Translations under genes and position numbers: made by a program | Notes under the pieces: generated by a model | Told to the model about the DNA's origin: nothing | The model's input: the letters and a program-made list of their open reading frames with translations, nothing else | Databases searched by the model: none | Shown here: piece after piece, positions 1 through 64,000 of the stretch | How the letters are laid out: every line of letters starts with the position of its first letter | How positions within the stretch are numbered: the stretch's first letter is position 1 | Origin: an uncultured Acidobacteriota bacterium | GTDB taxonomy: Bacteria; Acidobacteriota; UBA4820; DSQY01 | Assembly (NCBI GenBank): GCA_963724125.1 | Contig: CAVRTJ010000011.1 | Span: 64,529 to 128,528 of the forward strand | Direction of reading: 5' to 3' | Length of the DNA: 64,000 nucleotides

Positions 1-797
1 TTGCCGGATGGCGCAAACCGGTCCTCCGGCAGCTTTTCAAAAACCTCTAACGCGAGATCTCCACCCAGTCTCCGGATTCTGAGTTGCCGGCCGCCCGGGG
101 CGATATAGGTGTGCCCGGGCAGGACGACCTCGCCGTCCTCGGCCTCCTTGACGACGCGTCCGGTCAGTCCGCTCAATCTTTCGGCAAAGAGGCGGGTGAA
201 CACCGCCGGCATGTGCTGGCAGATCAGGACGGGCGAGAGGATCTTTGGGGACAGTCCCATGAGGATCCGCTGCAGGGCGGGAGGGCCACCGGTCGACGAA
301 ACGAGAGCCACGATTTCCGCCCTTCGTTTGCCCGTGCCTTTGGGGAGGCTCTTGGGCGGGGTCGGCGCTTCATCGTTGAGCCGTTGCCGGATCCGATCGA
401 GCTGCAGGGTGCGAATAGCCAGGATCTTCGTCAGGAGCTCCTTTTCGATGCTGACGAGCTGCGGAGAGGCCATCCGTGTGGGTTTGACCACGAAGTCCAC
501 GGCGCCAAGGTCGAGCGCCTTGAAAACGGAGCGGTCCGATTCCCTGGCTGAAACGACGATCACGGGCAGGGGATTATTCGCCATAATCCAGCGTAGGACT
601 GCGAACCCGTCCATGTTCGGCATCTCAAGGTCCAGGGTCAACGCATCCGGTTGATATTTTATGATCTTCCTGATGGCGTCCTCGCCGTCGAACGCCTTTC
701 CGACGACCTCGACAAACCGCGATCGATGCAGGATCTCAGAGATCACCTTGCGGTTGAAAGACGAATCGTCGACCACCAGAACGCGGATGGGCTTCAT
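1..797 (-). CDS. cheB: Chemotaxis response regulator protein-glutamate methylesterase CheB (3' end truncated by window edge)
   Basis: Absent from the ORF track because it has no in-window stop. Reverse complement of 763-797 reads ATGAAGCCCATCCGCGTTCTGGTGGTCGACGATTC = MKPIRVLVVDDS (REC N-terminus). Translation continues ...PDALTLDLEMPNMDGF... then the methylesterase core ...SSTGGPPAL.... The start codon ATGA-overlaps the cheR stop. Confidence 0.8.
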   Translation of the reverse strand, partial: MKPIRVLVVDDSSFNRKVISEILHRSRFVEVVGKAFDGEDAIRKIIKYQPDALTLDLEMPNMDGFAVLRWIMANNPLPVIVVSARESDRSVFKALDLGAVDFVVKPTRMASPQLVSIEKELLTKILAIRTLQLDRIRQRLNDEAPTPPKSLPKGTGKRRAEIVALVSSTGGPPALQRILMGLSPKILSPVLICQHMPAVFTRLFAERLSGLTGRVVKEAEDGEVVLPGHTYIAPGGRQLRIRRLGGDLALEVFEKLPEDRFAPSG

Positions 798-1657
798 TGG
801 GTGGCCTTCGTATAGACGAGGTCACTGGGCAGATGAACGAGCTTGAACTTGTCGGTTATGGAAATGAGGCTCTCGGAGTGTCCCAGCAACAGGTACCCCC
901 CTTCGCGCATCTTTTCCCAAAAACGCTCTATCACCTTGACCTTGGCTTCGATATCGAAATAGATAATGACGTTGCGGCAGAAAATCACGTCGAAGGGGGT
1001 GAAGAGGCTGTACCTGTCCAGGTCGAAGAGGTTGAACCTCGAGAACTTCACCTTCCGCCGGATTTCGTCGCTGATTCTGAAACGCCCATCGGGCTCTTTC
1101 CTGAACCACCTGTTCTTGAACGCATCGTCGACGGCCCGGAAGGAACTCTCCGTGTAGAGGCCCTCCCTGGCCCTGGCCAGAACGCGGGTGTTGATATCCG
1201 TCGCCATGATCTCCACCTCGCCGTCCTTGAACAGCCCGGATTCATGGAGCAGGATCACTATAGAGTAAGGTTCCTCTCCCGTCGAACAGCCGGCGCTCCA
1301 GACCCTGATCTTCCTGTCGGGCTTCTGCTTGACCAGCAGGGGGAGGATGTCCTTCTGAAAGCACTTGAGCTGCCGTTCCTCACGCATGAAATACGTTTCA
1401 TTGGTGGTCAGGAGGTCTATGAGTCTGCCCCATTCCTGCTCCTTCTCCTGGTCGTAGAGAAGAAAGTGAATGTACTCCTCCGGCCGAATGCCTCCTAGCG
1501 CTTCGAGTCGGTTTTCCAGCCGCTTCTCCACGAAGAACCTCGAATTGTCCGAGAAGGACAGTCCGGTCCCGTCGTGAACGAGAGCGCAGAACCGCCTGAA
1601 GACATCGTCGCTCAGGAGTGCTGTGCCCAGACTGTCGAGGCTATCCCATGCGCCCAT
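794..1657 (-). CDS. cheR: Chemotaxis protein methyltransferase CheR
   Basis: 287-aa ORF with a CheR SAM-dependent methyltransferase fold: ...IRVWSAGCSTGEEPYSIVILL... and ...IFCRNVIIYFD.... Coupled to cheB. Confidence 0.9.
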   Translation of the reverse strand: MGAWDSLDSLGTALLSDDVFRRFCALVHDGTGLSFSDNSRFFVEKRLENRLEALGGIRPEEYIHFLLYDQEKEQEWGRLIDLLTTNETYFMREERQLKCFQKDILPLLVKQKPDRKIRVWSAGCSTGEEPYSIVILLHESGLFKDGEVEIMATDINTRVLARAREGLYTESSFRAVDDAFKNRWFRKEPDGRFRISDEIRRKVKFSRFNLFDLDRYSLFTPFDVIFCRNVIIYFDIEAKVKVIERFWEKMREGGYLLLGHSESLISITDKFKLVHLPSDLVYTKATQ

Positions 1658-1660
1658 GCT

Positions 1661-4000
1661 CTACCGGCTCTCCAGTTGTTTGAGTATTTCGATGAGGATC
1701 AGTTTCGTCTGAAAATCGACGGACTGTGCCTCATTCTCGATCAGCCGGAGATGTTCTCGGCCGAGAGCCAGGAAGAAGGCGTAGGCGGAGTCCTTGAGGA
1801 CGGGATCCGTGAGGTAGTTCAGCATCCGGGGCACGGCCTCCGCCGCCCTGAGGGCTATGAGGGCCTGCACAACCGTCTGCTTGACCGTCGGATCCGGGTC
1901 GCGTTCGAGTTCCTTGAGAAGCAGCGGAATGTAACGGTGGTGGTTGGATCCGCCCATCAGTTCGATGGCTGAGGATCGGACTTCCCACCTGTGGTCGGTC
2001 AGGGCCTGCTCCAGGATTCTCATACCGTCTGGGCGGCCCGATCGCGCCAGTGCCGCCAAGGCCGCCCGCCTGACCTCCAACGGATTCTGGTCGTCGTGCG
2101 CAAGCTTCATCACGGCGGGAAGAGGATCCCGCAGCCCACTTCCGCAAGGCCGCGCAAGGCGCCAAGCTTGACCGGAAGAACGTCCTGCTCGAGAAGGCCG
2201 AGGAGCGCGTCGCCCACCGACGGATCGGTACTCTGCGCAAGCGCGCAGGCCGCTTCGGAGCGGACCCATACATCCTGATCCGCAAGAAGCGTCATGAGCG
2301 TTTCGGGCTGCCGGGCAAGTAATTCCCGCCCGAGCACCGAAATGACTACGCGGCGGACCCTCGAACTGTCATCACCGAGGATGGGCAGGAGGGTCTCAAA
2401 GGCGGAATCTCCCATTTTGTGGGCGATGAGCCTCACGACGGTCTGGCGCACTGCGGGTGCGTCGTCCTGAGCCCGGGGATGAGGGGGGCCGTGTCCTGCC
2501 CCAGGCTCTCCGCGAGCAGCGTGTAGCCTGCCCTCCTCACGCCTTCTTCGGCGTCTTGTCATAGTCCTGCCGAAATAGCCCATGCGGCCCTTGTGCGAGG
2601 GATACTTGCGCGCGAGGCGCTTGATGGCTCTCAGCGCCGTCTCATGGAAGGTCGCGTCCTGCTCGCGCAGTACGGAAACGAGTTCCTGGAGGCAGCGCGG
2701 GTCATCGAGCTCTCCCAGCGCGGCCAATGCCCCATGCGGATCTGGGCGTCCACTTCTCGCGCCTGGTTGAGGATAGGCACGATGGCGTCGGGACCGTTCG
2801 ACAGCCCCACGAGCCGAATGAGCGGGATCTTGTGCCCGAGTGACTGGGTCCGGTTGAGATGCCTCACCAGGAAGGGCGTCGCCGCCTTGCCGTAAGCTGC
2901 GGCGGCCTCGAAGGCGTCCTTCTGAAGGTAGGGATTTTCCAGTCGGACAGCACCCGGTCCAGAAGAGAGAGGTCCGCAAGAAAGCCGGCGACCAGAATCA
3001 TCCCCCGGCGCTCTTCCACTTGGCTTCCTCCCATCGTTCGTCCAGGGCCTCCACCAACTCCATGGGAAAGTGTTTCTAAGAGCTGTGCCATCTCCGCCTG
3101 GTGCCTTTCGAGCAGGGCGGCGGGGATACCGGCGTAAAGGTGCGCGCGATGGCGTCAAGTAGGTCCATGAGCGGGCTGCCGGGTTCCCCGGCTTTTTCCA
3201 TCAGGAAGGGGATCACCCGCAGGTCGGCCATGTGGCCCATGGCCTTGAGGACTGCTTTTCGAAATTTCCGGCTGTCGTAGAGTTCGAGCAGTTTGGTCGT
3301 GGCCACGGGGCCGCAGATGTTGCTGAGGGCGTCTATAGATGGAACCAGAGCCAGTCGTCCTGCCGCTTGAAAATGTCCAGCAGCACGGGGAGGCCGTATC
3401 CCGCAAACGGCCGAGGCTGGTGATCGCCGCAGAACAGATATTTTTGTCCTGATGGCTTAGATAGTAGATGAGATGGGGTGCCGAGTTCCTGCTCGGGACT
3501 TCGCCGAGAAGCGTGATCAGTGCAAGCTTGACGTCCACGTCCCCTTCCACCAGATGGTCGTAGATGTGAGGCAGGGCCGCCACCCCCTCCTTGATGAGGG
3601 CTTCGACCGCCGAATTCCGCTTTCCCCGCGTCGCGGAGTGGTAGAGTGCCCGGAAGAGCAGCGGCAGTACCGGTTCCGCCGGAAAGATGATGATCGACTC
3701 TACGGCGGCTTTTCGAACGCCCAGTTCCCGTCGCCTAAAAGAGCGTCGAGGATGGGCAAAGCCGTGTCGATAGACTCATCGGCCAGGGCGAGCGCCGCCT
3801 TGCGTGGGCTCTCGACGTCCTTCGAGACGGCCAGTCTTTCCGCATCATGGCCTGAAGGATTCCCCCTGAATTCAAGACGCCCCAGGTATCGGTCAACCAC
3901 TTCACGGAGCAGGTCGCCTGCGCCGGCTTCTTATCATCGAGGTAGCGTCTGGCCTCCGTGGTCTCGTCCGAGAACACGAGGAAAAAATCCTCCGCGTTCT
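1661..4000 (-). CDS. HEAT / PBS-lyase repeat protein of the chemotaxis cluster, broken into at least 6 frames (probable sequencing frameshifts, possibly a pseudogene)
   Basis: Consecutive minus-strand ORFs 1661..2269, 2110..2979, 2631..3158, 3076..3306, 3155..3583 and 3700..3900 all carry HEAT/PBS-lyase repeat sequence: ...VRRAALAALARSG..., ...VWVRSEAACALAQSTDPS..., ...ALITLLGEVPSRNSAPHLIYYLSHQD..., ...ESIDTALPILDALLGDGN... in shifting frames. Confidence 0.5.
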
Positions 4001-4061
4001 TGACCTGGCCATCTTGTTCGGGTGATAGACGATAAGGTCCGGAAGACGCTCCTGGCCATTC

Positions 4062-4618
4062 TCATGGCGTCGTGTTCGCGTTCCGGGCCAAGGCCTCGGA
4101 GGCAAGAGGCTGGCGGAAATGGAATTCCAGTTTCTTGACCATGGAACCTTCGTCGATTCCTTCGTCCAGATAGTCGTCGGCCCCGTAGAGGGAACCGGGC
4201 CTGCGGCGGTAGCGCCTGGCGTCGTGAATCGCCCCGAGCAACACAATCGTCTGCGGGGCGTTCTGCTCCGCCCTCAGGCGCGCGATGAGGTCCATGCCCA
4301 TGAGGCCGGGGAGGTAGGGATTTACTAGGAGCAACTCCGGTTTTGTCGACACGACGATTGTATGCCTTCGCCCGTCTTCAACGACATAGAGGTGAAAATG
4401 TTGCCTGGTCAGTGTGTCGATGATCAGGTTCCTGAAGTCCCGCTGTATATCCGCAACCACGGCCGATACCGCTTTCCGTGCCCGCTCTCGTGGCTCATCT
4501 CCCGCGAAGGGCTCACCAGGAATTCGTGTCCGCAACTCCGACAGCGGACCCTCAGCAGCTTGTCCTGGTCCGACGGCAGACGGTACTGCTTCAGGCAGCT
4601 CGGACATTGAACGTTCAT
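4062..4618 (-). CDS. MJ0042-type zinc-ribbon plus CheY-like receiver protein (frameshifted); may be the N-terminal part of the downstream HEAT-repeat gene
   Basis: The ATG at 4618 (RBS GGGAGG) opens MNVQCPSCLKQYRLPSDQDKLLRVRCRSCGHEFLV, a zinc ribbon with two CxxC pairs. The overlapping frame 4062..4607 then gives REC-like ...KPELLLVNPYLPGLMGMDLIARLRAEQNAPQTIVLLGAIHD...GADDYL. Confidence 0.5.
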
Positions 4619-4631
4619 GAGCCTCCCGGGG

Positions 4632-5395
4632 TCAAAGCTGAATGTCGAGGAAAAGGGGCAGGTTGTGAAAAGCCCTGGCCTGTCCCGTGTGATGAAAAAC
4701 ACCCGCAACGAAGTCCTGCGCGACAGCCTTGAAGCCTTCGGGCGGTGGTTCGAGAGACTGAAGATGACAGCTACGAGCTGGTGGATGGCGTCGACCAGCA
4801 GGCCGAAGTGGTCCGCGCCCATGTCCAGCACGATGATCTTCCGTCCATCCGCCGAGGTGTTCCGGCTGGTTTGCAGCCGCGCGGCCACGTCCAGCACGCT
4901 CACGACCTTGCCGCGCAGGGATATGATACCCCGGAGGTAGGCCGGGGCGTTCGGCACCGGAGTGATGAGCGGCTCCTCGATGATCAGTGCGATCTCGTGT
5001 ATCGGAATGGCGTACTTTTCCTTGCCGAGGCTGAAGATGAGCAGCCTCTCGCCGGAATCCCGGGCTTGCGCGTCGGCCTGCACCCCTGTCGGTCCTCGTT
5101 CCTCCGGAAGACCCTCATTCAGGATGTCCCGTGACTCGGCGCCGGGCAGGCCTGCAGCCGCGCTGAGCGGGAGTCCCTTTTTCTCCCCCGGGGAATCGGA
5201 CGAGCTCTTGCGACGGGATTTCACCGCCTTCTCAGGCTGTTTCCCGGATGGCGCCTTTGATGCGCCCGTCCTTCTCTTCTTGGGGCGGGGCTGTTCGGAA
5301 GTGGCCGTCTGCCGCGCTTTCTTACGGATTTTGGCAAGATCCACTGACGCCTCCGTTGACCTATCAATTATACGGGAGCGCCCTACGCTCTGCAA
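4632..5395 (-). CDS. cheW: CheW-like coupling protein with a basic N-terminal extension (one frameshift near 4770)
   Basis: The ORF 4424..5395 has a CheW core ...ERLLIFSLGKEKYAIPIHEIALIIEEPLITPVPNAPAYLRGIISLRGKVVSVLDVAARL...KIIVLDMGADHFGLLVDAIHQLV. The true C-terminus is in the +2 frame: SLEPPPEGFKAVAQDFVAGVF...LPLFLDIQL, with its stop at 4632. Confidence 0.7.
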
Positions 5396-5629
5396 TCACG
5401 CTCGATTCGATACGGACAGGGCGGCCCTCGCAGAGAAACGGCCTGGCGGTTGGAATCCGCGGTACGGCGCGGGTGTTATCTAGCCATATCGGAGGAACGG
5501 GAGCCATGGCGGACAGGGAAAGCGATCGATGGGAACCTCTCCCGAGGCCCTACCCCTGGATTGAGATTCTTCTTGATCTGGGCGATCGTTTCGTGCTGGA
5601 AGATCAAGAATCGAGGCCAGGATCAACAT

Positions 5630-6707
5630 ATGGCGCATGCTGATCGTTTCGATATCTCTTTCATCCCCCTCGCGAACATTTTGGTGTACGGCCCCAGAAC
5701 CCGCACGTGGCGGGTCTGTGGCGGTCGCACTGATCGTGACGGTGTCCTCGTCTTCCTCTTTCTCCTGAAGTTCCCCAGGCTCCTGCCGGTCATTCGGTAC
5801 GCTTCGGTGACCCTGGACGTGACGACCGTAACTGTTCTCCTGCTGAACTACATGCTTCAGGGAGACGTGCTCATGGCCACGAACAGCCAGGTCACATTCC
5901 TGATTTACTTCCTGGCCCTCGCCCTGATAGCGAGCAGGTACGACGAAAAGCTGGCCATCTACGGGGCCTCCCTGGTGGTCGTGGAATACCTCCTCCTGAT
6001 CGCCACGGGCTACCTCTTTTTCGGCCTGCCCGCGGTGAAGCCGGACCCGGGCTACGGCGGTTTTGCGTGGACGAGCCAGATAGGACGGCTCATCATTCTC
6101 GGGGCTGCCTCGGCCATCGCGATCACGGTCGTGAGAAACGCGAGACACCTGCGCGAGAACTCCATCAGGGATTCGCTGACCGGCGTCTACAACAGGGGCT
6201 ATTTCCAGGACGTCCTTCGGCTGGAAATGGCTTACAGCAAACGGCAGCGTACTCCCCTGTCGGTGGTCATGATGGACATCGACAACTTCAAGTCTTCAAC
6301 GACAGCTTCGGTCATCTGAAGGGGGACGGCCTCCTGGTGGCCGTCGGGGACTTTCTCAACCGAAACCTCAGGCGGAGTGACGTGCTGGCGCGGTACGGCG
6401 GCGACCAATTCGTTCTGCTTCTGCTGGAAACAAAGGCCTGCGACGCCTGCCGGACCCTTCTCCGCCTCCAGGGGATGATGGGCGACTGGCTGCGGGGCCT
6501 GATTCCGGAATCCTCGCCCAACATCACATTTTCCCTCGGGGTGGCGTCGATGCACCCGGAGGACGAGGCTCCACCGCCCTCATCGAACGGGCGGATGCCG
6601 CCCTCTACAGAGCCAAGCAGGCGGGCGGGAACGCTGTGTGCGGAGAGGAGCAAGGCATCCTGAAACCCGGGGACCCGTCGCCGCGAAGGCAGGAGGGGCC
6701 CGTCTAG
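5630..6707 (+). CDS. Membrane-anchored GGDEF diguanylate cyclase (two homopolymer frameshifts)
   Basis: MAHADRF... then TM helices then DSLTGVYNRGYFQD...VVMMDIDNFKS. Shifting frame gives FNDSFGHLKGDGLLVAVGDFL...RYGGDQFVLLL (GGDQF active-site motif). Shifting again gives ...TALIERADAALYRAKQAGGNAV. The shift at about 6300 is a TT where TTT is needed (aagtcTTcaacgac). Confidence 0.8.
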
Positions 6708-6731
6708 CGCCCCCGCCTTTGCTCTGCACCC

Positions 6732-7364
6732 TCAACCGCCGGGGCAGGGCGTCAGGTTCCCAGGTAGGAATGAACGCCTCTTAGCCAGAGACGCGTGCCT
6801 TCTTACGGTCGTTTCGCGGATTGAGAGCAGCCCGGCGATTTCGGTGTCGTCGTGCCCGAGAATCTCTCTGAGGATGAAGACAACGCGCTGGCGGGGAGGC
6901 AGGACCTTAACCCACGAATACACCTTCTCGAGGCTGACGGGCGAGCCAAGAAGGTCGAGATCCGGGAGTTCGCTCGGGAGGTCCTCGAGGGAAACGTGGT
7001 CCCGCCTGCTTCGTCGGATGAACGTGTAGGCCCTTCTTACGGCGATCGTCTTGAGAAAGGGCAGGGGATCTTCTCCAGGGCGCAGTCTGGGCAGCGCCTT
7101 GTGAAACCTGAAGAATGTATCCTGGAGAATGTCTTCTACATCCTGGAAGCACGGGACTATCTGAAAGACGAGCCTGAAGACGGCTGGGTAGCAGGCGTTG
7201 AGAAGGCGGCTGAAAGCCGCTTGATCGCCGTTCCGGGCGGAGGCCAGATACTCGACGATTGCTGCGTCGTCGTGGGACTTTTCTTCAGGGGTCAAGGTCC
7301 CTCCGCTAGCCTTTCTATCCTCTGCAAAAACACGCGACCGTCCGTCCGGTTCCCGCGTCTCCAT
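6732..7364 (-). CDS. ECF (sigma-24 family) RNA polymerase sigma factor
   Basis: Region 2 ...AAFSRLLNACYPAVFRLVFQIV... and region 4 ...LPPRQRVVFILREILGHDDTEIAGLLSIRETTVRRHASLAKRR. No adjacent anti-sigma factor is evident. Confidence 0.8.
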   Translation of the reverse strand: METREPDGRSRVFAEDRKASGGTLTPEEKSHDDAAIVEYLASARNGDQAAFSRLLNACYPAVFRLVFQIVPCFQDVEDILQDTFFRFHKALPRLRPGEDPLPFLKTIAVRRAYTFIRRSRRDHVSLEDLPSELPDLDLLGSPVSLEKVYSWVKVLPPRQRVVFILREILGHDDTEIAGLLSIRETTVRRHASLAKRRSFLPGNLTPCPGG

Positions 7365-7394
7365 CGCAAAGTCCCGCCGGACAATCGAAAAGCG

Positions 7395-10300
7395 TTACGG
7401 AAGAACGTGCCAATTCCTGGTTGTTCGGTTGTAGCTCACGGTGACGGATCCTCCGTCACCGTTGACGATTCTGATGGAGACGTCCGTGTCGTGCGGAAAT
7501 ACCGCCTTGAGCGAAGCGCCACTTTTGAGAACGAGCTTGCCCGGGCTCTTGACCTTCACATTCGGCCACGGAGCGCCTCCCACGGTGACCGACGCGTCCT
7601 GGCTGAACCCGCTTCCCTTGAGAATGACTCGGAATGGACTCCTGCGCTTCTTGACGATCTGCACCGTGGGAGGAGCGCTTATTGTGATCGTCCCGCCTTT
7701 GGAGCACGTGGCGCCGGGCAGAGTGGCGGCCATGGACCAGCTGTAAGTTCCTACCGCCGAGTAGACGTGGGTCGCCGAGCCGCCGCCGGATAGGGGGGAC
7801 CCGTCACCGAAGTCCCATTCGTACGTGGGTTCTCCGGCGCAGTTCTGGGTGACCGCGGAGGCGGTGAAGGTCACGGTGTTCCCGATGGCAGCCGCCTGCG
7901 GTGCCTGGGCCGTGCAGGACAGCGTGCAGGGAAGATCAGTGGGTGTCGCCGAGACGACAGGACCGGGGGCGCCCTCGAAGCCCTCCCCGTCTATGCTCGT
8001 CACCACGTAGTCGTAGGTTGTGCCGTTCTGGAGCCCCGCGTCTTCGTAGGTGTCCGCCGAACCGGGAACCGTGGCGATGAACGTCCAGATTCCGCCGCCG
8101 TCGTCAGAGCGATAAACGGCATACTGGGACACCAGGTCCGGCGAAGGGGACCAGAAAAGGCCGACGGCTGAGTTCCCCGCCTGGGCCCGGGGCGAGAGGG
8201 GCGCCTTGGGCGCGGGCATTCGCAGGCGCATCGAGGGATCGCCGAGCAGCACGTTTCCGTCGACGATTCTGGGGGTGGTCGAAGGGGACGCGAACCGGCC
8301 GGCTTCGACCAGGTCGCCCGAGTCTCCGGATTTTTTCAAAGCCGAACGCCTGGCCGAAGACGGCGTCGTTGAACGTTTCTTCTTCGTCGGGGTAGGCGAT
8401 GGTGGAGAAGCCGCAGGAGCCTATGGAGCCCCTGTCGGGGCGGTTGATCGAGCGTCTTCCATGAGCGCGGGATCCCCGACTTCGTCGAATGCCGAATTGT
8501 AACAGCTGCTGTTGACGACGAACGGCAGCGGGACGGACGAGGCCGTGACGGTCGGCAAGCAGGTCTACGTCGGAGTCCTCGCATGTCCCCGATGCGCAGT
8601 TTCGCGACTGGAAAGGCCGTGAAAATCGCATAGTCGGTTTCCCCAGAACGAAACGCCGCTGTGCCCGTCGTAGTGGACCAGGACGGCCTGGTTCCAATCC
8701 GCCCTGATGTCAGATGCACAGGCGTCGGCGTCCGTTCCGTTATAAGGGGGATCGTGGAAGTAGACGTGAAGGTCCTGCCACGGTGGAAGCGTGTAGGTGG
8801 TGCGCAGGTAGTCGTTGTAGGTCTCGAAAACCTGCTCCCACGCACTCGTGTAGGTGTCCGCCACGAATAGTCCCGTCTTGTACCAGTTTCCACTTAACGA
8901 TTGGTCCTCGTAATCCATGATCTTGGTCAGGACACCCGCCAGTTCATCGTAGGACCGCACGGGTAGCCTGCCGACCGCCATGTCCGGGTACCCGTCGCCA
9001 TTCACGTCCGCAAACCAGGCGTCCGAGGGGTAGCGCCCCATGTAGGTACTGTCCGACGTGTCCTCGAACATCATGGTGGGCACCCAGTCCTTGAACGTGG
9101 AATCCTGCATATAGTTCTTGTAGTCGTACGAGGCGTCGCCTATGAGGAGCACGTACTTCGGGACGGGATTCCAGTTCGCGGCGGCGGCCGTCAGGAAGGA
9201 CCGGATGGCTGTGGGGTCGAAGATGCCGTAGGAATAATTGTCGTAGATATCCTGGATGTCCACGACCTTCACGGACATTTCGGATGAGCGCCTGGCGAGG
9301 TAGGCCTGCCAGACGGCGTCGTTCCCGGCGGGGTGAAAATCCGGGTGGGTGATGATGAGCAAATCGGCTCCCAGCGAAGGGGCCGATAGGTCCGGGGGCG
9401 TGACCGTCTGCGCGTCGTCCGGGGAGAAGGGGACTGCTCGATCAGAAAGACACGGCGCGCCGATCACGGACGGATCGGCGGCCATCTGGAACGTGGCCAC
9501 CCCGTCCGAGAAGTCCGCTCCAATTAACAACGTGGGGATCTTTAGTCCCGTCTCGGCATCGCTCTTGGACAGGTCCAGGATGTAAGGGGCCGAGGCGTAG
9601 CCGGCGCTTGAATACTGGGCATTCTGATTCGGGGCGGTAAAAAGGAGCGTTCCCGAATCGGCGTCGAAGGTCCGGGTGTAGGTCACGTTGAAGTAGTCCG
9701 GAATCTGGTAATCTCCGCAGATGCCGGTATGGTTAGTGAGAGCGCGTTTCCGGCAGGTGAAGGCGGGCCGTCGAAGGTCCAGTCGAAGGTGGCGAGGGCC
9801 TTGCCCGTCCACGTGGCGGGATCGGGACCGGAAGACGGAGATGCGCCGTTCAGCGTGGCCTGCAGGGTGTGTGTGCCGTCTGTAAAACTGGCCATGAGGG
9901 CATCGACCGTGCACACCCGTTCCCGGCCGCGGGGTGGGGAAGCACAAGAGTGTATGTCCCTGGCTGAGGTCGAGGCCGAGAGAACGGGTCCCCAGAACCA
10001 GAGGTCGCCATCGGGACGCAGGTGGTAGATGCAGTAGAAGAAGTCGTTCTTCTCGAAGTGCACCGTCGCGTCGAAGCTCGTCTTCTCGGGATACCCTGAG
10101 ACGGGAGCGGCGTCCGCGGATGTCATTCGCAGACCCGGGCTGGAATCTTCGTAGAGCCAGTAGACTGGGTATCGGTGAAAGTCGCCGCCATTGAAGACGG
10201 GGCGGTCCTTCACGTCCATCTTCTGGCCGTAGAAGACGATGGCGTTGCCCGGCGCCGAAGGACCCCGTCTGCGGCCCTTCGATGACGATGGGAATCTCGA

Positions 10301-11031
10301 TGCCCCGGCACATCAGGTGCAGGTTCGCGGGATCGATTCCGTCGACGGGGAAATCCGTGATCGACAAGGTAGGCGTAATCGAGGCGGTAGAGGCCGTCCC
10401 TTGAGACTTTGATCCGGAGCTTGGGCGCCGCCGGCGCGTAGGCGATCACGGGATTCAGCTGGACTGCGGGGGACGATTGTGGGACGGACGGGCGATGCCG
10501 GGGCGATTCCCGCATCTTCGGGATTGAGAAAAAGGTCCGCACCGGCGGGACGGGTGCATCCGCCCGTCGCGCCCGTCTTTCGAACCTTGATCCAGGCCGG
10601 GAACTTCGACCCGGACCGTGAGGCTCGTCAACAGAGAGGCCGTGCCGCCCGTATCGCCGGCCTTGAGCGGATAGATGAGGATCTCCTGGAAATCCGTCGC
10701 CCGCCACCTGCCTCGCGTGCCGAGGACCACCGCGGATCCGGTCCGGCACGGGAGAGTGCCGGCGATAATCGGCGTCCAGCTCTCGGCGACAACCCGAACC
10801 GTAGGCTGTCCCGCCCCGGGGGGAAGCGCCACCTTGAGAGAAACCACGGGCGGGCGGGTGCGATGTTCCTGGACTCTCCGGGGAGGTCCAGGCCGCTATC
10901 TGTCCCGCGTCGGGGCTCCAGCGGACGAGAAGGCCGCCATCCGTGCGGACGGCCGTCGAGGCGGCGCATACCGCGTTACCCGCACAAGCCAGGATGACGA
11001 TGATGATCCATGCAGAGAGACTGCGCCTCAT
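7395..11031 (-). CDS. Secreted gingipain-like cysteine peptidase (peptidase C25) with FN3, PKD and a C-terminal IPT-like domain; at least 5 frameshifts
   Basis: Signal peptide MRRSLSAWIIIVILACAGNAVCAAS from the ATG at 11031. C25 N-terminal and catalytic region: ...LLIITHPDFHPAGN...KVVDIQDIYDNYSYGIFDPTAIRSFLTAAAANWNPVPKYVLLIGDASYDYKN...MAVGRLPVRSYDEL...AVLVHYDGHSGVSFWGN. FN3: LFWSPSPDLVSQYAVYRSDDGGGIWTF...YDYVVTSID. PKD: YEWDFGDGS...THVYSAVGTY. The C-terminal roughly 85 aa is shared with the protein at 30030..31745. Pieces lie in ORFs 10210..11220, 10455..10847, 9683..10219, 8565..10367, 8104..8697 and 7395..8339. Confidence 0.7.
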
Positions 11032-11164
11032 GGCTACATGATAGGAGGAAAGACGGTGAAAAACAACGGCGCGGAATGGCCAATGAAAGACGTCGAAGCA
11101 ATTGATTGAGGACTGCGTGGGAGACAAAGCGAGACTCGTGGGAGATCCTGTGATGTTGCCTCTA

Positions 11165-11290
11165 TCAGCTGACGTAAGGACCCGAACCGCAACTGGGGCT
11201 TCCGCTTCCGGCTTTTGCACAGGATCCCGCCTTGGCCTCGATCTTTTCCTTGTAAACGACTGCGGGCTTCTCGTATTTCTTCTTCTTCAT
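11165..11290 (-). CDS. Candidate RiPP precursor peptide, 41 aa: MKKKKYEKPAVVYKEKIEAKAGSCAKAGSGSPSCGSGPYVS
   Basis: Not in the ORF track (too short). Reverse complement of 11165-11290 translates cleanly ATG to TGA. SD-like GGAGAGAGGGA sits 5 nt upstream of the ATG. It begins 54 nt downstream of the radical SAM/SPASM gene stop, in the same direction and frame. The N-terminal half is Lys-rich and leader-like. The C-terminal half is a Gly/Ser-rich core with two Cys. Confidence 0.55.
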   Translation of the reverse strand: MKKKKYEKPAVVYKEKIEAKAGSCAKAGSGSPSCGSGPYVS

Positions 11291-11344
11291 CAATCCCTCT
11301 CTCCAGGAGCCAGCATCTAATATACGGGGCGGCCGCTCATGGTG

Positions 11345-12457
11345 TCAACCATTTCTCCGTATGGGAACTAAGTTCACAGTGCTTCGCCCCGTCAAAGTCT
11401 TCTCGTCGTCCGCGACCCGTTTACGGATCTTCGCGATTCGGAGGTACTGCTCGTCGGGCCGCATGGGGTCGCCGTTCCTGAGCTGGGAGAGGCCCGGGCA
11501 GGAAAAGCAGAAAGCGTGATCGTCGACCGTCCTCTTGATGGCGGCCGGCAGGTTGCGGTTGACCTCTCGCACCTTCTCGAGGAGAGGGGAGTTCTGCCAG
11601 ATATCGGCGATCCTGTGGTCGCGCACGTTCCCGATGGACTCCTTCCACTGGGTGCACGGCTGGATGTCGCCGGTAGGGCGTGATGTGGATGGTGCCCGTG
11701 CCGACCGTGCAGTTGAATTGGCCCGGCTCACGCTCGAAGGGGGAATTGCCGATATCTAGTCCCGAGGCGCTGTAGAGACTGCCGGATGGTCTCATCGGAG
11801 GCCATGAGGTCGAGCGGGTACTCCTGACCGTCGTCCGAAATGGTCAGATACCGGGTCGAAAAAGACGGGAAAGTCGAACCGGTCGCCGATGGCCTTGATC
11901 TGTTCGAGCTGGTCTTCCACCAGCCGGGTGACCACGCACTTGAGGTAGACCCTTAGGTGCCGTTCCTTCAAGAGGGCCAGCGCCTTCATCTGGCGTTCGA
12001 AAGACCCCTTGGACTGGGTCAGCGCTTCGGCGGTTGCCGCGTCGGCCCCGTGCAGGGAGAGTTCGATGCAGTTGGGCGCCAGCTCTTCCAGCCGGTCGGC
12101 CACGCGCTCCGTGATCGATGCGCCGTTCGTGAATATCCTCAGGGCGAAGGATCGGTCCTTGGCGGCGTTTGCGATGTCCCAGAACCTTGGGTGGACAAGG
12201 GCCTCTCCGCCGGTCAGCGTGAGGTAGAGGACGCCCATGTCCCTGAGCTGGTCCATCACGTCCACGACCTCCTCGAAGGTCAGGGGAGGCGAGGCCGGTT
12301 CGGGCGGGGGGGCGATCCGGGCCTGGTTCTTCCGCTGGACCGGGTTGTAGCAGAAGCGGCAGGCCAGGTTGCAGGCGTAGGTCAGTTCGATGGAGGCGAA
12401 GATCGGATGGGCCTTGTGGATCGCCTTCCCGAAAAGTTCAGCCAGAGGTGAATCCAT
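11345..12457 (-). CDS. Radical SAM / SPASM-domain peptide-modifying enzyme (two frameshifts)
   Basis: N-terminus MDSPLAELF...IELTYACNLACRFCYNP (CxxxCxxC). Middle frame ...DIGNSPFEREPGQFNCTVGTGTIHITPY. Third frame ...GDIQPCTQWKESIGNVRDHRIADIWQNSPLLEKVREVN...HAFCFSCPG gives the SPASM auxiliary-cluster cysteines. Covered by ORFs 11792..12457, 11421..11795 and 11345..11731. Confidence 0.75.
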
Positions 12458-12459
12458 GC

Positions 12460-12732
12460 TCAGTCCGCATCCTTGAGGAGGGCTCCCGACGCAAGCATTT
12501 CGGCCACGAAGGTCCTGGCGTCGGCCAGCGCTTCATCGAAGGTAACCTCGTAGGTCTCCGCGATATTTCCCGCGATGTCTTCGAGCGCTTCTTCGGCGTG
12601 TTCCCAGACGAAGGTCCCGATCTCGTTCAGGACCTGCACTTCGCCTTCCCGGTTGAAAATGAGGACGGCCTGGCCTTCGATCGTGCGCCAGGACACGTCC
12701 GGGTTCCTCTTGAGCTTCAGGGGCTCATCCAT
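12460..12732 (-). CDS. PqqD-family peptide chaperone (RiPP recognition element)
   Basis: 90 aa: ...VSWRTIEGQAVLIFNREGEVQVLNEIGTFVWEHAEEALEDIAGNIAETYEVTFDEALADARTFVAEMLASGALL. Its stop ATGA-overlaps the rSAM start. Its start overlaps the upstream kinase stop. Confidence 0.75.
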   Translation of the reverse strand: MDEPLKLKRNPDVSWRTIEGQAVLIFNREGEVQVLNEIGTFVWEHAEEALEDIAGNIAETYEVTFDEALADARTFVAEMLASGALLKDAD

Positions 12733-13612
12733 TGCGGTCCTCCCGGTCTACGGCCCCCCAGAAGGAGGCCGCCTTGCGGAAGTATAACGTCTTCGGCGGG
12801 ACTGAGCGACAGCAGGCCTGGACGAGAGGCGCCAGCCTGTCGGCGCGGGCCGCCGGATCGGCGACAAAGGGGCAACAGGCCAATACCTGCACCATGGCCA
12901 CGGCAGGCGGCAGGCTCTCTACCCCGTCCTCCATCGCCTGGCTCAGTCTGTAAAGTCCCCTCAAGGGGTAGGTGCCGCGCTCTTTGATTCGCTGCGGAAA
13001 GCTTCCTGCAAAGGGCGTCGTGGACGCCAGCCAGCGTCCGGATTCCCGGGTGACGAGCACGAGATCGTCCGACAGGACGGCACAACCCGGGCTGAAGGCC
13101 ACAACCGTCGATTTGCCCGCTCCGGACGGGCCGAAGAAGAGGAAGGCCCGGCCGTCGCGGACGACGCCCGCGGCGTGCAGGACGAAGCCCCCGTAGTCGA
13201 GGGCCAGGTCGGCGATGATCCACCGGAGATAATTCTCCATGGCTCTCAGTGAGACCTTCGTGTCACAGGAGTGGGAGAGGCGGAGAAGGCCCTTCGCACC
13301 TTGCCGAAAGGCTGCGAAATCGTGCGAAAGCAGGCGCCTGCCTTCTCCCAAAGGGGTGTCCTCGAGACGTAAGAAATGATCTTCCGCGGGCTGGAGGTAG
13401 GAAGGCGCGCCGGCCGTTATGCGGACTGTGTGGAGCGGCGTGGCTTCGGACAGGAAAGGCCCGTATTGCTGGAGGGCGGCGTTGTGAATGGTCTCGTCGA
13501 GTCCCGCAAAACAAACGGCCAGGCGGCCTACCTCGACAACGAGGTTCAGGCCGCCCGGCGTGGAAAGGTCTTCCGCAAAGTGGTCGAGCGCGGGACGGTA
13601 GTCCACGGGCAA
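12725..13612 (-). CDS. HprK-related (HPr kinase C-terminal-like) P-loop kinase
   Basis: 295 aa with ...GGFVLHAAGVVRDGRAFLFFGPSGAGKSTVVAFSPGCAVLSDDLVLV..., a Walker A loop in the HprK_C-like arrangement. It is the first gene of the kinase-PqqD-rSAM-peptide unit. Confidence 0.55.
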   Translation of the reverse strand: MPVDYRPALDHFAEDLSTPGGLNLVVEVGRLAVCFAGLDETIHNAALQQYGPFLSEATPLHTVRITAGAPSYLQPAEDHFLRLEDTPLGEGRRLLSHDFAAFRQGAKGLLRLSHSCDTKVSLRAMENYLRWIIADLALDYGGFVLHAAGVVRDGRAFLFFGPSGAGKSTVVAFSPGCAVLSDDLVLVTRESGRWLASTTPFAGSFPQRIKERGTYPLRGLYRLSQAMEDGVESLPPAVAMVQVLACCPFVADPAARADRLAPLVQACCRSVPPKTLYFRKAASFWGAVDREDRNG

Positions 13613-13666
13613 TCGGTCTCCTGTGCCTGAGACAGGGCTCGAAGCCGTGTCTCAGAACGCGAGCGG

Positions 13667-14182
13667 CTACCTCTCCCGGATTCTCGGAGGACGTTGCAGG
13701 TCGGAGGTGGGGGGCGTCGCTCCGCCCTCGTGCTCCGATGCCGTCCTGGAATCCCCGGACGAGACCGCCACGAGATCGAGTTCGGGGAAGAAGAAGCCCA
13801 CTTCCCTCTGCGCGTTCTCAGGGCTGTCGGAACCGTGGATCGCGTTTCGCTGGATGTCCGTCCCGAACAAGCCGCGGACGGTGTCCGCAGGGGCCTTGGT
13901 CGAATCCGTGGGTCCCATGACTTCGCGCAAACGGGCCACCGCGTTTTCTCGCTCCAGACACGCGGCGACGATGGGCCCGGAGGTCATGAATGCGACCAAC
14001 TCGGCGAAAAAGGGCCTCTCCCTGTGAACCGCGTAGAAAGCTTGTGCCTGCTCAACCGTCAGGTGCAGCATCCGCAGGCCTCTCACGACGAAACCCTCGC
14101 CGAGCAGGTGTTGGAGCATGTGGCCGTATGCCTTGTTTTCCACGGCGTCGGGTTTGAATAGGGTCAAGGTCCTTTCGATCAT
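13667..14182 (-). CDS. ndk: Nucleoside diphosphate kinase (C-terminus extended about 30 aa, possibly by frameshift)
   Basis: MIERTLTLFKPDAVENKAYGHMLQHLLGEGFVVRGLRMLHLTVEQAQAFYAVHRERPFF...NAIHGSDSPENAQREVGFFFPELDLV. Confidence 0.85.
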   Translation of the reverse strand: MIERTLTLFKPDAVENKAYGHMLQHLLGEGFVVRGLRMLHLTVEQAQAFYAVHRERPFFAELVAFMTSGPIVAACLERENAVARLREVMGPTDSTKAPADTVRGLFGTDIQRNAIHGSDSPENAQREVGFFFPELDLVAVSSGDSRTASEHEGGATPPTSDLQRPPRIRER

Positions 14183-14195
14183 GATTCGTCGGTCC

Positions 14196-14765
14196 TCACT
14201 TTCCCAGGAGCGCGGCCCCGTATTCGTGCGCCGCTTCTCGGCCGAGCCGCAGGGCCTTCTTGTTCAGTTCCTCGGTGCCCTTCGGGACCCTGCCCATGAC
14301 GGCCTTTTCGAGGGCCTCCGGGGAAACCACCGTGGTGAGTTCGCATATCAGGCCCAGGGCGACGATGTTGGCCACGAACTCTCTTCCCACCTCCTCGCGG
14401 GCGATGCGGGTGATGGGGGCCTTCACGAAACGCAGGCCTTCGGGCATTTCCGTGGGCACGAGGTCGCTGTCGGCGATCACGAGCGCCGATTTCGGCACGT
14501 CCTTGAGATACTTCGCGGCCGCTGCTTCGGTCATCAGAAGCATGAGGTCGATCTTGGTCGCCTTGGGGTAGTCGATCTCTTCGTCCGACAGGATGATCTC
14601 GCTCTTGCTCGCGCCGCCGCGGGATTCGGGCCCGTACGACTGGCTCTGCACGGCGTTCTTGCCTTCGAAAATGGCAGCCTCCGCCAGGATGACGCCGCCG
14701 AGCACGAGACCCTGTCCGCCGGATCCCGCCAATCTTATTTCATATCGCTTGCCCATGAGTACCAC
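14196..14765 (-). CDS. korC: 2-oxoacid:ferredoxin oxidoreductase gamma subunit
   Basis: 189 aa: ...EIRLAGSGGQGLVLGGVILAEAAIFEGKNAVQSQSYGPESRGGASKSEI.... Confidence 0.8.
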   Translation of the reverse strand: MVLMGKRYEIRLAGSGGQGLVLGGVILAEAAIFEGKNAVQSQSYGPESRGGASKSEIILSDEEIDYPKATKIDLMLLMTEAAAAKYLKDVPKSALVIADSDLVPTEMPEGLRFVKAPITRIAREEVGREFVANIVALGLICELTTVVSPEALEKAVMGRVPKGTEELNKKALRLGREAAHEYGAALLGK

Positions 14766-14876
14766 TCCTTAGTCAGCTCCTTACCCTGCGTCGGCATGCG
14801 TGACGCCTGGACAGGCAAGTCCGAGGCGTCCACGCGCTTTCCGCACGGTCCCGCTTGAGCGGGATGGCCGGGTTGC

Positions 14877-15716
14877 TCACACGTTGGCCGCGGCCTTGGT
14901 CTCCTGCGGGCGAACGCGCTCGATCAGCTTGTCGTACTCCTCGCAGAACTCGGGGCGCGTAGCCTGGTAGAGAACACCCACGGGATACTTGCCCTCTTTC
15001 TCCTCCTCGGAGAGTTTATCGGAAAGCCGCACGTTGTAGGTCATGCCCTTGTAGCGCTGCATCATGTCCGTGGCGTCCCCCCACTTGTTCTGGCGTCCGA
15101 AGTACGTCGTGCACTGGGACCAGGCGTCCACGACGGAGAATCCCTTGTTCTTGAGGGAAGCGAGGATGACGCGGTCCATGGCCACGGCGTCCATGTCGAG
15201 AGCACGTCCCACGAAGGTGGCGCCGGCGCCCTGGGCGAGCCCGCACACGTCGAAAGGTCGTTCGATCGCGCCGTAAGGTGCAGTCGTTCCGCGGGAGCCC
15301 GTGAAGGTCGTGGGCGACGCCTGTCCGCCCGTCATGCCGTAGATGTTGTTGTTGAAGACGATCAGGCTGATCTCGATGTTGCGCCTGCAGGCGTGGATGA
15401 AGTGGTTCCCGCCGATGGCCATGGCGTCGCCGTCGCCGGACACGACGATCACGTGGAGCTTCGGGTTGGCGACCTTGACGCCCGTGGCGAAGGGGAGCGC
15501 GCGCCCGTGGGTCGTGTGGAGCGTGTTGAAATCCAGGTAACCCGGCGTGCGGCTGGAGCAGCCGATGCCGCTCACGACGACCACGTCGTCCTTGTTCCAC
15601 TGGAGCTTATCGATGGCGCGCAGGATGGACTTCATGATGGTGCCGTGGCCGCAGCCGGGGCACCAGATGTGCGGCATCTTGTCCTTGCGCAGGTATTCGA
15701 AATAATCCATGGACAT
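14877..15716 (-). CDS. korB: 2-oxoacid:ferredoxin oxidoreductase beta subunit (TPP-binding)
   Basis: ...IWCPGCGHGTI...VVVSGIGCSSR...VSGDGDAMAIGGNHFIHACRRN.... Confidence 0.85.
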   Translation of the reverse strand: MSMDYFEYLRKDKMPHIWCPGCGHGTIMKSILRAIDKLQWNKDDVVVVSGIGCSSRTPGYLDFNTLHTTHGRALPFATGVKVANPKLHVIVVSGDGDAMAIGGNHFIHACRRNIEISLIVFNNNIYGMTGGQASPTTFTGSRGTTAPYGAIERPFDVCGLAQGAGATFVGRALDMDAVAMDRVILASLKNKGFSVVDAWSQCTTYFGRQNKWGDATDMMQRYKGMTYNVRLSDKLSEEEKEGKYPVGVLYQATRPEFCEEYDKLIERVRPQETKAAANV

Positions 15717-15719
15717 GGC

Positions 15720-16856
15720 TCAGTCTCCCATTATGGCGGAGAGGATGAGAGAAGGCTGGATGGGCTCGCCGTTGACCCTGTTCAGGCCTTCGACGGGAAT
15801 GGCCTTCCCGAGCACCCGTTCCACTTCGAGCTTGTATTGGCCGAGGTTCATTTCCGGCACGATGACCTTCTTGGCGTGCGCCGCCGCCGCCAGGATCTGC
15901 TTCTCGGGCAGAGGGAAGAGCGTGATCGGCCTGAAGAGTCCGGCCTTGACGCCTTTTTCCCGCGCTTCTTCGACGGCCCTCTTGGCGGAGCGTGACGTCG
16001 AGCCGTAGGCCACGACCAGCACTTCCGCGTCGTCGGTCCGGTGGTTCTCGACGAGTGTCAGTTCGTCGATGTGCTTGTCGACCTTGTCCAGCAGGCGACG
16101 GTTTCCCGACTCCAGGAGTTCGGGATTGCCCGTCGGGAAACCGGTCTTGTCGTGGTTGAGGCCCGTGACGTGGAAACGGGCGCCCTCGCCGTAATTCATC
16201 ATGGGCGGGATGAGATTCTCGGTTGTCTCGTAAGGATAGTAGGTGTCGCCGGGCTTGAAGGAAGGCTTGTGCCTGTTCTCGATCTTGATCTCGGAGGCCG
16301 GCGGGATCACCAGCTTCTCGCGCATGTGCGCGACGACCTCGTCGATGGCCAGAACCACGCACGTGCGCATCTTTTCCGCGAAGTTGAAGGCGTGCACCGT
16401 CGTGTCGAAGACCTCCCTGATCGTCGCGGGCGACAACACCACGGCCGGATGGTCGCCGTGCGTCCCCCAGCGCGTCTGGAGCACATCAGACTGGGATGGT
16501 CCCGTCGGGTTACCCGTGGATGGTCCGCCGCGCATGACGTTGACCACCACGCAAGGCACTTCGGCCATCATGGCGAAACCGATGTTCTCCTGCATGAGGG
16601 AGAATCCCGGTCCGGACGTGGCGGTCATGGCCTTCTGTCCCGCCAGGCTGGCGCCGATGATTGCGCCGATGGAGGCCAGTTCGTCCTCCATCTGAATGAA
16701 CTTGCCGCCCAGTTTCGGAAGGCGCCCGGACATCTTCTCGGCGATTTCAGAAGAGGGAGAGATGGGGTAGCCGGCGAAGAAACGGCAGCCGACTGCAAGC
16801 GCGCCCTCTACGCAGGCTTCGTTTCCTGCAAGGAACTTGATATTGGGGGTTGTCAT
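15720..16856 (-). CDS. korA: 2-oxoacid:ferredoxin oxidoreductase alpha subunit
   Basis: 378 aa: ...GNEACVEGALAVGCRFFAGYPISPSSEIAE...TATSGPGFSLMQENIGFAMMAEVPCVVVNVMRGGPSTG.... Confidence 0.85.
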   Translation of the reverse strand: MTTPNIKFLAGNEACVEGALAVGCRFFAGYPISPSSEIAEKMSGRLPKLGGKFIQMEDELASIGAIIGASLAGQKAMTATSGPGFSLMQENIGFAMMAEVPCVVVNVMRGGPSTGNPTGPSQSDVLQTRWGTHGDHPAVVLSPATIREVFDTTVHAFNFAEKMRTCVVLAIDEVVAHMREKLVIPPASEIKIENRHKPSFKPGDTYYPYETTENLIPPMMNYGEGARFHVTGLNHDKTGFPTGNPELLESGNRRLLDKVDKHIDELTLVENHRTDDAEVLVVAYGSTSRSAKRAVEEAREKGVKAGLFRPITLFPLPEKQILAAAAHAKKVIVPEMNLGQYKLEVERVLGKAIPVEGLNRVNGEPIQPSLILSAIMGD

Positions 16857-16867
16857 GGTTTTAATCC

Positions 16868-17179
16868 TCAGTCAACAAATATGGCGAAATCGGGACACCG
16901 GATCTCGCAGAGCATGCACTTGGTACAGGCGTCGGCGTCCACCACCTCGGCGTGGCGAAAGCCCATGCCCAGGACCTTTTCGGGGCATAGCGCGACGCAG
17001 ATATTGCAAAGGCTGCCTTTGCAGTGGCCGGGGATGACTGTAATCTGGAGGTCCTTCTTGACCTTTCGGCCGTGGCCGGATACGGCAATTTTGTCCTTGT
17101 GGATATCCTTGAGGCGCGGCGAGCCGACATCGGCCCCCTCCTCCAGGGTGCCGCTGTGGCGTTCGAGAGTGGTTGGCAT
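16868..17179 (-). CDS. korD: 2-oxoacid:ferredoxin oxidoreductase delta subunit (2x[4Fe-4S] ferredoxin)
   Basis: Two CxxCxxCxxxCP motifs (CKGSLCNICVALCP, CTKCMLCEIRCP). The D-A-B-C gene order matches OorDABC/KorDABC, and sucCD is adjacent. That favours 2-oxoglutarate as substrate, with pyruvate not excluded. Confidence 0.7.
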   Translation of the reverse strand: MPTTLERHSGTLEEGADVGSPRLKDIHKDKIAVSGHGRKVKKDLQITVIPGHCKGSLCNICVALCPEKVLGMGFRHAEVVDADACTKCMLCEIRCPDFAIFVD

Positions 17180-17239
17180 GGTCTATCTCCTCACTGTGGG
17201 CCGCATGCGTCCGGCTGGGCCCCGGAGCCGTTTGGAACG

Positions 17240-17272
17240 TAAACAGGGTGGGTAACCGCAGCTACCCACCCC
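17240..17272 (-). terminator. Putative intrinsic terminator between sucD and korD
   Basis: Minus strand reads GGGTGGGTA-GCTGCGGT-TACCCACCC (9-bp perfect stem) followed by UGUUUACGUU. Moderate support; the U-tract is short. Confidence 0.35.
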
Positions 17273-17306
17273 AAGGTTCCTAAATATAACTCCCGTCCTT
17301 GATTTT

Positions 17307-18182
17307 TCAAGCTTTCAGGGCCTTCTGCATGGCGTCGCCGATCTCGGTGGGCGATTTGACCACGGTTGCGCCGGCCTCGGCCAGGGCGGCCATCTTTTCG
17401 GCGGCCGTGCCCTTGCCGCCGGCGATGATGGCGCCGGCGTGGCCCATGCGGCGTCCCGGAGGCGCCGTCTGCCCGGCGATGAAGGCCACCACCGGTTTCG
17501 TCATCGTGTTCTTGATGTAGGCCGCGGCCTCCTCCTCTGACGTACCGCCGATCTCGCCGATGAGGACAACGCCTTCGGTGGCCGGGTCGGCGTTGAAGAG
17601 TTCGAGCGCGTCCACGTGGGTCGTTCCCGGGACGGGATCGCCGCCGATTCCGATGCATGTGGTTTCGCCGAGGCCGGACTCGGTCAACTGCCACACGGCC
17701 TCGTAGGTGAGGGTGCCGGAGCGGGAGATGACGCCCACGCGCCCGGGCTTGTGGATGTAGCCGGGCATGATGCCCATCTTGCATTCTCCTGGCGTGATGA
17801 TGCCGGGGCAGTTCGGCCCGATGAGGCGGGTCTTCGTCCCGCACAGGGCTGCTTTCACGCGGGCCTCGTCTTTGGCCGGAATTCCCTCGGTGATGCAGAC
17901 CACCGTGCCGACGCCGGCCGCGGCCGCCTCCAGGATCGCATCCGCCGCGAAGGGCGGCGGGACGAAAATGAGGGCGGCATCGACGCCCTGCTGTTTGACC
18001 GCCTCCGCGACCGTATCGTAAACGGGGACCTTGTCGTCCCAGGACGTTCCGCCCTTTCCGGGCGTGACGCCGGCCACGATCTTGGTTCCATATTCCAGGC
18101 ACTGGCGGGCGTGGAAGGAGCCTTCCTTGCCTGTGATTCCCTGGACCACAACGCGTGTCTCTTTATTAACAAGTATGCTCAT
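17307..18182 (-). CDS. sucD: Succinyl-CoA synthetase alpha subunit
   Basis: [27 protein letters not shown]...[14 protein letters not shown]...GIGGDP.... Confidence 0.9.
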
Positions 18183-18189
18183 GACGCCC

Positions 18190-19368
18190 TCACTTTACGG
18201 AGGCCACGGCCATCTGAGCCGCTTCCTTCAGGTTGTTGGCCACGGCGAACTCCAAGCCGGAGTCCCTGAGCATGGCCTTTCCTTTGTCCACGTTGGTCCC
18301 CTGCAGGCGGACCACGACGGGCAGGCTCACGCCGATTTCCTTTGCGGCGGCGATGACGCCCTCGGCGATTACGTCGCAGCGCACGATGCCGCCGAAGATG
18401 TTGATCAGAACCGCCTTGACGTGCTTATCCGAAAGGAGGATCTCGAAGGCGTGCTTCACGCGTTCGGTAGTGGCGCCGCCGCCCACGTCCAGGAAGTTGG
18501 CGGGCTCGCCGCCTTCGAGTTTGATGACGTCCATGGTGGCCATCGCAAGACCGGCGCCGTTGACCATGCAACCGATGTTGCCGTCGAGGCGGATGTAGTT
18601 GAGGTCGAACTTGCTGGCCTCGGTCTCCAGGGGGTCTTCCTCGGAAAGGTCCCGCATCTCGAGGACGTCGGGATGCCTGTGCATGGCGCTGTCGTCGAAG
18701 TTCATCTTTGCGTCGAGCGCCAGGACGTGGCCGTCGTCCGAGAGGATGAGGGGGTTGATTTCCGTGAGGGTGGCGTCCGTTTCCTCGTGGGCTTTGTACA
18801 GCGCCATGACCAGCTTGACGCACTCCTTGAAGGCCTGGCCCTTAAAGCCGAGTCCGAAGGCGACCTGCCTGGCGTGGAAAGGTTGGATGCCCAGCAGGGG
18901 GTCGACCCACACCTTCAGGATCTTCTCGGGTGTCTCTGCGGCGACCTTCTCGATCTCGACACCGCCCTCGGTGGAAAACATGATCGCGTTGCTCTGTTTC
19001 GACCGGTCGAGTACGATCCCCAGGTAGTATTCCTTGGCGATGGTGCTTGCTTCGGTGACGTAGACCTTCTGGACTTCCTTGCCCTCCGGGCCGGTCTGGT
19101 GGGTCACGAGGGTGTTGCCGAGCATCTTCTTTGCGAACTCGGCGGCCTCGTCCGCCGTCGGGGCGAGCTTCACACCGCCCTTGAAGCCGTCGGTGAATGT
19201 ACCCTTGCCCCGGCCTCCGGCGTGGATCTGGGCCTTGATGACCACCGTCCCGCCAAGTTCCTTGGCGATCGCGTAGGCCTGCTCCGCCGAGAAGGCGACC
19301 TTCCCCCGCGGCACGGCTACGCCGTAGCGAGTGAGTATTTCCTTGGCCTGATATTCGTGAACTTTCAC
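18190..19368 (-). CDS. sucC: Succinyl-CoA synthetase beta subunit (GTG start; the 623-aa track ORF has a spurious N-terminal extension)
   Basis: AGGAGACTTACA-GTG-AAAGTTCACGAATATCAG gives (M)[21 protein letters not shown]..., ending ...AQMAVASVK. Confidence 0.85.
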
Positions 19369-19653
19369 TGTAAGTCTCCTGAAAAACAGCCAGTTGGAAG
19401 TGTTAGTGGGAACCCCCTGTAAAAAGGTCAAAAGTATTTCACAATCACGGGGTTGTGTCAATGAGACGGGATCGGTAATTGCGTGCTTTCTGCGTGCGCC
19501 CCACGGCGCTAAAATCTGCTTCGAGAACCGGGGTTCCTCACGCTGCGGCCCACCGGCCGGCATCGCCGGCATCTTCCTGATTGCCGTCTGCGGCCTTCCC
19601 AGATCGGCGAGCTCGAACTCCTGTCTCTGAACGGCCCCTACCAGCTTAACAGG

Positions 19654-20055
19654 GTGGCCGGCTTTCTGGGCGTGAGCGGGCCGGCCGCGACGAAGGCCGT
19701 CGACAAGCTGGAAAGGCTCGGCCTCGTGGTTTGTTCGTTTCAGATCGGGGACCGCCGCGTGGTCCTGCTTTCCTTGACCGTCGAAGGGCTGCGGCTCGTG
19801 CTCGACAACGAAGAACGCCAGGCGGTGCTCAATATGTACGCGCTCGAGGGATACGACAGCACGGAGATCGAGGCCTTTGCGAACCTGCTGGAGCAGGACC
19901 CTTGGCGATCTTTGGCGGCCTGGCGAGAAAAAGCCCCGTCGTTCGGGGAATCGCAGGATTTTAGGAAATACACTACCTACCGAAGTGCAATCCTCCGTTT
20001 CACGACCCTTCAGGCCCTCCCGCGAGAATTCTGGCCATCGCAGCGGAAAATATAG
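19654..20055 (+). CDS. MarR-family transcriptional regulator (N-terminus uncertain; the in-frame upstream sequence looks MarR-like, suggesting a frameshift near 19560-19600)
   Basis: ...GFLGVSGPAATKAVDKLERLGLVV...DRRVVLLSLTVEGLRL.... The upstream in-frame run ...RPSQIGELELLSLNGPYQLNRVA also reads as MarR helix alpha1-2 but has no start codon. Confidence 0.6.
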   Translation: MAGFLGVSGPAATKAVDKLERLGLVVCSFQIGDRRVVLLSLTVEGLRLVLDNEERQAVLNMYALEGYDSTEIEAFANLLEQDPWRSLAAWREKAPSFGESQDFRKYTTYRSAILRFTTLQALPREFWPSQRKI

Positions 20056-20057
20056 GG

Positions 20058-20654
20058 TCATTCCATGGCGGGTAGGTAGCTGGCTGCCATGGACTCCATG
20101 GCTTCCCAGATGTGCGACACGTCGTTGGACATGATGATTAGATCGTGGGGCCGGCCGAATATGTCCTTGACGTGATTCTTGAGCACGGCCTCCTTGTGAA
20201 ATCCCAGTTTTTCAAAGGCACGCTGGGCGGCGACCTGGTTGTCCACCACCTGGGCGATCATCTTGTCCAGCCCCATGTTTATGGATATTCTCACCAGGCC
20301 TCGGGCTAGTTCCGTGCCCAATCCGTTGCGCTGAAATGTCCGCGCCACGACAACTCGGATCTGGGCAACGTGGACGGTCCACCCGTGCCGCGTCCTGTAG
20401 AGGGTGGCGTTTCCGACGATCGTGCCGTTGTGCTCGGCGCAAAGGGGCACCATCGTGTCGTAGTCGATCTTCCTGATGAAGCCCTCCATGAACTCGGGCT
20501 TGGTCACGTCGTCCCGGAGGAAGAGTCTGTCCTCTTCGGGCAGGCCGCGGAAGAACTCGAGCAGGGCGGGGCCGTCTTCGCGTTTCAAGTACCTGATCGT
20601 TACCTTCGCGCCGTCCCGCAAGGTCACTACCTGAGGATAATCCGTCATTTTCAT
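20058..20654 (-). CDS. GNAT family N-acetyltransferase
   Basis: From GGGGAGAAAACA-ATG: MKMTDYPQVVTLRDGAKVTIRYLKREDGPALLEFF...IAQVVDNQVAAQRAFEKLGFHKEAVLKNHV.... Confidence 0.75.
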   Translation of the reverse strand: MKMTDYPQVVTLRDGAKVTIRYLKREDGPALLEFFRGLPEEDRLFLRDDVTKPEFMEGFIRKIDYDTMVPLCAEHNGTIVGNATLYRTRHGWTVHVAQIRVVVARTFQRNGLGTELARGLVRISINMGLDKMIAQVVDNQVAAQRAFEKLGFHKEAVLKNHVKDIFGRPHDLIIMSNDVSHIWEAMESMAASYLPAME

Positions 20655-20984
20655 TGTTTTCTCCCCATGAAAGTCTTCGTCGGTACAATTCCGCACGTTC
20701 AAGAAAGGCGGCTCGCTTCCGGCGAAAGGAACCCGATCCTCCGCAATCGAGCGGTTGCGGCGCCAAAAGTCAAGTCCACGCACGAGATGTAAAGGTCGAA
20801 AAACTATTAACCCTCTGTACAAATCTTATAACGGGGATTCGAAAGTTTCCACCCCACGTCATGCGGGGCAGTACCTTGAGGCGTCCCGGCGACGGTTCGG
20901 CGCGGCCTCAGGAGCATTTCGGGGCCGGGCTATTCTTGCCGCCGCCCGGACCGGTGGTATACACTGCGGACTTTCAGGGGGAGC

Positions 20985-22727
20985 ATGGTGGACAAATGCC
21001 GTGCCGCGGCGGTTTTCCTTTCCGCCGCGCTTGCAGTTGCTTTGCTGTCGGGGGGATGTTCGCGCGAGTCGGACGGGCGTTTCAATACGGGAGCCCAGGG
21101 TCCGGAGCCGGCGTCTTCGCAAGACGGCTCGTCTGATCAGGCCGCGAAGGGACGGCCGGAAGACGGCGGGACGCTTATCCGGGCCATTCCGGCCGATCCG
21201 GTCGCCCTGAATCCCGTCATTGCCAGCGACCAGGGCTCCTATGACGTCTACAAGTGGATCTTCGATCCCCTCATCGACATGGACCGGTCCATGCACCCGG
21301 TGGGTGTACTGGCCGAATCCTGGGAGACCAGCGCAGACGGCCTGACGACCGTATTCCACCTGCGGCGAAACGTGACCTGGCAGGACGGTGTGCCCTTCAC
21401 GGCGGATGACGTTCTCTTCACATATCGTGCGGCCATGGATCCGAACGTCGATGCGGTCAGCCAGCGACCTGCCTTCGCGAAGGTGGCGAGCGTTGAGAAG
21501 AGCGGGGCATACGCGGTCGTGGTTCACTGGAAGGAGCCGTACGCCCCGGGACTGGCTTCCTGGGTCTTTTACATAATGCCAGAACACCTCTACGACTATC
21601 CGCGGGGCAAGGGTGTGCTCTTCAATCGGAATCCCAGAAACGCCGAGCCCGTGGGCACGGGTCCGTACAGACTCTCGGAGTGGGACCGCGGGAGAAAGGT
21701 CGTCCTCACGGCCAACGATCATTATTTTGCGGGGAGGCCGCACCTCGACAGGCTGGTTTTCAAGATCATCCCCGAGCGCCAGACGAGGCTGGCGGCTTTC
21801 GAGACGCACCAGCTCGACGTGGTGGACCTGTCCGCGGAGCAACTGAAGCGCTTCGGACGGGACCCGCACTTCACGCGTTCCGCACACGTCTACGAGTACA
21901 GCGTGAGGCAGTTCCTCTACCTGGGCTGGAACATGGACGGGAGCAACCCCTTCTTCGCCGACCGGAGGGTTCGAAGGGCCATGACCCTGGCCATCAATCG
22001 ACGGGGAATCGTCGACAAGCTCCTCGACGGCCACGGCATGCTGGGGTCGAGCCCCCTTTATCCGGGCGGTTGGGCGAAGAACCCCGGGGTGAAGCCCCTG
22101 CCTTTCGACCCCGCGCGATCCGCCGCCCTGCTGGACCGGGCGGGGTGGAGGGACTCCGACGGCGACGGCGTTCGAGACAAGAACGGACGGCCTTTTTCTT
22201 TCGTGTGTCTGGTCCCCGCCGAGGCGCCCCAGTACGTGCGCTTTCTCCAGATCGTTCAGCAGGATCTGGAACGGGTGGGCGTGACCCTGTCCATCCGCAA
22301 GCTGGAATGGAGCGTTTTTCTGGACAGGACCGAGCGCCACGAATACCAGGCCTACCTCTCGGGCTGGGGCGTGGGCGACGATCCCGATCCCTACCAGCTT
22401 CTCGCTTCCTCGCAGTCCAGGATTCTGCCTTCGGGGGTCGGCGCGGGGCAGAACGACATGTCCTACCGCAGCGGAGAGGCGGATTCGGTGATGGATGCGG
22501 AGGAGAGAACCACGGATCCCGAAAAACGGCGGAAGATCTTCTGGAAGCTGGACAGGGTCGTTTCCGCAGACCAGCCGGTGACGGTTCTTTTCTGGGCGAA
22601 TCAGATCGTGGCCGTGCGCAGCCGGTTCCGGGGCGCACAAGTCAGCCGCTCAGGCTACGGGCTTTTCGGCTGGTACCCCTCTCTTCTGGAATGGTGGATA
22701 CCCCGGAAAATGCAGCAAATACGCTGA
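20985..22727 (+). CDS. ABC transporter substrate-binding lipoprotein, family 5 (peptide/nickel, DppA/OppA-like)
   Basis: Lipobox ...AVALLSGGCS. SBP_bac_5 fold over 580 aa (...YKWIFDPLIDMDRSMHPVGVLAESWETSADGLT...). Confidence 0.85.
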   Translation: MVDKCRAAAVFLSAALAVALLSGGCSRESDGRFNTGAQGPEPASSQDGSSDQAAKGRPEDGGTLIRAIPADPVALNPVIASDQGSYDVYKWIFDPLIDMDRSMHPVGVLAESWETSADGLTTVFHLRRNVTWQDGVPFTADDVLFTYRAAMDPNVDAVSQRPAFAKVASVEKSGAYAVVVHWKEPYAPGLASWVFYIMPEHLYDYPRGKGVLFNRNPRNAEPVGTGPYRLSEWDRGRKVVLTANDHYFAGRPHLDRLVFKIIPERQTRLAAFETHQLDVVDLSAEQLKRFGRDPHFTRSAHVYEYSVRQFLYLGWNMDGSNPFFADRRVRRAMTLAINRRGIVDKLLDGHGMLGSSPLYPGGWAKNPGVKPLPFDPARSAALLDRAGWRDSDGDGVRDKNGRPFSFVCLVPAEAPQYVRFLQIVQQDLERVGVTLSIRKLEWSVFLDRTERHEYQAYLSGWGVGDDPDPYQLLASSQSRILPSGVGAGQNDMSYRSGEADSVMDAEERTTDPEKRRKIFWKLDRVVSADQPVTVLFWANQIVAVRSRFRGAQVSRSGYGLFGWYPSLLEWWIPRKMQQIR

Positions 22728-22776
22728 ATCGGCAGGGGGGCTGAGTGACCGTGCGGCGGGCGCCGGAAAGTACTCG

Positions 22777-23883
22777 ATGCACGCGTTGGAGCCGGCACCC
22801 GGCATCTGTCGGGACCTTGCCGTGCTGAAGTATGCGCTGCGCCGCCTGCTTCTCATGGTGCCCACCCTCTTTCTGATCATGACGGTCGTCTTCGCGGTCG
22901 TGAAACTCGCGCCCGGAAATCCCTTTTCCTTCGCGCGTTACGGGGGGGGAAGGGCGGCTGCGCGCCTGAATCCGTCGGACTACGAAGTCCTTCTCCACAG
23001 GTACGGACTGGATAAGCCGTGGTACGTGCAATATGGCATCTGGTTGAAAAACCTCGCCACCGGATCCTTCGGCGAATCTTTCGGCCAGAAGCGTCCGGTG
23101 ATGAACGTGTTTCTGGGCCGGACCTTCGGGCCGGAGCCCGGTTCGGACGGACACACGGCGGCCGGGGAACCGATTTTCGAACGCTTCGTCCAGAGCCCCC
23201 TGGGAGCGACGTTTTTCCTGAATGGCATGGCGCTCCTTCTCGTTCTGGCCCTGGCCGTGCCCGCGGGGTTGCGCTCCGCCGCGAGGCCTGGGGGCAGGTT
23301 CGACAGGCTGAGCGGAGGTTTTATGTACGTGCTCTACGCCCTGCCTAATTTCTGGCTTGCCGTTCTGCTCATCATGCTCGTCGGCGTTCATTGGAAACTG
23401 CTGCCCTTCATCGGGATGCAGTCCGACGGGTATGCCGCCCTCACCCTGCTGGGCAAGGTCGCGGACCTGGTCCGGCACTCCGTTCTGCCCGCCCTGTGCC
23501 TGGCTTGCGGAGGTCTGGCCTACATCGCACGGTATACGAGGGGCGCCGTCCTCGACGTCCTCGGCCGTGATTTCATTCGAACCGCGCGGGCCAAAGGTCT
23601 GCGGGAGAGAACCGTGCTGGTGCGGCACGGTCTTAGAAACGCGCTGGTTCCGATGTTGACCCTGGCCGGCCTGCTCGTTCCCGCGCTCGTGTCGGGCAGC
23701 GTTATCATCGAGCCGATCTTCGCCTGGCCGGGGCTGGGGCAGCTCTATCTGCAATCGATCTACTCGAGAGACTACCCCGTGATACTGGCCGAATCCCTGC
23801 TGGGAGCGGTCGTGGTGCTGGTCAGCATGCTGGCCGTGGACCTCGCCTATGCCTGGGCGGACCCGAGGGTGAGGGTGGAGTGA
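22777..23883 (+). CDS. ABC transporter permease (DppB/OppB-like)
   Basis: ...FIRTARAKGLRERTVLVRHGLRNALVPMLTLAGL... carries the BPD_transp_1 EAA-like loop. Confidence 0.85.
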   Translation: MHALEPAPGICRDLAVLKYALRRLLLMVPTLFLIMTVVFAVVKLAPGNPFSFARYGGGRAAARLNPSDYEVLLHRYGLDKPWYVQYGIWLKNLATGSFGESFGQKRPVMNVFLGRTFGPEPGSDGHTAAGEPIFERFVQSPLGATFFLNGMALLLVLALAVPAGLRSAARPGGRFDRLSGGFMYVLYALPNFWLAVLLIMLVGVHWKLLPFIGMQSDGYAALTLLGKVADLVRHSVLPALCLACGGLAYIARYTRGAVLDVLGRDFIRTARAKGLRERTVLVRHGLRNALVPMLTLAGLLVPALVSGSVIIEPIFAWPGLGQLYLQSIYSRDYPVILAESLLGAVVVLVSMLAVDLAYAWADPRVRVE

Positions 23884-24046
23884 GATTTGGGATTAGGGAT
23901 TTGGGATTGCGGATTTAGAAACGGCTCGGGACGAGCCGTTGTGGCGGCCGGCGGGAGCCGGCCGGCGCCTTTACCTCCTGACCCTTCACCAGGCGGGCTT
24001 CTTCGAAGCTGTTTCTTCCGCCGACTTCACCGCGCCGTCAGGCGCA
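23884..24046. repeat. Mosaic intergenic repeat, copy A: heptad array, hairpin and GC palindromes, sitting inside the dpp operon between the two permease genes
   Basis: gatttgggattagggatttgggattgcggattt-AGAAACGGCTCGGGACGAGCCGTT-gtggcggccggcgggagccggccggcgcc...cttcttcgaagc.... Near-identical in reverse orientation at 60301-60480. Track ORFs 23887..24072 and 60297..60521 are translation artefacts of the repeat. Confidence 0.8.
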
Positions 24047-24084
24047 CAGGGTTCCGTGATCCCTTTGGCTAGAACGAGGCTTTC

Positions 24085-25197
24085 GTGATGAAGCGGAATG
24101 TGAGCATGGAAACGGGAGCGGGGCTCGTCTGGCGCAGGCTCCTGAAGAACCGGGCGGCGGCGGCGGGCCTTATCTTCCTGACCAGCATCGCCGTCGTGTC
24201 CTGGTGCGCCCCCCTCATTGCCAACAACAAGCCCCTGGTCGTCAGCTATCGGGGCCGCGTGACCTTCCCCGCGTTTCGCGATCTCTTCCCCTTCCGTTCT
24301 CTGCGAGCACGGGACCCGGTGGCGCGCAGGCTCCAGGCGGATCCTGACTGGCTGATCGACCGGCATTTCAGGACGGGCGGATCGATCGGCCTGCTGCTCA
24401 TGCCCCCCGTTCCCTATTCTCCATTCCAGACGCGGCTCGGGGACGCGCACCGCCCGCCCTCGGTATCTGACCGGCACTTCCTGGGGTGCGACGGGGAAGG
24501 CAGGGACGTTTTGTCGCGCATGGTCCACGGGGCGAAGGTATCCCTGCTCGTGGGCGTCTGCTCCGTCGGTCTGGCCTCCCTGGTCGGCCTGGTGCTGGGC
24601 GGGGCCGCCGGAATGCTGGGCGGGTGGTTCGACACGGTGATTGTTTCCCGGCTCATCGAGGTGATGCTCTGTTTCCCTTCCTTTTTTCTCATTCTCACGG
24701 TGGCGGCCGTCATGGACCAGCGCTATCTCAACATATGGACGATCATGCTGGTCATCGGGCTGACATCGTGGCCAGCCCCGGCTCGCTTCGTCAGGGGTGA
24801 GTTCATGCGTTTCAAGGAGACCGAGTTCGTTGCCGCGGCGAGGGCCCTCGGAAGCAGCCGCGTCGGCGTGGCCCGGCGGCACCTCGTGCCGAACGCACTG
24901 ACGCCGCTGATCATCAACGCCGCCTTCGGCATGGCCGGCGCGGTGCTGGTCGAGGCGGCGCTCTCCTTCCTGGGGGTAGGCGTCCAGCCTCCCGATCCGT
25001 CCTGGGGCAACGTGATGAGCGAGGTGATGCTCTTCTGGCGGGACTGGTGGCTGGGTGCTTTTCCCGGGGCCGCCATTTTCCTCACCGTTCTGTCGTACAA
25101 TCTGATGGGCGAGGGGCTGAGAGACGCCCTCGACCCGCAGGTCCGGTTCAAGGCCCGGCAGACCTCAGTGGTGGAAGGTGACCGACATGGCAGATAG
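24085..25197 (+). CDS. ABC transporter permease (DppC/OppC-like)
   Basis: ...HFLGCDGEGRDVLSRMVHGAKVSLLVGV...RALGSSRVGVARRHLVPNAL.... Confidence 0.85.
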   Translation: MMKRNVSMETGAGLVWRRLLKNRAAAAGLIFLTSIAVVSWCAPLIANNKPLVVSYRGRVTFPAFRDLFPFRSLRARDPVARRLQADPDWLIDRHFRTGGSIGLLLMPPVPYSPFQTRLGDAHRPPSVSDRHFLGCDGEGRDVLSRMVHGAKVSLLVGVCSVGLASLVGLVLGGAAGMLGGWFDTVIVSRLIEVMLCFPSFFLILTVAAVMDQRYLNIWTIMLVIGLTSWPAPARFVRGEFMRFKETEFVAAARALGSSRVGVARRHLVPNALTPLIINAAFGMAGAVLVEAALSFLGVGVQPPDPSWGNVMSEVMLFWRDWWLGAFPGAAIFLTVLSYNLMGEGLRDALDPQVRFKARQTSVVEGDRHGR

Positions 25198-26155
25198 AGG
25201 TTCCCCCAGAAAAAAAATGCCGCAAAATTGGTTACTCTGGGCCGATGACGCTCGGTACATGGAGGTGCCTTCCGGAGAGTGGAGCCTTCTCTGGGGAGGG
25301 GAGGACGGAGTTACGGACGTCAGCGCAGCCGATGCGGACGCAGCCAGATTTACGAATGAGGTACGGAGTCTCCCCATGTGGAGAGACGTGCAGGTCGTCC
25401 GTCTGCGCCACGCGAACCAGTCCTCGCCTGAACTGATCCAGGCGATCGCCTCCTATCTGGATTCGCCATCCGAGAAGACCGCCCTGTTGATCGAGTTCGT
25501 GGGGAATCTGGGCAGACCGTCCGCGGCCTGGAAGAACGTCCTGAGCAAGGTCCAAAGCCGTGGATGCACGCCCAGGAACGCGAGGGACCTCATCAGGGAG
25601 AAGGCCGGCGAAGCCGGGTTCACCATCCGCCCCGACGCCGTGTCCGCCTTGGAGGACTGGGCGAGCGGCGATTTCGGGAAACTTGCCTCGGCCATCGATC
25701 TCCTCTTCGTCTACAAGGCGGGAGAGGGCGTCATCGCCGCAGAGGACCTGGCGCGTCTCCTGGGGGCGGGAGGAACGCCGAGGCAGTGGGACGTGCAGGA
25801 TGCATTCCTGAAAAAGGACAAGAGGACCTTCGTCCGCCTGGTTCACCGGATCCAGCGGGACGGCGACGCCGTGCCCCTGGCCGTTCTCGGGATGATGGCC
25901 AAGCAGTTTCGCGCGCTCCTGCTCTTTCACAGCTTCAGGGCACGCGGGATGCCCTCCCAGGGGATAACCGCAAAAATGCTGGGATTGAATTACGACTGGC
26001 AGGCACGAAAACTCGGCGATACGGCCGGGATGTGGCCGGAATCCCGGGTGCGCGAAACGATCGGACGGTTCTACGACCTGGATCTTGCCTTGAAAGGTGC
26101 GCCGGGCGAGCCCTGGGCCATATTCGAGCGCCACCTTCTGCACGCGATGGCATAA
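25178..26155 (+). CDS. holA: DNA polymerase III delta subunit (start uncertain; alternatives at 25217 or 25259)
   Basis: ...WSLLWGGEDGV...LPMWRDVQVVRL...TALLIEFVGNLG...AIDLLFVYKAGEGVIAAEDLARLLG...FDVQDAFLKKDKRTFVRLVHRIQRDGDAVPLAVLGMMAKQFRALL. Confidence 0.65.
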   Translation: MTDMADRGSPRKKMPQNWLLWADDARYMEVPSGEWSLLWGGEDGVTDVSAADADAARFTNEVRSLPMWRDVQVVRLRHANQSSPELIQAIASYLDSPSEKTALLIEFVGNLGRPSAAWKNVLSKVQSRGCTPRNARDLIREKAGEAGFTIRPDAVSALEDWASGDFGKLASAIDLLFVYKAGEGVIAAEDLARLLGAGGTPRQWDVQDAFLKKDKRTFVRLVHRIQRDGDAVPLAVLGMMAKQFRALLLFHSFRARGMPSQGITAKMLGLNYDWQARKLGDTAGMWPESRVRETIGRFYDLDLALKGAPGEPWAIFERHLLHAMA

Positions 26156-26162
26156 AGCGCCG

Positions 26163-27797
26163 TCATGCCGGCGGCCGGACCATCACGACGCCGGGTTCAC
26201 CCCCCTTCAGGGCCTCCCTCAGGGCTCCGTCCGCCAGATCCAGCCAATCCTTGAGGGTCTTGAGGCCCGGGCCCGTCATGGCGGCGCCGGCCGCGAAGGC
26301 ACCCCTCATCCCCTGACCGCCGTCGCCGACGTGCTCGAGGGTTGAGAATTCTGCCTGCAGTCTGTTTAAGAGTGTGCGGGCGTCTTCTTCCGTCAACTGT
26401 TCGAGGACGAGGGCCACCAGGTCGTCGGCAAAGCGTCCCATGACGTCGGTCTGACGAACCCGGCGCTGCAAAAATTTGGCAAGGCCCTGGATGAGCAGGT
26501 TCCTGGTTCTCGGGGAGGGGGCGTCCTCCTCGTTCACCGGGTACACCTGGAGGAGAACCAGGGCGTAGGGGATCTGGTGCCTGGAGTAGCGGGACAGGCA
26601 GAGCCTCGCCTGCTGGAGGAAGGGCGTGTGGGCGAGCAGGGCGGTCAGCTCGTCGTGGTCCATCATGGCGCGCAGGCTGTGGTACCGGATCAGGCGGGAA
26701 CGGATGGTGCCCAGAAGTTCGCTGGAGGACACGGGCTTGATAAGGTAGTCGTCCCCGCCCGCCTCGGCGCCCTCTATCTGCGTCTGGCTCCTCGTCTCGG
26801 TGGTCAGGTAGACGACCGGAATGGCCGAAAAGCCCTCTTCCTGCCTGAGAAATCGTACAAGATCAAAACCTGAGACCTTCGGAAGCAGTACGTCCATCAG
26901 CACGAGGTCGGGCCGGAAGGTGTGGATCTCCGTTTCGAACAGCGCGGGGTCCGTGATGACGTGTGCCTGATAACCCGCTTTGTCGAGTGTGGTCTGGATG
27001 AATTGGGCCTGGGCCTTGTCGTCCTCCACCGCTATTATGCGGCCGTTGGACGCCTTCCGACGGCCGAGCAGGCTCTTTAACTTGCGGAGGAGAGTCGCCG
27101 GGTCCGGGGGATCGTTGACGAAGCCGTCGGCTCCGCAGCTGATGGCTTCCACCCTGTCCAGGAAACGTTGGTTGGATCCCAGGAGGATGACCGGAATGGA
27201 CCGTTCCGTTTCCATGTCGCGGATCTTCCTCACCAGGGACTGCCCCGGGCCGTCCGGGAGGTCTGAGGCAATGGCGGCCATATCCGGAAAATTAGCGCTC
27301 AGGATCCGATCCGCCTCCTCCAGGCTCCCCGCCGTTTGCACCTGGAGACCTCTCTTGGCGAGGAAATCAGAGAGGCCCGATCGGGCAGCGGAGGGGTGGT
27401 CGACGATGAGCGCCAGAGGTACGGCACGAACGTTGGCGGATTCGGGGGTTGCGGATCTGGGAGCCGACTCGGCGAGTGCCTGGAAGGCCAGGCGCAGACT
27501 TCGTGCGAGAACGCTGATCTGCTGGAGTTCGCTCCGGGTAGGGGGGCGGTCCGCCATGGTTGCCCCGTAACACAGGAATTCGCCCTCGCCGCCCAGTTCG
27601 CTCACCTTGGGTGCGCCGAAGATTTTGCCCGAGCCGGAGAAGTTGTGGAAGATTCGCTCCACGGTCTCGAAGTCGTCCTTCAGGCCCGGGTCCACCATAA
27701 GTCCACCGAGAAGTCTCTCCAACTCCGTTAGGTTCTGGCGGCTGTTCCGAAAATAGGTGACCCACGGCGCTTCCCTTTTCTCCTTCCGGTCAGCCAT
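26163..27797 (-). CDS. Response regulator with two receiver domains and a degenerate GGDEF domain
   Basis: REC domains ...IPVILLGSN...GADGFVNDP and ...PDLVLMDVLLPKVSGFDLVRFLRQ...AGGDDYLIKP. GGDEF-like ...HDELTALLAHTPF... but with RFADD in place of GG(D/E)EF. Confidence 0.7.
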   Translation of the reverse strand: MADRKEKREAPWVTYFRNSRQNLTELERLLGGLMVDPGLKDDFETVERIFHNFSGSGKIFGAPKVSELGGEGEFLCYGATMADRPPTRSELQQISVLARSLRLAFQALAESAPRSATPESANVRAVPLALIVDHPSAARSGLSDFLAKRGLQVQTAGSLEEADRILSANFPDMAAIASDLPDGPGQSLVRKIRDMETERSIPVILLGSNQRFLDRVEAISCGADGFVNDPPDPATLLRKLKSLLGRRKASNGRIIAVEDDKAQAQFIQTTLDKAGYQAHVITDPALFETEIHTFRPDLVLMDVLLPKVSGFDLVRFLRQEEGFSAIPVVYLTTETRSQTQIEGAEAGGDDYLIKPVSSSELLGTIRSRLIRYHSLRAMMDHDELTALLAHTPFLQQARLCLSRYSRHQIPYALVLLQVYPVNEEDAPSPRTRNLLIQGLAKFLQRRVRQTDVMGRFADDLVALVLEQLTEEDARTLLNRLQAEFSTLEHVGDGGQGMRGAFAAGAAMTGPGLKTLKDWLDLADGALREALKGGEPGVVMVRPPA

Positions 27798-27929
27798 GAA
27801 GATCCTCCTTCATCCATATTATCCATATTACGGATAAAAGCCGGGAACATCCAGCCAGCATTGACAGGGCGGGGCGCCGATGGTAGTGTATGCGTCTGCA
27901 TTGCCCGGGGGGCAATTAGGAGGTATCCG

Positions 27930-29000
27930 ATGCGTCGTTTCTTTTTTCTAGCGATGATTGTGACTCTAGTGGGACTGGTTTCCTTGGGGGCCTTCGCGAG
28001 GAGTAGCAAGGACAAGGACAACCAGAAGAAAGCCGCCGAAAGCCTGAAAATAGAAGATTTCATCAAAAAGGGTGAGTACGACAAGGCGATCGATCTGGCC
28101 AAGAAGTTCGAGGCCGCCGGCAAGGTCACCGAAGGCCTCTACATAGACCTGGGTGTGGCCTATTACAATAAGAAGGATTACCCGAACGCCATAGCCGCTT
28201 TCGAGAAGGCCGTCGAACAAAATCCGTTCGGGACGAAGGCCCTTCTCTACGAGGTGACCTGCTACAACGACATGAAGCAGCCGCAGAAGATCCTGGATAC
28301 ACTGCAGAGGGTTCTGGACATCGACCCGACGAAAACAGACGTACAGTACGACGTGGCCCAGCTCTGCGAGAAGATCGCCCAGAACCAGAACCTCATCGCG
28401 ACAATCAAAGTCAAGGATTCCGCCACGCCGGACGCCCCAGCCAAAACTCTCACTCAAAAGGAGTGGGTGGACAAGGCGCTTGAAGACTACAAGGCCATCT
28501 ACGACGAAAACGCCGGCTACAAGGACGTGGCGTTCGCCACCGGTCTCATCTATTTCAACCGCGGCGACTTCGAGAAGGCCCAGCCTTACCTTGAAAAGGC
28601 CGTCTCGGTCGATCCCAGCAACGACAATATTGTTCTGGCTCTCGGCCAGGATCAGCTGAAGGGCCAGAAGTACAAGGACGCTGTCACCACCCTCGCCAAA
28701 TATCTCGAGATAACCAAGAACGACACGCTCAAGCCGGCCGTTATGGACCAGATCGCGGTCGCCTACGAAAAAATCGATGACTACAACAACGCCCTGGTCT
28801 ATTACGGAAAGATCCTCGAACTCCGTCCCAGTAGCGAGAGGGCGCTCCTCGGCAAGGGCAACGCGCTGCTCCAGCTCAAGAAGTACGACGAAGCGCTTCC
28901 CGTCCTCGAGGAGTACATGAAGGTGTCGCACAACGACGCCAAGAAGCAGCAGGTTGAGAAAGTCATCCAGCAGCTCAAGGGGAGCAAGAAGCGTCGCTAG
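27930..29000 (+). CDS. Tetratricopeptide-repeat secreted protein
   Basis: RBS TTAGGAGGT then ATG at 27930. Signal peptide MRRFFFLAMIVTLVGLVSLGAFA. Repeated TPR units follow (...LGVAYYNKKDYPNAIAAFEKAVEQNP...). Confidence 0.8.
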   Translation: MRRFFFLAMIVTLVGLVSLGAFARSSKDKDNQKKAAESLKIEDFIKKGEYDKAIDLAKKFEAAGKVTEGLYIDLGVAYYNKKDYPNAIAAFEKAVEQNPFGTKALLYEVTCYNDMKQPQKILDTLQRVLDIDPTKTDVQYDVAQLCEKIAQNQNLIATIKVKDSATPDAPAKTLTQKEWVDKALEDYKAIYDENAGYKDVAFATGLIYFNRGDFEKAQPYLEKAVSVDPSNDNIVLALGQDQLKGQKYKDAVTTLAKYLEITKNDTLKPAVMDQIAVAYEKIDDYNNALVYYGKILELRPSSERALLGKGNALLQLKKYDEALPVLEEYMKVSHNDAKKQQVEKVIQQLKGSKKRR

Positions 29001-29025
29001 CCTCTTGTTCGAATGCAGTCCCAAA

Positions 29026-29051
29026 GGGGGGCCCTCCGGGCTCCCCTTTTT
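29026..29051 (+). terminator. Rho-independent terminator after the TPR gene
   Basis: GGGGGGCCC-tcc-GGGCTCCCC (9-bp stem with one G·U pair) followed by TTTTT. Confidence 0.7.
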
Positions 29052-29109
29052 GCGTCCCGCGCCTCCCGCACGAGGGCATACGGCAGCGACCCACCTGTCT
29101 CCGCGCTCT

Positions 29110-29146
29110 CCTTCTGCGACATTTCATCATTTGGTATAATATAAAA
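29110..29146 (+). promoter_or_regulatory. Sigma-70-type promoter with extended -10 (TGGTATAAT) for the zinc-ribbon/GspG-like gene
   Basis: catttGGTATAATataaaaatt sits about 35 nt upstream of the RBS GGGAGG and ATG 29176. The -35 element is weak. Confidence 0.5.
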
Positions 29147-29175
29147 ATTAGACGCACGCTCAATGGGAGGTGACA

Positions 29176-29973
29176 ATGGACTGGACGTGTGAATGTGGAA
29201 CGCAGAATCCGGACGGGACGAAGTTCTGCAACCAGTGCGGAGCGCCGAGGCCGCCCGTTCACCCCCCCAAGAACACTCCGTCCGTTCCGGCCGCTCCGCC
29301 GAAGGAGTCCGCGGCGAAGGCAATCCCCCCGCCGGAACCGCCTCAATCGGGCCCTGGCGGTCCTTCCGCGGGGTCCACCGGTCCGTCCGGGGCGGGAAGC
29401 GTTTCCCGGATCCCACCGGCCACCGTTCCTCCGCCGGCGGGACAGGGCGTACCCAAGAAGAAGGGCAAGGGCTGCCTGTTGTGGACCGTCGTGATCCTCG
29501 CCGTCCTCCTCGTCTTTTGCCTGATCGCGGCGGCGGTCGGCTATTTCGTCGTATGGCCGAAACTCAAGGGGAGCAACAGGATCAAACAGGCCACCGCAGT
29601 GGCCGAAATGACCAAGATTTCGGTCGCTTTGGAAAGGTACAAGACCTCGAGCGGCGCATATCCCTCTCCCGGTCACAACCCAGACAGTTACTACAGTATC
29701 GTCGACCTGGGAAAGCTCGCCCCGCAACTGGCCCCGGCTTACCTCAAGACGGTGCCTCTGGATCCCTGGGGCCACCCCTACGAATACGGTACCAGCCCGG
29801 ACGACGGCTCATACGTGCTGATATGTAGCGGATCGGATGGGGTCAATTCACTGGAACAGATCCCCGCCGAGCCCAAGGACACACATTGTTACGAGGACGA
29901 GATAGTCCTGGAAAATGGTGCCTTCATGCAGAAGCCGGGCGGCAGACAGGAGTCTTGTTCCAAAGGCGGTTGA
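29176..29973 (+). CDS. Zinc-ribbon / Pro-rich linker / TM helix / GspG-like (type II secretion pseudopilin core) fusion protein
   Basis: N-terminus DWTCECGTQNPDGTKFCNQCGAP (zinc_ribbon_2-like). Pro/Ser-rich linker. TM helix LLWTVVILAVLLVFCLIAAAVGYFVVW. Then a pseudopilin-like globular domain ATAVAEMTKISVALERYKTSSGAYPS...LAPAYLKTVPLDPWGHPYEY...YVLICSGSDGV. No prepilin (G/FTLIE) leader. Confidence 0.65.
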   Translation: MDWTCECGTQNPDGTKFCNQCGAPRPPVHPPKNTPSVPAAPPKESAAKAIPPPEPPQSGPGGPSAGSTGPSGAGSVSRIPPATVPPPAGQGVPKKKGKGCLLWTVVILAVLLVFCLIAAAVGYFVVWPKLKGSNRIKQATAVAEMTKISVALERYKTSSGAYPSPGHNPDSYYSIVDLGKLAPQLAPAYLKTVPLDPWGHPYEYGTSPDDGSYVLICSGSDGVNSLEQIPAEPKDTHCYEDEIVLENGAFMQKPGGRQESCSKGG

Positions 29974-30029
29974 AGGCTCTGGGGTTTGTCGGACCACGCC
30001 ATGCCCCGGGCAGCGAGGAGGTTTGCGGA

Positions 30030-31745
30030 ATGAAGGCGGCAAGGTTCGTGCTCTGGATGCTCATCGGCACCCTTCTTTTCGGCTTCGCGGCCAGAGCCCA
30101 GGCCGTCTATCAGGCCGGGCGGAGCGGTGGAGGGTACGCTCTCGTAGCGGGCGATCACGTGCGTTTCACTCCGGGGAGCAATCCCATCCCCGACTTCCTC
30201 TATCTCTATGTCGAATCCGGCGAGGGAAATGTGATCGTGTCCGATGGTGTGGGAGACGTAAGCACCGGGTTATATTTCAGCACTGGCGATCTCATCCTGC
30301 TCGGTACGCCCGGGCCGTTCGACCTCTATTTCCAGGGCGGCGCCATCCAGATCGTTTACGGAGGAGCGCAGGTCGGGGCCCTGCCGGCACCGGTATGCGG
30401 GACCGGCGTTCAAGGTCCGGTCATTCTGCTTCCGGACAAAAAATACAGTGCGGCGGTCCAGTCGTCGTCCGAGACTTCGATCAAGGTCGGGGTGTACGCT
30501 ACCCTCCAATCCTTCTACAGCGGGAGCCTGCCCTATCTCCTCGCCAGCGATTACACGCGGACCGGTTCGTATGCGGTTCCCACGTGCACGGGATCGGAGT
30601 GCTGCAACCCGACCTCGCTCGTCTTCACGGTGAACAACATCACCGGGTCCAGTTTCGAAGTCGTTCAGTTGGATGCGGACCCCGCCGCGGACTTCGACTA
30701 CGCCCTGTCCCAGCCGGTCCCTCTGGCCGCCGCGGCACATGCCAGCCCGACGAACGGTGCACCGCCCCTGACCGTCGACTTCCAAGGTAAGGCCTCAGGG
30801 GGATCGCCGCCCTACAACTACACCTGGGACTTCGGGGACGGAAGCGCCAAGAAGACGTCCCAGAACCCCAGTCACACGTACGACACCGCCGGGACCTTCA
30901 ATCCCGTCCTCAAGGTAACCGATTCCGATGGCGGTGTGGCCAAAGACGAGAGCCTGTCCATCGACGTGAACACTCCGATCACCGTGACGGCCAATGTTAC
31001 GCCGTCTTCGGGCGATATCCCGCTGACCGTGACGTGCACCGCGAGCGCATCGGGCGGCACGCCGCCCTACACCTACGATTGGGACTTCGGAGAGGGCGGC
31101 CAGGGATCGGGGGCAAGCACCACGCACATCTACACGAAAGCGGGCGCCTACAGCGTGTCCCTCTCCGTGGAGGACAGCGTGGGAGTCGTGAACCAGGAAT
31201 TCGGCGTCGTGGTCCGCGCCATCGATCCCAATGCCCTTTACGCCTCGGCACAGGCCGACGTGACAGCCGGTTCCGTTCCGCTCACGGTGCACTTCACCGG
31301 TTCGGCCTCGGGGGGGGCACCTCCCTACACCTACGCGTGGAACTTCGGCGACGGCGGACAGTCGACGGAGCAGAACCCCACCCATACCTACACGACCGTC
31401 GGGACATACCACCCGGTTTTCACCGCGACCGATTCCACGAGTGCCTACACGACCGACAACCTGACCGTTCAGGCCAACCCGGGCGAGAGCGTCCCAGTTA
31501 TCTTCCAGGTCAAGAAGAAGGGGAGTCCCTTCCGGCTGAAAATACTCGGGAGCGGTTTCGCTCCGGGGTGCCAGGTGCTGATCGACGGCGTCACGGTGCC
31601 GATGGTGAGCTACAAGACGGCCAACAAGGTCGTGGCGAAGAATGGCCGCGCGCTCAAGGACATGGTCCCCAAGGGAACCGCGGTGTGCGTCACCGTCCGT
31701 AACCCCCAGGGCTCCGAGTCGCCCTGTTTCAGCTTCACGCGCTAG
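30030..31745 (+). CDS. Secreted protein with 4 PKD domains and the shared C-terminal IPT-like domain
   Basis: RBS GAGGAG then ATG 30030. Signal peptide MKAARFVLWMLIGTLLFGFAARAQA. PKD motifs YNYTWDFGDGS, YTYDWDFGEGG, YTYAWNFGDGG. C-terminus VIFQVKKKGSPFRLKILGSGF... is homologous to the C-terminus of the C25 peptidase. Confidence 0.8.
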   Translation: MKAARFVLWMLIGTLLFGFAARAQAVYQAGRSGGGYALVAGDHVRFTPGSNPIPDFLYLYVESGEGNVIVSDGVGDVSTGLYFSTGDLILLGTPGPFDLYFQGGAIQIVYGGAQVGALPAPVCGTGVQGPVILLPDKKYSAAVQSSSETSIKVGVYATLQSFYSGSLPYLLASDYTRTGSYAVPTCTGSECCNPTSLVFTVNNITGSSFEVVQLDADPAADFDYALSQPVPLAAAAHASPTNGAPPLTVDFQGKASGGSPPYNYTWDFGDGSAKKTSQNPSHTYDTAGTFNPVLKVTDSDGGVAKDESLSIDVNTPITVTANVTPSSGDIPLTVTCTASASGGTPPYTYDWDFGEGGQGSGASTTHIYTKAGAYSVSLSVEDSVGVVNQEFGVVVRAIDPNALYASAQADVTAGSVPLTVHFTGSASGGAPPYTYAWNFGDGGQSTEQNPTHTYTTVGTYHPVFTATDSTSAYTTDNLTVQANPGESVPVIFQVKKKGSPFRLKILGSGFAPGCQVLIDGVTVPMVSYKTANKVVAKNGRALKDMVPKGTAVCVTVRNPQGSESPCFSFTR

Positions 31746-32085
31746 CAGGCTGCCTGGGCGTTCGGCAGGTCCCCTCTATCTCGATACCCTGATCACCCAC
31801 CGCTATCGGTATCGGGTCTCGGTATCGCCATCGAAGTCGATTTCCGGATCCCCCGTTCTCCGGCCGGCCTTTGTATGGCTTCTGCGAGGCCCTCTTTGAA
31901 AGGCCGGGAGAGTCCGGGCGATCTCGGGCGATGGGCGGTGGCAAGCCCGGGCTAGGGATGCGATCCCGATTCCGATCCCGATTTCAATTGCCGCAACGTA
32001 AATTCTGGGGGATCCGGTGTGCCGGTGCAGTTAGATTTTTCGGCAGTTTAGTCTTATAATCTAGGGCTTTAGGAGGCCCGATAGT

Positions 32086-34542
32086 ATGCCCTACGATCCG
32101 CACGCCGTCGAGACCCGCGTCCAGAAACTATGGGACGAATCGGGTGTGTCTGCAGTGGAAGAAGACCGGAACCGAAAGAAATTCTATTGCCTCGAGATGT
32201 TCATGTACCCTTCGGGCAGGATTCACATGGGCCACGTGCGCAACTACACCATCGGTGACGTGGTGGCGCGCTTCCGTCGGATGCGCGGGGAGAACGTCCT
32301 GCACCCCATGGGTTTCGACGCCTTCGGCCTGCCTGCCGAGAACGCCGCCATAAAGGGGAACGTCCACCCGAGCGAGTGGACGGAGGCCAACATCCGTGCA
32401 ATGAAGGGCCAGCTCAAGCGCATGGGCTTTCTCTACGACTGGAACCGGGAAGTCCGGACTTGCGAGCCCGAGTACTACCGTTGGAACCAGTGGTTCTTCC
32501 TGAATATGTTCGAAAAGGGCCTGGCCTACAAGGCGAAGCGGGCCGTGAACTGGTGCCCGGACTGCGCCACCGTTCTGGCCAACGAGCAGGTGGAGAATGG
32601 CACCTGCTGGCGGTGCCACAACGAGGTCGCCGTGAGGGAGATGGACCAGTGGTTCTTCCGCATCACGGACTATGCCCAGGAACTGCTGGACGACCTGGAC
32701 GGTCTCGCCGGCTGGCCGCCCGAGGTCGTGGCCATGCAGCGCAACTGGATCGGACGCTCTGAAGGCGCCCTCGTGGACTTCGCCGTGGACGGGGCGGACG
32801 AGAAAATCCGCGTCTTTACCACCCGCATCGATACCATCTATGGTGCCACCTACATGGTGCTCGCGCCCGACCACCCCGAAGTCGACGACCTCACGACCGA
32901 AGAACACAGGTCGGAGGTTGAAGCATTCAGGAAGAAGGTTGCCGCCTTGAGCACCCACGAACGGGCCACGTCGAGAGAGAAACTCGGCGTCTTCACCGGC
33001 GCGCACGCCGTCAACCCCTTTTCGGGCGAGAAGATCCCCGTGTACATCGCCAACTTCGTGCTCATGGACTACGGCACGGGGGCGGTCATGAGCGTTCCCG
33101 CGCACGATCAGCGCGACTTCGAATTCGCCCGGGCCTACGGCCTGCCCATCCGGGTGGTGGTCCGCAGCGAAGACACGGAGAACGGCGAACTGGCCGAGGC
33201 CGTCCCGGCCGATGGAACTGTGGTGGAAAGCGGTCCCTACTCGGGCATGCCGAATCGGGAAGCCATGGAGAAGATGGCGGCTTTCGCCGAGTCCGAAGGC
33301 TTCGGAAAAAGGACCGTGACCTACCGCATCAAGGACTGGGGCATCTCCCGGCAGCGCTACTGGGGGACACCCATTCCCATCGTTTACTGCGAGCGGTGCG
33401 GCACAGTGGCAGTGCCCGAATCGGATCTGCCGGTCGTCCTTCCCCGGGATGTCGTTTTCACCGGAAAAGGCGAGAGCCCACTCGCAAGGGACGAGGGCTT
33501 CGTCAATACGATGTGCCCCAAGTGCGGAAAAGCCGCGCGGCGCGAAACGGACACCATGGATACTTTCGTGGACTCGTCGTGGTACTTCCTCCGCTACTGC
33601 AATGCCCACAACGACGCAGCCGCGCTGGACAGGAAGGCCGTGGACTACTGGGCGCCCGTGGACTTCTACATCGGCGGCATAGAGCACGCAACCATGCACC
33701 TCATCTACTGCCGGTTCTTTACGATGGTCCTCAGGGACCTGGGCCTCGTGCCGTTCGACGAGCCCGTCAAGCGCCTCATGTGCCAGGGCATGGTCATCAA
33801 GGACGGCGCCAAGATGAGCAAGAGCCTCGGGAATCTCGTGGAACCGGACGAGATGATCGAGCGCTACGGCGCGGACGCCGTCCGTCTGAACATCGTCTTC
33901 CTGTCGCCGCCCTGGGACAGGCTCGACTGGGCCGAAAGCGGCGCAGAGGGCGCCTTCCGCTTCCTGCACCGCGTCTACGGGCTGGTGGAAGAACTAGCCG
34001 AAGACCTCAAGGGGCAATGCGCCGAGCCGGCGCCGGACGACGTCCACCCCCTGCGCCGCAAGACCCATCAGACCGTCGGGCGCGTCACGTCCGAACTCCA
34101 GGACCGCCTCAAGCTCAACACGGCCGTAGCCGCGCTCATGGAGCTGGTGAACGCCATCCAGGCGTTCCTGCCGTCCTATAACGGCACCCCCGAACAGCGC
34201 TTCATCCTCAAGGAGGCGGTGGAAAGCCTCGTTCAGATGCTTTCGCCCTTCAGCCCCCACGCCGCCGACGCCATGTGGCAGATGCTGGGGCGCGACGGAT
34301 TCCTGGTGGACGGCCCGTGGCCGGTCTTCGACCCGGCCATCGCCAAGGAGGACGAGGTCACGCTGGCCGTGCAGGTCAACGGCAAAGTCCGGGGGCAGAT
34401 CATCGTTCCGGCCGATGCCGACGCGCGGACCGTCCTCGACGCGGCCCGGGCGAACGGGAAAGTCCTCGCGCACCTCGAGGGCAAGACCGTGGTCAAGGAA
34501 CTCGTGGTACCCGGCCGGATCGTCAACTTTGTCGTGCGGTGA
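32086..34542 (+). CDS. leuS: Leucine--tRNA ligase
   Basis: 818 aa, intact. HIGH (HMGHVRNY) and KMSKS motifs present. Confidence 0.95.
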   Translation: MPYDPHAVETRVQKLWDESGVSAVEEDRNRKKFYCLEMFMYPSGRIHMGHVRNYTIGDVVARFRRMRGENVLHPMGFDAFGLPAENAAIKGNVHPSEWTEANIRAMKGQLKRMGFLYDWNREVRTCEPEYYRWNQWFFLNMFEKGLAYKAKRAVNWCPDCATVLANEQVENGTCWRCHNEVAVREMDQWFFRITDYAQELLDDLDGLAGWPPEVVAMQRNWIGRSEGALVDFAVDGADEKIRVFTTRIDTIYGATYMVLAPDHPEVDDLTTEEHRSEVEAFRKKVAALSTHERATSREKLGVFTGAHAVNPFSGEKIPVYIANFVLMDYGTGAVMSVPAHDQRDFEFARAYGLPIRVVVRSEDTENGELAEAVPADGTVVESGPYSGMPNREAMEKMAAFAESEGFGKRTVTYRIKDWGISRQRYWGTPIPIVYCERCGTVAVPESDLPVVLPRDVVFTGKGESPLARDEGFVNTMCPKCGKAARRETDTMDTFVDSSWYFLRYCNAHNDAAALDRKAVDYWAPVDFYIGGIEHATMHLIYCRFFTMVLRDLGLVPFDEPVKRLMCQGMVIKDGAKMSKSLGNLVEPDEMIERYGADAVRLNIVFLSPPWDRLDWAESGAEGAFRFLHRVYGLVEELAEDLKGQCAEPAPDDVHPLRRKTHQTVGRVTSELQDRLKLNTAVAALMELVNAIQAFLPSYNGTPEQRFILKEAVESLVQMLSPFSPHAADAMWQMLGRDGFLVDGPWPVFDPAIAKEDEVTLAVQVNGKVRGQIIVPADADARTVLDAARANGKVLAHLEGKTVVKELVVPGRIVNFVVR

Positions 34543-34573
34543 GTTAGAATGCAGACTTGCGGGTGAGGTGATC

Positions 34574-35116
34574 ATGAAAAAACGGGCCGGAAAAGCGCTC
34601 CTCTTTCTTGCCGCCTTCCTGTGTATCCTGGCGACCGCCGCTTGTGGCTACCGCCTCCTCGGATCGGCTGGCGCCCTGCCACCGACGGTCAAGACCATCG
34701 CCGTTATGCCCTTTGAGCGGGGGGTCCCGGTCCTCCAGCTAGACCAGCGCGTCACGGAGGCGGTGACCCGCGAGGTGGCCCAGCGTATGAGGGTGAAGGT
34801 CCAGTCGACCAAGGCCGGGGCGGACGCGGTCCTCAGCGGGGCCATCACCGCCTACAACGTGGCGCCCCTGTCCTACGACGCCGAGGGGAGGGCGAACCGC
34901 TACCAGGTCAACATGGCGGCCAGCGTGAAACTCGTCGACTCATCAGGCAAGGTCCTCTTTCAGTCGCCTTCCTACCGCTTCAGCCAGGTCTACGAGCGCT
35001 CGGGAAGCCCGTCCTCCTACATCAATCAAGAAGTCGTTGCCTACGACGTGGTGGCGCGAGATTTCGCCCGGGCCCTGGTGGCCTCCATCCTGGAGGGCGG
35101 GTCCGATGGCCGGTGA
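34574..35116 (+). CDS. lptE: LPS-assembly lipoprotein LptE
   Basis: MKKRAGKALLFLAAFLCILATAACGYRLLG... (lipobox). Conserved position immediately after leuS. Confidence 0.7.
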   Translation: MKKRAGKALLFLAAFLCILATAACGYRLLGSAGALPPTVKTIAVMPFERGVPVLQLDQRVTEAVTREVAQRMRVKVQSTKAGADAVLSGAITAYNVAPLSYDAEGRANRYQVNMAASVKLVDSSGKVLFQSPSYRFSQVYERSGSPSSYINQEVVAYDVVARDFARALVASILEGGSDGR

Positions 35117-36166
35117 CCAGACGCCGCGTCACGAGGAACACGCGCATCCAGGTTCCTGGGTGGTCTACAGCCTCACGCCCAAGGGCCTTCTCAAGGAAGA
35201 GTTCACGTCCGGGGTCAAGACCCACACGGACCTCATCTATTACGACGAAATCTGGGACACCTTCAGGGCCCGCCGCCTCCACCGCCGCGGGACCTGGCTG
35301 CTGGCCTGGGTGACGCTTCTTTCCGCCATCGTTCCCGGTCTCCCGAGTGTGTCCTGGGTCATGTTGCTTCCTGTCTGGGGGACGCTCACGGCCGGGTGGG
35401 TGCTTTTGGTCCTCGCCCTCCGGAACGTCGTGGTGACGCTCTACGATTTCGATGGACAGGATCTGGCCACGCTCCACGGCCCATCCAACAGCGCCTTTAT
35501 CGAGTTTCTGGGCGAATTAGACGTGCGGGTCCGGCACGCGAGATATCCGCTGCAGGGTACGCTTGAGGGTCTCGATCTGGGCTCGTGCAGTTGGAAGGGG
35601 TTCCGCCGGCGCTGGTCCTGTCGCTATCTCTACGACCGCGTCGTATTCGAAAGCGAGGGACCGTTCGGCTTTGAGGTCAGGGAATTCTACGGTCTGAACA
35701 CGCTCAACCCGCCGGTGCGCCTGGCCTGGAAGGTCCCCAAAATTGCGCTGGCGGGTTTCCTCTGCGGGGTCCTCTTCGCCGGTCCTCTTTCCTACATGGC
35801 GACGGGCGGGGGGGGCACGCCCTGGATCTGGCCTTCGGGGGACTCGCCGTCCTCGCGGCCGCGTGTGCGATCTGGCTCCTGCTTTTCCTGCGCGTCGCCG
35901 TGTCGGTGTCCACAGGGACGGGAACCGTCGAATCGGTTGCGCTGCCCTGGTGGCAGACCAGCCAGCGGCGGAGCATCCTCACGTGGTTCGCGCGCATCGT
36001 CCGCCTCGCCGACCGCACCGCCTTGATCGACTACGACGACTACTGGGAGTTTCATCGCGCCAAGCTCGAAATCCTCCGCGAAGAAAGTTTCCTCGACACC
36101 TGGCCCTACCGCTCCGCCCTCTCCCGCCTCAACAGCCAGGAGCGAGAGGACCTCGGGGGAGAATAA
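35106..36166 (+). CDS. Hypothetical membrane protein (frameshift in an 8-G homopolymer at about 35809)
   Basis: ATG overlaps the lptE stop (ATGGCCGGTGA). Two TM helices. Shifting frame after acgggcGGGGGGGGcacg continues ...LDLAFGGLAVLAAACAIWLLLFLRVAVS...DYDDYWEFHRAKLEILREE.... Confidence 0.5.
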
Positions 36167-36538
36167 AAAGACAATTTGGGAATTGGGATTTGGGATTGCG
36201 GATTTAGACTGCGGTTGGGGACGGGCCTTCGAGGGCCCGCTCAGCTTTACCCCTGACTTTCTCACCCCCCCGGTCTTCGAAGGCCGACCAGGGCACAAAA
36301 CACTAGACACTAGACACTGCGCCGGGGCGCAAGGGATTTGGGATTTAGAAACGGTTCGGGCCGGCCGTTTCGGCCGATTGCCATCGTCCGCTACGTTAGA
36401 ATGGTAGCTGGCAACCCTTCGAAGGCCCGCCTTCGCCGTCCCGTATCTCTTTTAGCCTTTAGAATTTAGCCCTTCGCCCTTGCCACCTTCAGAGGCCTAC
36501 CCCCGCCTCGATCACTCGGTCACTCGATCACCAGATCA
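36167..36538. repeat. Mosaic intergenic repeat array
   Basis: Modules in order: aaagacaatttgg, (GGGAATT/GGGATTT/GCGGATT) heptads, GGGCCTTCGAGGGCCC and GGTCTTCGAAGGCC palindromes, ACACTAGACACTAGACACTG, a second heptad/hairpin unit (aaacggttcgggccggccgtttcggccg), CCCTTCGAAGGCCCG, and CGATCACTCGGTCACTCGATCACCAGATCACT. Confidence 0.8.
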
Positions 36539-38224
36539 CTACAAGAGACACGTCGCACAGGCCTGGGCCACGGCCTTGAGGCCGACATCGAACGGGTTTG
36601 CCACGAATGGGTCGTCGGGCAGGATCCGGATCGGCTGTCCGCGCCGGGCCATGAGCTGTTTGAATGTCTCGAGGCTGCGCGCCTTGCGCATGGTGACGCC
36701 GGCCAGGAAGGACGCCGTGAGCAAGACCCGCGGGTCGAGCCCCGTCTCCGAGGCCGCGGACCTCAGCTCCTTCTGGTGTCCTAGGATGTAGCTGAGTTTC
36801 ACCTGGGCGTCGGCCAGGGGCAAGTCCCCGCACGGCACGCCGCCCGCTTCCAGCAGGCCCAGTCCCGTTTCGTACTCGGCGTCGTAGGATTCCAGCGGGA
36901 CCTGAGAGGTCACGGCCACGAAGATGCCCGACTTGACGGCTTCCGACAAAGCCGGCAGGACCGAACGGACCGAATCCGGGAGGATGTTGGCGTTGCCGCC
37001 GCCGTAGGCCGCGAAGATGGCGCCCCGCCCGCAGGCCTCGAACTGGGCGGCGTAGTCCCGGGTGGTGAAGAGGGGATTGGCGAAGACGGGTTTGACCGAG
37101 TGGTCGAAGCTCGTGTCCGCGTCTGCCACGCCGATCTTTTCGATCTCGCGGGCCAGCTTGGCCCAGTGCTCGAAGGACATGTTGGACGAATCCAGCGCGA
37201 ACAGGTCGTGCCGGTGCGGGTTTACAAAGAACGACGAGAGCGAGTCGTTCAGGTACTTCCACACGAAATCGCCCGTGGGTTTGAGTCCGCCCATCTCCTC
37301 GCCGTTTCGCTGGGACTCGATGGTGCCTCCCGTGCGTATGAGGTGGAGGTCCTCGAGACGCTGGTCCTCGTATGGCAGGAAGGCCCAGTCCTTCCTGAAC
37401 GACTCCACGCCCTCGGGCGTCGCGCTCGCAGCCACGCGCCCTTCGAAGGCGTCCATGTCCCACTTGCGGTACTTTGTCAGCCTGCCGGAAAAGACCCGCC
37501 GGCCGTTGTTGAAGACCGCGAAGAGGTGGGCAGGCCTGAGCCTGTTGATAAGGTACAGGGCGGTCTTGAGGTTCCCAAGGGCGTCGGAGATGGAAAAGTA
37601 GCCCTCAAGCGGGACCTGCGAGCCCGTCACCGCAACGTTGGCCTTGAGGTTCTTGAGGGCGTACCGGAGGTAGCACAGGCCCCACGCCATGGTGTCCGTG
37701 CCGTGGGTGATGAGGATGCCCGTGTCGTTGGCCACCCGGCCGTGTTTGAACAGAGCCCTGACGATATGCCATTCGAGCACGTCGAAGCGGCCGCTCGTGA
37801 GGATTTCCTCCTTGAAGAGAAAGCCCTCCGGGTCCAGCTCCTCCACGGTCATGTCGTCCGTGATGGTCTCCGAGATGAATGCGTCGCGGATGATGCGGGC
37901 GTCCTGGATGTCGGTCAGCATGATGACGGGCGTCTGGGGCAGGTGCCGGCGCACGTGGTACAGGAGCCCCATGCCCTCCCGTCCGCCGGGCGTCAGCTCC
38001 ACGTCGAGGACAACGAGGTCCGGGCGCTCGGACTTCAAGAGGTCCAGAGCGTCCTTTTCCGTGCGGGCGAAGCGGATGGCCCAGTCCGGCTGGGCCGCCG
38101 CGAAGTAATCGGCGATCTTCTTCTCGTAACCGTCCAGGTCGTCGTCGACGAAGTGGATCTTGAACGTCCGTCGCCATACCGCCTGTCCTCCTCCGCACGC
38201 CCCGTTGGGCGCCGGAAACAACAT
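36539..38224 (-). CDS. Response-regulator receiver domain fused to L-asparaginase (type II-like N- and C-terminal domains)
   Basis: REC: ...KIHFVDDDLDGYEKKIADYF...PDLVVLDVELTPGGREGMGLL...PVIMLTD.... Asparaginase: ...GILITHGTDTMAWGLCYLRYALKNLKANVAVTGSQVPL... and ...IFAAYGGGNANILPDSVRSVLPALSEAVKSGIFVAVTSQV.... The start taken is the ATG at 38224 with a weak RBS. Confidence 0.65.
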   Translation of the reverse strand: MLFPAPNGACGGGQAVWRRTFKIHFVDDDLDGYEKKIADYFAAAQPDWAIRFARTEKDALDLLKSERPDLVVLDVELTPGGREGMGLLYHVRRHLPQTPVIMLTDIQDARIIRDAFISETITDDMTVEELDPEGFLFKEEILTSGRFDVLEWHIVRALFKHGRVANDTGILITHGTDTMAWGLCYLRYALKNLKANVAVTGSQVPLEGYFSISDALGNLKTALYLINRLRPAHLFAVFNNGRRVFSGRLTKYRKWDMDAFEGRVAASATPEGVESFRKDWAFLPYEDQRLEDLHLIRTGGTIESQRNGEEMGGLKPTGDFVWKYLNDSLSSFFVNPHRHDLFALDSSNMSFEHWAKLAREIEKIGVADADTSFDHSVKPVFANPLFTTRDYAAQFEACGRGAIFAAYGGGNANILPDSVRSVLPALSEAVKSGIFVAVTSQVPLESYDAEYETGLGLLEAGGVPCGDLPLADAQVKLSYILGHQKELRSAASETGLDPRVLLTASFLAGVTMRKARSLETFKQLMARRGQPIRILPDDPFVANPFDVGLKAVAQACATCLL

Positions 38225-38422
38225 AGCACCAGCCCGCGCCGTTGGAAAGGCGGGGCGGGGTTGCACAGTGAGGCGGTGAGGCTGTGAGATGTGAGAAAAG
38301 ATGGGTTTAATCGGTGAGACGCTGAGAACGCAGAGAAAAGATTGCGAAAAAAGCCTCCTTGATTTGATCGAATGCCTTTGCGGGTTGGAAGGAAATTGAA
38401 CCACAGAGAACACAGAGGGCAC

Positions 38423-39340
38423 AGAGGAGGGGAGTAGATTGAGGATTTCGGTTTTGGACTTCGGCAGACGGGAGGCCCTCGAAGGCCTGCCCGCGACCCG
38501 ATCACTGGATTACTCGGTCACTTGATCACCTTCTAATAACAGGGAGGACGGGAGGAAGGGAGTAAAGGCGGATTCAACCGCGGAGGCGCGGAGGACGCAG
38601 AGAAAAGAAGGAGGAAGACGGATCTGGGGTGGAGAACGGCTCGGGACGAGCCGTTGTAGCGGCCGGCGGAAGCCGGCCGAATTCTTGCGCCGCTATTGTG
38701 CAGGCTCCGGCCGTTGCCCGTTCCCCGCGGGCCCTTGGCCCGCGGCGCCTCTTCGCGGGTCGCCATCCGGAAAGCAAGCTTTCCCGGCCGTCGCCCCGCG
38801 CGGGGCACCCCGCGTCGTTGACGCGGCGAGGAACGGGCAACTGGGGGGGTGCAAGGATGTCCCCTAAGAGCGTCCCCCACACACCCTATCGGAAGTGCCG
38901 ACGGGAGTGGACCATCCACTTTGTAGGCCTGCGCCGCCCACATCCTCGACGTACATAGTGAAGTGATCAAGACAAAACACTGCGAATGAACAGCCTGGTC
39001 CACATTTGGGACCGCGATGGCGCGGGTCCAAAATGGCGAAGTAGCGCGAGGGAACGGGGAAGTCCCCTCGCGCATGGGCCTTCCCGCGCAAGGGCAGGAA
39101 GAAGCAGCGTGGAAAGCGAGCATCGAGGAGGGCCGGTCGAGGCCCTCCTTGAAAGGCATCCCCGTGCGGCCTGCGTCGGAACGCAGCTTTCGATGCTCCG
39201 GGTCGAAAGACCTCTATCCGGGCCGGGTCTTCCAAGCAGTCGTCGGCACTGGATTGCTTCAAGCAGAGTGTAGGGTGGGCACTCATGCCTACCGCCACGG
39301 GCTTTGCATCTATGACAACAATGAAGGATAATACTTGAGT
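38423..39340. repeat. About 0.9-kb non-coding, highly structured GC-rich region containing repeat modules (candidate structured RNA or repeat cluster)
   Basis: No credible ORF (track ORFs here are repeat-derived or Arg/Pro-rich). Contains GATCACTGG/TACTCGGTCACTTGATCACC, GCAGAGAAAAGA repeats and the AACGGCTCGGGACGAGCCGTT hairpin. A long-range inverted pair CCGTTGCCCGTTCC(38711)...GGAACGGGCAACTGG(38831) encloses the CCGCGGGCC-ctt-GGCCCGCGG, CCGGAAAGC-aa-GCTTTCCCGG and CCCCGCGCGGGG hairpins. The segment CGACGGGAGTGGACCATCCACTTTGTAGGCCTGCGCCGCCCACATCCTCGACGTACA is also found at 46960-47020. Confidence 0.6.
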
Positions 39341-39360
39341 ATTTGACTTCGGGGGACCCA

Positions 39361-41586
39361 ATGATATTGAAGGCACGCTTTCGAAGTGTACTCATCCCTG
39401 TTGCACTGTTCCTGGGGTTTGTGGCAACCATGTCAACCCAGGCCCAAAACGTATCCTATGCTCTTACGCCTGTGGGGCCACAGGGACTCGGGAGCGGGTT
39501 CCTTTTTCGATATTTCTACACAGCGACCCCCTGCGGCTATCCAACGCATCTGTTTCTAGGCAACTGGTTCGAGTCATCGGACCAAGGAGATACCTGGACT
39601 CCGATGCTGTCCCGTTATCAGGGTGTCGCAGGCCAAGTTATCGAAGACAGGAACGACCCCCAGACGGAGTACATGAGCTGCCACCCTGGCCCATTTGCCG
39701 TATCGAACGATGGTGGTCAGTCCTGGCAGGTCATCAGCACCCCCTTTGACGGGAACAACCGCGGCTGGAGCCTCGCACAAGATGCGGCGGGGGTCCTTTA
39801 CTTGCAAGCAAGCCGGGATGGCACAACGTTCTATCTCTACACCTCCTCGGATGGAGGTGCCACCTGGAAGCAGGTCTCCTTGAAGCACGGGCGGAACAAG
39901 CTGCGGGACGGCTCAAACATTATCCCCTTTTGGGCTGATCCCGTGACACCAGGTATGCTTTACGCCTTTCATGTTTCCCATAATAATAATGCTTTCCTAG
40001 TTACGAAAGACGGAGGCAAGAACTGGAAACGGAGGGAGCGGGGCATGCCGCATCGGCCCAATGGACGGCTGCCCAAGGTCTTCTATCCGACATGTTTCGC
40101 CCAGAGTTCCGTTCCTCCGTATTCTATCTATGCCTTGGGCAACCTCAAACAGGGCGCCTACTATAGCGACGATCGGGGTAAGCACTGGCACAACATCAGA
40201 ACCATGTCCGGCATGATGGGCTATTTCAGAGATGGGAGCTTGCATGTAAAGCCCGGAACCAACGATACGCTCTGGGCCTTGGCGGCCGAGAATGGAACGG
40301 GATACTCCCGGCTTGCAGAGAGCCGGGATAAGGGGAAGACCTGGACCATAAGAGGCACTCTCTTGCCCTCGGAGGGATGGACCCAGGATCAGCTTTGCGG
40401 ATGGGTGTGCCCGGCGCTTGTTCCGGACTATGCCGCCTACAACCTCATGGTCACCCAAAACGGCAACATTCTGCTCAATAAACCTCCACAAGGACTGCTG
40501 CTCTCCACCGACGGGGGAACCACATTCCAGGTGCACAATGCGGGGGCCTCCGGCTGGAGTTTCGACCAGCTGTATCGTGCAACTGACGGAACCATCTATG
40601 CCTCCAGCCATGATCCCTACTTGTGGAAGAGCAGCGACAACGGCCGATCCTGGACGTTGTGTGATTGGGCTCCCTACATTTCGGTACGGGAGCGGTCGGA
40701 TGGCGCGATTGTGGGCCCCGACTGGGGAGGCGAACTCTGGAGCTACAACCAGGGCAAGCTGGACATGGTCAGTACGGGACCACAGGGCCGGGGCGGCAAT
40801 CCCGTGATGGAACTGGTTGGCTCCGGCTCTGCTCAACGGATCATACTGGGTGGTTGCCAAGGTTACGCGTCGTTCTTCCAGTCAGACGACATGGGTTCCA
40901 CCTGGACAGCCCTGGGGACGGTGCCCGGCTTGACCGGACTTACTGAACTATTCGCCGATCCCCGCAATGCCAACAATCTCATCGTGGCCGGATGGAATGG
41001 AAATCCGGGATGCGGACCCTACGACAGCCCTTACGATTCTCTGGCGGGTGGAATCTATTACAGCTCCGACGGCGGCGCCACGTGGACCGCCGCCTTGGAT
41101 GGCAACACCATCGGGGGTGTGACGTGCCTGTTCCGCGACAAGAACAACCCGGATATCCTCGTCGCCTCGGCCATGGGTTACGCCCAATTCCCTGGCGCGC
41201 AAGGGGGCATCTTCGTGTCCATGGACGGGGGAAAGTCCTGGCAGAAGCGGGATGACGGCTTGCCGTCCTTTGTGACCAGCAATGACGATCCGCAAATCTC
41301 TGCCGTAGTGTCGCCTCCCGACGGCCAGACGCTCTATGCCGCAGTGCAGCTCAACGGTGGTATCTACCGATCGGACGATCTGGGGCTAACTTGGACCAAG
41401 ATCGCCGATCTGCCTATGCCCATGCCGGAGGATTACATACAGAACCATCTATGTGACCTTACGATTCGCCGCACGGCCGTGACCCAGATTTTGCCCCTCA
41501 ACGACGGCACCGGTGATCTGCTCATAGCCACCATGGGCCAGGGACTCTTCATCGGAGAGCCGTCAGCCCCAGATCCCGTTCCTTAG
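39361..41586 (+). CDS. Secreted BNR/Asp-box repeat (beta-propeller) protein
   Basis: Signal peptide MILKARFRSVLIPVALFLGFVATMSTQAQN. At least 12 SxDxGxTW-type boxes (SDQGDTWT, SNDGGQSWQ, SSDGGATWK, TKDGGKNWK, SDDRGKHWH, SRDKGKTWT, STDGGTTFQ, SSDNGRSWT, SDDMGSTWT, SSDGGATWT, SMDGGKSWQ, SDDLGLTWT). Confidence 0.8.
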   Translation: MILKARFRSVLIPVALFLGFVATMSTQAQNVSYALTPVGPQGLGSGFLFRYFYTATPCGYPTHLFLGNWFESSDQGDTWTPMLSRYQGVAGQVIEDRNDPQTEYMSCHPGPFAVSNDGGQSWQVISTPFDGNNRGWSLAQDAAGVLYLQASRDGTTFYLYTSSDGGATWKQVSLKHGRNKLRDGSNIIPFWADPVTPGMLYAFHVSHNNNAFLVTKDGGKNWKRRERGMPHRPNGRLPKVFYPTCFAQSSVPPYSIYALGNLKQGAYYSDDRGKHWHNIRTMSGMMGYFRDGSLHVKPGTNDTLWALAAENGTGYSRLAESRDKGKTWTIRGTLLPSEGWTQDQLCGWVCPALVPDYAAYNLMVTQNGNILLNKPPQGLLLSTDGGTTFQVHNAGASGWSFDQLYRATDGTIYASSHDPYLWKSSDNGRSWTLCDWAPYISVRERSDGAIVGPDWGGELWSYNQGKLDMVSTGPQGRGGNPVMELVGSGSAQRIILGGCQGYASFFQSDDMGSTWTALGTVPGLTGLTELFADPRNANNLIVAGWNGNPGCGPYDSPYDSLAGGIYYSSDGGATWTAALDGNTIGGVTCLFRDKNNPDILVASAMGYAQFPGAQGGIFVSMDGGKSWQKRDDGLPSFVTSNDDPQISAVVSPPDGQTLYAAVQLNGGIYRSDDLGLTWTKIADLPMPMPEDYIQNHLCDLTIRRTAVTQILPLNDGTGDLLIATMGQGLFIGEPSAPDPVP

Positions 41587-41613
41587 GCAGAGTGAAATGT
41601 GAGGTGAAAGACG

Positions 41614-41844
41614 ATGACGAAAGAGAAGTGGAAATACATCCTGATCGGGTTCCTGGCGGCGCTGGCGCTGGTCGTCTCGCTGGGCGCGGTTGGGGCCAGT
41701 GCGAAGGGCAAGTACAGCATTGCGTGCACGCGAACCACCGCATTCGTCCTCAACACGCAAACGGGCGAGGTGAAGGTCGCGTGGGCCGAAGCGAACGGCT
41801 CTCAGTTGAACAAGCCCTTCACCGAAATGAAAGCGCGGCCCTAG
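41614..41844 (+). CDS. Small secreted/membrane hypothetical protein (76 aa)
   Basis: MTKEKWKYILIGFLAALALVVSLGAVGASA... signal-like N-terminus. No homology recognised. Confidence 0.35.
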   Translation: MTKEKWKYILIGFLAALALVVSLGAVGASAKGKYSIACTRTTAFVLNTQTGEVKVAWAEANGSQLNKPFTEMKARP

Positions 41845-41904
41845 CAGGCGGGTTAGTAAGGAAGAGCGAAAAGGAGAAAGGTGTCGGCCGACGGGGATCG
41901 GCTG

Positions 41905-41975
41905 CTGTAACGGTTCGTCCCAGGCCGCTTCTAAATCCCAAATCCCAATTCCAAAATCGCAAATCTTCCCCCCTC
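41905..41975. repeat. Mosaic intergenic repeat (reverse orientation heptad module)
   Basis: gtaacggttcgtcccaggccgcttcTAAATCCCAAATCCCAATTCCAAAATCGCAAATCttcccccc is the reverse complement of the heptad-plus-hairpin module. Confidence 0.7.
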
Positions 41976-42111
41976 CGCATCCGCCCGCCGTGTGCTTGTG
42001 CTAAGCTGGAACCTGAATTCATTGCCGCCGCAGTTTTGTACTTACGGCGGGAGCATGACAAATCGTGCGGCGCGACAGGCGCCCGGTGTTTGATCGACAG
42101 GAGTGAAAAAC

Positions 42112-42723
42112 ATGTTCAAGTGGATAGCCCTCGGGCTGATAGCGGTTCTTCTTGTTGTGGGCCTCGGGTGCGCGGCGTACGTGGCCAGCACCTACAACCA
42201 CCTCGTGCGCCTCGACCAGGCCGTGCAGGCCCAGTGGGCGCAGGTGGAAAACGTCTACCAGCGGAGACTCGATCTTATCCCCAATCTCGTCGCGACGGTC
42301 AAGGGCGCCGCGAATTTCGAGAAGAGCACCTACACGGCGGTCACCGAAGCGCGATCCCGCGTGGGGCAGATCTCTCCCGAAACCATCCAGAAGGCCGCCA
42401 ACGACCCGGCCGCGTTCAAGCAGTTCACGCAGGCGCAGGCGAACCTGGGCTCGGCGCTTTCGAGACTGCTCGTGACGGTGGAAAGATACCCGGATTTGAA
42501 GGCCACCCAGAATTTTCGGGATCTCCAGGCTCAGCTCGAGGGAACGGAAAACAGAATCGCAGTGGAACGGATGCGTTTCAACCAGGCGGCGCAGGCCTTC
42601 AACAGCACGCGGCAGAGTTTTCCCACGAACATGGTCGCGGGCTTCTTCGGCAGCCGATTCAACGAGAAACCCTATTTCAAGGCGGAGGCCGGGGCCGAGA
42701 AACCTCCAACGGTGAAGTTCTAG
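42112..42723 (+). CDS. LemA family protein
   Basis: MFKWIALGLIAVLLVVGLGCAAYVASTYNHLVRLDQAVQAQWAQVENVYQRRLDLIPNLV.... RBS CAGGAG. A GTG alternative start lies at 42103. Confidence 0.85.
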   Translation: MFKWIALGLIAVLLVVGLGCAAYVASTYNHLVRLDQAVQAQWAQVENVYQRRLDLIPNLVATVKGAANFEKSTYTAVTEARSRVGQISPETIQKAANDPAAFKQFTQAQANLGSALSRLLVTVERYPDLKATQNFRDLQAQLEGTENRIAVERMRFNQAAQAFNSTRQSFPTNMVAGFFGSRFNEKPYFKAEAGAEKPPTVKF

Positions 42724-42726
42724 TCG

Positions 42727-43476
42727 ATGAGACGGTTTTCCGGTCTACTGCTAACCATCCTGCTGGCGTGCTTCGCGCTGTCCGTCGCCGCCGCCGAGGT
42801 GCCCGTTCCCCCTTCGCCGCACCAGTGGGTCACGGACACCGCCGGCTTTCTTTCCCCCGGTACCGCACAGGCCTTGAATTCCAGGCTCCGCGCCTTTGAT
42901 AAGGCCACGGGCGACCAGGTCATTGTCTACATAGGCCAATCCACCGGCGACACGCCGCTCGAAGACTGGTGCGTCAAGGCCTTTAAGAAGTGGGCCGTGG
43001 GACAGAAGGGCAAGGACAACGGCCTCGTGATCTTCATCATGGCCAGGGACCAGAAGATCCACATCGAAGTCGGCTACGGCCTTGAAGGGACGGTACCGGA
43101 CGTCATCGCCTTCCGGATTATCCAGGAGATCATGTTGCCCCGCATCCGGGCCGGCGACAGGGACGGGGCCGTGACGGCGGGCGTCGACGCCGTGCTCCAG
43201 ACCATAAACCCGAAGCTCGCGGCGGCGACGAAGGGTGGCGCGCCCGCCGCGGCGCCGGTCGTGAGGACGAGGCGCAGCATCAGCCTCGGCCAGATCATCC
43301 TGTTCGTCATCCTGGGGATAGGATTTCTGATACTCCTTGCCACGAACCCTTCGCTCGCGCTCTTCCTGCTCTTCAGCATCCTGTCCGGCGGGCGGGGCGG
43401 GGGCATGGGAGGAGGCGGCGGTTTCAGCGGCGGCGGCGGGAGCTCGGGCGGCGGCGGCGCCTCGGGAGGATGGTGA
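42727..43476 (+). CDS. TPM-domain (YgcG-like) secreted/membrane protein with Gly-rich C-terminal tail
   Basis: Signal peptide, then ...VTDTAGFLSPGTAQALNSRLRAFDKATGDQVIVYI...GLVIFIMARDQKIHIEVGYGLEG..., a TM helix, then a (G)n tail. Confidence 0.8.
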   Translation: MRRFSGLLLTILLACFALSVAAAEVPVPPSPHQWVTDTAGFLSPGTAQALNSRLRAFDKATGDQVIVYIGQSTGDTPLEDWCVKAFKKWAVGQKGKDNGLVIFIMARDQKIHIEVGYGLEGTVPDVIAFRIIQEIMLPRIRAGDRDGAVTAGVDAVLQTINPKLAAATKGGAPAAAPVVRTRRSISLGQIILFVILGIGFLILLATNPSLALFLLFSILSGGRGGGMGGGGGFSGGGGSSGGGGASGGW

Positions 43477-43494
43477 TTTCATGAGGAGCGGACC

Positions 43495-43950
43495 ATGTTC
43501 GGAATAAGCAGGCGGAAGCTTCGTCGGCTGATCGATACCGACAAGGTCAAAGAGGCCATCGTCCGGGCCGAGCACATGACCTCGGGCGAGGTCCGCGTGT
43601 CCGTGTCGTCCTTCTTCTGGGGCAACGCACACAAGGTGGCGGAGAAGGCCTTCGTGAGGATGGGCATGGCGAATACCGAGCACCGTAACGGCGTGCTGAT
43701 ATTCGTCGTCCCGTCGAGGAAGCGGTTCGTCATACTCGGCGATAAGGGCATCCACGAAAAGGTCGGACAGAGCTTCTGGGACGACGTGCGGGACGCCATG
43801 TCGGACAGGTTCCGCGAGGGGGACTTCACCGGTGGACTGGTTCACGGCATCACCGAGGTGGGCCTCAAACTCAAGGATCACTTCCCCTACGAGGGGGAGA
43901 AGGACGTCAACGAACTGCCCGACGACGTGGATTTCGGCGGGGACGACTGA
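43495..43950 (+). CDS. TPM-domain protein (cytoplasmic paralogue of the LemA-TPM-TPM triad)
   Basis: ...AEHMTSGEVRVSVSSFFWGNAHKVAEKAFVRMGMANTEHRNGVLIFVVPSRKRFVILGDKGIHEKVG.... Confidence 0.75.
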   Translation: MFGISRRKLRRLIDTDKVKEAIVRAEHMTSGEVRVSVSSFFWGNAHKVAEKAFVRMGMANTEHRNGVLIFVVPSRKRFVILGDKGIHEKVGQSFWDDVRDAMSDRFREGDFTGGLVHGITEVGLKLKDHFPYEGEKDVNELPDDVDFGGDD

Positions 43951-43976
43951 GCCGCCGGGGGGCGAGGGGGGACCCG

Positions 43977-44729
43977 ATGTCGCAGAAAAGACTGCTGCTG
44001 CTCAGCAATTCGACGAACCCCGGCGAACCGTACCTCACGTGGCCGCTGGGCCACATCGGGGACTTTCTGGGCGGCGGGATCAAGCGGGTCTTCTTCGTGC
44101 CCTATGCCGGCGTGAGCATCACCTGGGACGACTACACGGCCAGGGTGCGGGAACGCTTCGAATCGTTGGGGATCGAAGTGACGGCGGCCCACGAGACCGG
44201 CCAACCGGCCGAGGCGGCCCGCCGGGCCGAAGCGGTGGTCGTCGGCGGGGGCAATACGTGGAACCTGCTCAAGACCCTCTATGAAACGGAAGTCCTCCAC
44301 GCCGTCAAGACCCGCGTCGAAGAAGGCGCTCCGTATATCGGATGGAGCGCTGGCTCGAACGTGGCGTGCCCCACGATCAAGACGACCAACGACATGCCCA
44401 TCGTCGAGCCGCCTTCGATGACGGCCCTCGGCCTCGTACGCTTCCAGATCAATCCCCACTTCACCGCGGGGCGGCTTGAAGGTCAGCCGGGCGAGACGCG
44501 CGAGGAACGCATCGCCGAGTTCCTGGAAGCAAACCCCGGCATCCCCGTGATCGGCCTGCAAGAGGGCACGGCGCTGCGCGTCGAGGGCCACGGAATCGAG
44601 TTCCTCGGGAGCAAGCCGGCAAAGGTATTCCTCAAAGGTGCCGCACCCCTGGAATGTGGAACGAATGATTCTCTCCAATTTCTTATGACAGTGACAGGCC
44701 CCGGGAAGCGGGCACCCCGGCGTCCCTGA
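43977..44729 (+). CDS. pepE: Dipeptidase E (peptidase S51)
   Basis: MSQKRLLLLSNSTNPGEPYLTW...AEAVVVGGGNTWNLLKTLYE...YIGWSAGSNVACPTIKTTNDMPIVEPPS.... Confidence 0.85.
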   Translation: MSQKRLLLLSNSTNPGEPYLTWPLGHIGDFLGGGIKRVFFVPYAGVSITWDDYTARVRERFESLGIEVTAAHETGQPAEAARRAEAVVVGGGNTWNLLKTLYETEVLHAVKTRVEEGAPYIGWSAGSNVACPTIKTTNDMPIVEPPSMTALGLVRFQINPHFTAGRLEGQPGETREERIAEFLEANPGIPVIGLQEGTALRVEGHGIEFLGSKPAKVFLKGAAPLECGTNDSLQFLMTVTGPGKRAPRRP

Positions 44730-44977
44730 GTCCCGCGGTCTGCGGCTTTCGGCGCAGGCCGTTTCGTGACGGCACGCCCCGCGCCGCCTCCGGCGGTCTT
44801 CATGGTACAATGCCGCCAGATCGAACCCTGTTGTCGCGTTTGGCACATGGGTGGACGAACTCGGAGGTTGGATGGCCGATTGCCCTTTATTGCACCCCGA
44901 AGGCCAGAATGGCAAAATTTCGAAGGACGCCGTAAACGCCTTGCCGCTCGGGCGGTTTCGAAGGCCACGTCCACCTG

Positions 44978-45526
44978 GTGCGATCGGAGCACCAGCTCGC
45001 GAAAGCCCTTCGGGAACTCAAGGGTGAGAGGCTGCTGGGTTTCGATACCGAGACCAAGCCATGCTACAGAAAGGGCGAATTCAACCCCGTCTCCCTGCTC
45101 CAGCTCGCCGGGTCCAGGGACGTTTACCTCTTTCAACTCGGGGAGTCCTGGGGCTGCCGGAAGGGACTCCGCGGACTGCTCTCCAATCCCGCCGTCGTGA
45201 AGAGTGGCGTGGCGATCGATCAGGACGTCAGACAACTGACCGCCCTCGAGCCTTTCGAGCCGAGGGGGTTCCTGGACCTCGCCGAATGGGCGCGCGAGCT
45301 GGGCATCAAGACGGGCGGGCTTCGCGGCCTTGCCGCTCTGCTTCTCGGTTTCCGCATAAGCAAGGGCGCACGAACGAGCAACTGGGCACGCGAGAACCTG
45401 ACGTCCGCCCAGGTCCGCTACGCGGCGACTGATGCGTGGGTGGGACGGGAGACTGCTAGTCTGAGGCCGCGATCGAACGCCTGCGAGAGCACCCGGCCCC
45501 CGCCGCGCCTCACACCTGAATCGTAA
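44978..45526 (+). CDS. 3'-5' exonuclease domain protein (RNase D / DnaQ-like fold), GTG start
   Basis: ...LLGFDTETKP...PVSLLQLA...VYLFQL...VKSGVAIDQDVRQL...YAATDAW are the DEDDy exonuclease motifs. Its 3' end overlaps the convergent chrA ORF. Confidence 0.6.
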   Translation: MRSEHQLAKALRELKGERLLGFDTETKPCYRKGEFNPVSLLQLAGSRDVYLFQLGESWGCRKGLRGLLSNPAVVKSGVAIDQDVRQLTALEPFEPRGFLDLAEWARELGIKTGGLRGLAALLLGFRISKGARTSNWARENLTSAQVRYAATDAWVGRETASLRPRSNACESTRPPPRLTPES

Positions 45527-46725
45527 GTCTTGCACGCGGCCCATACGAGCGACTGCCAACACCAGCCCAGCACTGCGCTACCGAACATTATCCAAATCGG
45601 ACTGATCTTGTAGCGGATTAGCAGGAGGGTGGCCAGAGGGATGATGGTCAGTACCTCCCAGCCGTGAATCCCGCCGAACATGAGGTGGACGGCGGCCGAC
45701 CCCATCAACCCTACCACAGCCGGGCGGACACCGTTCAGAAACGACGCCACGGCCGGGTTGTTCTTCCACCGGTCCAGCGAATAGCCGAACAGAAGGCTCA
45801 ACACGTAGGATGGCAGAAAGACCGCCGTCGAAGCCACCCACGCGCCCACGAGCCCCGCGACCTTGTAGCCCACGAAGGTCGCGGTGATGACGACGGGCCC
45901 GGGCGTGAGCTGCCCCAGGGCCATGCCGTCCGCGAACTGCTTGGCCGTGAGCCAGTGGTAGTGGTTGACGACCTCCTTCTGGATCATGGGGATCATGACG
46001 AAGCCGCCGCCGAAGGTGACGAGCCCCACCCGGACGAAGAAGAGCCCCAGAGCCCCCAGCACGGCCAAAGTGCCCGCCGTGCCCAGCAGCGCGGGCCAGG
46101 CGGTTTTGAAGCCTCCCACGATGGCCGGGATCCTGCAGGAGGGCCCCGCTTCGTCCTCGTCTTTTCCGTTGCCGTTCCGCCTTTCCGGGCAGAGGACCAT
46201 GCCCGCGGCCCCGGAGCCCAGGACGATTTCCACGATCCCGATCTGCGGGACCAGCGAGGCCACGAAAGCGAGGAAGGCCATGATCCAGCCGAAGCGGCAC
46301 CGGATGGACTCGGGCTTGGCCAGCTCCCAGGTCACGGCCAGGATGAGTCCCACGACACCCGCGACCATGCCGTTGAGCATCTGGCTGACCAGCGACAGGT
46401 GGCTGATGGAATCGTAGGCCATGGACAGGCCGATCATGAGGATGAAGGACGGCAGCATGAAGCCCCAGCCAGCGAGCGTGGCGCCCCAGAAACCCTCCAT
46501 CCGGAGGCCCAGGTAGGTCATGGCGTTGAAGGAGATGGCGCCGGGCAGGGACTGGGAGAGCGCGGCCGCGTTGAGAAAGTCGTCTTCCGAGCACGTTTTC
46601 TTTCTCTTCACGAACTCGCTGTGGATAAGCGACAGCACGGCCATGCCGCCGCCGAACCCTATGCAGCCGAGCTTCAGCGACGTGAGAAGGAGCCTCAGTT
46701 TTCGCTTGAACTCCCCCTTCTCCAT
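45418..46725 (-). CDS. chrA: Chromate transporter ChrA (two CHR domains); C-terminal extension possibly artefactual
   Basis: MEKGEFKRKLRLLLTSLKLGCIGFGGGMAVLSLIH...TLAVLGALGLFFVRVGLVTFGGGFVMIPMIQKEVV...LTPGPVVITATFVGYK.... Confidence 0.8.
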   Translation of the reverse strand: MEKGEFKRKLRLLLTSLKLGCIGFGGGMAVLSLIHSEFVKRKKTCSEDDFLNAAALSQSLPGAISFNAMTYLGLRMEGFWGATLAGWGFMLPSFILMIGLSMAYDSISHLSLVSQMLNGMVAGVVGLILAVTWELAKPESIRCRFGWIMAFLAFVASLVPQIGIVEIVLGSGAAGMVLCPERRNGNGKDEDEAGPSCRIPAIVGGFKTAWPALLGTAGTLAVLGALGLFFVRVGLVTFGGGFVMIPMIQKEVVNHYHWLTAKQFADGMALGQLTPGPVVITATFVGYKVAGLVGAWVASTAVFLPSYVLSLLFGYSLDRWKNNPAVASFLNGVRPAVVGLMGSAAVHLMFGGIHGWEVLTIIPLATLLLIRYKISPIWIMFGSAVLGWCWQSLVWAACKTYDSGVRRGGGRVLSQAFDRGLRLAVSRPTHASVAA

Positions 46726-46929
46726 GACGAGGATAAGGTACCCGGAACCGCGCTCTGGTGCAAGCCGCCGCGCGGAAGGGCTAAGAGCTAAGGCCAAAGG
46801 GCTAAAGGCAGGACGGTAGGCGGGGTGCCTTTGTATCGGCCGATTCCTATCAACCCAAGGTCCAGATGAACACGGCCACGCCGGCCCGACGTTTCGCGCA
46901 CCGCGGCCTGGTGCCATCACCTCGTGACG

Positions 46930-47240
46930 CAGCCCCCACCCCTTGAAAGAAGCATCGACGGGAGCGGACCATCCGCTTTGTCGGCCTGTGCCGCCCTCAT
47001 CCTCGACGTACAAAAGTACGACTGCGGTGTGAGCGGCTTGCCCTTCGCGCGCCTGGCCCACTCGCGTCGAGATGCGGCCTTTCGGTCGATCTTCGATCAG
47101 CCGAAAGCCCTCTTGAGGGAAGAACCTTCGAAGGTCAACCACCGACCAGATCCCTTGGTCACTCGATCACTCGATCACTGCGCCAACAGGCGCACAAGAC
47201 ACTAAACCCTGGACACTAAACACTGCCTGCCCGCAGGCAG
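46930..47240. repeat. Mosaic intergenic repeat array (divergent chrA / hypothetical-gene intergenic region)
   Basis: CGACGGGAGCGGACCATCCGCTTTGTCGGCCTGTGCCGCCCTCATCCTCGACGTACA (also at 38897-38955), CCTTCGAAGGTCAACC, GGTCACTCGATCACTCGATCACTG, and ACACTAAACCCTGGACACTAAACACTG. Confidence 0.75.
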
Positions 47241-47429
47241 CCGACTACAACTCTGGTTGGGGGTCAAATGGGTTCGGAGGTATTATATTAGGCGTCTTCA
47301 GGAAACTGCAGAGGAGGGAAGAGCGCAAGAAACCAGCCCTGACACTATTTGTGCTTGACACTGTTCTTGCTTGGTGTGAAAGAACGGGAAAGCAAGTCGA
47401 GGAGCCAGCGAATTCGAGGAAGAGCAATC

Positions 47430-48041
47430 ATGAGAAAACGCCTGTCATCACTCCCGGTAGTCTTCATCCTATGCGTACTAACCGCACCGTGCTTCGGCGC
47501 CGGCCCCGATGTTCGGGATGTCGTGACCAATCCGATCACCGGCGTTGCTCTTGGCGACTTTGGAGGCTGGATCTATAAAAGTTCCAGCGACAAAAAGGAA
47601 TGGGCCAAGCTCATCCCCGGCATTTGTCCGCAGTGGTATCCTGACGGCAAAAGATTTGTTTTCTTTTTACCCATTGGCTACAGTGTTTCCGCGCAACTGT
47701 GGAGCGCTGATGCAACCGGTGAGGCCCGGTATATCCTCAGCAAGTCTGAGTACTTCATTGCGTCTGGAGACAGCCCGGTTGTATCGATGGACTCAAAGGA
47801 AATTGCATATCACTATTCTACGTGTCACCAATCCGGATTCTACGAGGATATCGTAGTGATCGACCTCCGTGAGATGCGCTATCCTTCGATGATCTGCGAT
47901 GCGAAGGTGGTCTATCGGGCCAAGCCGTATTCGTCCATCCGAGGGTTGCGCTGGATCGACAGGTACCGTTTGCAAGTGACCGTGAACGGCAAGACCATCA
48001 TGATCGATACGCACGTCAAAGGTGAGGAACAACGCTCCTAG
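47430..48041 (+). CDS. Hypothetical secreted protein (about 52% GC, atypical for this genome)
   Basis: RBS AGGAAGAG then ATG. Signal peptide MRKRLSSLPVVFILCVLTAPCFGA. No recognisable domains. GC clearly below the 63-65% of flanking genes. Confidence 0.6.
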   Translation: MRKRLSSLPVVFILCVLTAPCFGAGPDVRDVVTNPITGVALGDFGGWIYKSSSDKKEWAKLIPGICPQWYPDGKRFVFFLPIGYSVSAQLWSADATGEARYILSKSEYFIASGDSPVVSMDSKEIAYHYSTCHQSGFYEDIVVIDLREMRYPSMICDAKVVYRAKPYSSIRGLRWIDRYRLQVTVNGKTIMIDTHVKGEEQRS

Positions 48042-48554
48042 TGTGCACGATGGGGTCACGGAGGAAACGGTGCCGGGTCTTGTTTCTTGCACTTGAACCG
48101 TTGTCCACTCCACCGCCCCTTGGCCTGGGGTAGGCGCTTTGCGCTCACGGGAGGCTCCCGCATTTATGCTGGGGAGAGCACGATTACAAACGTGAATGGC
48201 TTGAAAAATTACGCCTATGCATTACGTTTTTTAATACAGGTCATGCTGTGTGTGCGGTGGAAAGTTACAGGGTGGGCGTGGTTGTTTCAACGAGTGGTGG
48301 TTACCAGTAGGCTATGAGACCGAAGCGGAAGAATATGCACGTGTTGTTTTCGAATCGTTAGTTGGACAGTGGGTACGGCTCATGACTTAGAGTGCGCCTG
48401 AAAAAGCCCTGACCCGACATTCAAGAGGGACGAACTAAAGTGCGCTGCTTAATTCACGCCAGGCCAATGAAGGGGAATTGCGACAATCCGTGTACAAATC
48501 GACAGGAAGAAAAGGCTGGAGCAAGAAAGCAGTTGCAATAGGAGAATATAAGCT

Positions 48555-49955
48555 GTGCGGCTCTACCTGATCAATCCTTCCAACCCGCTTGTCGGCATCG
48601 TCAGAGTCCGGGAAAGCCGCTGGAACCGTTACCGGCTGTGGAAGCCGCTCAGCCTGATGGTTCTTGCGGGCCTGACCCCGCCGGAGTGGGAAATCTCGAT
48701 CATCGACGAGAACTGCGGCGTGCGGGACTATCCGTCGATGCCCCTGCCGGACTTGGTGGGCATCACTGCGTTCACCTCGCAGGCGAGCCGGGCCTATGAA
48801 GTGGCCGCTTGCTTCCGGCGGCTTGGGGTGCCCGTCGTCATGGGCGGCATTCACGCAACCATGTGCATGGACGAGGCCATGGCGCGGGTGGATTCGGTGG
48901 TCACGGGGGAGGCCGAGAGGGTCTGGCCGCAGGTGCTGGAGGACGTCAGGCACGGTCGTCTGAAGGATCGGTATGACGGAGGACTAGCCGACACCAGCGA
49001 TATCCCAGCCGCTCGTCATGATTTGTTGCCTACTGAGTATTCCTTTGGATCCATCCAGACCACACGCGGCTGCCCCTTGAACTGCAGCTTCTGCAGTGTG
49101 ACGGCATTCAACGGGGCCAAGTACCGGATGCGACCCATTGAGGACGTTGTTCGCGAATTCCGGCTGATCCGCGAGAAGCTGGTTCTTGTGGTGGACGACA
49201 ACCTCGTGGGCACACGCCCTGAACATCTCGCTCGCGCCAAGGATCTGTTTCGCGCCATGGCGCAGGCGAATCTGCGAAAGAGGTGGGTCGCACAAGCCAC
49301 CATCAACTTTGCCGATGACGAGGAACTCCTGACTTTGGCCGCGAAGGCGGGCTGCGGGGGCGTTTTTATCGGCTTCGAATCCCCGACGCCGGAGGGGCTC
49401 AGGGAAGTGAAAAAGAAGTTCAACCTTCTGAAGGCCCGGGACTTCCGGGCCTCTGTGCGGCGCATCCAACGGCACGGAATCATGGTCGTGGGTTCCTTTA
49501 TGATCGGTTTGGACGTCGATGAACCGGGCATCGGAAAACGCGTCGCCGAGGTAGCCAGCCATTACGGAGTGGACAGTATGAACGCGCTGTTCATGACGCC
49601 CTTGCCCGGCACGCACCTGTGGAACCAGATGAAAGCGGAGGGCCGCATCGCTCTCGATACGTTCCCGGAAGACTGGAAATACTATACGCTGACCTTCCCG
49701 ATAGCCCGATATAAGCATCTGTCCATGGATGCCATCAGCGACGAAATGCTCTCCTGCCACCGAGCTTTCTTCTCCATGCCGCACATTTTACGCAGGGTAT
49801 GCGGCAACCTGTTGGGTCGCCGCCAGCCGCTGATGAGTCTTGTGGGCAATCTCTCGTATAGGAGAAATTTCCAGTTGAATCATGAAGCATACCAGGCCTT
49901 CAGGAGTTATCTGGGCAATAGGCGCGACAGTGAGCCCCGGCAACACAACACGTAA
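48555..49955 (+). CDS. Cobalamin-binding (class B) radical SAM enzyme with C-terminal DUF4070-like region
   Basis: GTG start after AGGAGAA. N-terminal B12-binding-like region, CPLNCSFC radical SAM triad, and ...FMTPLPGTHLWNQMKAEGRIALDTFPEDWKYYTLTFP.... Confidence 0.8.
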   Translation: MRLYLINPSNPLVGIVRVRESRWNRYRLWKPLSLMVLAGLTPPEWEISIIDENCGVRDYPSMPLPDLVGITAFTSQASRAYEVAACFRRLGVPVVMGGIHATMCMDEAMARVDSVVTGEAERVWPQVLEDVRHGRLKDRYDGGLADTSDIPAARHDLLPTEYSFGSIQTTRGCPLNCSFCSVTAFNGAKYRMRPIEDVVREFRLIREKLVLVVDDNLVGTRPEHLARAKDLFRAMAQANLRKRWVAQATINFADDEELLTLAAKAGCGGVFIGFESPTPEGLREVKKKFNLLKARDFRASVRRIQRHGIMVVGSFMIGLDVDEPGIGKRVAEVASHYGVDSMNALFMTPLPGTHLWNQMKAEGRIALDTFPEDWKYYTLTFPIARYKHLSMDAISDEMLSCHRAFFSMPHILRRVCGNLLGRRQPLMSLVGNLSYRRNFQLNHEAYQAFRSYLGNRRDSEPRQHNT

Positions 49956-49989
49956 CTATTGACTGAAATAGCAGGGCCACATCTTGTAA

Positions 49990-50162
49990 TGTCGCAAGCA
50001 ATCGCTCGGTGCGCCTTCGAAGGCCCGGTCCCTACCGTCATCTAAATCCGCAATCCCAAATCCCAATTCCCAAATTCCAGCCCTCGCCGCGTCACTGTCC
50101 AATCCCGAGTGCTTTTCCGCGCCTCACTCTCATTTCCTAATCGCCCGATCACTGGTTACTAT
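49990..50162. repeat. Mosaic intergenic repeat
   Basis: GCGCCTTCGAAGGCCCGG, TCTAAATCCGCAATCCCAAATCCCAATTCCCAAATTCC (reverse heptads), CCCGATCACTGGTTACTATTCACTC. Confidence 0.75.
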
Positions 50163-51398
50163 TCACTCATACCGCAGGGCATCGATGGGGTTTAGGTCGG
50201 CGGCGCGCAGGGCGGGGTAGAGGCCGGAGAGGACGCCGACGGCGATGGAGACGCCGAAGGCGAGCACGACCGAGAATACCGTGACGACGGTGGGCCAGCC
50301 GGCGGAGAGGGCGATGATCTTGGCAATGACCACGCCCATGACGACGCCCGCCGACCCGCCGATGAGGCTGATGGTGGCGGACTCGCTGACGAACTGGAGC
50401 GCGACGTCCCGGCGCTTGGCGCCGACGGCAAGGCGGATTCCGATCTCGCGCGTGCGCTCGAGGACGGATGCGAGCATGATGTTCATGATGCCGATGCCGC
50501 CCACCAGGAGGGAGATGCCGGCGATACAGCCCATGACGATGCTGAACAGACGCTGGGTTTTCCGGCTCTGCTCGAGCAGGGCCTCGGGCACCGTGATGTC
50601 GAAATCTTTCGCGCCGCCGTGGAGGCGGTTCACCAGCGTGCCGATCACTGCGGCGGCGGCCTGGGGACGGACCCCGTTCTTGAGCCGCACAACGATCTCG
50701 TCCACGGGCGATTTGAGGGGGTCCCGGTCGAACTTCCGCATCGCCGTCGTGACGGGGATGTCTACGTCCCGGCCTATGGAACTGATCTGCACGCCCTGGA
50801 AGGAGCCGCCGCCCGCTTCGGGAGCGGCGAGCACGCCGACCACCGTCAGCCAGACGTCGTCGACCTTGAGGTCCTTTCCGACCGCGGGGCCGTAGCCGAA
50901 GAGGTCCCTCCGGACATCCGGACCGATGACGCAGACCTGCGCGTTGTCCTTTTCGTCCAGCTCGTCGAGAAAGCGTCCCTCGGAAAGCTCCAGGCCGAAA
51001 AGCTCCGGCTGGCGCCAGGAGACGCCGAAAACGCTGGCGTCCGTGCTCGTCCCGGCGGCCATGACGCCGTAGGTGTGCACGCGGACGATCGGTGTGACGA
51101 AGGCGACGCCCGGAACGGCCTCCTTCACGGCCTCCCCGTCCCGCGGCGACACGCCCGGCGACTTTTTGCGGATCTCCTGGAGCTCGTCCTTTTTCAGGTC
51201 CAGGTTCCGGATGAGAACGTTCCTGAGACCCAGCCGCTCGATCATGGCCAGCGCCTGTCGCTCGGCGCCCGCGCCTATGGCGAGCATGGCGATCACGGCT
51301 CCGACGCCGAAGAGCATGCCAAGCATGGACAGTGCGGAGCGGAGTTTGTGCGAGAAAAGGTTCCGGAAGGCACTGACGAGGGCGTCTCTCGGGTTCAT
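50163..51398 (-). CDS. ABC-type efflux permease, FtsX/MacB-like with no fused ATPase (DevC-like)
   Basis: 411 aa. N-terminal TM, large periplasmic domain and three C-terminal TM helices (...IGIMNIMLASVLERTREIGIRLAVGAKRRDV...). Confidence 0.8.
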   Translation of the reverse strand: MNPRDALVSAFRNLFSHKLRSALSMLGMLFGVGAVIAMLAIGAGAERQALAMIERLGLRNVLIRNLDLKKDELQEIRKKSPGVSPRDGEAVKEAVPGVAFVTPIVRVHTYGVMAAGTSTDASVFGVSWRQPELFGLELSEGRFLDELDEKDNAQVCVIGPDVRRDLFGYGPAVGKDLKVDDVWLTVVGVLAAPEAGGGSFQGVQISSIGRDVDIPVTTAMRKFDRDPLKSPVDEIVVRLKNGVRPQAAAAVIGTLVNRLHGGAKDFDITVPEALLEQSRKTQRLFSIVMGCIAGISLLVGGIGIMNIMLASVLERTREIGIRLAVGAKRRDVALQFVSESATISLIGGSAGVVMGVVIAKIIALSAGWPTVVTVFSVVLAFGVSIAVGVLSGLYPALRAADLNPIDALRYE

Positions 51399-52672
51399 GA
51401 GGGGCCTCCCGCGAGGGGTCCGGTGCCGCCTTTCGGCGCCTTCTCCTCCTGTGAACGGGCGGTGGGGTCGAGGAGGGCGATGACGTCCCCATCCCTCAGC
51501 CCCTTCGTGACCACGACGCGACCCGGAACGCCTTGTCCCAGCTCGACGGTCACGGGTTGGAACCCTCCGAGAAGGCGCCTTTTGTAGACCACGGGCTTTC
51601 CCCCTTTCTGAAAAACGGCCTGCCGGGGCACGACCAGCGCGCTCTTCATGTCGGCCGTGGTGACCACCGCGTGCAGCCTCTGACCGGGGCTCATGTGAAG
51701 CGTGTCCGTTTTCCGGAAGGACAGGGTGACGCCGAAGTACTGGACCGGAACACCCGGGTACCTGGGCTGCGCAAGCGTATCGACCCTTTCCACGCGAGCC
51801 TTATAGACGGTGCCGCTGTGTGCGTCGATAGTCACCTGCGCGCGCTGCCCCTTGGCAAGCCCGCCCGCGTCGGCTTCGAGAACGAAGACCTTTGCCTGCA
51901 TGGCGCCCGTCTCCGGGATCTCGGCGAGCTTCTGCCCGGGAAAAACCGTGGAACCGATGCGAAGGGGATTGCCCCTCCAGTCCCTGTGGAGCACGACCAC
52001 GCCGTCGTGAGGCGCCTTGACCACCATGGACGCGAGGGCCTTTTTGGCTTCGCCGATTTCCACCTGCGCCTTCTGGGCCTCGATGCGAAAGAGATCGACG
52101 TCCGTCCTGGAAACAGTGTCCTTCGTTTGTCGCACGGCCTCGGCGTGGTCGAGGCGGCTCCTGGCCAACTTCGTGTCGATCTTGGAATTGACGATGTCGA
52201 ACCGGGAGAAGATGTCCGCGTCGGTCGTCTTGAAGGCCTCCGCCTGGGCGAGCCGTTTCTTCGATAGCTTCGCGTCCAGGTCGAGTTCCCGGTTCGAGGC
52301 CTTCATCTGCGCCTCGGCCTTGGCGATCTTCGCGCGGGCGGACGCCGCGTCCGCCTCTCCGTCAAGAAGCTTCTGGCTGAAATCGGCAGGATCGAAGCGG
52401 GCGACGACGGCGCCGGACTCTATCGGCGCGCCGTCCTGGGCTATCCAGGCCAGGGTCATGCGCGCGTGGACTGAAATCGGGGCCGTGACGGGCGTCGCCT
52501 TGACCGCCTTGAGAATTCCGTCGGCGGTGACGGTAAGGTGAAAGGGGCTGGCCTTGACCTTGAACGTCGGAGTGTCCCCGCCGGACATCGCGTGGAAGCC
52601 GTAGATTCCGGCGCCCGCGAGCGCCAGCAGGATTCCGGATCCGGCGAGGAGTCTCAGCCTGGAAAGGGTCAT
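51395..52672 (-). CDS. HlyD-family periplasmic adaptor (membrane fusion protein) 1
   Basis: From the ATG at 52672, which ATGA-overlaps the upstream gene's stop: MTLSRLRLLAGSGILLALAG..., coiled-coil region, then beta-barrel/lipoyl regions. Confidence 0.75.
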   Translation of the reverse strand: MTLSRLRLLAGSGILLALAGAGIYGFHAMSGGDTPTFKVKASPFHLTVTADGILKAVKATPVTAPISVHARMTLAWIAQDGAPIESGAVVARFDPADFSQKLLDGEADAASARAKIAKAEAQMKASNRELDLDAKLSKKRLAQAEAFKTTDADIFSRFDIVNSKIDTKLARSRLDHAEAVRQTKDTVSRTDVDLFRIEAQKAQVEIGEAKKALASMVVKAPHDGVVVLHRDWRGNPLRIGSTVFPGQKLAEIPETGAMQAKVFVLEADAGGLAKGQRAQVTIDAHSGTVYKARVERVDTLAQPRYPGVPVQYFGVTLSFRKTDTLHMSPGQRLHAVVTTADMKSALVVPRQAVFQKGGKPVVYKRRLLGGFQPVTVELGQGVPGRVVVTKGLRDGDVIALLDPTARSQEEKAPKGGTGPLAGGPS

Positions 52673-53940
52673 GGCCGATCCTTTCCAGGCCAGCGTTCGA
52701 GAATCCTGTCCCCCGGGGCCAGGCCCGAGACGATCTGAACGGCCTTTCCGGCCCGGGTCCCGATGACGACCGGGGTCTTCCTCCAGCCGAAGAAGGAACG
52801 GCGCATGACCTCCGGACCTGCAGGGCCCACGACGACCGCCGCGGCGGGAACGGTAAGGACGTTCTTCACCACGCCGGTGTCGATGGTTCCCGTGAAACGC
52901 ATACCGGGCATCATGCGGCGCGTATCGGTCCTGTCGAGGACGATGTCCAGCTTGACCACTTTGAGGGGATTGGCGGGGGACTTTGCCTGAAGGGCCCCCC
53001 ACACGGACCGGATCCGTCCCGTATAGGTGCTGTCGGGCGCGGCGTCGAGCTTCAGGGTGGCCCGCTGGCCGGGCGCGACCTTTCCCGAGTCGACCTCGTC
53101 CACTTCGCCTTCGGCCTTCATGTGTTGCAGGTCGGCCACTTCCAGCACCTTCTCACCGACCCAGCACTGGTCTCCGACCGCCTTCTTATTGCCGTTCCAA
53201 TCGACCTGGTAGATGACCGTCCCGGGTCTCGGCGCCTTCACGTCCATCCGCCGGATGGCGTCTTCTAACTCACGAACGCGCTCGTCAGCTCGCTTTTTCT
53301 TCTCCGCGAGAGAGGCGAGTTCCTCCCGGCCGGCCCGGAGCGACGCGGCAAGCGAGGTCCTAAGGCTCGCGACCCGGGCTTCGGCGGCGCGCAGGTCGAG
53401 CTTCGTCTTCTTGAGGTCGTTGGCGGCCTTGAGTTCCGGGGGCACGTCGAGAAGCATCCGGATCTTCCTGAGGTCGGCCTGGGCTTCCGCCTGCTTGAGC
53501 GTGCTGTCCTCCTTCTGGACCTGGAGTTCGGCCTTCTTCTTCTCCATCTGCTTGGACGCCTCGGCGCTTTCGGCCTGTTTCTCCTTCAGCTCGCGGAGAA
53601 GGTTGCTCGTGTCGAAGACGAGAACCGTTGCGCCTTTCTTGACCACCGAACCTTCGGGGGCCATCCTGGCTATGTTGAAATTCCACATGCGGGCCACGGC
53701 GGGCGGCCCAAGCAGATCTGCGTTCACGGCTTTCAAGGTTCCGGTGACGGCGACCGTGGTGACGAGATCGGCCCTCTTGACCCTGGCGGTTGTGGCTGCC
53801 GAACCGGAGGCACCCGCGGCGACCGCGCCGAGCAGTACGAGAATGACCGCCGCCGCGCCCCAAAAGAGGGGGCCGCGCGTTGCGGCCGCGTACATCGCGT
53901 CCCGAACCCTCCGGGCCGATCGGTCAACGGCGTCAGCCAT
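52669..53940 (-). CDS. HlyD-family periplasmic adaptor 2 (long coiled-coil)
   Basis: 423 aa. TM anchor, extended coiled-coil (...LRELKEKQAESAEASKQMEKKKAELQVQKE...), and C-terminal beta-domains. Confidence 0.75.
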   Translation of the reverse strand: MADAVDRSARRVRDAMYAAATRGPLFWGAAAVILVLLGAVAAGASGSAATTARVKRADLVTTVAVTGTLKAVNADLLGPPAVARMWNFNIARMAPEGSVVKKGATVLVFDTSNLLRELKEKQAESAEASKQMEKKKAELQVQKEDSTLKQAEAQADLRKIRMLLDVPPELKAANDLKKTKLDLRAAEARVASLRTSLAASLRAGREELASLAEKKKRADERVRELEDAIRRMDVKAPRPGTVIYQVDWNGNKKAVGDQCWVGEKVLEVADLQHMKAEGEVDEVDSGKVAPGQRATLKLDAAPDSTYTGRIRSVWGALQAKSPANPLKVVKLDIVLDRTDTRRMMPGMRFTGTIDTGVVKNVLTVPAAAVVVGPAGPEVMRRSFFGWRKTPVVIGTRAGKAVQIVSGLAPGDRILERWPGKDRP

Positions 53941-55186
53941 GATGTGCCTCAGGAGCCTCCAGCCGCTGGCCCGCCTTCAGCCCTGCGAATACGACGCATT
54001 GGAGAGGGGAGCAGGGGCCGATCCTGATTTTCACCGTGCGGCCGCCGGGCAGCCGGGCAACGGGCGGATTCACCGACAGGTCGAGACCGGTACGCGGCGC
54101 GATGAGGACATCCTTCATGCGGCGGGTCAGGACGGACACCCTGACGGACATGCCGGACCGCATCTTGTCCGGATAGCTTCGATCGAGCGCTATCCTCACA
54201 TCAAACGCCCTTCGCGCGGGGCTCTTCGGGATCTCTTTGGCCACCGAAGATACGACCGCGACGTAGCCGTGGATCGCAAGATCGGGAAACGCGTCGAGCG
54301 TGCAGAGCGCCTTCATGCCCGGCTGGATCCTGCCCTGGTCCACGTCCGAGAGCCGGGCGTCCACCAGCATCGTGGAAAGGTCCGGGATACTCATCACGGT
54401 CCAGCCGACGAAGACGGTGTCTCCGACCTGGAGCTTCCGGCCTTCCCAGGGATGTTCGGCGATTTCCACGATGCCGTCCCTCGGGGCGTAAGCCACCATC
54501 TTCTTCAAGGCGTCCTCGGCGGACGCCGCCTCTCTCCGGGCCTTATCGAGGGCCAGTCTCTTGATCTCGAGGTCCGCTCTGCCTGACACTTCAAACGCCT
54601 TGACGTCCTCCCGGGCCTTGTCGTATTCGGTCCGCGTGGCGTCGACAGCGAGCTGCCGGTCCTCGTAGTCCTTTCGCGAAAAGAGTTGCCTGGGAATCGA
54701 GGCGTCGATCCGCGCCTTCTCGTAGGCCGAGCGAGCCTGCTCAAGCGCGAGCTTCAGCTCGTCGCTTCGGGCGGCGTTCAGCGCCTTCTGCTGGGCGAGG
54801 TCGCCGGCGGCCTCGGTGGCTGCGAGTTTCTTCTCTTCGAGGTTGCTCGCCAGCGACGTGTAGTCCAGCTCGAGAATCTTTTCTCCCTTATGGACGCGTG
54901 ACCCGTCTCTTATCATCCACGTGATCTGGGTGCGCCACTGTGGCAAAGAGGGAACGATGATGTCTTCCGACTTTTCGGCCTCGAGCCGTCCGGTGAGCAG
55001 AAACCTGTCGGTGAAAGTCCCCCGGTGGACGGTCAGCGCCTGGTGACCTCCGCGGGCGCATCCGGCGGCGCACAGCAGAACCGCCGCGCTCATGAGCAAG
55101 CGGGAACTGGCTGACAATGGACTCCTGCGGGACGGGCCGGTGGCGGTTTTTCTCATTCTCAACATGAGCGCGTGCGCGGTGATCAC
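53933..55186 (-). CDS. HlyD-family periplasmic adaptor 3 (possible lipoprotein start at about 55093, MSAAVLLCAAGC)
   Basis: ...FTDRFLLTGRLEAEKSEDIIVP..., coiled-coil region, ...GDTVFVGWTVMSIPDLSTMLVDARLSD.... Confidence 0.7.
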   Translation of the reverse strand: MITAHALMLRMRKTATGPSRRSPLSASSRLLMSAAVLLCAAGCARGGHQALTVHRGTFTDRFLLTGRLEAEKSEDIIVPSLPQWRTQITWMIRDGSRVHKGEKILELDYTSLASNLEEKKLAATEAAGDLAQQKALNAARSDELKLALEQARSAYEKARIDASIPRQLFSRKDYEDRQLAVDATRTEYDKAREDVKAFEVSGRADLEIKRLALDKARREAASAEDALKKMVAYAPRDGIVEIAEHPWEGRKLQVGDTVFVGWTVMSIPDLSTMLVDARLSDVDQGRIQPGMKALCTLDAFPDLAIHGYVAVVSSVAKEIPKSPARRAFDVRIALDRSYPDKMRSGMSVRVSVLTRRMKDVLIAPRTGLDLSVNPPVARLPGGRTVKIRIGPCSPLQCVVFAGLKAGQRLEAPEAHHG

Positions 55187-55466
55187 CCCTCCTTCAATTG
55201 TAAGACGTCTGAACCGCCTGTTTGTCTACGATGATACCACACCGCGGCGGGGGGAATCCGATGCGGGGCACCGGACATCGCTAAATGGTTCCGCACGGGA
55301 TCCGGTGGTGTGAAGTCGAGACCGTGTCCTGGAGGAGCTGGGCGACCACGGCCGCTGGATCCGTTGTGCCTCAAGCAGCGCGGAAGCGGAGCCTTCACGG
55401 TCCGGGGGCGGCCCGTCGTCCTGGCAATTCAGGGAGGGTGTCAGCGGACTGTGACCGCGGTTCCCG

Positions 55467-56933
55467 TCAGGCCTCTCCGCCTTCGGTGTCCGCTGGCGCC
55501 ATCCCGTTCAAGCCGCTGTTCCAGAAGCCGTACGTGAAGTAGATGACCAGGCCGATGGCGAGCCAGATGACGAACCTGGCCCAGGTTACCCAAGGCAGGC
55601 TGAACATGAGGTAGCCGCAAAGGGCGATGCCGATGGCCGGGACCACCGGCGCGAAGGGCACCTTGAAGGGCCGTATCAGGTCGCGTACGAGTATACCTCA
55701 GATACGATGACGCCCGCGCACACGATGATGAAGGCGAAAAGCGTCCCGATAGAGCAGAGTTCGGCCACGACTATTGATCGGCGTGAGCGCCGCGGCCGTG
55801 GCCACGATGCAGCCCGTTACCCACGTCGTGACGTAGGGCGTCTGGAATTTCGAATGGACTTTCGACAGGAGCCCGGGCAGCAGTCCGTCTCTCGACATGG
55901 CGAACAGGATCCGCGGCTGGCCCATGAGCAGGACCAGGAGCACGCTGGTGATCCCCGCCAGCGCGCCGACGCTGATCAATGCACTGGCCCATCGCATGTG
56001 CAGGACGTTGAGCACCAGGGCTATGGGGTCGGCCACGCCGAGCTGCGCATAGGGGACCACGCCGGTCATGATGGCCGCCACGGCCATGTAGAGAACGGTG
56101 GCGATCACCAGGGATGCCATGATGCCGATGGGCAAGTCGCGCTGGGGATTACGGGCTTCTTCGGCGGTGGTCGAGACGGCGTCGAAGCCTATGTAGGCGA
56201 GGAATACGATTGCGGCTGCCGTCATGACGCCCTTCCAGCCGAAGGGCGCAAAGGGCACCCAGTTCTCGGGCTTGATGTACCAGGCGGTGAGGAAGATGAA
56301 TATCAAGATCACCGAGACCTTGACTATCACGACGGCCAGGTTGAAACGGCTGCTTTCCTTGATGCCCCGAACGAGAAGGAACGTTATGGCCAGCACGATG
56401 AAGGCGGCGGGCAGGTCGAGGTAGCCCGGGTCGGGGCCGAATGGCGCGGTGATGAACTCGTGAGGCAGATGCAGTCCCATGCCCTTCAGCAAGTTCACGA
56501 GGTAGGCGGACCAGCCTATGGCTACCAGAGAGGCCCCTACCATGTATTCGAGCACCAGGTCCCATCCGATGATCCAGGCGAGGATTTCGCCCAGCGTTGC
56601 GTACCCGTAGGTGTAGGCGCTCCCCGAAACGGGGATCATGGCCGCGAGTTCGGCGTAGCACAGCGCCGAGCAGGCGCAAGCCACCGCCGCCACGGCGAAG
56701 GACAGGATGATGGCCGGGCCCGCATGCTCTGCGGCCTCCACGCCGGGCAGGACGAAGATGCCCACGCCGATGATGCACCCGATGCCGATGGCGGTCAGAT
56801 CCCACGCGGTCAGGACTTTCTTCAGGCGCCGCCCCTCCTGCTGTGTTTCGGCGATCAGGCGACCAAGGGACTTGGTTCTGAATACTCCGTGAGCCATAGC
56901 CTCCCCCGTTTCGATAAGCGATACCGTCTCCAT
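55467..56933 (-). CDS. APC-family amino acid permease (frameshift near 55700)
   Basis: MAHGVFRTKSLGRLIAE...LTAWDLTAIGIGCIIGVGIFVLPG.... The C-terminus continues in the frame of ORF 55467..55661 (...RPFKVPFAPVVPAIGIALCGYLMFSLP...). Confidence 0.8.
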
Positions 56934-57140
56934 TGGCCGTTCAGAAGATGACCATTATCCCTCAAATGGCCTTCAAAGCCAAGCTCCGCCTGAGGGGCGG
57001 AGCGACGCGCTTCCGCAGGCCCGACGCACCTGCCTGTGCGCAGAGGGGCCTGGGACGAGCGGCGTTTCCATCCTTCGTCCCGGGTTCGCGCCTCAGACTA
57101 TTTCGGTGGATCACTTCGGGCGGGGGCCCGGCCTTCGGTA

Positions 57141-57593
57141 TTACTTGACGCCGTTCTGTGCCTGGAGGTAGTCGGCCAGGGCCTCGATCTGCTTGTTCGA
57201 GAGGCGTCCGTCGAAGCTGGGCATGGTCAAACCACGTCCCTGGTGGATGGTCGTGATGAGCAGGTCCCGATTGTTCTTATAGGGCCAGTTGGGTCTCTTG
57301 AGGGCCGGAACCGTGCCGCTGCCCTGCATGTTGTCGCCATGGCACTTGGCGCAGTTCTGGCGGTAGATAACCTCCGGATTCAGGGCGGCGGAACCGCTGA
57401 CGGGCATGCGTCCGTTCTTCGCGTAGTCGGCGGGCGCGGCCTCTTTTGCCGGCGCGCCCAAGTCTGCCCAGCCGCCGACGGCGGGGGTCGTGCGCCAGAA
57501 GATGACGGCCAGAGTGCACGGAACCACGATGGCTATGATAACGGCGATGATCCGCCGGTTTTTCTTCGTCTCTTCGTTTTTCTCTTCAGGCAT
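57141..57593 (-). CDS. Membrane-anchored mono-haem cytochrome c
   Basis: N-terminal TM helix. CAKCH haem-binding motif. Distal Met in ...RGLTMPSF. Confidence 0.8.
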   Translation of the reverse strand: MPEEKNEETKKNRRIIAVIIAIVVPCTLAVIFWRTTPAVGGWADLGAPAKEAAPADYAKNGRMPVSGSAALNPEVIYRQNCAKCHGDNMQGSGTVPALKRPNWPYKNNRDLLITTIHQGRGLTMPSFDGRLSNKQIEALADYLQAQNGVK

Positions 57594-57639
57594 TCATTGC
57601 TCCTCGGTCAAATGAGTATAACCCCGATTCCGTAAAAGT

Positions 57640-57777
57640 ATGCCCGATTGGGCGGATTAATGAAAGGGAAGGACAATTTGGAAGTCGGGATTGGGATTTC
57701 GGATTTAAAGGACCGCCGCGACCGCGCACTCTCGAAGCCGCGCACTTCGAAGGCCTACTCCCGCACTCGATCACTGT
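57640..57777. repeat. Mosaic intergenic repeat
   Basis: aaggacaatttgg-(AAGTCGG/GATTGGG/ATTTCGG)ATTTAAA...CTCTCGAAGCCGCGCACTTCGAAGGCC...CACTCGATCACTG has the same module order as 36167-36538. Confidence 0.75.
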
Positions 57778-58764
57778 CTAAATCAGATAGGCGATCGCCA
57801 GCCCCACCTGGGCGGCCATCATCATGGCGTACATGTGGGTCCAGGCGGGGTGGTTTCGGCTCGAGGCGAGGTCTTCGGGCCTCCTCAGCAGGAGAATCAC
57901 GGTGTAGGCGCCCCACAGGACCAGGATCGCGCCGAGGGCGTCCAGGAGGACGGGATTGCCGGTGAGCAGGCGGCCACCGGAGGGAAGCCGGATCAGCGTC
58001 CCCAGCGGCAGCATCAGCCAGGGCAGGACGAAGAAGGGCGCGATCATCCAGGCGGCGGTTCTTGGTCCGTAGACCACGGGTAGCGTTCGGCACCCGTCGA
58101 GCGCGTCGCCCCGTATGTCGGAAAAGTCCTTGGTGGACGTGGCGCCGAGCAGGAAGAGGAAGAAGACGGCGCCGAGATACCACGGCTCGAACATGGCCGT
58201 GGAGGCCACCATGGACCAGCCGGCGACCTTGAGCAGTTCGCCGCGGGCCGTAGCGACGGTCGCGTTGGCCCATATCCCGAAGCGCTTGGTGCGCCCCAGG
58301 AAGGGGGCCGAGTAGATGAAGGTGCAGAGGAGCCCCGCCAGGAACACCCAGAAGCAGGCATGGGCGTACCAGGGTGCGAAGGTCCTCGACGCGAAAGCGT
58401 TGTCGTAGGGAGGCGGCACGATCCACCACGTCGGTGCCAGGGAGACGGCGTACAGAACGAACGAGACGCGGACGGCGGACCGGACACCGATCTGTCCCGT
58501 GCAGAGCGGGCGGCCCGGTTTATTGATGCGATCTATGGAGAGGTCGAATACCTGGTTGATCATGTTGGACGCCGCATTCATCAGCGACGCGCAGACGGAA
58601 CCCGCAAGGAGTGTCCAGAAGAGTCCGGGGGTCGGGCCGGGGTGGAGATTGTGCGCGGAACCGAAGGCGCAGGCGGAGCCGGCGAGAATCCCCAGCAACG
58701 GAGGCACGAGCGTAAAGGGGCGGGCAAGCGCGATCCAGGACCTCATGCTCATTTCATCAGCCAC
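57778..58764 (-). CDS. UbiA-family polyprenyltransferase
   Basis: Nine-TM protein with NQVFDLSIDRIN (NxxxDxxxD) and DFSDIRGD second Asp-rich motif. Confidence 0.8.
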   Translation of the reverse strand: MADEMSMRSWIALARPFTLVPPLLGILAGSACAFGSAHNLHPGPTPGLFWTLLAGSVCASLMNAASNMINQVFDLSIDRINKPGRPLCTGQIGVRSAVRVSFVLYAVSLAPTWWIVPPPYDNAFASRTFAPWYAHACFWVFLAGLLCTFIYSAPFLGRTKRFGIWANATVATARGELLKVAGWSMVASTAMFEPWYLGAVFFLFLLGATSTKDFSDIRGDALDGCRTLPVVYGPRTAAWMIAPFFVLPWLMLPLGTLIRLPSGGRLLTGNPVLLDALGAILVLWGAYTVILLLRRPEDLASSRNHPAWTHMYAMMMAAQVGLAIAYLI

Positions 58765-59555
58765 ACGGGAGGCAGAAAATGAGGCGCACCGATAACCGCG
58801 GCGAGAAGGAAGGGGAGCCCACCCGCCAATGCGCCGATGAACAGGTGCACCACGATCTTGGGAAACCAGGCTTTCGCGACGACCGTTTCATTGAGTACGG
58901 ATTCCAGGAAGAAGCACGCCAGCACCGAGAGGAACAGGCCGAGAACAACGAGCGGCATCCACCCCCCCAGAACGCCCGAGCCGGTGGGGACGCCGAGCCG
59001 CTCCAGATCGCTCCGGAGAAAAGCCACGTGAAAACGCGTGAGGGCCTTGCCGGCGAGATTTTCCTGGACCAGGAAGCTGGCGTAGAAGGCGCCGCAAAAA
59101 AGGAGAAGTGTAGCCCCTCCCGCCAGACTGCCCAGAAAGCTCACTCCGCCGGGTTCCCCGGCCCGCGCTTTCCTGCGGCCCCACAGCAGCCACGTCCCGG
59201 CATCGGAGAGCTTGCCGATCTCGGAGGCGACCGTGTCGGCCGCGTAGGCCGCCAGGGCGGCCACGAAGGCAAGAGGAGAGACGAGGGCGAAAAGCGCGGG
59301 GAAGAGTCCCTTCGAGAAGACCGATGTCATGCCTCTTCGCCCCCCATCCTCTTCGGCTATCTTGCGGGCCCGCTTTCGGTCGCGGCCCACGTAGGTGCTC
59401 CCGTTTGCAGCGAGGTAGAAGAGCAGGAGGAAGCCATAACCCTCCCAGCCGAGGCCCGCGGCCACGAGAGTGCCCCAGAGTATTCCCAGCAGGGCCGAAG
59501 GGCCCGTGACCCATCGGAAGCGCCACGCCGCCGTGCCGAGCGCGGCGTTCAGCAC
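58749..59555 (-). CDS. DUF92 / TMEM19-family integral membrane protein (VTE6-like candidate polyprenyl-phosphate kinase)
   Basis: 268-aa polytopic membrane ORF overlapping the UbiA start. Probably the C-terminal part of, or a partner to, the upstream prenol-kinase-like ORF (frameshift around 59600). Confidence 0.5.
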   Translation of the reverse strand: MLNAALGTAAWRFRWVTGPSALLGILWGTLVAAGLGWEGYGFLLLFYLAANGSTYVGRDRKRARKIAEEDGGRRGMTSVFSKGLFPALFALVSPLAFVAALAAYAADTVASEIGKLSDAGTWLLWGRRKARAGEPGGVSFLGSLAGGATLLLFCGAFYASFLVQENLAGKALTRFHVAFLRSDLERLGVPTGSGVLGGWMPLVVLGLFLSVLACFFLESVLNETVVAKAWFPKIVVHLFIGALAGGLPFLLAAVIGAPHFLPPVWLMK

Positions 59556-59639
59556 CAGCAGGGCGACGAGCGAAACGCCCAGGCTGCCGCCGAAAGTGCG
59601 CAGGGCGGGTTCGAGGTCGTAATGAAAGAAGTCCAGCCA

Positions 59640-60300
59640 AGGAAAGACGGCCGAAGAAGATCAGCACGAGACCGGAGGCCAGCGGGACGGTCAGGTTGTC
59701 GTCAATCTGGCCGGGGAGGCTCTCGACGACCGCGCCGACGAGGGTGGCGAGAAGGCAGGTCGGCCCGAGGTGCCAGAAGCCCGGCGCCGAGAACCGCAGG
59801 TCTCCGAACGCGACGAAATGGGCGAACAAAGTCGAAAACAGGGTGCCGAACACGATGAAACCCGCGAGGCCGGTCCATCTCTTTTCCCGGTTCCACGGGA
59901 GGGTGGGGCCTCTAAAGGCAAGTCCGCAGAGGGCGGCGAAGGCGTCGCCGAAGGCGAGAATGGCCCAGGCTCCCGCCACCGCCCACAGGACGTGCGGCTG
60001 AGCCCCTCCGGCCGCCCGTCTGACGGGATCCAGGCCGGGCGTGACGGCGGGAAAAAGCAGGCAGAGCAGAAGGACGACGGCGGGGTATCCGATCATGCCC
60101 GAGTATCCACGGGCCTTCTCCTCCGGACGTTCGAGCTTCTTCATCCCGTAACGGGGAAACAGCCAGAGGTTGTGGGCGAGGGCGATGAAGGCGCACAGGG
60201 CGCCCTCGAGGGGCGTCAGCCAGTACAGGACCAGTGCGAACAGGCCCATGGCCATGTGAAGGAGTTTTCGAATGACCTCGCGCTTCGTGTCCGCCTTCAT
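59640..60300 (-). CDS. CTP-transferase-superfamily polyprenol (phytol/dolichol)-kinase-like membrane protein
   Basis: MKADTKREVIRKLLHMAMGLFALVLYWL...GDAFAALCGLAFRGPTLPWNREKRWTGLAGFIVFG...ESLPGQIDDNLTVPLASGLVLIFF. Beyond this point the track ORF runs into a wrong frame. Confidence 0.5.
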
Positions 60301-60540
60301 TCAGGCTCTGCGCCTGACGGCGCGGTGAAGTCGGCGGGAGAAAGAGCTTCGAAGAAGCCCGCCTGGTGAAGGGTTAAGAGGTGAAGGCGCCGGCCGGCAT
60401 CGGCCGGCCGCTGCAACGGCCCATCCCGAGCCGTTTCTAAATCCCAAATCCCAATTCCCAAATCCCAAATTCCCCCCGTCTGCCGCTTCATAAATCCCAA
60501 ATCCCGAATCCCAATTCCCAAATCCCCAATAACCGCTTTA
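60301..60540. repeat. Mosaic intergenic repeat, copy B (inverted, near-identical to 23884-24046) plus an extra heptad array
   Basis: gcgcctgacggcgcggtgaagtcggcgggagaaagagcttcgaagaagcccgcctggtgaagggtt...ccatcccgagccgtttCTAAATCCCAAATCCCAATTCCCAAATCCCAAATTCC...ATAAATCCCAAATCCCGAATCCCAATTCCCAAATCC. Confidence 0.8.
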
Positions 60541-62739
60541 CTAATAGTTCCCCGTCGCTCCGTAGAGGTCGACGACGGTTCCGGCGCCCTTGAGGCTCAC
60601 GAGAAAGCGGTACTCCGAATCGCGAAACCCGCCGATCGTGCGTCGCCCGGCTTCGAACCCGACCGAGTAGCACGAGCCGCGGTACCAGAAAATGAGACGC
60701 TGGTTGCGCCAGTCGCCCTTCAGGAGGTCCCTTTCGAGGTAGGGGGTTACGGTGACGTGTCCGTCGGCGAGGGTGAACGACGCTGCGAAACGCAATTCCC
60801 TGGCCGCCGGGTTGACGACCTGCGAAGCGTTCAGGCTGGTGCTTAGGTTCTGGGTCTTGAGATAGGAGAGCGTGATGAAGTCGTCCCTCTTTGAGCTCTT
60901 CGGGCGGTAGGTCAGGGACAGAAACTGAGAGTCGACGGCGTGGTTCAAAACGTCGTAGCGAAGCCGGAAATCGGCGCTCCAATCCACGCTGGGCCATGCA
61001 CGGACGAGCAGCGAGACCGGAGAGAAGCGGCTCGAGCTGTCGCCGGTGACGGAGAGGCCGCGGCCGAAACTGTGTTCCTGGTACAGTGAGCTGTCGAAAA
61101 CGAGCCTGCCCTTCTGCCCGTAGATACGGTTGCGGACGCCGTAGCGGACGAGGTCCTGGTCCAGGCCGACCTGGTCCACCTCGTCGAAGACCGGCGCGTG
61201 CAAGGCGTTGGCGTCGCGCGAGACGTACGTGTAGGTGAAGAAGGGCTCGATGACGTGCTTGAGCCCGCTCGAGTATTTGCGAAAGAGGCGCGGACCGCTC
61301 ACGTCCACGGAGGCGTGGGCGTAGTTCCTCCAGAGCGATCCGCCGTCGTATTTGCCCGTGTACGGATCCAGGCTGCTGGTGTACCCGGTTGACCTGAGTT
61401 CCAGGCGCGGCGTCACATCCATCCACAGGGTGGGGTGGAGAGGCCACTCGAAAAACGGGTGGAGATCGAGGCGCTGGTAGGTGAGGGAGTGCTTGACGGG
61501 TTGGGGCAGGTAGTCGGCATAGTCCTTCTGAAACGCGTCCGCGGAGGTTTCAAATCCAAAGTACAACCCGTGGCCGATGGACTTGAGGCTCGAGCGCAGC
61601 TCGATCCCCGGGAGCGTCTTCTGGGTGAGGTCCCTGTCCTCCGTGAAGTACTGGAGCCGCCTTTCGAGCTTGGCCGTAAAGGCGTAGGGCCCCCAATTCC
61701 TGATCAGGAAGATGCGGGAATCGGTGCCGGACACGGTTCCCTTGTAATAATCGCGCTGGTAGTCGCGGGGAAAGTTGATGTCGGAAAGCAGGTTTACGTC
61801 CGCCACGAAATACCAGCCCTTCCTGAAATTCTGTATGTGCGTCCACGTGAAGTCCCACCGCTTCTTGTGGTTGGTTTTCTGGCGGATGTAGTACCCGTGA
61901 AACCACCCGTAGGTGGCGGTGGAAGGAACGTAGCGAAACTCCTCGCCCACGCCCACGCCCATCGTGCTGAAGGTGTCCAGGTACACGGTGTCGTCCCACC
62001 AGTCCTGCGGGGCGATGAACAGGGCGTTGTTCAGGGTGAATCCCTTGCTCGTGGAGTTGCCTATTTCCGGGATCAACAGGCCTGTCGAGCGCTCGGGTTT
62101 AATGGGCCAGATGAGATAGGGAAGGTAGATGATCGGCGCTTGCCGGATATGGAAGCGGGGATTCGTGAGGAAGGCGTAGTGGTCCACGTGGAACTTCGCT
62201 GTGCTCACCTTCATGCTCCATGGCGGCACAGCCGCGGCGCAGGAAGTGAACGTTCCGTCGATTACCTGAAACCACCCGTCGCCTATCTTCTTGATGGCCT
62301 TTCCGTAGACCGTGAAATCCCCGTTCTTCTGCACTCCGTAAGCATCCATCAACGTGCCCGTGCCCTTCTTGAGGTCGTAATGGAGTTCGGAGCCGGAGGC
62401 CGTGAAGTCCTCGAAGTCGACGGCCACCTGTCCGGTCGCCCAGAGCGTTCCTTTGTTCGTGTCGTAGGTGACGGAATCGGCCGTGAGAAACATGCCCTGG
62501 TTGGAAAAGCGCACGTTGCCTTCGGCGACGTAAACGCCGGGGGTGAGGGTCGTGATTTTGTCGAACGTCATGTGGAACTTGGAGGGCGCGGTTTTTTGAA
62601 TCTTTCCTTCGCCCTTCCCGCCCTTAAGAGCTTTTGGAGACGGTGCAGGCATCTGGGGATGCCAGGGGATCGGCGTTATCTGGCCGTGGACGGCAAGCGT
62701 CGCCATGAGAAGGCACAGGACGCCCAGGATGCGCCTCAC
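60541..62739 (-). CDS. lptD: LPS-assembly outer-membrane protein LptD (OstA)
   Basis: GTG start overlapping the Memo-like gene stop (GTGA). Signal peptide VRRILGVLCLLMATLAVHG. OstA N-terminal domain (...YVAEGNVRFSNQGMFLTADSVTYDTNKGTLWATGQVAV...). Long C-terminal beta-barrel. Confidence 0.8.
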   Translation of the reverse strand: MRRILGVLCLLMATLAVHGQITPIPWHPQMPAPSPKALKGGKGEGKIQKTAPSKFHMTFDKITTLTPGVYVAEGNVRFSNQGMFLTADSVTYDTNKGTLWATGQVAVDFEDFTASGSELHYDLKKGTGTLMDAYGVQKNGDFTVYGKAIKKIGDGWFQVIDGTFTSCAAAVPPWSMKVSTAKFHVDHYAFLTNPRFHIRQAPIIYLPYLIWPIKPERSTGLLIPEIGNSTSKGFTLNNALFIAPQDWWDDTVYLDTFSTMGVGVGEEFRYVPSTATYGWFHGYYIRQKTNHKKRWDFTWTHIQNFRKGWYFVADVNLLSDINFPRDYQRDYYKGTVSGTDSRIFLIRNWGPYAFTAKLERRLQYFTEDRDLTQKTLPGIELRSSLKSIGHGLYFGFETSADAFQKDYADYLPQPVKHSLTYQRLDLHPFFEWPLHPTLWMDVTPRLELRSTGYTSSLDPYTGKYDGGSLWRNYAHASVDVSGPRLFRKYSSGLKHVIEPFFTYTYVSRDANALHAPVFDEVDQVGLDQDLVRYGVRNRIYGQKGRLVFDSSLYQEHSFGRGLSVTGDSSSRFSPVSLLVRAWPSVDWSADFRLRYDVLNHAVDSQFLSLTYRPKSSKRDDFITLSYLKTQNLSTSLNASQVVNPAARELRFAASFTLADGHVTVTPYLERDLLKGDWRNQRLIFWYRGSCYSVGFEAGRRTIGGFRDSEYRFLVSLKGAGTVVDLYGATGNY

Positions 62740-63570
62740 ACGGTCTCCTTGTAGATGCGTACGCCTGCGTAGGACACGACTTCCCTGTCGTCGCCCGTGA
62801 CCATGCCCGAGTGGGTATAGTCCACGAGCTCCGATCGGTCGGCGCCCAGCTCTTTCGCGGCAAACAGGGCCGCGACGGCGGGCGCGAACCCGCACATGGT
62901 GATACGGTTCTTCATGACGACGCGGTGGAGTTCTTCGGGTGCGAGGCGCTGGAGCGCGTCCAGTGCAATATCGTCCTTCCTTCGGTTGGTTTCGGCGTCC
63001 TCGTAGTGGTTCATGTCGCTCGAAACGACGATGCCCACCGGTTCCCCGGAAGCCGCTATGACGGCTGCCATGCCGCATCCCGAGGGCTTCCAGGAGTTTC
63101 ATGTCCTGGGTTCCCACGCAGACGGGAACGATACTGAAGCTTTCGAGCATGACCTGGAGGAAGGGGAGTTGAACCTCGATGGCGTGCTCGCGCATGTGGG
63201 CGATCTCGTCGGCTTCGATTACAGGCGTCGAGGCCATGAGCGCGTCGCTCAATGCCTCGTTCACGGGAACCGTCCCCAGGGGAGTTTCCCAGGCACCCTT
63301 CGCCCAGCAGGAGATCGGGGTGCCGAGACCCGTGTGATTGGGGCACAGGATGATGAGCTTATCCGGCAGTGTCGCGGCGGCGAAGGTCTTTCCCGCAGTG
63401 GCGCCGCTGTAGATGTAACCCGCGTGAGGCACGAGGACGGCGATGGACGCGACGGGCTCCATCATGCGGACCAGCAGGCGTTCGACCGATGTCTTCAACT
63501 GGAGGGGGTGGTCCGGGTAGAACATCCCGGCGACGGCGGGCTTCCTTACCGGGTTTCGTCCGAAAACCAT
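62736..63570 (-). CDS. Memo1-like (AmmeMemoRadiSam system protein B family) protein, one frameshift near 63060
   Basis: MVFGRNPVRKPAVAGMFYPDHP...LVPHAGYIYSGATAG.... The C-terminal part is in ORF 62736..63071 (...VSSDMNHYEDAETNRRKD...RITMCGFAPAVAAL...). Confidence 0.65.
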
Positions 63571-63711
63571 GGGACACCTCCTCGTCCGGATCGGGCGGCT
63601 GCGTGCCGGTGAGGCGCATCGTGCCGGGCATCCCGGCGCCCGCCCATAAGATAACACCGGACCGGTGACGCTTCAACGCCGACGGAAAAGGCGGATAGCC
63701 GCCCGGCGGTG

Positions 63712-64000
63712 TCAGATGAGGAAGAGAGGGAGAAGCCCCGCGGCCGTCAGGATGGCGAGCGCGGCAAGACTCATGACGCCGGTCTTCCTGTCGGCGAAGG
63801 CGAAAGCGTAGAGGCCTTTGACGAAATTGTTGCTGGCCGAGGCGATGACAATGCCTGCGGCGGCCGTGTGGAAGGCCGTGGCGGCACCGGCCGTCTGGGT
63901 CAGGCTGAGGATGAACGGGTCGACGTCGGTGACACCCATGAGTGCAGACAGCGCGTACAAGGCGCCGATGCCGAGGTGCTTGACGGTGAGGTCGGTCAGG
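63712..64000 (-). CDS. Membrane protein fragment (partial at window edge)
   Basis: Hydrophobic ...TAAAGIVIASASNNFVKGLYAFAFADRKTG.... Identity unclear. Confidence 0.3.
   Translation of the reverse strand, partial: LTDLTVKHLGIGALYALSALMGVTDVDPFILSLTQTAGAATAFHTAAAGIVIASASNNFVKGLYAFAFADRKTGVMSLAALAILTAAGLLPLFLI

What the first reader, a model, noticed from the sequence alone, without database searches (positions are those of the whole stretch)
11165..13612. Compact kinase / PqqD / radical SAM-SPASM cassette ending in an unannotated Cys/Gly/Ser-rich peptide: candidate undescribed RiPP-like system
Four co-directional, translationally coupled genes on the minus strand:
- An HprK_C-like P-loop kinase (GPSGAGKST).
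- A PqqD-family RRE. Its 8-nt start overlaps the kinase stop.
- A radical SAM/SPASM enzyme (CNLACRFC plus SPASM cysteines). Its start ATGA-overlaps the PqqD stop.
- 54 nt further on, a 41-aa ORF with a strong SD and a Lys-rich leader plus a two-Cys core (SCAKAGSGSPSCGSGPYVS).

An RRE plus SPASM maturase is the hallmark of sacti-/ranthipeptide-type maturation. A dedicated HprK-like kinase in the same unit is unusual and suggests additional phosphorylation-dependent chemistry or regulation. The precursor is absent from the ORF track.
Basis: partly seen in the sequence, partly recalled or inferred. Interest (0 to 1): 0.85.

Follow-up and report, generated by a model that had tools for sequence, protein, structure and literature searches.

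The report
Kinase–radical SAM peptide cassette with C25 protease
This is one copy (damaged in this assembly) of a widespread but unstudied gene set that appears to make a small chemically modified peptide, using a peptide-binding chaperone, a radical SAM enzyme, a serine-kinase-like enzyme and a large secreted cysteine protease.

Summary
The four co-directional genes are real, and the 41-aa ORF is a genuine, conserved precursor gene. Across 80 related loci, 46 carry kinase+PqqD+rSAM and 41 of those also carry a matching peptide. The hosts are Acidobacteriota, Chloroflexota, KSB1, Zixibacteria and Competibacteraceae.

The peptide family has at least 95 clusters at 50% identity. It has:
- a lasso-like YxxPx[V/I] leader motif at a fixed distance (18 residues) from the first Cys;
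- as a rule two Cys;
- a C-terminal Ser in nearly all members.

- The rSAM gene is broken here by three single-base insertions. These belong to a run of about 25 insertions at 7.3–11.85 kb and are probably an assembly defect.
- There is no ATGA overlap.
- The "SPASM" domain has only four conserved Cys (Twitch-like; nearest solved relative SkfB).
- The kinase belongs to the catalogued Pfam ScmC family.
- A fifth partner was missed: a PorU-like Peptidase_C25 gene lies next to the cassette in 41 of 46 loci.

Best model:
- the RRE binds the leader;
- the rSAM cross-links via the Cys;
- the HprK-like kinase phosphorylates the C-terminal Ser, as lasso-peptide kinases do;
- the C25 enzyme processes the product.

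No curated family threshold is met, and I found no literature on it. I rate it a new variant of a known kind.

The parts
12725..13612 (-). ScmC-family, HprK/PEPCK-fold P-loop kinase-like protein (295 aa; TTG start preceded by AGGAGA)
   Evidence: ORF. NCBIfam ScmC 36 bits and HprK_rel_A 34 bits, both below cut-off. Pfam PF27840 ScmC is precomputed on the identical protein P0001 and on all listed homologues. AF2 model pLDDT 94. Foldseek matches ATP-PEPCK at 1.7e-7 and HprK/P (1ko7, 3tqf, 2qmh) at 1e-4 to 1e-3. Invariant H146, G161xSGxGK167, D182-D183 in 30 homologues.
12460..12732 (-). PqqD-family RiPP recognition element (90 aa); 8-nt overlap with the kinase stop
   Evidence: Pfam PqqD 45.7 bits against a cut-off of 23.4. 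Best NCBIfam matches are lasso PqqD chaperones, ScmD and GeoRSP PqqD, all below cut-off.
11345..12457 (-). Radical SAM enzyme with a Twitch-like auxiliary-cluster domain. Interrupted here by three 1-nt insertions (about 11848, 11779, 11669).
   Evidence: Pfam Radical_SAM 88 bits on the N-terminal fragment and SPASM 30.7 bits on the C-terminal fragment. Frameshifts shown. The corrected ORF is 369 aa and 86-89% identical to intact homologues. Conserved Cys are CX3CX2C plus C-x17-C...C-x2-C in 43 homologues. Best PDB match is SkfB 6efn at 4.9e-17, followed by PqqE and BtrN.
11319..11348 (-). Sigma-70-like promoter (TTGACA-18-TATATT, 11/12) directly upstream of the precursor gene
   Evidence: 1 site found against 0.3 expected. 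A TTGACA box is visible in the 70 nt shown upstream of the precursor start in 9 of the 14 closer acidobacterial loci (L001-L021). The regex places one further upstream in 3 more, and 10 of the 14 have a full -35/-10 match.
11165..11290 (-). Precursor peptide, 41 aa: MKKKKYEKPAVVYKEKIEAKAG / SCAKAGSGSPSCGSGPYVS (the leader/core split is inferred)
   Evidence: Y6, P9, A21, C24 and C34 are invariant. All 49 ORFs recovered by tblastn end in Ser. The single match in the window to the family motif is at this position.
7395..11031 (-). PorU-like Peptidase_C25 protein with signal peptide, fn3 and PKD domains (1207 aa in the intact orthologue). Broken by many 1-nt insertions in this window.
   Evidence: tblastn frames -2/-3/-1/-3. 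Pfam Peptidase_C25, and Propeptide_C25 on the L039 homologue. NCBIfam T9SS sortase PorU 207-271 bits against a cut-off of 420. PDB PorU 6za2 at 6e-10. The His/Cys dyad is conserved in 13 full-length homologues. It lies next to the cassette in 41 of 46 rSAM-bearing loci.

Best explanation
This is a ribosomal peptide-maturation (RiPP-type) module with five conserved parts. The steps below are marked as shown or inferred.

1. Shown: a precursor gene with its own promoter encodes a peptide with a conserved leader (YxxPx[V/I]...E-[A/S]-x-A) and a variable core. The core has two invariant Cys and a near-invariant C-terminal Ser.
2. Inferred: the stand-alone PqqD protein binds the YxxPx[V/I] leader motif, as lasso-peptide B1 RREs bind Tyr(-17)/Pro(-14)/Leu(-12). 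It presents the core to both enzymes.
3. Inferred: in that register the leader ends after residue 22. The invariant Ala21 sits at position -2 and the first Cys is core residue 2.
4. Inferred: the rSAM enzyme has one Twitch-type auxiliary cluster and is related to SkfB. It uses the two Cys to install intramolecular thioether cross-link(s).
5. Inferred: the ScmC/HprK-like kinase O-phosphorylates the C-terminal Ser, as HPr-kinase homologues of lasso clusters do on their linear precursors.
6. Inferred, weakest step: the adjacent secreted PorU-like C25 cysteine peptidase acts on the product. It could remove the leader, by analogy to secreted LanP proteases, or carry out a sortase-like transfer.

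In this assembly the rSAM and C25 genes carry single-base insertions. These most likely reflect local consensus error rather than decay.
For: **Conservation and co-occurrence**
- Of 80 ScmC-like loci, 46 have PqqD+rSAM.
- Of those 46, 41 have a motif-matching peptide, 41 have a C25 gene within 5 kb, and 38 have both.
- Only kinase, rSAM, PqqD and C25 (plus an fn3-like protein) are conserved neighbours across phyla.

**Peptide family**
- Y6, P9, A21, C24 and C34 are invariant, and the Tyr-to-Cys1 spacing is fixed at 18 residues.
- All 49 ORFs recovered by tblastn end in Ser, although no constraint was placed on the C-terminus.
- Of 95 representative clusters, 85 end in Ser, 77 have exactly 2 Cys and 92 have YxxPx[VILM].
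- Tandem precursor copies occur in several loci.
- The leader is conserved and the core is variable between the window and L001.

**RRE**
- The Pfam PqqD match is above threshold. The best NCBIfam neighbours are lasso PqqD chaperones.
- The lasso leader motif Tyr(-17)/Pro(-14)/Leu(-12) and a small residue at -2 are documented in PMC10368454.

**Kinase**
- The confident AF2 model matches the PEPCK and HprK/P folds. The P-loop, His and Asp-Asp residues are invariant.
- HPr-kinase homologues phosphorylate the C-terminal Ser of linear lasso precursors (PMC8498205).
- A B1 RRE accelerates such a kinase (PMC10368454).

**rSAM**
- SkfB is the best solved relative, followed by PqqE and BtrN.
- Exactly 3+4 Cys are conserved.

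**C25 protein**
- The His/Cys dyad is conserved.
- PorU is the best match in both PDB and NCBIfam.
- The fn3-like module is a separate small protein in Chloroflexota. The N-terminally incomplete C25 ORFs of two Competibacteraceae loci begin with the same fn3-like motif.

**Frameshifts**
- All are insertions, confined to 7312-11848, and not in homopolymers.
- The corrected rSAM matches intact homologues residue for residue through the shifted segment.
Against: - No chemistry has been observed. Thioether formation and Ser phosphorylation rest on homology and analogy only.
- All curated NCBIfam matches are far below cut-off. No specific function can therefore be transferred.
- Pfam HprK_C does not hit the kinase, and PEPCK is a better structural match than HprK/P.
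- No exporter is conserved near the cassette, yet the C25 protein carries a signal peptide. A direct peptide-C25 encounter is unexplained.
- The residue before the presumed cleavage site is not conserved between the acidobacterial ([K/R]-A-G) and Chloroflexota ([I/V]-A-G) precursors.
- Three loci with all four proteins lack a recognisable precursor.
- In this window the rSAM and C25 genes are formally disrupted.
Confidence: 0.6

Rival explanations
1. The rSAM works on the C-terminus in the manner of MftC rather than making Cys thioethers. In that case the near-invariant C-terminal Ser is its target, for example by oxidative decarboxylation or C-C cross-linking. A peptidase, possibly the C25 enzyme, then releases a small peptide-derived cofactor or metabolite.
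For: The best NCBIfam match of the intact rSAM is the mycofactocin maturase MftC, at 112-141 bits. MftC also works with a PqqD-family RRE on the last residues of its precursor (established knowledge). Many members share a conserved G-P-h-x-S C-terminus. No exporter is conserved, as in cofactor pathways.
Against: - The MftC score is far below its cut-off of 265.
- Only four C-terminal Cys are conserved, against the two auxiliary clusters of MftC.
- The two Cys of the core are invariant, which this model does not explain.
- The best solved relative is the thioether synthase SkfB.
- The penultimate residues vary.
Confidence: 0.1
2. The modified peptide is not a substrate of the C25 enzyme but its partner. 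It could be a cytoplasmic inhibitor or safeguard, as staphostatins are for staphopains. It could also be a cross-linked small subunit, as in the gamma subunit of quinohemoprotein amine dehydrogenase.
For: There is tight cross-phylum linkage of the cassette with an apparently active C25 peptidase. No exporter is conserved. Operon-encoded intracellular inhibitors of secreted cysteine proteases are an established precedent, as are rSAM-cross-linked small subunits.
Against: There is no direct evidence. The variable core between the Cys fits poorly with a conserved binding interface. The model does not explain the kinase or the C-terminal Ser.
Confidence: 0.12
3. The ScmC protein is not a Ser-OH kinase. 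It would use ATP for another step, such as phosphorylating the C-terminal carboxylate or another group to drive ligation or cyclisation. It could also phosphorylate Ser as a leaving group for elimination to dehydroalanine.
For: ATP-dependent PEPCK is a better structural match than HprK/P. Pfam HprK_C does not hit. A conserved Lys lies between the two Cys (C-x-K in many members) and could serve as a nucleophile.
Against: The His-15-P-loop and Asp-Asp arrangement is invariant and matches the HprK signature as I recall it. NCBIfam HprK-related kinase A/B models hit the core at 1e-8 to 1e-10. The one experimentally established RiPP precedent for this enzyme type is Ser/Thr O-phosphorylation, typically of a C-terminal Ser.
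Confidence: 0.13
4. In this organism the cassette is a decaying pseudogene cluster and makes nothing.
For: The rSAM and C25 reading frames are interrupted. The truncated 221-aa rSAM fragment is what the public record holds (P0223).
Against: - There are about 25 indels, all insertions, all within 4.5 kb and none in the next 7.6 kb, and not in homopolymers.
- Natural decay would give deletions as well.
- The shifted segments still translate, after correction, to sequence 88-89% identical and gap-free to intact homologues.
- The kinase, PqqD and peptide genes are intact.
Confidence: 0.2
5. The 41-aa ORF is a chance ORF in GC-rich DNA.
For: Many spurious ORFs exist in this 62% GC window.
Against: The ORF is conserved in position, leader sequence, Cys pattern and C-terminal Ser across phyla. 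It has its own promoter and Shine-Dalgarno sequence.
Confidence: 0.01

Closest known systems
SynChlorMet (SCM) cassette, NCBIfam TIGR04248-TIGR04251 (ScmC, ScmD, ScmE, ScmF); Pfam PF27840 ScmC
   Same: Both combine a ScmC-type P-loop protein, a PqqD-family protein and radical SAM enzyme(s) in one co-directional unit. The kinase here falls in Pfam ScmC. ScmC is its best NCBIfam match.
   Different: All four NCBIfam scores are far below cut-off: ScmC 36 against 125, ScmD 22 against 100, ScmE and ScmF 60-92 against 400. There is one rSAM instead of two, and it has four rather than seven C-terminal Cys. This cassette has a defined precursor family and a C25 partner. As far as I recall, no precursor was assigned to SCM; that is recollection, not a test.
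Phosphorylated lasso peptides (paeninodin type; HPr-kinase homologue K, RRE B1)
   Same: Both have a YxxPx[L/V/I] leader motif with a small residue at -2, a stand-alone PqqD RRE, an HprK-like kinase and a C-terminal Ser on the precursor.
   Different: No lasso cyclase (C) or B2 protease was found among the conserved neighbours. An rSAM enzyme and a C25 peptidase take their place, and the core has two invariant Cys.
Sactipeptide/ranthipeptide maturases, especially SkfB (PDB 6efn)
   Same: Both are rSAM enzymes with CX3CX2C and a single-cluster Twitch-like C-terminal domain, acting on a Cys-containing peptide. SkfB is the best solved relative, at 4.9e-17 over residues 11-295.
   Different: NCBIfam rSAM_skfB scores 53-71 against a cut-off of 300. 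The RRE here is a separate protein rather than fused. The precursor is unrelated to SkfA. A kinase and a C25 partner are present.
Type IX secretion sortase PorU (Peptidase_C25; PDB 6za2)
   Same: PorU is the best PDB and NCBIfam match of the adjacent large protein. The protein has a C25 domain with a conserved His/Cys dyad, a propeptide domain and a signal peptide.
   Different: The score of 207-271 is below the cut-off of 420. The hosts are mainly Acidobacteriota and Chloroflexota, which to my knowledge are not T9SS phyla. PorU is not known to be linked to an rSAM/PqqD/kinase cassette. One literature search found nothing relevant.
GeoRSP system and HprK-related kinase A/B (NCBIfam TIGR04302, TIGR04303, TIGR04352, TIGR04355)
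   Same: Both pair a PqqD chaperone with an rSAM and, as I recall, HprK-related kinases in the neighbourhood. Weak hits to all of these models were found.
   Different: All scores are far below cut-off: 20 against 100, 65-79 against 400, and 25-38 against 200.

Membership tests
RRE-dependent radical SAM RiPP (sacti-/ranthipeptide-like) | Short precursor gene next to the maturase, with a conserved leader and a variable core | tested here: met
RRE-dependent radical SAM RiPP (sacti-/ranthipeptide-like) | PqqD-like RiPP recognition element | tested here: met
   Pfam PF05402 scores 45.7 bits against a cut-off of 23.4
RRE-dependent radical SAM RiPP (sacti-/ranthipeptide-like) | Radical SAM core with CX3CX2C | tested here: met
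   Pfam Radical_SAM scores 88 bits. The three Cys are invariant in 43 homologues. The gene is frameshifted in this window.
RRE-dependent radical SAM RiPP (sacti-/ranthipeptide-like) | Full SPASM domain (7-Cys motif, two auxiliary clusters) | tested here: not met
   Only four C-terminal Cys are conserved, C-x17-C...C-x2-C. The pattern is Twitch-like, as in SkfB and BtrN. The Pfam SPASM HMM still matches at 30.7 bits.
RRE-dependent radical SAM RiPP (sacti-/ranthipeptide-like) | Cys-to-carbon thioether cross-links in the product | not testable with these tools
   Requires MS/NMR of the product
SynChlorMet cassette (NCBIfam) | ScmC equivalog score of at least 125 bits | tested here: not met
   36.1 bits
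SynChlorMet cassette (NCBIfam) | ScmD (at least 100 bits) and two rSAM/SPASM proteins, ScmE and ScmF (at least 400 bits each) | tested here: not met
   ScmD scores 21.9 bits. There is a single rSAM, scoring 60-92 bits.
Pfam ScmC (PF27840) | Match to the family HMM | tested here: met
   A precomputed PF27840 hit is recorded on the identical protein P0001 and on all 120 listed homologues. The family is named ScmC. The local Pfam copy lacks this model.
HPr kinase/phosphorylase (Pfam HprK_C PF07475) | Match to HprK_C; HprK-type fold and catalytic motifs | tested here: inconclusive
   There is no Pfam HprK_C hit at E<=0.01. NCBIfam HprK-related A/B hit at 1e-8 to 1e-10, below cut-off. The fold matches HprK/P at 1e-4 to 1e-3, and PEPCK matches better.
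Lasso peptide system with kinase | YxxPxL-type leader motif, and a C-terminal Ser on the precursor | tested here: met
   motif definition from PMC10368454 and PMC8498205
Lasso peptide system with kinase | Lasso cyclase (Asn-synthetase-like C) and B2 transglutaminase-like protease | tested here: not met
   Neither appears among the conserved neighbours of 39 loci. In the window the cassette is flanked by NDK and the C25 gene.
T9SS sortase PorU (NF033707) | Score of at least 420 bits | tested here: not met
   207 and 270.6 bits
Peptidase family C25 | Pfam Peptidase_C25 match and a catalytic His/Cys dyad | tested here: met
   276 bits on the L039 homologue and a precomputed hit on the L001 orthologue. 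The dyad is conserved in 13 full-length homologues. The window copy is frameshifted.
Mycofactocin system | MftC score of at least 265 bits; precursor ending in GVY | tested here: not met
   95-141 bits. The precursors end in Ser.
Anti-phage defence systems (PADLOC) | Match to a defence-system model beyond the generic rSAM core | tested here: not met
   Only weak pVip hits on the rSAM core. Nothing for the kinase, PqqD or C25.

The most novel reading that the evidence does not exclude
This would be a new RiPP class in which one PqqD chaperone serves two enzymes, a Twitch-type rSAM cross-linker and an HprK-type kinase that phosphorylates the near-invariant C-terminal Ser. A PorU-like C25 enzyme, a relative of a sortase, would then process the phosphorylated, cross-linked peptide outside the cell or transfer it to a cell-surface acceptor. 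That would link RiPP biosynthesis to sortase-like surface attachment in phyla that (to my knowledge) lack a type IX secretion system.
Probability: 0.15. Interest if true: 0.9.

Novelty: new variant of a known kind. Interest (0 to 1): 0.68.

Why it matters
- It defines a precursor family for a ScmC-type kinase/PqqD/rSAM cassette. As far as I recall, these cassettes have been catalogued only as orphan enzyme sets. The near-invariant C-terminal Ser gives the kinase a concrete, testable substrate.
- It predicts a combination not reported in the searched literature: rSAM cross-linking plus Ser phosphorylation on one peptide, guided by a lasso-type leader.
- It ties that chemistry to a PorU-like cysteine peptidase in at least five bacterial lineages, most of them uncultured.
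- If confirmed, it would add a new RiPP class.
- It would also suggest a function for PorU-like C25 proteins in Acidobacteriota and Chloroflexota.

Tried and rejected
- **Literature:** searches for SynChlorMet; ScmC + radical SAM; HPr kinase + radical SAM/PqqD/SPASM; HprK + RiPP; peptidase C25 + radical SAM + RiPP; and the peptide strings YEKPAV/YEKPQV/YEKPAI found nothing. PorU + radical SAM found one irrelevant paper.
- **Peptide families:** NCBIfam and Pfam scans of the peptide and of a Chloroflexota homologue returned no family.
- **Kinase in PDB:** a sequence search with the kinase profile gave only generic P-loop and PEPCK hits, so fold comparison was needed.
- **Defence systems:** PADLOC gave only generic rSAM-core hits.
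- **Exact look-up:** the window's PqqD and kinase were not on record in the look-up of encoding contigs. Context came from the 81% relative instead.
- **Missing precursors:** none was found in L024, L029 or L079.
- **Other ScmC contexts:** L053 and L030 encode unannotated proteins and were not pursued.
- **tRNAs:** none in the window.
- **Gene call in L001:** the 44-aa gene called downstream of the rSAM is a different ORF, not the precursor.
- **Rejected readings:** the idea that the ORF is a chance ORF, and the idea that the rSAM is a full SPASM enzyme.

Full report
**1. What is in the window**

Four co-directional genes lie on the minus strand between 11165 and 13612.
- The 295-aa P-loop protein (12725-13612) contains GPSGAGKST.
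- The 90-aa PqqD protein (12460-12732) starts 8 nt before the kinase stop (ATGGATGA).
- The radical SAM gene starts at 12457, after a 2-nt spacer (TGA-GC-ATG). There is no ATGA overlap.
- A 41-aa ORF begins 54 nt after the rSAM stop, at the ATG at 11290, and ends at 11165. It is preceded by GGAGAGAGGG.
- Pfam confirms PqqD (45.7 bits against a cut-off of 23.4), Radical_SAM (88 bits) and a SPASM-HMM match (30.7 bits).

The rSAM gene is not intact.
- Its product changes frame three times.
- Alignment to an 81%-related MAG locus shows three single-base insertions in the window, near 11848, 11779 and 11669. That locus is L001, from an uncultured Thermoanaerobaculia bacterium.
- Removing the three bases gives a 369-aa protein. 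It is 86% identical to the L001 orthologue and 88-89% identical, without gaps, to four other intact homologues.
- The three insertions belong to a run of about 25 indels between 7312 and 11848. All are insertions, and none lies in a homopolymer. The next 7.6 kb has none.
- The same run breaks the downstream gene.
- The truncated 221-aa fragment is what the public record holds.
- I favour a local consensus error over decay, but only read mapping can decide this.

**2. The small ORF is a real precursor gene**

I scanned one genome per GTDB species with a profile of 30 kinase homologues. This gave 80 distinct loci.
- The loci come from Acidobacteriota/Thermoanaerobaculia and Chloroflexota (Anaerolineae, Ardenticatenaceae, Promineifilaceae). 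KSB1, Zixibacteria, Competibacteraceae and a deltaproteobacterium are also represented.
- tblastn with the window's proteins found PqqD+rSAM in 46 loci. A peptide homologue lies next to the rSAM in 41 of them, and some loci have two tandem copies.
- All 49 ORFs recovered by tblastn and extended to their stop codon end in Ser, and nearly all have exactly two Cys.
- In an alignment of 27 diverse members, Y6, P9, A21, C24 and C34 are invariant. The distance from Tyr to the first Cys is fixed at 18 residues. The sequence between and after the Cys varies in length and composition.
- A profile search of 1.84 billion representative proteins found 95 clusters. Of these, 92 have YxxPx[VILM], 77 have two Cys and 85 end in Ser. 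Most exceptions look like run-on or truncated gene calls.
- The window contains exactly one match to the family motif, at the reported position.
- An 11/12 sigma-70-like promoter (TTGACA-18-TATATT, 11348-11319) sits between the rSAM stop and the peptide start. One such site was found against 0.3 expected by chance.
- A -35/-10 pair is found upstream of the precursor in 10 of the 14 closer acidobacterial loci. A TTGACA box occurs in 12 of them.
- No NCBIfam or Pfam model matches the peptides.

**3. The enzymes**

*Kinase*
- The best NCBIfam matches are ScmC (36 bits, cut-off 125), HprK-related kinase A (34 bits) and kinase B (25 bits; 38 bits for a Chloroflexota homologue).
- The precomputed Pfam annotation places the identical protein and all 120 listed homologues in PF27840, named ScmC.
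- An AlphaFold model built on 30 homologues is confident, with pLDDT 94.
- Foldseek matches that model to ATP-dependent PEP carboxykinase (1.7e-7) and to HprK/P (1ko7, 3tqf, 2qmh; 1e-4 to 1e-3).
- H146, the P-loop G161-x-S-G-x-G-K167 and D182-D183 are invariant. From memory, the His 15 residues before the P-loop and the Asp-Asp after it mirror the HprK/P signature.

*rSAM*
- All NCBIfam matches are far below cut-off. The best is MftC at 112 bits against a cut-off of 265.
- The best solved relative is the thioether synthase SkfB (6efn, 4.9e-17), followed by PqqE and the Twitch enzyme BtrN.
- Across 43 homologues the conserved Cys are CX3CX2C plus only four in the C-terminal domain, arranged C-x17-C...C-x2-C. 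That pattern indicates one auxiliary cluster of Twitch type, not a 7-Cys SPASM domain.

**4.

- The gene after the peptide (7395-11031, frameshifted here) is a 1207-aa protein in L001. It has a signal peptide and Peptidase_C25, fn3 and PKD domains.
- A homologous C25 gene lies within 5 kb of the cassette in 41 of the 46 rSAM-bearing loci. This holds in every phylum sampled and in several orientations.
- An all-against-all comparison of neighbours in 39 loci was run. Only the kinase, rSAM, PqqD and this protein are conserved across phyla. A small fn3-like protein in Chloroflexota clusters with it.
- The best matches are the type IX secretion sortase PorU. NCBIfam gives 207-271 bits against a cut-off of 420, and PDB 6za2 matches at 6e-10.
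- The catalytic His (G-H-[SAG]) and Cys ([TS]-C) are conserved in 13 full-length homologues.
- In Chloroflexota a membrane-anchored fn3-like protein of about 125 aa lies just upstream of the kinase. The N-terminally incomplete C25 ORFs of two Competibacteraceae loci begin with the same motif.
- No transporter is conserved.

**5. How it most likely works**

Shown: the gene set, its co-occurrence, the peptide's invariant features, the fold and family relationships, and the precursor's own promoter.

Inferred:
- (a) The PqqD protein binds the YxxPx[V/I] motif. [quoted passage not shown] The same register here puts the invariant Ala21 at -2. The leader/core boundary then falls after residue 22, and the first Cys is core residue 2.
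- (b) The kinase phosphorylates the C-terminal Ser. HPr-kinase homologues of lasso clusters do exactly this on linear precursors, and those precursors share little beyond a C-terminal Ser (PMC8498205). A B1 RRE accelerates such a kinase (PMC10368454).
- (c) The SkfB-like rSAM uses the two invariant Cys for thioether cross-links. The acceptor residues are unknown. A Lys between the Cys (C-x-K or N-G-K) is frequent.
- (d) The C25 enzyme processes the product. This is the weakest step. The enzyme is secreted, no exporter is linked, and the residue before the presumed cleavage site differs between clades.

Rivals, each listed with tests in the rival section:
- MftC-like chemistry at the C-terminus.
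- The peptide as an inhibitor or subunit of the C25 enzyme.
- A non-kinase ATP-dependent role for ScmC.
- Real pseudogenisation in this genome.

**6. Comparison with known systems and novelty**

- The architecture resembles the in-silico SynChlorMet cassette and, as I recall, the GeoRSP/HprK-related-kinase neighbourhoods. Every curated threshold is missed by a wide margin, and there is one Twitch-type rSAM instead of two SPASM enzymes.
- The leader motif, RRE, kinase and C-terminal Ser parallel phosphorylated lasso peptides. No lasso cyclase or B2 protease is present.
- PADLOC gives only generic rSAM-core hits.
- Nine full-text searches found no description of this cassette, of the peptide motif, or of a C25-rSAM link.
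- I therefore rate it a new variant of a known kind, namely an RRE-dependent radical SAM RiPP system. It has two unusual additions, a kinase matched to a near-invariant C-terminal Ser and a PorU-like peptidase.
- Interest is fairly high for RiPP and radical SAM specialists. It is tempered by the fact that every chemical step is inferred and that this particular copy is damaged in the assembly.

Noticed in passing
window 7312-11848: There is a run of about 21 single-base and 3 two-base insertions relative to the related MAG locus L001. All are insertions, none is in a homopolymer, and the adjacent 11850-19500 has none. The run breaks the rSAM and C25 genes. It looks like a locally unpolished stretch of the assembly.
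   Followed up: partly
window 13500-19500 versus 11100-13500: The flanking housekeeping genes (2-oxoacid:ferredoxin oxidoreductase, succinyl-CoA ligase, NDK) are 93-99% identical at protein level to L001. The kinase and PqqD are only 81-82% identical, the corrected rSAM 86% and the peptide 66%. The cassette evolves much faster than its surroundings.
   Followed up: partly
window 13667-14182 (-): The nucleoside diphosphate kinase gene directly upstream of the cassette encodes 171 aa. It has an extra Pro/Arg/Ser-rich C-terminal tail of about 30 residues. The extension is also present in L001 (171 aa).
   Followed up: no
window 29886-31757 (+): A second ORF has weak similarity (33-38%) to the C-terminal fn3/PKD part of the C25 protein, but no C25 catalytic domain was detected.
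   Followed up: no
L053:185-5516, L030:2917-4969: More distant ScmC-like kinases (28-42% identity) sit in different contexts that lack PqqD and rSAM. Their neighbours are large proteins with no Pfam match, so the ScmC family is used in at least one other unexplored system.
   Followed up: partly
L039:4549-4926, L062:4537-4932 and homologues: Chloroflexota loci carry a conserved protein of about 125 aa immediately upstream of the kinase. It has an N-terminal TM helix and an fn3-like domain (motif GFNLYRAD...GEF..IN) and matches no Pfam or NCBIfam model. The incomplete C25 ORFs of two Competibacteraceae loci begin with the same motif.
   Followed up: partly
L055 and L079, about 7150-7700: In the Competibacteraceae loci, the region just downstream of the rSAM looks by eye like a HicA/HicB toxin-antitoxin pair. 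I did not run a family search on it.
   Followed up: no
L001:8419-8553: The 44-aa gene called in the public annotation downstream of the rSAM is a hydrophobic ORF in another frame. The true precursor (L001:8321-8446) is not called there.
   Followed up: yes

Follow-up and report, generated by a model that had tools for sequence, protein, structure and literature searches.

The peptide gene and its putative signals

The window analysed here, a stretch of 64,000 nucleotides with a GC content of 62% from an uncultured Acidobacteriota bacterium, carries on its minus strand a cassette that comprises only genes for an ScmC-family protein, a PqqD-family protein, a radical-SAM enzyme, a short peptide, a secreted C25-like cysteine peptidase and an ECF sigma factor, with no exporter or immunity gene among them. 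The peptide gene (11165..11290) consists of 41 codons followed by TGA, with its ATG at 11290-11288 and its stop codon at 11167-11165, and its product is MKKKKYEKPAVVYKEKIEAKAGSCAKAGSGSPSCGSGPYVS. A preliminary description of the locus had reported a clean ATG-to-TGA frame, and the translation does match the product it quoted exactly; its coordinates were right as well, while the minus strand had been left unsaid. Residues 1-21 (11228-11290) form the presumed leader, which holds the motif Y6-E-K-P9-A-V and ends in A19-K20-A21. The presumed core, residues 22-41 (11168-11227), is GSCAKAGSGSPSCGSGPYVS; it includes C24, K26, C34, P38 and S41, has its two cysteines in a Cx9C arrangement, ends in Y-V-S and is devoid of acidic residues. 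The boundary between the two parts was placed here because the first cysteine (Cys1) follows the family invariant A-[RK]-A after two residues, and because of the precedent of linear polyphosphorylated peptides (LPPs) (PMC13381572).

The peptide ORF lies, as had been proposed, in the frame of the upstream radical-SAM gene, being in register with the last segment of the latter (11345-11731; 11731-11290 = 441 = 3x147), and this frame stays open back as far as the radical-SAM stop codon. The purine-rich, Shine-Dalgarno-like motif GGAGAGAGGGA runs from 11304 to 11294 on the minus strand, and only the triplet TTG separates it from the ATG, a gap of 3 nt in place of the 5 nt given earlier; GGAG, GAGG or AGGA lies no more than 20 nt from the start in 76 of 85 homologues. 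A sigma-70-like promoter, TTGACA-18 nt-TATATT (11319..11348, minus strand), with 11 of 12 consensus positions matching, is proposed on the basis of that consensus match only. The site overlaps with the stop codon of the radical-SAM gene, its end lying 28 nt upstream of the peptide ATG; one match to the pattern was found as against 0.2 expected from shuffles, and the pattern also occurs in 13 of 85 homologues, mostly close relatives. Contrary to what had been stated, the ORF does have long competitors, being overlapped by those at 10210-11220 (minus), 11102-11320 (plus) and 11215-11481 (plus). The label 'unannotated' holds insofar as the product is unnamed, and fails insofar as an identical 41-aa product already figures, nameless, among NCBI/ENA gene calls. 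The preliminary description had missed the gene for the kinase-like ScmC, the Ser that invariably ends the peptide and the partner gene for a C25-like peptidase.

Conservation of the peptide and its cassette

At 62% GC, 136 ORFs of at least 30 aa lie within 13 kb of the window, and the 41-codon ORF by itself is therefore no proof of a gene; it is significant because it is conserved, not because of its size. At least 84 distinct members, from more than 100 loci, were parsed; a metagenome scan confirmed at least 191 loci for the family, and a profile search retrieved 1057 protein clusters, with no name or Pfam domain among the members or clusters. Identical or similar peptide ORFs have been called independently in other assemblies, and several loci contain tandem paralogues in two to three copies. 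An Rfam scan of 10000-14500 gave no match, nor did Pfam and NCBIfam scans (E up to 1-10) in which the window peptide was queried alongside three typical members and six distant peptides linked to ScmC. Family-wide pN/pS is 0.24; between the window and four related loci (L001, L004, L007 and L008) pN is 0.03-0.09 and pS 0.54-0.83, and variability at codon positions 1, 2 and 3 of the quoted frame is 0.21, 0.13 and 0.46, respectively. This codon-position pattern and the pN/pS values show that it is the quoted frame, and not the overlapping ORFs, that is under selection. The notion of a chance ORF, or of a spacer that separates the radical-SAM and C25 genes and is not translated, could draw on the abundance of short ORFs and on the lack of a Pfam or NCBIfam match, but it is extremely improbable, and refuted as far as the comparative data reach, given a frame conserved in hundreds of loci, the pN/pS value, the invariant residues, the tandem paralogues and the retained Shine-Dalgarno-like motifs. 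Sequence, translation, homologues, invariant positions and purifying selection thus all indicate that the ORF is, almost certainly, a real coding gene.

From the N- to the C-terminus, the family invariants begin with the leader motif YxKPx[IV] and continue with A-[RK]-A, a gap of exactly two residues and Cys-x-Lys; 6-10 residues lie between Cys1 and the second Cys, which is followed by G-P-x-x and a C-terminal Ser. In the family alignment Y6 and P9 are invariant, with I or V at +5. Two cysteines are present in 84 of 84 parsed members, as is A-[RK]-A plus two residues ahead of Cys1; Lys at Cys1+2 and the C-terminal G-P-x-x-S are conserved as strongly as the cysteines, and the C-terminal Ser (83/84) is the sole invariant hydroxyl residue. 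The residue that precedes Cys1 is S in 32 of the 84, T in 20 and A in 20. The Cx9C spacing, suggested earlier as a feature to be followed by comparative genomics, turned out to be peculiar to a minority, since the spacing ranges from 6 to 10 and equals 9 in only 12 of 84 members. The leader Tyr stands 18 residues from Cys1, just as far as Tyr is from phospho-Ser3 in LPPs (PMC13381572). The YxxPx[IV] motif is of the lasso/LPP type, which is bound by discrete PqqD-type recognition proteins whose documented binding motif is [Y/W]xxPx[L/V/I/F/A] (PMC13381572); judged by its sequence, the window leader is one that carries such a recognition motif.

The search for homologous small ORFs in syntenic loci, on which the preliminary description had staked its reading, found them right after the genes for PqqD and the radical-SAM enzyme in no fewer than 30 independent loci, among which enzyme identity drops to about 30%. 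The order of the genes does not vary (ScmC, PqqD, radical-SAM, peptide or peptides, secreted C25-like cysteine peptidase) and is the same at enzyme identities of 27-82%. Two Cys-less relatives, L010 and L012, were also found; a Ser is retained at core position 2 in both, and their loci possess ScmC, PqqD and C25 genes and lack a radical-SAM gene. L010, a distant locus, is the only one in which a Peptidase_S24-like gene was seen. The distant ScmC-linked peptides of L010 and L016 end in D and L, respectively, and no C25 gene lies near the ScmC-linked peptides of Thermomonas, Nitrospiria and deltaproteobacterial loci. A contig search with the ScmC alignment, which acted as a generic P-loop pattern (at least 10 loci), served to find distant relatives and is no census. 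The ECF sigma factor gene (6732..7364, minus strand; Pfam Sigma70_r2 and r4_2 matches), downstream of the C25-like gene, belongs to the neighbourhood only, and holds an equal position in L001 and L002.

The ScmC-family protein (12725..13612, minus strand; 295 aa) displays an HPr-kinase/PEPCK-fold P-loop. The precomputed Pfam family PF27840 (ScmC) is assigned to an identical protein (P0006) and to all 120 homologues among the matches listed, while matches to the NCBIfam models ScmC, HprK_rel_A and HprK_rel_B all fall below cut-off. H146, G161xSGxGKxT169 and D182-D183 are invariant, and a structure model with a pLDDT of 94 matched PEPCK (E 3e-7) and HPr kinase/phosphatase (1ko7/3tqf, E 3-4e-4) in Foldseek. 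The modelled fold, the Walker A motif GxSGxGK[ST], the Asp-Asp pair and the His place ScmC among the P-loop kinases of the HPr kinase/PEPCK fold and support a predicted kinase activity. The discrete PqqD-family protein (12460..12732, minus strand; 90 aa; Pfam PqqD 8.5e-12), the position of whose gene is kept in related loci, is the presumed leader-recognition element; its top NCBIfam match, below cut-off, is the lasso PqqD chaperone.

The radical-SAM gene (11345..12457, minus strand) encodes CxxxCxxC and a SPASM/Twitch-type C-terminal domain (Pfam Radical_SAM and SPASM, the latter at 30.7 bits). In the window three one-base insertions of 'A' relative to L004, at 11849, 11780 and 11674, disrupt it so that it extends across three frames; with the three inserted bases removed, an intact protein of 369 aa results, 94.6% identical to that of L004. 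SPASM proteins combine CxxxCxxC with a domain of seven to eight cysteines that binds two auxiliary clusters. In the present family CxxxCxxC is invariant and only four cysteines are conserved after the SAM cluster, a number that fits a one-cluster, Twitch-like domain. The protein stays below every NCBIfam cut-off, including those of the sacti- and ranthipeptide maturases (StsB 82.6/625, SkfB 62.7/300 and AlbA 57.3/850 bits). Its nearest solved relatives are SkfB, a thioether (sactipeptide) synthase, and PqqE, and the best full-length NCBIfam alignment of its intact orthologues is to the mycofactocin maturase (106.6-107.3 bits, cut-off 265).

The gene for the secreted C25-like peptidase of the PorU/gingipain clan (7395..11031, minus strand) begins with a signal-peptide start, MRRSLSAWIIIVILACAGNAVCAA, and encodes FG-GAP, fn3 and PKD domains; the Pfam matches are to Peptidase_C25 (PF01364, 8e-51), PKD and fn3. 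GH[GS] and Cys, which make up the His/Cys dyad, are invariant in 14 homologues, as in family C25 (clan CD). The best curated and solved matches are to the sortase-like PorU, although PorU-type NCBIfam cut-offs are not reached (183/420). In the window this gene is frame-broken by several indels, and the broken frames of the radical-SAM and C25 genes reflect either a faulty assembly here or a defective copy of the pathway in this genome.

A proposed maturation pathway and its alternatives

These observations suggest that the peptide is, probably, the cognate precursor, and thus the substrate, of the adjacent kinase-like/PqqD/radical-SAM cassette encoded on the same strand. As predicted from sequence, it is a RiPP precursor in the generic sense, a short ORF beside, and conserved with, modifying enzymes. 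The preliminary description had seen in its basic leader and small-residue, two-Cys core a radical-SAM-modified peptide, a proposal now strengthened by synteny, by the cysteines in 84 of 84 members, by the leader motif and by the Cys-less relatives whose loci lack the radical-SAM gene. Counting against the cognate reading are the frame-broken enzyme genes of the window and approximately one third of the longer metagenome loci, in which the 4 kb around the peptide contain neither an ScmC nor a radical-SAM gene.

The pathway by which this precursor could mature involves five steps, the specific chemistry of each of which is put forward tentatively, at even or somewhat lower confidence. The peptide gene would be transcribed from its own promoter-like site and translated, as selection on the frame suggests. 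The discrete PqqD protein would then, if lasso and LPP systems are a guide, bind Y6-x-x-P9-x-V of the leader (1-21) and offer the core to the enzymes. In a third step, the radical-SAM enzyme, with a presumed Twitch-like domain and a single auxiliary cluster, would form one or more intramolecular cross-links using C24 and C34, most likely thioethers of the sacti or ranthi type. The cysteines are the favored target because they occur in 84 of 84 members, because L010 and L012, which have none, lack the radical-SAM gene, because SkfB is the nearest solved relative, and because of the four C-terminal cysteines of the enzyme. Counting against a thioether is the top full-length alignment, since the mycofactocin maturase acts on the C-terminus and not on Cys.

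That this is a precursor on which the radical-SAM enzyme makes no Cys thioethers is unlikely. The enzyme could instead oxidize the C-terminal G-P-x-x-S in the manner of MftC, epimerize residues or form a carbon-carbon or Lys-linked cross-link, while the Cys pair would form a disulfide loop or bind metal. Such chemistry would agree with the mycofactocin maturase alignment, with a conservation of G-P-x-x-S and of Lys at Cys1+2 that equals that of Cys, and with the fact that the enzyme reaches no curated family cut-off. It is at odds with the absence of the radical-SAM gene in the Cys-less relatives, with the proximity to the sactipeptide synthase SkfB among solved structures, and with an alignment score (107 vs 265 bits) far under cut-off at a locus where the other mycofactocin genes are absent. 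A mycofactocin-like system as such was considered and rejected on account of the same MftC score, of a peptide that ends in Y-V-S where MftA-type precursors have a C-terminal Val-Tyr, and of the absence of mft genes nearby.

In the fourth step of the pathway favored here, that of a cognate precursor, ScmC, which retains the catalytic His, Walker A and Asp-Asp, would phosphorylate the peptide, most likely at Ser41, in keeping with the action of HPr-kinase homologues on paeninodin-type precursors. The phosphorylation targets of such homologues are the C-terminal Ser in lasso precursors (PMC8498205) and Ser3 in LPP cores (PMC13381572). Since D (L010) or L (L016) is the last residue of distant peptides linked to ScmC, phosphorylation of a C-terminal Ser is not universal for ScmC. 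It is quite unlikely that the precursor is mainly phosphorylated near the leader-core junction, as in LPPs, with ScmC acting at or next to Cys1 (Ser23/Cys24) and the C-terminal Ser serving another role, such as recognition by the C25-like enzyme. This would account for the coincidence of the Tyr-to-Cys1 distance with that from Tyr to phospho-Ser3 in LPP precursors (PMC13381572), for the Ser kept at core position 2 in L010 and L012, the former of which is not Ser-terminated, and for the Peptidase_S24-like gene of L010, as found in LPP systems. Yet the residue before Cys1 is S in only 32 of 84 members, with T and A in 20 each, against a C-terminal Ser in 83, and Thr is not accepted by LppK at its site (PMC13381572).

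The fifth step, the weakest, would be the removal of the leader at the invariant A-[K/R]-A by the secreted C25-like peptidase or by a signal-peptidase-like enzyme. It finds support in the invariant His/Cys dyad of the peptidase and in the A-[RK]-A that lies two residues ahead of Cys1 in 84 of 84 members. Cleavage by C25 is disfavored by the fact that the C25-like protein has a signal peptide and the peptide has none, in a cassette without an exporter. The presence of a Peptidase_S24-like gene in L010 further implies that C25 need not be the leader peptidase. The role of C25 could also be a different one, in that the peptide would be the partner of the secreted C25-like protein rather than a free natural product; processing by the PorU-like enzyme, or transfer by it onto an acceptor at the cell surface, would be one version, and regulation or inhibition of the peptidase by the modified peptide another. 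This reading is improbable, and yet several facts speak for it: a C25-like gene comes after the peptide wherever a cassette locus has an upstream radical-SAM gene and enough downstream sequence, in Acidobacteriota and Chloroflexota alike; the best curated and solved matches are to sortase-like PorU; the second genomic context of the peptide family likewise adjoins secreted proteins; and neither exporter nor immunity gene is present. Against it stand the lack of a signal peptide or known sorting signal in the peptide, and the ScmC-linked peptides of Thermomonas, Nitrospiria and deltaproteobacterial loci, which have no nearby C25 gene.

Significance and relation to known systems

A peptide family that is very large and unnamed in databases points to an undescribed type of modified peptide. 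One could go further and envisage an undescribed RiPP class, widespread in Acidobacteriota-type bacteria of soil and sediment, whose core would be Cys-cross-linked by a Twitch-type radical-SAM enzyme, (poly)phosphorylated by ScmC and then processed or attached outside the cell by a PorU-like C25 protein; as a whole this scheme is possible, though doubtful. If true, the long-orphan ScmC-type cassettes would gain a substrate, and peptide pathways based on a kinase and a recognition protein would reach well beyond Bacillota. The present peptide offers a concrete candidate substrate for a widespread ScmC-family/PqqD/radical-SAM cassette that curated libraries list without a precursor, and it defines a family of more than 1000 sequence clusters that has no name, Pfam or NCBIfam model and whose invariants (the YxKP leader, A-[RK]-A, two Cys, Lys at Cys1+2 and G-P-x-x-Ser-COOH) are open to direct test. 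The system would join two types of modification so far described apart, namely HPr-kinase-type peptide phosphorylation and radical-SAM cross-linking, and a C25/PorU-like peptidase as a RiPP partner is undescribed in the searchable literature. Literature searches on SynChlorMet, on ScmC/HPr kinase with radical SAM/SPASM, on Acidobacteria RiPPs and on C25 with radical SAM yielded nothing relevant, within a scope that excluded most subscription journals.

The closest described relatives are LPPs, paeninodin-type kinases and sactipeptides. The SynChlorMet cassette shares protein types and order with the window (an ScmC-family protein, a PqqD homologue and a PqqE-like radical-SAM/SPASM enzyme), and homologues of the window's ScmC protein bear PF27840; SynChlorMet has two radical-SAM genes, whereas the window has one, and its curated NCBIfam cut-offs are missed widely (ScmC 36.1/125, ScmD 21.9/100, ScmE 62.9/400 and ScmF 78.9/400 bits). 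No precursor is known to have been identified for SynChlorMet. L024 presents a canonical-looking cassette, with three ScmC and two radical-SAM genes, at an equal place next to ndk; a YxxP peptide was searched for in the two-radical-SAM cassette of L024/L025 and in L023, and was not found.

Sacti- and ranthipeptide systems (SkfA/SkfB, subtilosin AlbA, StsB) resemble the window in their short precursor, in which a basic leader precedes a core of small residues that contains Cys, and in a radical-SAM enzyme that has both an auxiliary-cluster domain and a recognition element of the PqqD type. Among solved relatives SkfB is the closest in sequence, and it has a Twitch-type domain, as the window enzyme probably does. 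The window system differs in that the recognition element is a separate protein and not an N-terminal domain, in its kinase-like partner and C25-like peptidase, and in that no curated sactipeptide maturase cut-off is reached, the thioether being predicted only.

In paeninodin-type lasso systems (PadeK), an HPr-kinase homologue likewise has as its substrate a precursor to which a PqqD-type protein binds (PMC8498205), and the precursors, which have a [Y/W]xxP leader, are alike in little beyond the C-terminal Ser, the phosphorylated residue (PMC8498205). In contrast, the window cassette lacks both a lasso cyclase (Asn-synthetase-like) and a B2 transglutaminase-type peptidase, and its core offers no Asp or Glu, which lasso peptides have at core position 7-9, for a macrolactam; a radical-SAM enzyme and two invariant cysteines are found instead. 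A lasso peptide, considered for the YxxP leader and the match of the PqqD protein to lasso chaperones, was rejected for the same reasons, since cyclase and B2 genes are missing and the core is free of acidic residues.

The LPP system, LppA/K/B/S/D/N of Paenibacillus alginolyticus (PMC13381572, 2026), also combines a discrete PqqD-type recognition protein, an HPr-kinase-like enzyme and a short precursor with a dedicated peptidase gene. A YxxPx[V/I] leader is followed in both by an equally long hydrophobic/acidic stretch up to the core, and the LPP leader YxxPxVLxHQxIxFET resembles that of the window family (PMC13381572). LPP systems differ in having neither a radical-SAM enzyme nor conserved cysteines, in their phosphosite at core Ser3, a position at which the window family has the invariant Cys1, and in encoding an archaeal-type/SpI-like (SipW-type) leader peptidase, an MsbA-like exporter and an NTP transferase, all absent from the window cassette. 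LPPs have been described as restricted to Bacillota (PMC13381572), whereas the window family, linked to C25, comes mainly from Acidobacteriota-type metagenome bins. The Cys-less Chloroflexota relatives L010 and L012, LPP-like themselves and, in L010, even accompanied by a Peptidase_S24-like gene, suggest that systems of the LPP kind also occur outside Bacillota.

The peptide gene and its family

The gene at 11165-11290 (minus strand) runs from ATG AAG AAG to AGC TGA and encodes the 41-residue product MKKKKYEKPAVVYKEKIEAKAGSCAKAGSGSPSCGSGPYVS, sequence and translation agreeing with those quoted in the preliminary description; it also lies, as proposed there, in the frame of the upstream radical-SAM gene, that of its last segment, and is open back to the stop codon of that gene. 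The purine-rich stretch GGAGAGAGGGA (11304-11294, minus strand) is followed by TTG and then by the ATG, which leaves a Shine-Dalgarno spacing of 3 nt, against the 5 nt initially reported; of 85 homologues, 76 have a Shine-Dalgarno-like motif ahead of the start. A near-consensus sigma-70-type site, TTGACA-18-TATATT, is found on the strand of the ORF at 11348-11319 (one found, 0.2 expected from shuffles), and an Rfam scan of the region gave no match. The absence of a competing long ORF, also claimed initially, does not hold, as other ORFs overlap the region. Short ORFs abound in this DNA, 13 kb at 62% GC containing 136 of 30 aa or more, and the ORF alone is therefore no evidence of a gene.

The evidence for a gene comes from comparison. 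A protein search identified four homologues at 73-82% identity, on contigs with the same neighbourhood as the window, as well as an identical product already present in NCBI/ENA gene calls, the term "unannotated" thus being correct for the missing name and incorrect for the gene call. A metagenome scan with the peptide alignment confirmed at least 191 loci, 84 distinct members were parsed out of all fetched loci, and a profile search with the family yielded 1057 clusters at E<=0.01, none of which carries a Pfam domain or a name beyond "hypothetical protein". Across the 21 gap-free codons that begin with the leader Tyr and end with the Lys following the first family Cys (Cys1), 78 distinct DNA sequences display mean pairwise differences of 0.21, 0.13, and 0.46 at codon positions 1, 2, and 3, and a family pN/pS of 0.24; comparisons of the window with its close relatives give a pN of 0.03-0.09 and a pS of 0.54-0.83. 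At the sequence level, these comparisons show the ORF to be a coding gene under selection. In NCBI assembly GCA_964507185.1 (L020, 7321-7446) the peptide gene is uncalled, an overlapping 44-aa ORF in another frame being called instead.

The Tyr and Pro of the leader motif Y-x-K-P-x-[I/V] are invariant, and all 84 members carry exactly two Cys and A-[R/K]-A followed, after exactly two residues, by Cys1. Lys at Cys1+2 (80/84), Gly and Pro at -5 and -4 from the C-terminus (72/84 and 79/84), and a C-terminal Ser (83/84) complete the signature. The residue preceding Cys1 varies (S in 32, T in 20, and A in 20 of the 84), which leaves the C-terminal Ser as the only invariant hydroxyl residue of the family. 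The Cx9C motif originally put forward is not a family feature: Cys-Cys spacing ranges from 6 to 10 residues, and the 9 of the window copy occurs in 12/84.

The cassette and its surroundings

Upstream of the peptide, on the minus strand, lie genes for a ScmC-family protein (12725-13612), whose homologues have a precomputed PF27840 annotation and whose own NCBIfam ScmC and HprK-related matches are below cut-offs, a discrete PqqD protein (12460-12732; Pfam 8.5e-12), and a radical-SAM enzyme with a SPASM-type C-terminal domain (11345-12457); downstream are genes for a secreted C25-like cysteine peptidase (7395-11031) and an ECF sigma factor. Homologous small ORFs at syntenic loci, whose lack would have spoken against the preliminary description, are present, and the succession of ScmC, PqqD, radical-SAM, peptide(s), and C25-like genes recurs where the enzymes are only 27-40% identical to those of the reference locus L001; gene order thus shows by comparison that the ORF is genetically coupled to the cassette, and its reading as a radical-SAM-modified precursor is supported in substance. 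Several loci harbour two or three diverged precursor paralogues in tandem, flanked by the radical-SAM and C25-like genes (L011, 6702-7501; also L041, L042, L046, L083, L090, L091, and L093). The peptide lacks a signal peptide, and no exporter gene belongs to the cassette.

In Acidobacteriota-type loci the cassette adjoins ndk, korABG, and sucCD, which, judged from gene order, is an unusually stable link between central-metabolism genes and a peptide-modification cassette. The window (13667-18182), L001, L020, L022, and L024 all retain sucCD, ferredoxin, korABG, ndk, and ScmC in this sequence, down to a ScmC identity of 40%. In L024 (4108-10743) and L025, the position beside ndk-korABG is occupied by a cassette of three ScmC, PqqD, two radical-SAM/SPASM, and one B12-binding radical-SAM gene; the L024 locus yielded no YxxP-type small ORF. 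An extra 957-aa gene with a weak BNR-like match only separates the peptide and C25-like genes in L001 (8256-11129) and L027 (4637-5782), and is absent from the window. Elsewhere in the window, a second region, on the plus strand at 30819-31718, is similar (36% identity) to the C-terminal, PKD-rich portion of the C25-like protein.

Relative to L004, a close relative at 89% nucleotide identity, the radical-SAM gene of the window carries three single A insertions at non-homopolymer sites (11849, 11780, and 11674), without which it encodes a gap-free 369-aa protein 94.6% identical to that of L004. At least eight further indels of 1-2 nt occur within the initial 900 nt of the C25-like gene, at about 10165-10884. 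ScmC, PqqD, the peptide, and the housekeeping genes are intact. These lesions reflect either assembly error or decay; if real, the peptide of this genome would be unmodified or only phosphorylated.

In a second, frequent context, comprising about one third of the longer metagenome loci, neither ScmC nor a radical-SAM gene lies within 4 kb of the family peptide, which follows two secreted proteins; in L078 (1761-3983), L087 (1546-3970), and L089 (1020-3428) these are signal-peptide proteins of 222-293 and 435-567 aa without Pfam or NCBIfam matches, and PqqD is also absent within 4 kb. These may be remote extra copies or another use of the peptide.

The enzymes and a proposed maturation pathway

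A ScmC model built from 28 homologues (pLDDT 94) resembles ATP-dependent PEP carboxykinases and HPr kinase/phosphatase, and the invariant His146, G161xSGxGKxT169, and Asp182-Asp183 correspond to the HPr-kinase catalytic set. Intact radical-SAM orthologues (359-369 aa) reach no NCBIfam cut-off, their nearest solved relatives being the thioether synthase SkfB and PqqE; as no more than four Cys downstream of CxxxCxxC are shared by 21 homologues, the sequence suggests a Twitch-like domain with one auxiliary cluster and not a full SPASM domain. The C25-like protein, with PorU as its nearest relative of solved structure, has an invariant GH[GS] and, some 58 residues further on, an invariant Cys (14 homologues).

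A genome scan with the ScmC alignment yielded at least 10 loci of distant relatives. Among the matches listed, small ORFs with a Y/W-x-[K/R]-P leader and two Cys adjoin ScmC genes at four loci, from Acidobacteria (L013), Thermomonas (L015), Nitrospiria (L016), and a deltaproteobacterial bin (L018). Cys-less peptides with a YxKP leader occur in Chloroflexota, in an Anaerolineales bin (L010, 5644-11569) and a Chloroflexia bin (L012, 5596-10484), where ScmC, PqqD, and C25-like genes are present and the radical-SAM gene is absent; L010 has an additional Peptidase_S24-like gene. This link between the Cys and the radical-SAM gene, based on only two Cys-less loci, is the main argument for regarding the core Cys as candidate targets of the enzyme.

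In the proposed pathway, PqqD would bind the YxxP leader, the radical-SAM enzyme would cross-link the core via Cys24 and Cys34, most likely as thioethers, and ScmC would phosphorylate the peptide, most likely on Ser41. The leader would be removed at A19-K20-A21, either by the C25-like peptidase (Arg/Lys-type site) or by a signal-peptidase-like enzyme (Ala-x-Ala-type site), the part assigned to the secreted C25-like protein being the most tentative of the scheme.

Relation to known systems

The system is best filed as known RiPP logic recombined, in which a recognition-protein-guided precursor is associated with an HprK-like kinase, a radical-SAM enzyme, and a C25-like partner. As a very large and unnamed group that lends itself to direct testing, the peptide family should be relevant to natural-product and radical-SAM specialists. 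In the literature searched, which excludes most subscription journals, no paper was found on SynChlorMet/ScmC cassettes, on the pairing of an HprK-like enzyme with a radical-SAM maturase, or on C25 peptidases in clusters of this kind. Membership of the linear polyphosphorylated peptides (LPP), lasso peptides, sactipeptides, mycofactocin, or the curated SynChlorMet cassette was rejected, defining features of each having been tested for and not found; for sactipeptides these are the curated maturase families.

HPr-kinase homologues phosphorylate the C-terminal Ser of paeninodin-type lasso precursors, which have little in common beyond this residue (PMC8498205). LPP biosynthesis, described in 2026, employs an HprK-like kinase, a discrete recognition protein, an archaeal-type signal peptidase, an exporter, and an NTP transferase; the leader, YxxPxVLxHQxIxFET, is cleaved after Thr-1, Ser3 is polyphosphorylated, and the family is restricted to Bacillota according to its authors (PMC13381572). 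The Chloroflexota loci L010 and L012 look like LPP-type systems outside this phylum. The present leader begins, like that of LPP, with YxxPx[V/I], and its presumed cleavage site is equally far from the Tyr; the invariant Cys1 sits exactly at the position of the LPP phospho-Ser.

What the first reader, a model, noticed from the sequence alone, without database searches (positions are those of the whole stretch)
36167..36538. Modular mosaic intergenic repeat family occupying at least 8 intergenic sites in 64 kb
The same ordered modules recur at 23884-24046, 36167-36538, 38423-39000, 41905-41975, 46930-47240, 49990-50162, 57640-57777 and 60301-60540:
1. Lead-in aagacaatttgg.
2. 3-6 tandem heptads GGGATTT/GGGAATT/GCGGATT.
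3. TAGAAACGGCTCGGGACGAGCCGTT-type perfect hairpin.
4. GC palindromes of the form GGCCTTCGAAGGCC(C)G.
5. ACACTAGACACTAGACACTG-like tandems.
6. GATCACTCG tandems abutting the neighbouring gene end.

Elements occur in both orientations, inside an operon (between the dpp permease genes), and at divergent and convergent junctions. This resembles E. coli BIME/REP mosaics or MITE-like elements but with a distinctive heptad component. If related repeats are found elsewhere in the same genome it would be a major genome-wide repeat, potentially affecting mRNA stability, termination or rearrangement.
Basis: seen in the sequence. Interest (0 to 1): 0.7.

Follow-up and report, generated by a model that had tools for sequence, protein, structure and literature searches.

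The report
Mosaic heptad-array repeats between genes
The repeats are real: a fast-changing family of small non-coding palindromic DNA elements in an acidobacterial chromosome, whose seven-base arrays match the ends of a little-known gene cassette (the "intervening sequence" element of ribosomal RNA genes), which suggests where such repeats come from.

Summary
Observation confirmed. No site carries all six modules.

The organism is not Desulfobacterota. Window 30131-38253 is syntenic, at 87-91% nucleotide identity, with a Thermoanaerobaculia (Acidobacteriota) MAG.

In related strains whose flanking genes are 93-100% identical, sites 2, 3, 4 and 5 differ:
- a 190-nt indel at the GGCCTTCGAAGGCC palindrome;
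- swapped modules;
- different heptad units;
- a 3.4-kb gene-carrying segment missing between two elements.

In other Acidobacteriota the heptad array is the outer end of a complete palindromic element: array, arm, palindrome, arm', inverted array. Chloroflexota and Planctomycetota have the same arrays around a short loop.

In one Pirellulaceae contig the same inverted arrays enclose a PF05635/TIGR02436 four-helix-bundle gene. This is the Avd-like ORF of 23S rRNA intervening sequences. All 13 such genes sampled from six phyla are flanked by inverted period-7 arrays, and controls are not.

Best reading: the window copies are ORF-less, mostly one-ended, MITE-like relatives of that cassette, piled into BIME-like mosaics and reshuffled by recombination and slippage. 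How they move is unknown. No four-helix-bundle gene was found in the window or in any Acidobacteriota locus.

The parts
23882..23919 (+). Site 1 heptad array (GAGATTT GGGATTA GGGATTT GGGATTG CGGATTT AGA). It starts inside the stop codon of the upstream permease gene.
23920..23940 (+). Site 1 hairpin S1, AACGGCTCG-GGA-CGAGCCGTT
23941..23969 (+). Site 1 hairpin S2, GTGG-CGGCCGGC-GGGA-GCCGGCCG (REP-like)
   Evidence: (D14)
23970..24049 (+). Site 1 tail. It holds the palindrome-like GGGCTTCTTCGAAGC (23995-24009) and hairpin C, GCGCC-GTCA-GGCGC (24032-24045). It is the end of the 165-nt block shared with site 8.
   Evidence: (I1)
36174..36208 (+). Site 2 heptad array, ATTTGGGAATTGGGATTTGGGATTGCGGATTTAGA. 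It is identical in L004 and L027.
36209..36240 (+). Site 2 arm plus palindrome P1, GGGCCTTCGAGGGCCC. This is the left junction of the 190-nt indel.
36241..36430 (+). Segment present in the window but absent from L004 and L027, bounded by a 15-nt direct repeat of the palindrome. It contains P2 (36272-36285), ACACTAG x3 (36300-36319), hairpin C (36319-36330), two heptads (36333-36349), a diverged S1 (36350-36370) and P3 (36415-36429).
36451..36498 (+). Site 2 second heptad-like array (TTTAGCC type) and palindrome-like ACCTTCAGAGGCCT
   Evidence: (D3)
36510..36540 (+). Site 2 octad array, GATCACTC x4, running into the stop codon of the minus-strand gene 36539-38224. L004 and L027 have 3 units.
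38255..38429 (+). Site 3 left extension, absent from L027 and L004. It holds (GTGAGNN)n at 38268-38295, a copy of the 54-nt block D13 (38288-38341) and (CACAGAGNN)3 at 38401-38429.
   Evidence: (D13)
38437..38487 (+). Site 3 degenerate heptad array (38437-38464), arm and palindrome GGCCCTCGAAGGCC (38474-38487)
38500..38530 (+). Site 3 octad array. It is the left boundary of the 3.4-kb segment (38537-41911) missing in strain L124.
38540..38679 (+). Site 3 (GGGAGGA)n, second D13 copy, perfect S1 (38635-38655) and GTAG-tagged S2 (38656-38679)
   Evidence: (D13, D14)
38876..38955 (+). Site 3 copy of the 80-nt 'type C' repeat shared with site 5
   Evidence: (D9)
41883..41930 (-). Site 4 diverged S2 (41883-41905) and S1 (41909-41930). 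Strain L124 has an arm-plus-palindrome module here instead.
   Evidence: (D6)
41930..41965 (-). Site 4 heptad array (AAATCCC on the + strand). Strains L121, L122 and L123 carry a different, 4-unit array.
46778..46840 (+). Site 5 heptad array of another unit (GGGCTAA type) plus arm, just upstream of chrA. Strain L122 has a GGATTTT/GGGATTT array, S1 and S2 at this position.
46933..47012 (+). Site 5 copy of the 'type C' repeat
   Evidence: (D9)
47124..47240 (+). Site 5 palindrome (47124-47136), octads (47149-47180), hairpin C (47180-47193), ACACTAA heptads (47198-47225) and hairpin CCTGCC-CGC-AGGCAG (47226-47240)
50011..50078 (-). Site 6 palindrome (50011-50027), arm and heptad array (50041-50078), the inverted copy of 36173-36245
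   Evidence: (I2)
50147..50169 (+). Site 6 degenerate octads overlapping the stop codon (50163-50165) of the minus-strand MacB/FtsX-type gene
57676..57709 (+). Site 7 heptad array, preceded by the aggaca lead-in
57722..57776 (+). Site 7 16-nt direct repeat, palindrome (57744-57755) and 1.5 octads abutting the stop codon of the minus-strand UbiA-family gene (57778)
60306..60435 (-). Site 8 inverted copy of the site 1 block: hairpin C (60310-60323), palindrome-like (60346-60360), S2 (60386-60414) and S1 (60415-60435)
   Evidence: (I1, I4)
60436..60527 (-). Site 8 two heptad arrays in tandem (60436-60473 and 60490-60527), each with five GGG runs on the minus strand

Best explanation
**What it is.** The eight sites are copies of a dispersed, rapidly turning-over family of non-coding repeats in a Thermoanaerobaculia (Acidobacteriota) chromosome.

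Each site is a mosaic of short modules:
- heptad array H, (GGGATTT)n ending in TAGA;
- GC hairpins S1, S2 and C;
- palindrome P, GGCCTTCGAAGGCC;
- octad array O, (GATCACTC)n;
- further 7-9-nt arrays.

**The heptad array as an element end.** H is the outer end of a palindromic element. Its complete form is H, arm, P, arm', inverted H. That form exists in other Acidobacteriota. Chloroflexota and Planctomycetota have it with only a short loop.

The same architecture, inverted arrays of 7-nt units, encloses genes for the Avd-like four-helix-bundle protein. This protein is PF05635/TIGR02436, the ORF of 23S rRNA intervening sequences. I therefore read the window copies as ORF-less, mostly one-ended, MITE-like relatives of that cassette. 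They have accumulated next to REP-like hairpins into BIME-like mosaics.

**Shown.**
- The copies are gained, lost and exchanged between strains, with junctions in P or in the arm next to H.
- Arrays change unit number and unit sequence.
- The elements bound a 3.4-kb gene presence/absence difference.

**Inferred.**
- Spread is by insertion at palindrome centres or hairpin tips, plus ectopic recombination between copies and replication slippage.
- A four-helix-bundle protein encoded elsewhere in the genome may act on the arrays.
- Complete copies transcribed within operons would form long duplexes cut by RNase III, as intervening sequences are.
- The elements are mainly selfish or neutral rather than regulatory.
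For: **Reality and intergenic restriction:**

**Taxon:** L004 (CAZDOY010000008.1, Thermoanaerobaculia) is syntenic at 87-91% identity.

**Turnover between strains.**
- 190-nt indel flanked by a 15-nt repeat of P.
- Site 3 restructured.
- Site 4 has array and module replacement in strains whose LemA protein is 100% identical.
- Site 5 has a different heptad unit at the same position.
- Window 38537-41911 is replaced by 71 nt in L124.
- Unit-number changes.

**Complete palindromic copies.**
- L013 5338-5451 folds at -49.8 kcal/mol, z -4.5.
- L014 has two copies.
- Inverted pairs occur in 12 of the 26 pattern-hit loci.

**Link to the cassette.**
- L011 has inverted GGGATTT arrays 461 nt apart, end to end, enclosing a 129-aa ORF. 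The ORF matches PF05635 at E 2.4e-19 and TIGR02436 at E 2.9e-25.
- 30 of 120 homologues end in peptides such as KSQIPNPKS or QIRNPKS, which are translated AAATCCC arrays.
- 13 of 13 PF05635 genes have flank inverted-repeat scores of 19-34, against at most 15 for 34 control genes (Mann-Whitney p 6e-8). They come from Planctomycetota, Cyanobacteriota, Chloroflexota, Bacteroidota, Spirochaetota and Bacillota. The best period is 7 in every case.
- In 50 kb of a Chlorohelix plasmid, the only period-7 arrays with at least 4 copies flank the PF05635 gene.

**Literature.** The Coxiella intervening sequence has tandem GACAGAT heptamers before the S23p ORF and a terminal stem cut by RNase III (PMC4990558). 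PF05635 resembles Avd (PMC10053308).
Against: - No PF05635 ORF is in the window, nor in Acidobacteriota loci L003, L004, L013, L014 or L027 (hmmsearch). The source genome could not be scanned.
- Only 1 of 26 pattern-hit loci carries the ORF.
- L011 was retrieved by the array pattern itself, so the array identity there is by construction.
- The association could run the other way: four-helix-bundle genes may insert into pre-existing arrays.
- There are no consistent target-site duplications. Only 2 of 13 complete copies show a 5-6-nt flanking repeat.
- No transposase is known for the cassette, so no mobility mechanism is established.
- Most window copies are one-ended and fold weakly: z -2.7, -1.3 and -0.1.
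- Modules S1, S2, P and O have no demonstrated link to the cassette.
Confidence: 0.58

Rival explanations
1. REP/BIME system. The GC hairpins, especially S2 (GTAG-CGGCCGGC-GGRA-GCCGGCCG), are repetitive extragenic palindromes mobilised by a REP-associated tyrosine transposase (RAYT). The heptads and octads are merely linker motifs of the mosaic.
For: - S2 carries the GTAG tag at 38656 and in L013 and L014.
- The hairpins are GC-rich and 20-30 nt long.
- The organisation is mosaic and there are no target duplications.
- GTAG-tagged palindromes are a known superfamily (PMC3733652, listed).
Against: - GTAG is present in only 3 of 7 S2 copies. The others read GTGG, GCAG or ACAG.
- S2 is not arranged in alternating inverted pairs.
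- None of the 50 window ORFs scanned is a Y1 transposase.
- Heptad arrays occur without S2 in most sites and in other phyla.
Confidence: 0.14
2. The modules are arrays of cis-acting signals kept by selection. Candidates are mRNA stabilisers or terminators, G-quadruplexes, or binding arrays for a protein, for example GGA motifs for CsrA or a heptamer-binding cold-shock or S1-type protein.
For: - Copies sit at gene ends and inside an operon.
- Every heptad contains GGA.
- Two arrays at site 8 have five GGG runs.
- Published proposals exist for G4 formation (PMC4692102) and for translational regulation by heptamer arrays (PMC4679880).
- Octads and ACACTAG units carry a stop codon per unit, and three genes end in or at the octads.
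Against: - Orientation relative to transcription is mixed. Sites 1, 2 and 8 read GGGAUUU; sites 4, 6 and 7 read AAAUCCC.
- Only 2 of 9 arrays have at least four G3 runs.
- Terminator-like sites are not in excess: 6 found against 6.0 expected.
- Hairpins decay without compensation, as in the site 4 S1.
- Presence, unit sequence and neighbouring modules differ between strains with identical flanking proteins.
Confidence: 0.12
3. The arrays are plain microsatellites made in place by polymerase slippage (the explanation offered for the excess of heptanucleotide repeats in bacteria), with no mobility and no relation to any gene cassette.
For: - Unit-number differences between relatives: octads 4 against 3, CGATYC array +1 unit, (GGGCGAT)n 33-nt indel.
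- Literature as summarised in PMC4679880 and PMC4692102.
Against: - The same non-periodic order of variant units (GGGAATT GGGATTT GGGATTG CGGATTT AGA) recurs at unlinked sites together with up to 165 nt of adjoining unique sequence.
- It also recurs in other phyla.
- Arrays come as inverted pairs.
- Arrays flank PF05635 genes specifically.
Confidence: 0.08
4. Assembly artefact: collapsed or chimeric duplication.
For: Related short-read contigs end at these sites (L121-L124). Repeats do break assemblies.
Against: Copies are 78-96% identical, not identical, and each has unique flanks. The same sites appear in independent assemblies from different samples.
Confidence: 0.01

Closest known systems
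23S rRNA intervening sequences carrying the S23p / four-helix-bundle ORF (PF05635, TIGR02436; Leptospira, Coxiella)
   Same: - Terminal inverted repeats form a long stem.
- Tandem heptamers lie in the stem region: GACAGAT x3 in Coxiella (PMC4990558).
- Distribution is sporadic and suggests horizontal transfer.
- The same array type (GGGATTT) flanks a PF05635 gene in L011.
   Different: - The window copies have no ORF.
- They lie between protein-coding genes, not in rRNA helices.
- They are mostly one-ended.
- They are fused to other modules (P, O, S1, S2).
- RNase III processing is untested.
G-rich heptameric repeats GGGAATC (Xanthomonas) and GGGGA(T/C)T (Nostoc), Rehm et al. 2015 (PMC4692102); cyanobacterial STRR heptamers; TAACTGA repeats of Beggiatoaceae (PMC4679880); GGGACCG x4 elements of Geobacter metallireducens (PMC2700814)
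   Same: - Short intergenic tandem arrays of 7-nt units.
- Often found as nearby inverted pairs.
- Length and sequence vary between close relatives.
- Phylogenetic distribution is patchy.
- Function is unknown.
   Different: - Those reports treat the arrays as isolated simple-sequence repeats or regulator sites.
- Here the array is one end of a larger element with defined inner modules.
- Here the array is tied to a gene cassette.
- The Planktothrix PF05635 gene in L118 is flanked by the very GGGGATT unit studied in Nostoc.
E. coli BIMEs / REP sequences and REPINs
   Same: - Extragenic mosaics of GC-rich palindromes with conserved linker motifs.
- Both orientations occur.
- Intra-operon copies occur.
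- There are no target duplications.
- S2 sometimes carries a GTAG tag.
   Different: - REPs here are not arranged in regular alternating orientation.
- No RAYT was found.
- The dominant components are tandem 7-8-nt arrays, which BIMEs lack.
Bacterial MITEs (Correia, RUP, Nezha, Rickettsia palindromic elements)
   Same: - Small and non-coding, in many copies.
- Complete copies have terminal inverted repeats and fold as long hairpins.
- In-frame insertion into genes occurs, as with Rickettsia elements: ValRS in L002 and L026.
   Different: - The inverted ends are themselves tandem arrays.
- There is no consistent target-site duplication.
- The only ORF found between such ends is a four-helix-bundle protein, not a transposase.

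Membership tests
MITE | Small (<~500 bp) non-coding element present in many copies | tested here: met
   Nine heptad arrays at 7 of the 8 sites in 64 kb. Further copies are in L004, L013, L014, L027 and L121-L124.
MITE | Terminal inverted repeats | tested here: inconclusive
   Met in complete copies of other genomes (L013, L014, L019, L022 and others). The window copies are mostly one-ended.
MITE | Target-site duplication of fixed length | tested here: not met
   Only 2 of 13 complete copies have a 5-6-nt flanking repeat. There is none at the 165-nt pair of sites 1 and 8.
MITE | Parent insertion sequence with the same ends and a transposase | tested here: not met
   The only ORF seen between such ends is PF05635. 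No transposase was found among the 50 window ORFs scanned.
REP/BIME | 20-40-nt imperfect palindrome with a GTAG (or CGTC) tag | tested here: inconclusive
   S2 is a 24-29-nt GC palindrome. GTAG is present in 3 of 7 copies.
REP/BIME | REPs in alternating orientation separated by conserved linkers | tested here: not met
   S2 occurs singly at each site.
REP/BIME | Cognate RAYT gene flanked by REPs | not testable with these tools
   None among the 50 window ORFs scanned. The source genome is not available: the LeuRS look-up failed, and the look-up of the identical LemA (P0121) did not return its 195-kb contig.
Intervening-sequence-type four-helix-bundle cassette | PF05635/TIGR02436 ORF | tested here: not met
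   hmmsearch of all six-frame ORFs of at least 50 aa in the window found none.
Intervening-sequence-type four-helix-bundle cassette | Inverted terminal repeats built from tandem heptamers | tested here: met
   The arrays at sites 1, 2 and 6 and the first array at site 8 match the 24-nt pattern that retrieved the L011 cassette. The architecture held in 13 of 13 cassettes.
Intervening-sequence-type four-helix-bundle cassette | Excision of the stem by RNase III at the RNA level | not testable with these tools
   Needs RNA end-mapping. Only the complete copy in L013 folds strongly.
Intervening-sequence-type four-helix-bundle cassette | Location in 23S rRNA helices 9, 25 or 45 | tested here: not met
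   There is no rRNA in the window. All copies lie between protein-coding genes.
Heptameric simple-sequence repeats (Mrazek 2007; Rehm 2015) | At least 2-3 tandem 7-nt units, intergenic, over-represented | tested here: met
Heptameric simple-sequence repeats (Mrazek 2007; Rehm 2015) | At least four G3 runs (G-quadruplex potential) | tested here: not met
   Only the two site 8 arrays qualify. Seven of nine arrays have 2-3 runs.
Any Rfam family | Score at or above the gathering threshold | tested here: not met
   No matches over the whole window. In the one stretch also scanned at E<=1 (36100-39400), only sub-threshold hits were found.

The most novel reading that the evidence does not exclude
Inverted arrays of tandem heptamers are the ends of one widespread, unrecognised class of mobile cassette. 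This would take in the cyanobacterial STRR repeats, the Xanthomonas and Nostoc GGGNATC repeats, and the elements seen here. The cassette's only gene is the Avd-like four-helix-bundle protein, the same element known as the 23S rRNA intervening sequence. ORF-less miniature copies of it have colonised intergenic regions, operons and even coding sequences in Acidobacteriota, Chloroflexota and Planctomycetota. They would move by a transposase-independent mechanism that targets hairpin tips or palindrome centres.
Probability: 0.35. Interest if true: 0.85.

Novelty: new variant of a known kind. Interest (0 to 1): 0.64.

Why it matters
Three questions have stayed open for decades. Why are heptanucleotide tandem repeats over-represented in many bacterial genomes? 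Where do 23S rRNA intervening sequences come from? What do the very abundant stand-alone four-helix-bundle (Avd-like) proteins do?

The data here tie all three to one architecture, so the questions become testable:
- Scan genomes for co-occurrence of the arrays and the gene.
- Map empty against filled sites.
- Test whether the protein binds the arrays.
- Test whether RNase III cuts the stems.

For this lineage specifically, the elements mark hot spots of strain-level rearrangement. One is a 3.4-kb gene presence/absence difference. They also explain why short-read assemblies break at these sites. On the practical side, the window's taxonomic label is corrected to Thermoanaerobaculia.

Tried and rejected
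- **Rfam.** No family reaches threshold over the window. At E<=1 over 36100-39400 there were only two sub-threshold hits: BjrC80 at 33 bits against a gathering score of 80, and PhotoRC-I.
- **tRNA/tmRNA.** None.
- **Intrinsic terminators.** 6 found against 6.0 expected.
- **Conserved RNA structure for the window copies.** z -2.7, -1.3 and -0.1. The S1 hairpin at site 4 is broken without compensating changes.
- **G-quadruplex.** Only 2 of 9 arrays have at least four G3 runs.
- **Target-site duplications.** Inconsistent.
- **Transposase, RAYT or four-helix-bundle gene in the window.** None among 50 ORFs scanned with Pfam, and none by a family HMM over all six-frame ORFs.
- **Viral contigs.** The array pattern gave 0 hits and the four-helix-bundle protein gave no relatives. 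No sign of a phage vector.
- **Source genome.** An exact look-up of the window's LeuRS found no record.
- **Desulfobacterota origin.** Rejected by synteny with a Thermoanaerobaculia MAG.
- **HIP-like methylation palindrome for P.** Rejected, because P is almost confined to the intergenic mosaics.
- **Literature.** Seven searches found heptamer-repeat reports and the Coxiella intervening-sequence paper. None links heptamer arrays generally to PF05635 cassettes. The library is incomplete, so this is not proof of absence.
Full report
**1.

I read all eight stretches and tested each module against dinucleotide shuffles of the window.

| Module | Matches | Expected |
|---|---|---|
| GGGATTT-type heptad pairs | 23 | 1.8 |
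| Palindrome CCTTCGAAGGCC | 15 | 0.7 |
| GATCACTC octad pairs | 11 | 1.7 |
| ACACTAG tandems | 4 | 0.5 |
| Hairpin AACGGCTCGGGACGAGCCGTT | 5 strand-hits at 3 places | 0.01 |

All heptad, octad and hairpin hits fall in the eight intergenic sites between 23.8 and 60.5 kb. None lies in the tightly packed first 23 kb.

Repeat finding adds longer shared blocks:
- a 165-nt inverted pair, 23885-24049 against 60306-60470, 90% identical;
- a 73-nt inverted pair, 36173-36245 against 50004-50076;
- a 94-nt pair, 41878-41971 against 60384-60477;
- an 80-nt pair, 38876-38955 against 46933-47012.

Exact module coordinates were verified by string search.

There are two recurrent arrangements:
- heptads, hairpin S1, hairpin S2, tail, hairpin C (sites 1 and 8; partial at 3 and 4);
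- heptads, arm, palindrome P, spacer, octads (sites 2, 3 and 7; partial at 5 and 6).

The 'lead-in' is seen at two sites only. ACACTAG tandems are also seen at two sites only.

Sites 3 and 5 are larger than stated. Site 3 begins near 38255, because the neighbouring gene most likely starts at ATG 38224. Site 5 begins at 46727 and contains another heptad array of unit GGGCTAA.

**2. Context and organism**

The flanking genes are ordinary chromosomal genes:
- two peptide-permease subunits on either side of site 1;
- leuS and lptE;
- an asparaginase/response-regulator fusion;
- a BNR/sortilin protein;
- LemA, ChrA, a radical-SAM protein and a MacB-type permease;
- a cytochrome c, a UbiA-family protein and an LptD fusion.

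None of the 50 ORFs scanned is a transposase.

A scan of one genome per species for the 24-nt array core GGGAWTTGGGATTKSGGATTTAGA returned 26 loci. One of them, L004, comes from an uncultured Thermoanaerobaculia MAG. It is collinear with window 30131-38253 at 87-91% nucleotide identity. The window is therefore acidobacterial, not Desulfobacterota.

**3. The family extends beyond the window and turns over quickly**

Orthologous sites were recovered from L004, from metagenome contig L027 (95% protein identity), and from contigs L121-L124, which encode a LemA identical to the window's. Coding blocks align at 93-99% without large gaps. Every comparable mosaic site differs.

- **Site 2.** The window has 190 nt (36241-36430) that are absent from L004 and L027. 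The segment is bounded by a 15-nt direct repeat of the palindrome, and the octad array has 4 units against 3.
- **Site 3.** L004 and L027 have an intact heptad array next to the gene. The window has about 270 nt of extra modules and a degenerate array.
- **Site 4.** Three strains carry a different 4-unit array. Strain L124 has an arm-plus-palindrome module where the window has S2-S1, with the junction in the arm next to the array.
- **Site 5.** At the same position upstream of chrA, L122 has a GGATTTT/GGGATTT array with S1 and S2. The window has a GGGCTAA array with a similar arm.
- **A gene-level difference.** In L124, window 38537-41911 is replaced by 71 nt. That segment carries the BNR/sortilin gene and a small ORF. 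The breakpoints lie directly after the site 3 octads and in the site 4 arm.

Related short-read contigs also end at these sites, as expected for dispersed repeats.

This rules out an assembly artefact. It shows gain, loss and exchange of modules on a strain time-scale.

More distant orthologous loci (68-72% protein identity; L028-L030) have few or none of these modules. They do carry other short arrays at similar places.

**4. What the heptad array is**

In three contigs of another Acidobacteriota MAG (L003, L013, L014) the array appears as the outer end of a complete imperfect palindrome: array, TAGA, arm, GGCCTTCGAAGGCC, arm', TCTA, inverted array. Some copies have S2 inside. L014 also has the palindrome, octads and hairpin C in the same order as the window.

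The complete copy in L013 folds into one long hairpin at -49.8 kcal/mol, z -4.5.

In Chloroflexia and Planctomycetota hits, the same arrays face each other across a 12-100-nt loop. Twelve of the 26 loci have such inverted pairs. The outer boundary ATTTGGGAATTGGG / CCCAATTCCCAAAT is shared between Acidobacteriota and Chloroflexota. The order of variant units is not simply periodic. This argues for common descent of the ends rather than independent slippage.

The window copies keep the same polarity, with ATTTGGG outside and GGATTTAGA inside. They are mostly one-ended and fold weakly: z -2.7 for site 1, -1.3 for site 2 and -0.1 for site 7.

Target-site duplications are not consistent.

**5. The link to a gene cassette**

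In L011 (Pirellulaceae) the two inverted GGGATTT arrays span 461 nt end to end and enclose a 129-aa ORF. The ORF matches Pfam PF05635 '23S rRNA-intervening sequence protein' at E 2.4e-19 and NCBIfam TIGR02436 'four helix bundle protein' at E 2.9e-25. Pfam PF05635 resembles the Avd accessory protein of diversity-generating retroelements (PMC10053308).

Of its 120 best homologues, 30 end in peptides such as KSQIPNPKS, QIRNPKS or SEIRNPKSEI. These are translations of AAATCCC-type arrays that overlap the 3' end of the gene.

I then sampled such genes without reference to the array:
- four from large contigs of Planctomycetota;
- eight from plasmids of Nostoc, Pseudanabaena, Gloeocapsa, Planktothrix, Chlorohelix (Chloroflexota), Bernardetia (Bacteroidota), Treponema and Monoglobus.

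With L011 that makes thirteen genes. All thirteen are flanked by arrays of short tandem units in inverted orientation. The units include CGGATTT, ATGATTT, GTAGAAA, GTCGGAG, TAGATTT, GGGGATT/TACGATT and GGAAAGT/TCCGCTC. Many share a GATTT core.

The numbers are as follows:
- The inverted-repeat score between flanks is 19-34 for the thirteen genes and at most 15 for 34 control genes. Separation is complete (Mann-Whitney p 6e-8).
- The best period is 7 on both sides in every case.

In a 50-kb stretch of the Chlorohelix plasmid, the only period-7 arrays with four or more units are the two pairs flanking the gene.

The genes sit between members of conserved operons:
- fabH | fabD;
- cysD | cysN;
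- hsdS | hsdR;
- drmD | pglX;
- DUF1156 | Swt1-HEPN.

This is the behaviour of an inserted element, and it parallels site 1 of the window.

The literature held here describes the Coxiella 23S rRNA intervening sequence. It has a terminal 28-bp stem cut by RNase III and three tandem GACAGAT heptamers ahead of the S23p ORF. Its origin is unexplained (PMC4990558).

Separate papers describe unexplained heptamer arrays:
- GGGAATC in Xanthomonas and GGGGATT in Nostoc, often as inverted pairs (PMC4692102);
- TAACTGA in Beggiatoaceae, Cyanobacteria and Bacteroidetes (PMC4679880);
- GGGACCG x4 in Geobacter metallireducens (PMC2700814).

In seven searches I found no paper that connects the arrays in general to the four-helix-bundle cassette. 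The library is incomplete.

**6. Most likely mechanism**

*Shown:*
- a dispersed, intergenic, orientation-independent family;
- strain-level gain, loss and module exchange, with junctions in the palindrome or the arm;
- unit-number and unit-sequence change in arrays;
- complete palindromic copies elsewhere;
- the same architecture around PF05635 genes in six phyla.

*Inferred:*
- The window copies are ORF-less, decayed or one-ended relatives of that cassette.
- They spread or are rebuilt by insertion at palindrome centres or hairpin tips. This parallels intervening sequences, which sit at the tips of rRNA helices.
- Ectopic recombination between copies and slippage also reshape them.
- They are mainly selfish.
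- Complete copies inside transcripts would be RNase III substrates.

*Not shown:*
- any protein acting on them;
- any four-helix-bundle gene in this genome;
- any link between the cassette and modules S1, S2, P or O.

S2 looks like a GTAG-tagged REP in 3 of 7 copies. A separate REP/RAYT system contributing to the mosaic is therefore a live rival.

Regulatory readings (terminator, G-quadruplex, CsrA or cold-shock binding arrays) fit poorly, for four reasons:
- Orientation relative to transcription is mixed.
- The hairpins are unselected.
- There is no terminator excess.
- The sites are polymorphic between strains.

**7. Verdict**

The BIME/MITE-like reading is broadly right, but the taxon and the 'distinctive heptad' claim are wrong.

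As a repeat family this is a new variant of a known kind. The wider connection, heptamer arrays as the ends of the intervening-sequence / four-helix-bundle cassette, rests on 13 of 13 sampled loci plus one locus with the identical array. If a genome-wide survey bears it out, it would explain several old puzzles at once.

Noticed in passing
L002 4589-4660; L026 4205-4276: In two Chloroflexota MAGs a 72-nt ORF-less heptad-array hairpin sits in frame inside an intact 920-aa valyl-tRNA synthetase gene. It adds 24 residues (ISNLGIGISDLDGIEENPQSEIPI...) between KLWNATRFV and DRWILSR.
   Followed up: partly
L107 1501-1893; L110 1501-1890; L011 3691-4080; L113, L117, L118, L119: Four-helix-bundle (PF05635) genes are inserted between genes of conserved operons: plsX-fabH|fabD-fabG, cysD|cysN, DUF1156|Swt1-HEPN in two phyla, drmD|pglX, and hsdS|hsdR. 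The Monoglobus copy (hsdS|hsdR) is a pseudogene with stop codons.
   Followed up: partly
window 38537-41911: This 3.4-kb segment is replaced by 71 nt in the related contig L124, whose LemA is identical. It holds the BNR/sortilin gene 39343-41586, the small ORF 41608-41844 and part of sites 3 and 4. The breakpoints are inside the repeat elements.
   Followed up: yes
window 38711-38842: A GC-rich multibranch fold closed by GTTGCCCGTTCC/GGAACGGGCAAC (-94.8 kcal/mol, z -2.9). It is conserved in L027 and has no Rfam match. It could be an unrelated structured RNA upstream of the BNR gene.
   Followed up: partly
window 39038-39192 (-): A full-length but sub-threshold Rfam match to the Bradyrhizobiaceae sRNA BjrC80 (33 bits against a gathering score of 80, E 9e-4).
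   Followed up: no
window 31803-31833 and 31960-31985: Upstream of leuS there is an inverted pair of different short arrays, (TATCGG)n facing (CCGATY)n, around a small palindrome. Compared with L004 there is a 33-nt indel of (GGGCGAT)n and a one-unit difference. The same architecture therefore occurs with other unit sequences.
   Followed up: partly
window 36510-36541, 50147-50169, 57763-57780: On the minus strand each octad unit (AGTGATCG) contains TGA, so three units close all three reading frames. The stop codons of three minus-strand genes lie in or directly next to these arrays. ACACTAG units likewise carry TAG on the plus strand.
   Followed up: no
window 38876-38955 and 46933-47012: An 80-nt repeat (81% identical) contains the small hairpin AGYGGA-CCA-TCCRCT. 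It is present at sites 3 and 5 and in L027, but it is not obviously part of the heptad or palindrome elements.
   Followed up: no
window 35037-36166: Two overlapping ORFs in different frames (35037-36026 and 35675-36166) follow lptE, where holA is expected. Neither has a Pfam match. This may be a frameshift or a divergent gene.
   Followed up: no
window 38224-38422: The long ORF 36539-38422 probably starts at ATG 38224. Homologues in L027 and L004 start MARTF(N/K)IHFVDD, and the window appears to have a 1-nt difference at that start codon.
   Followed up: partly
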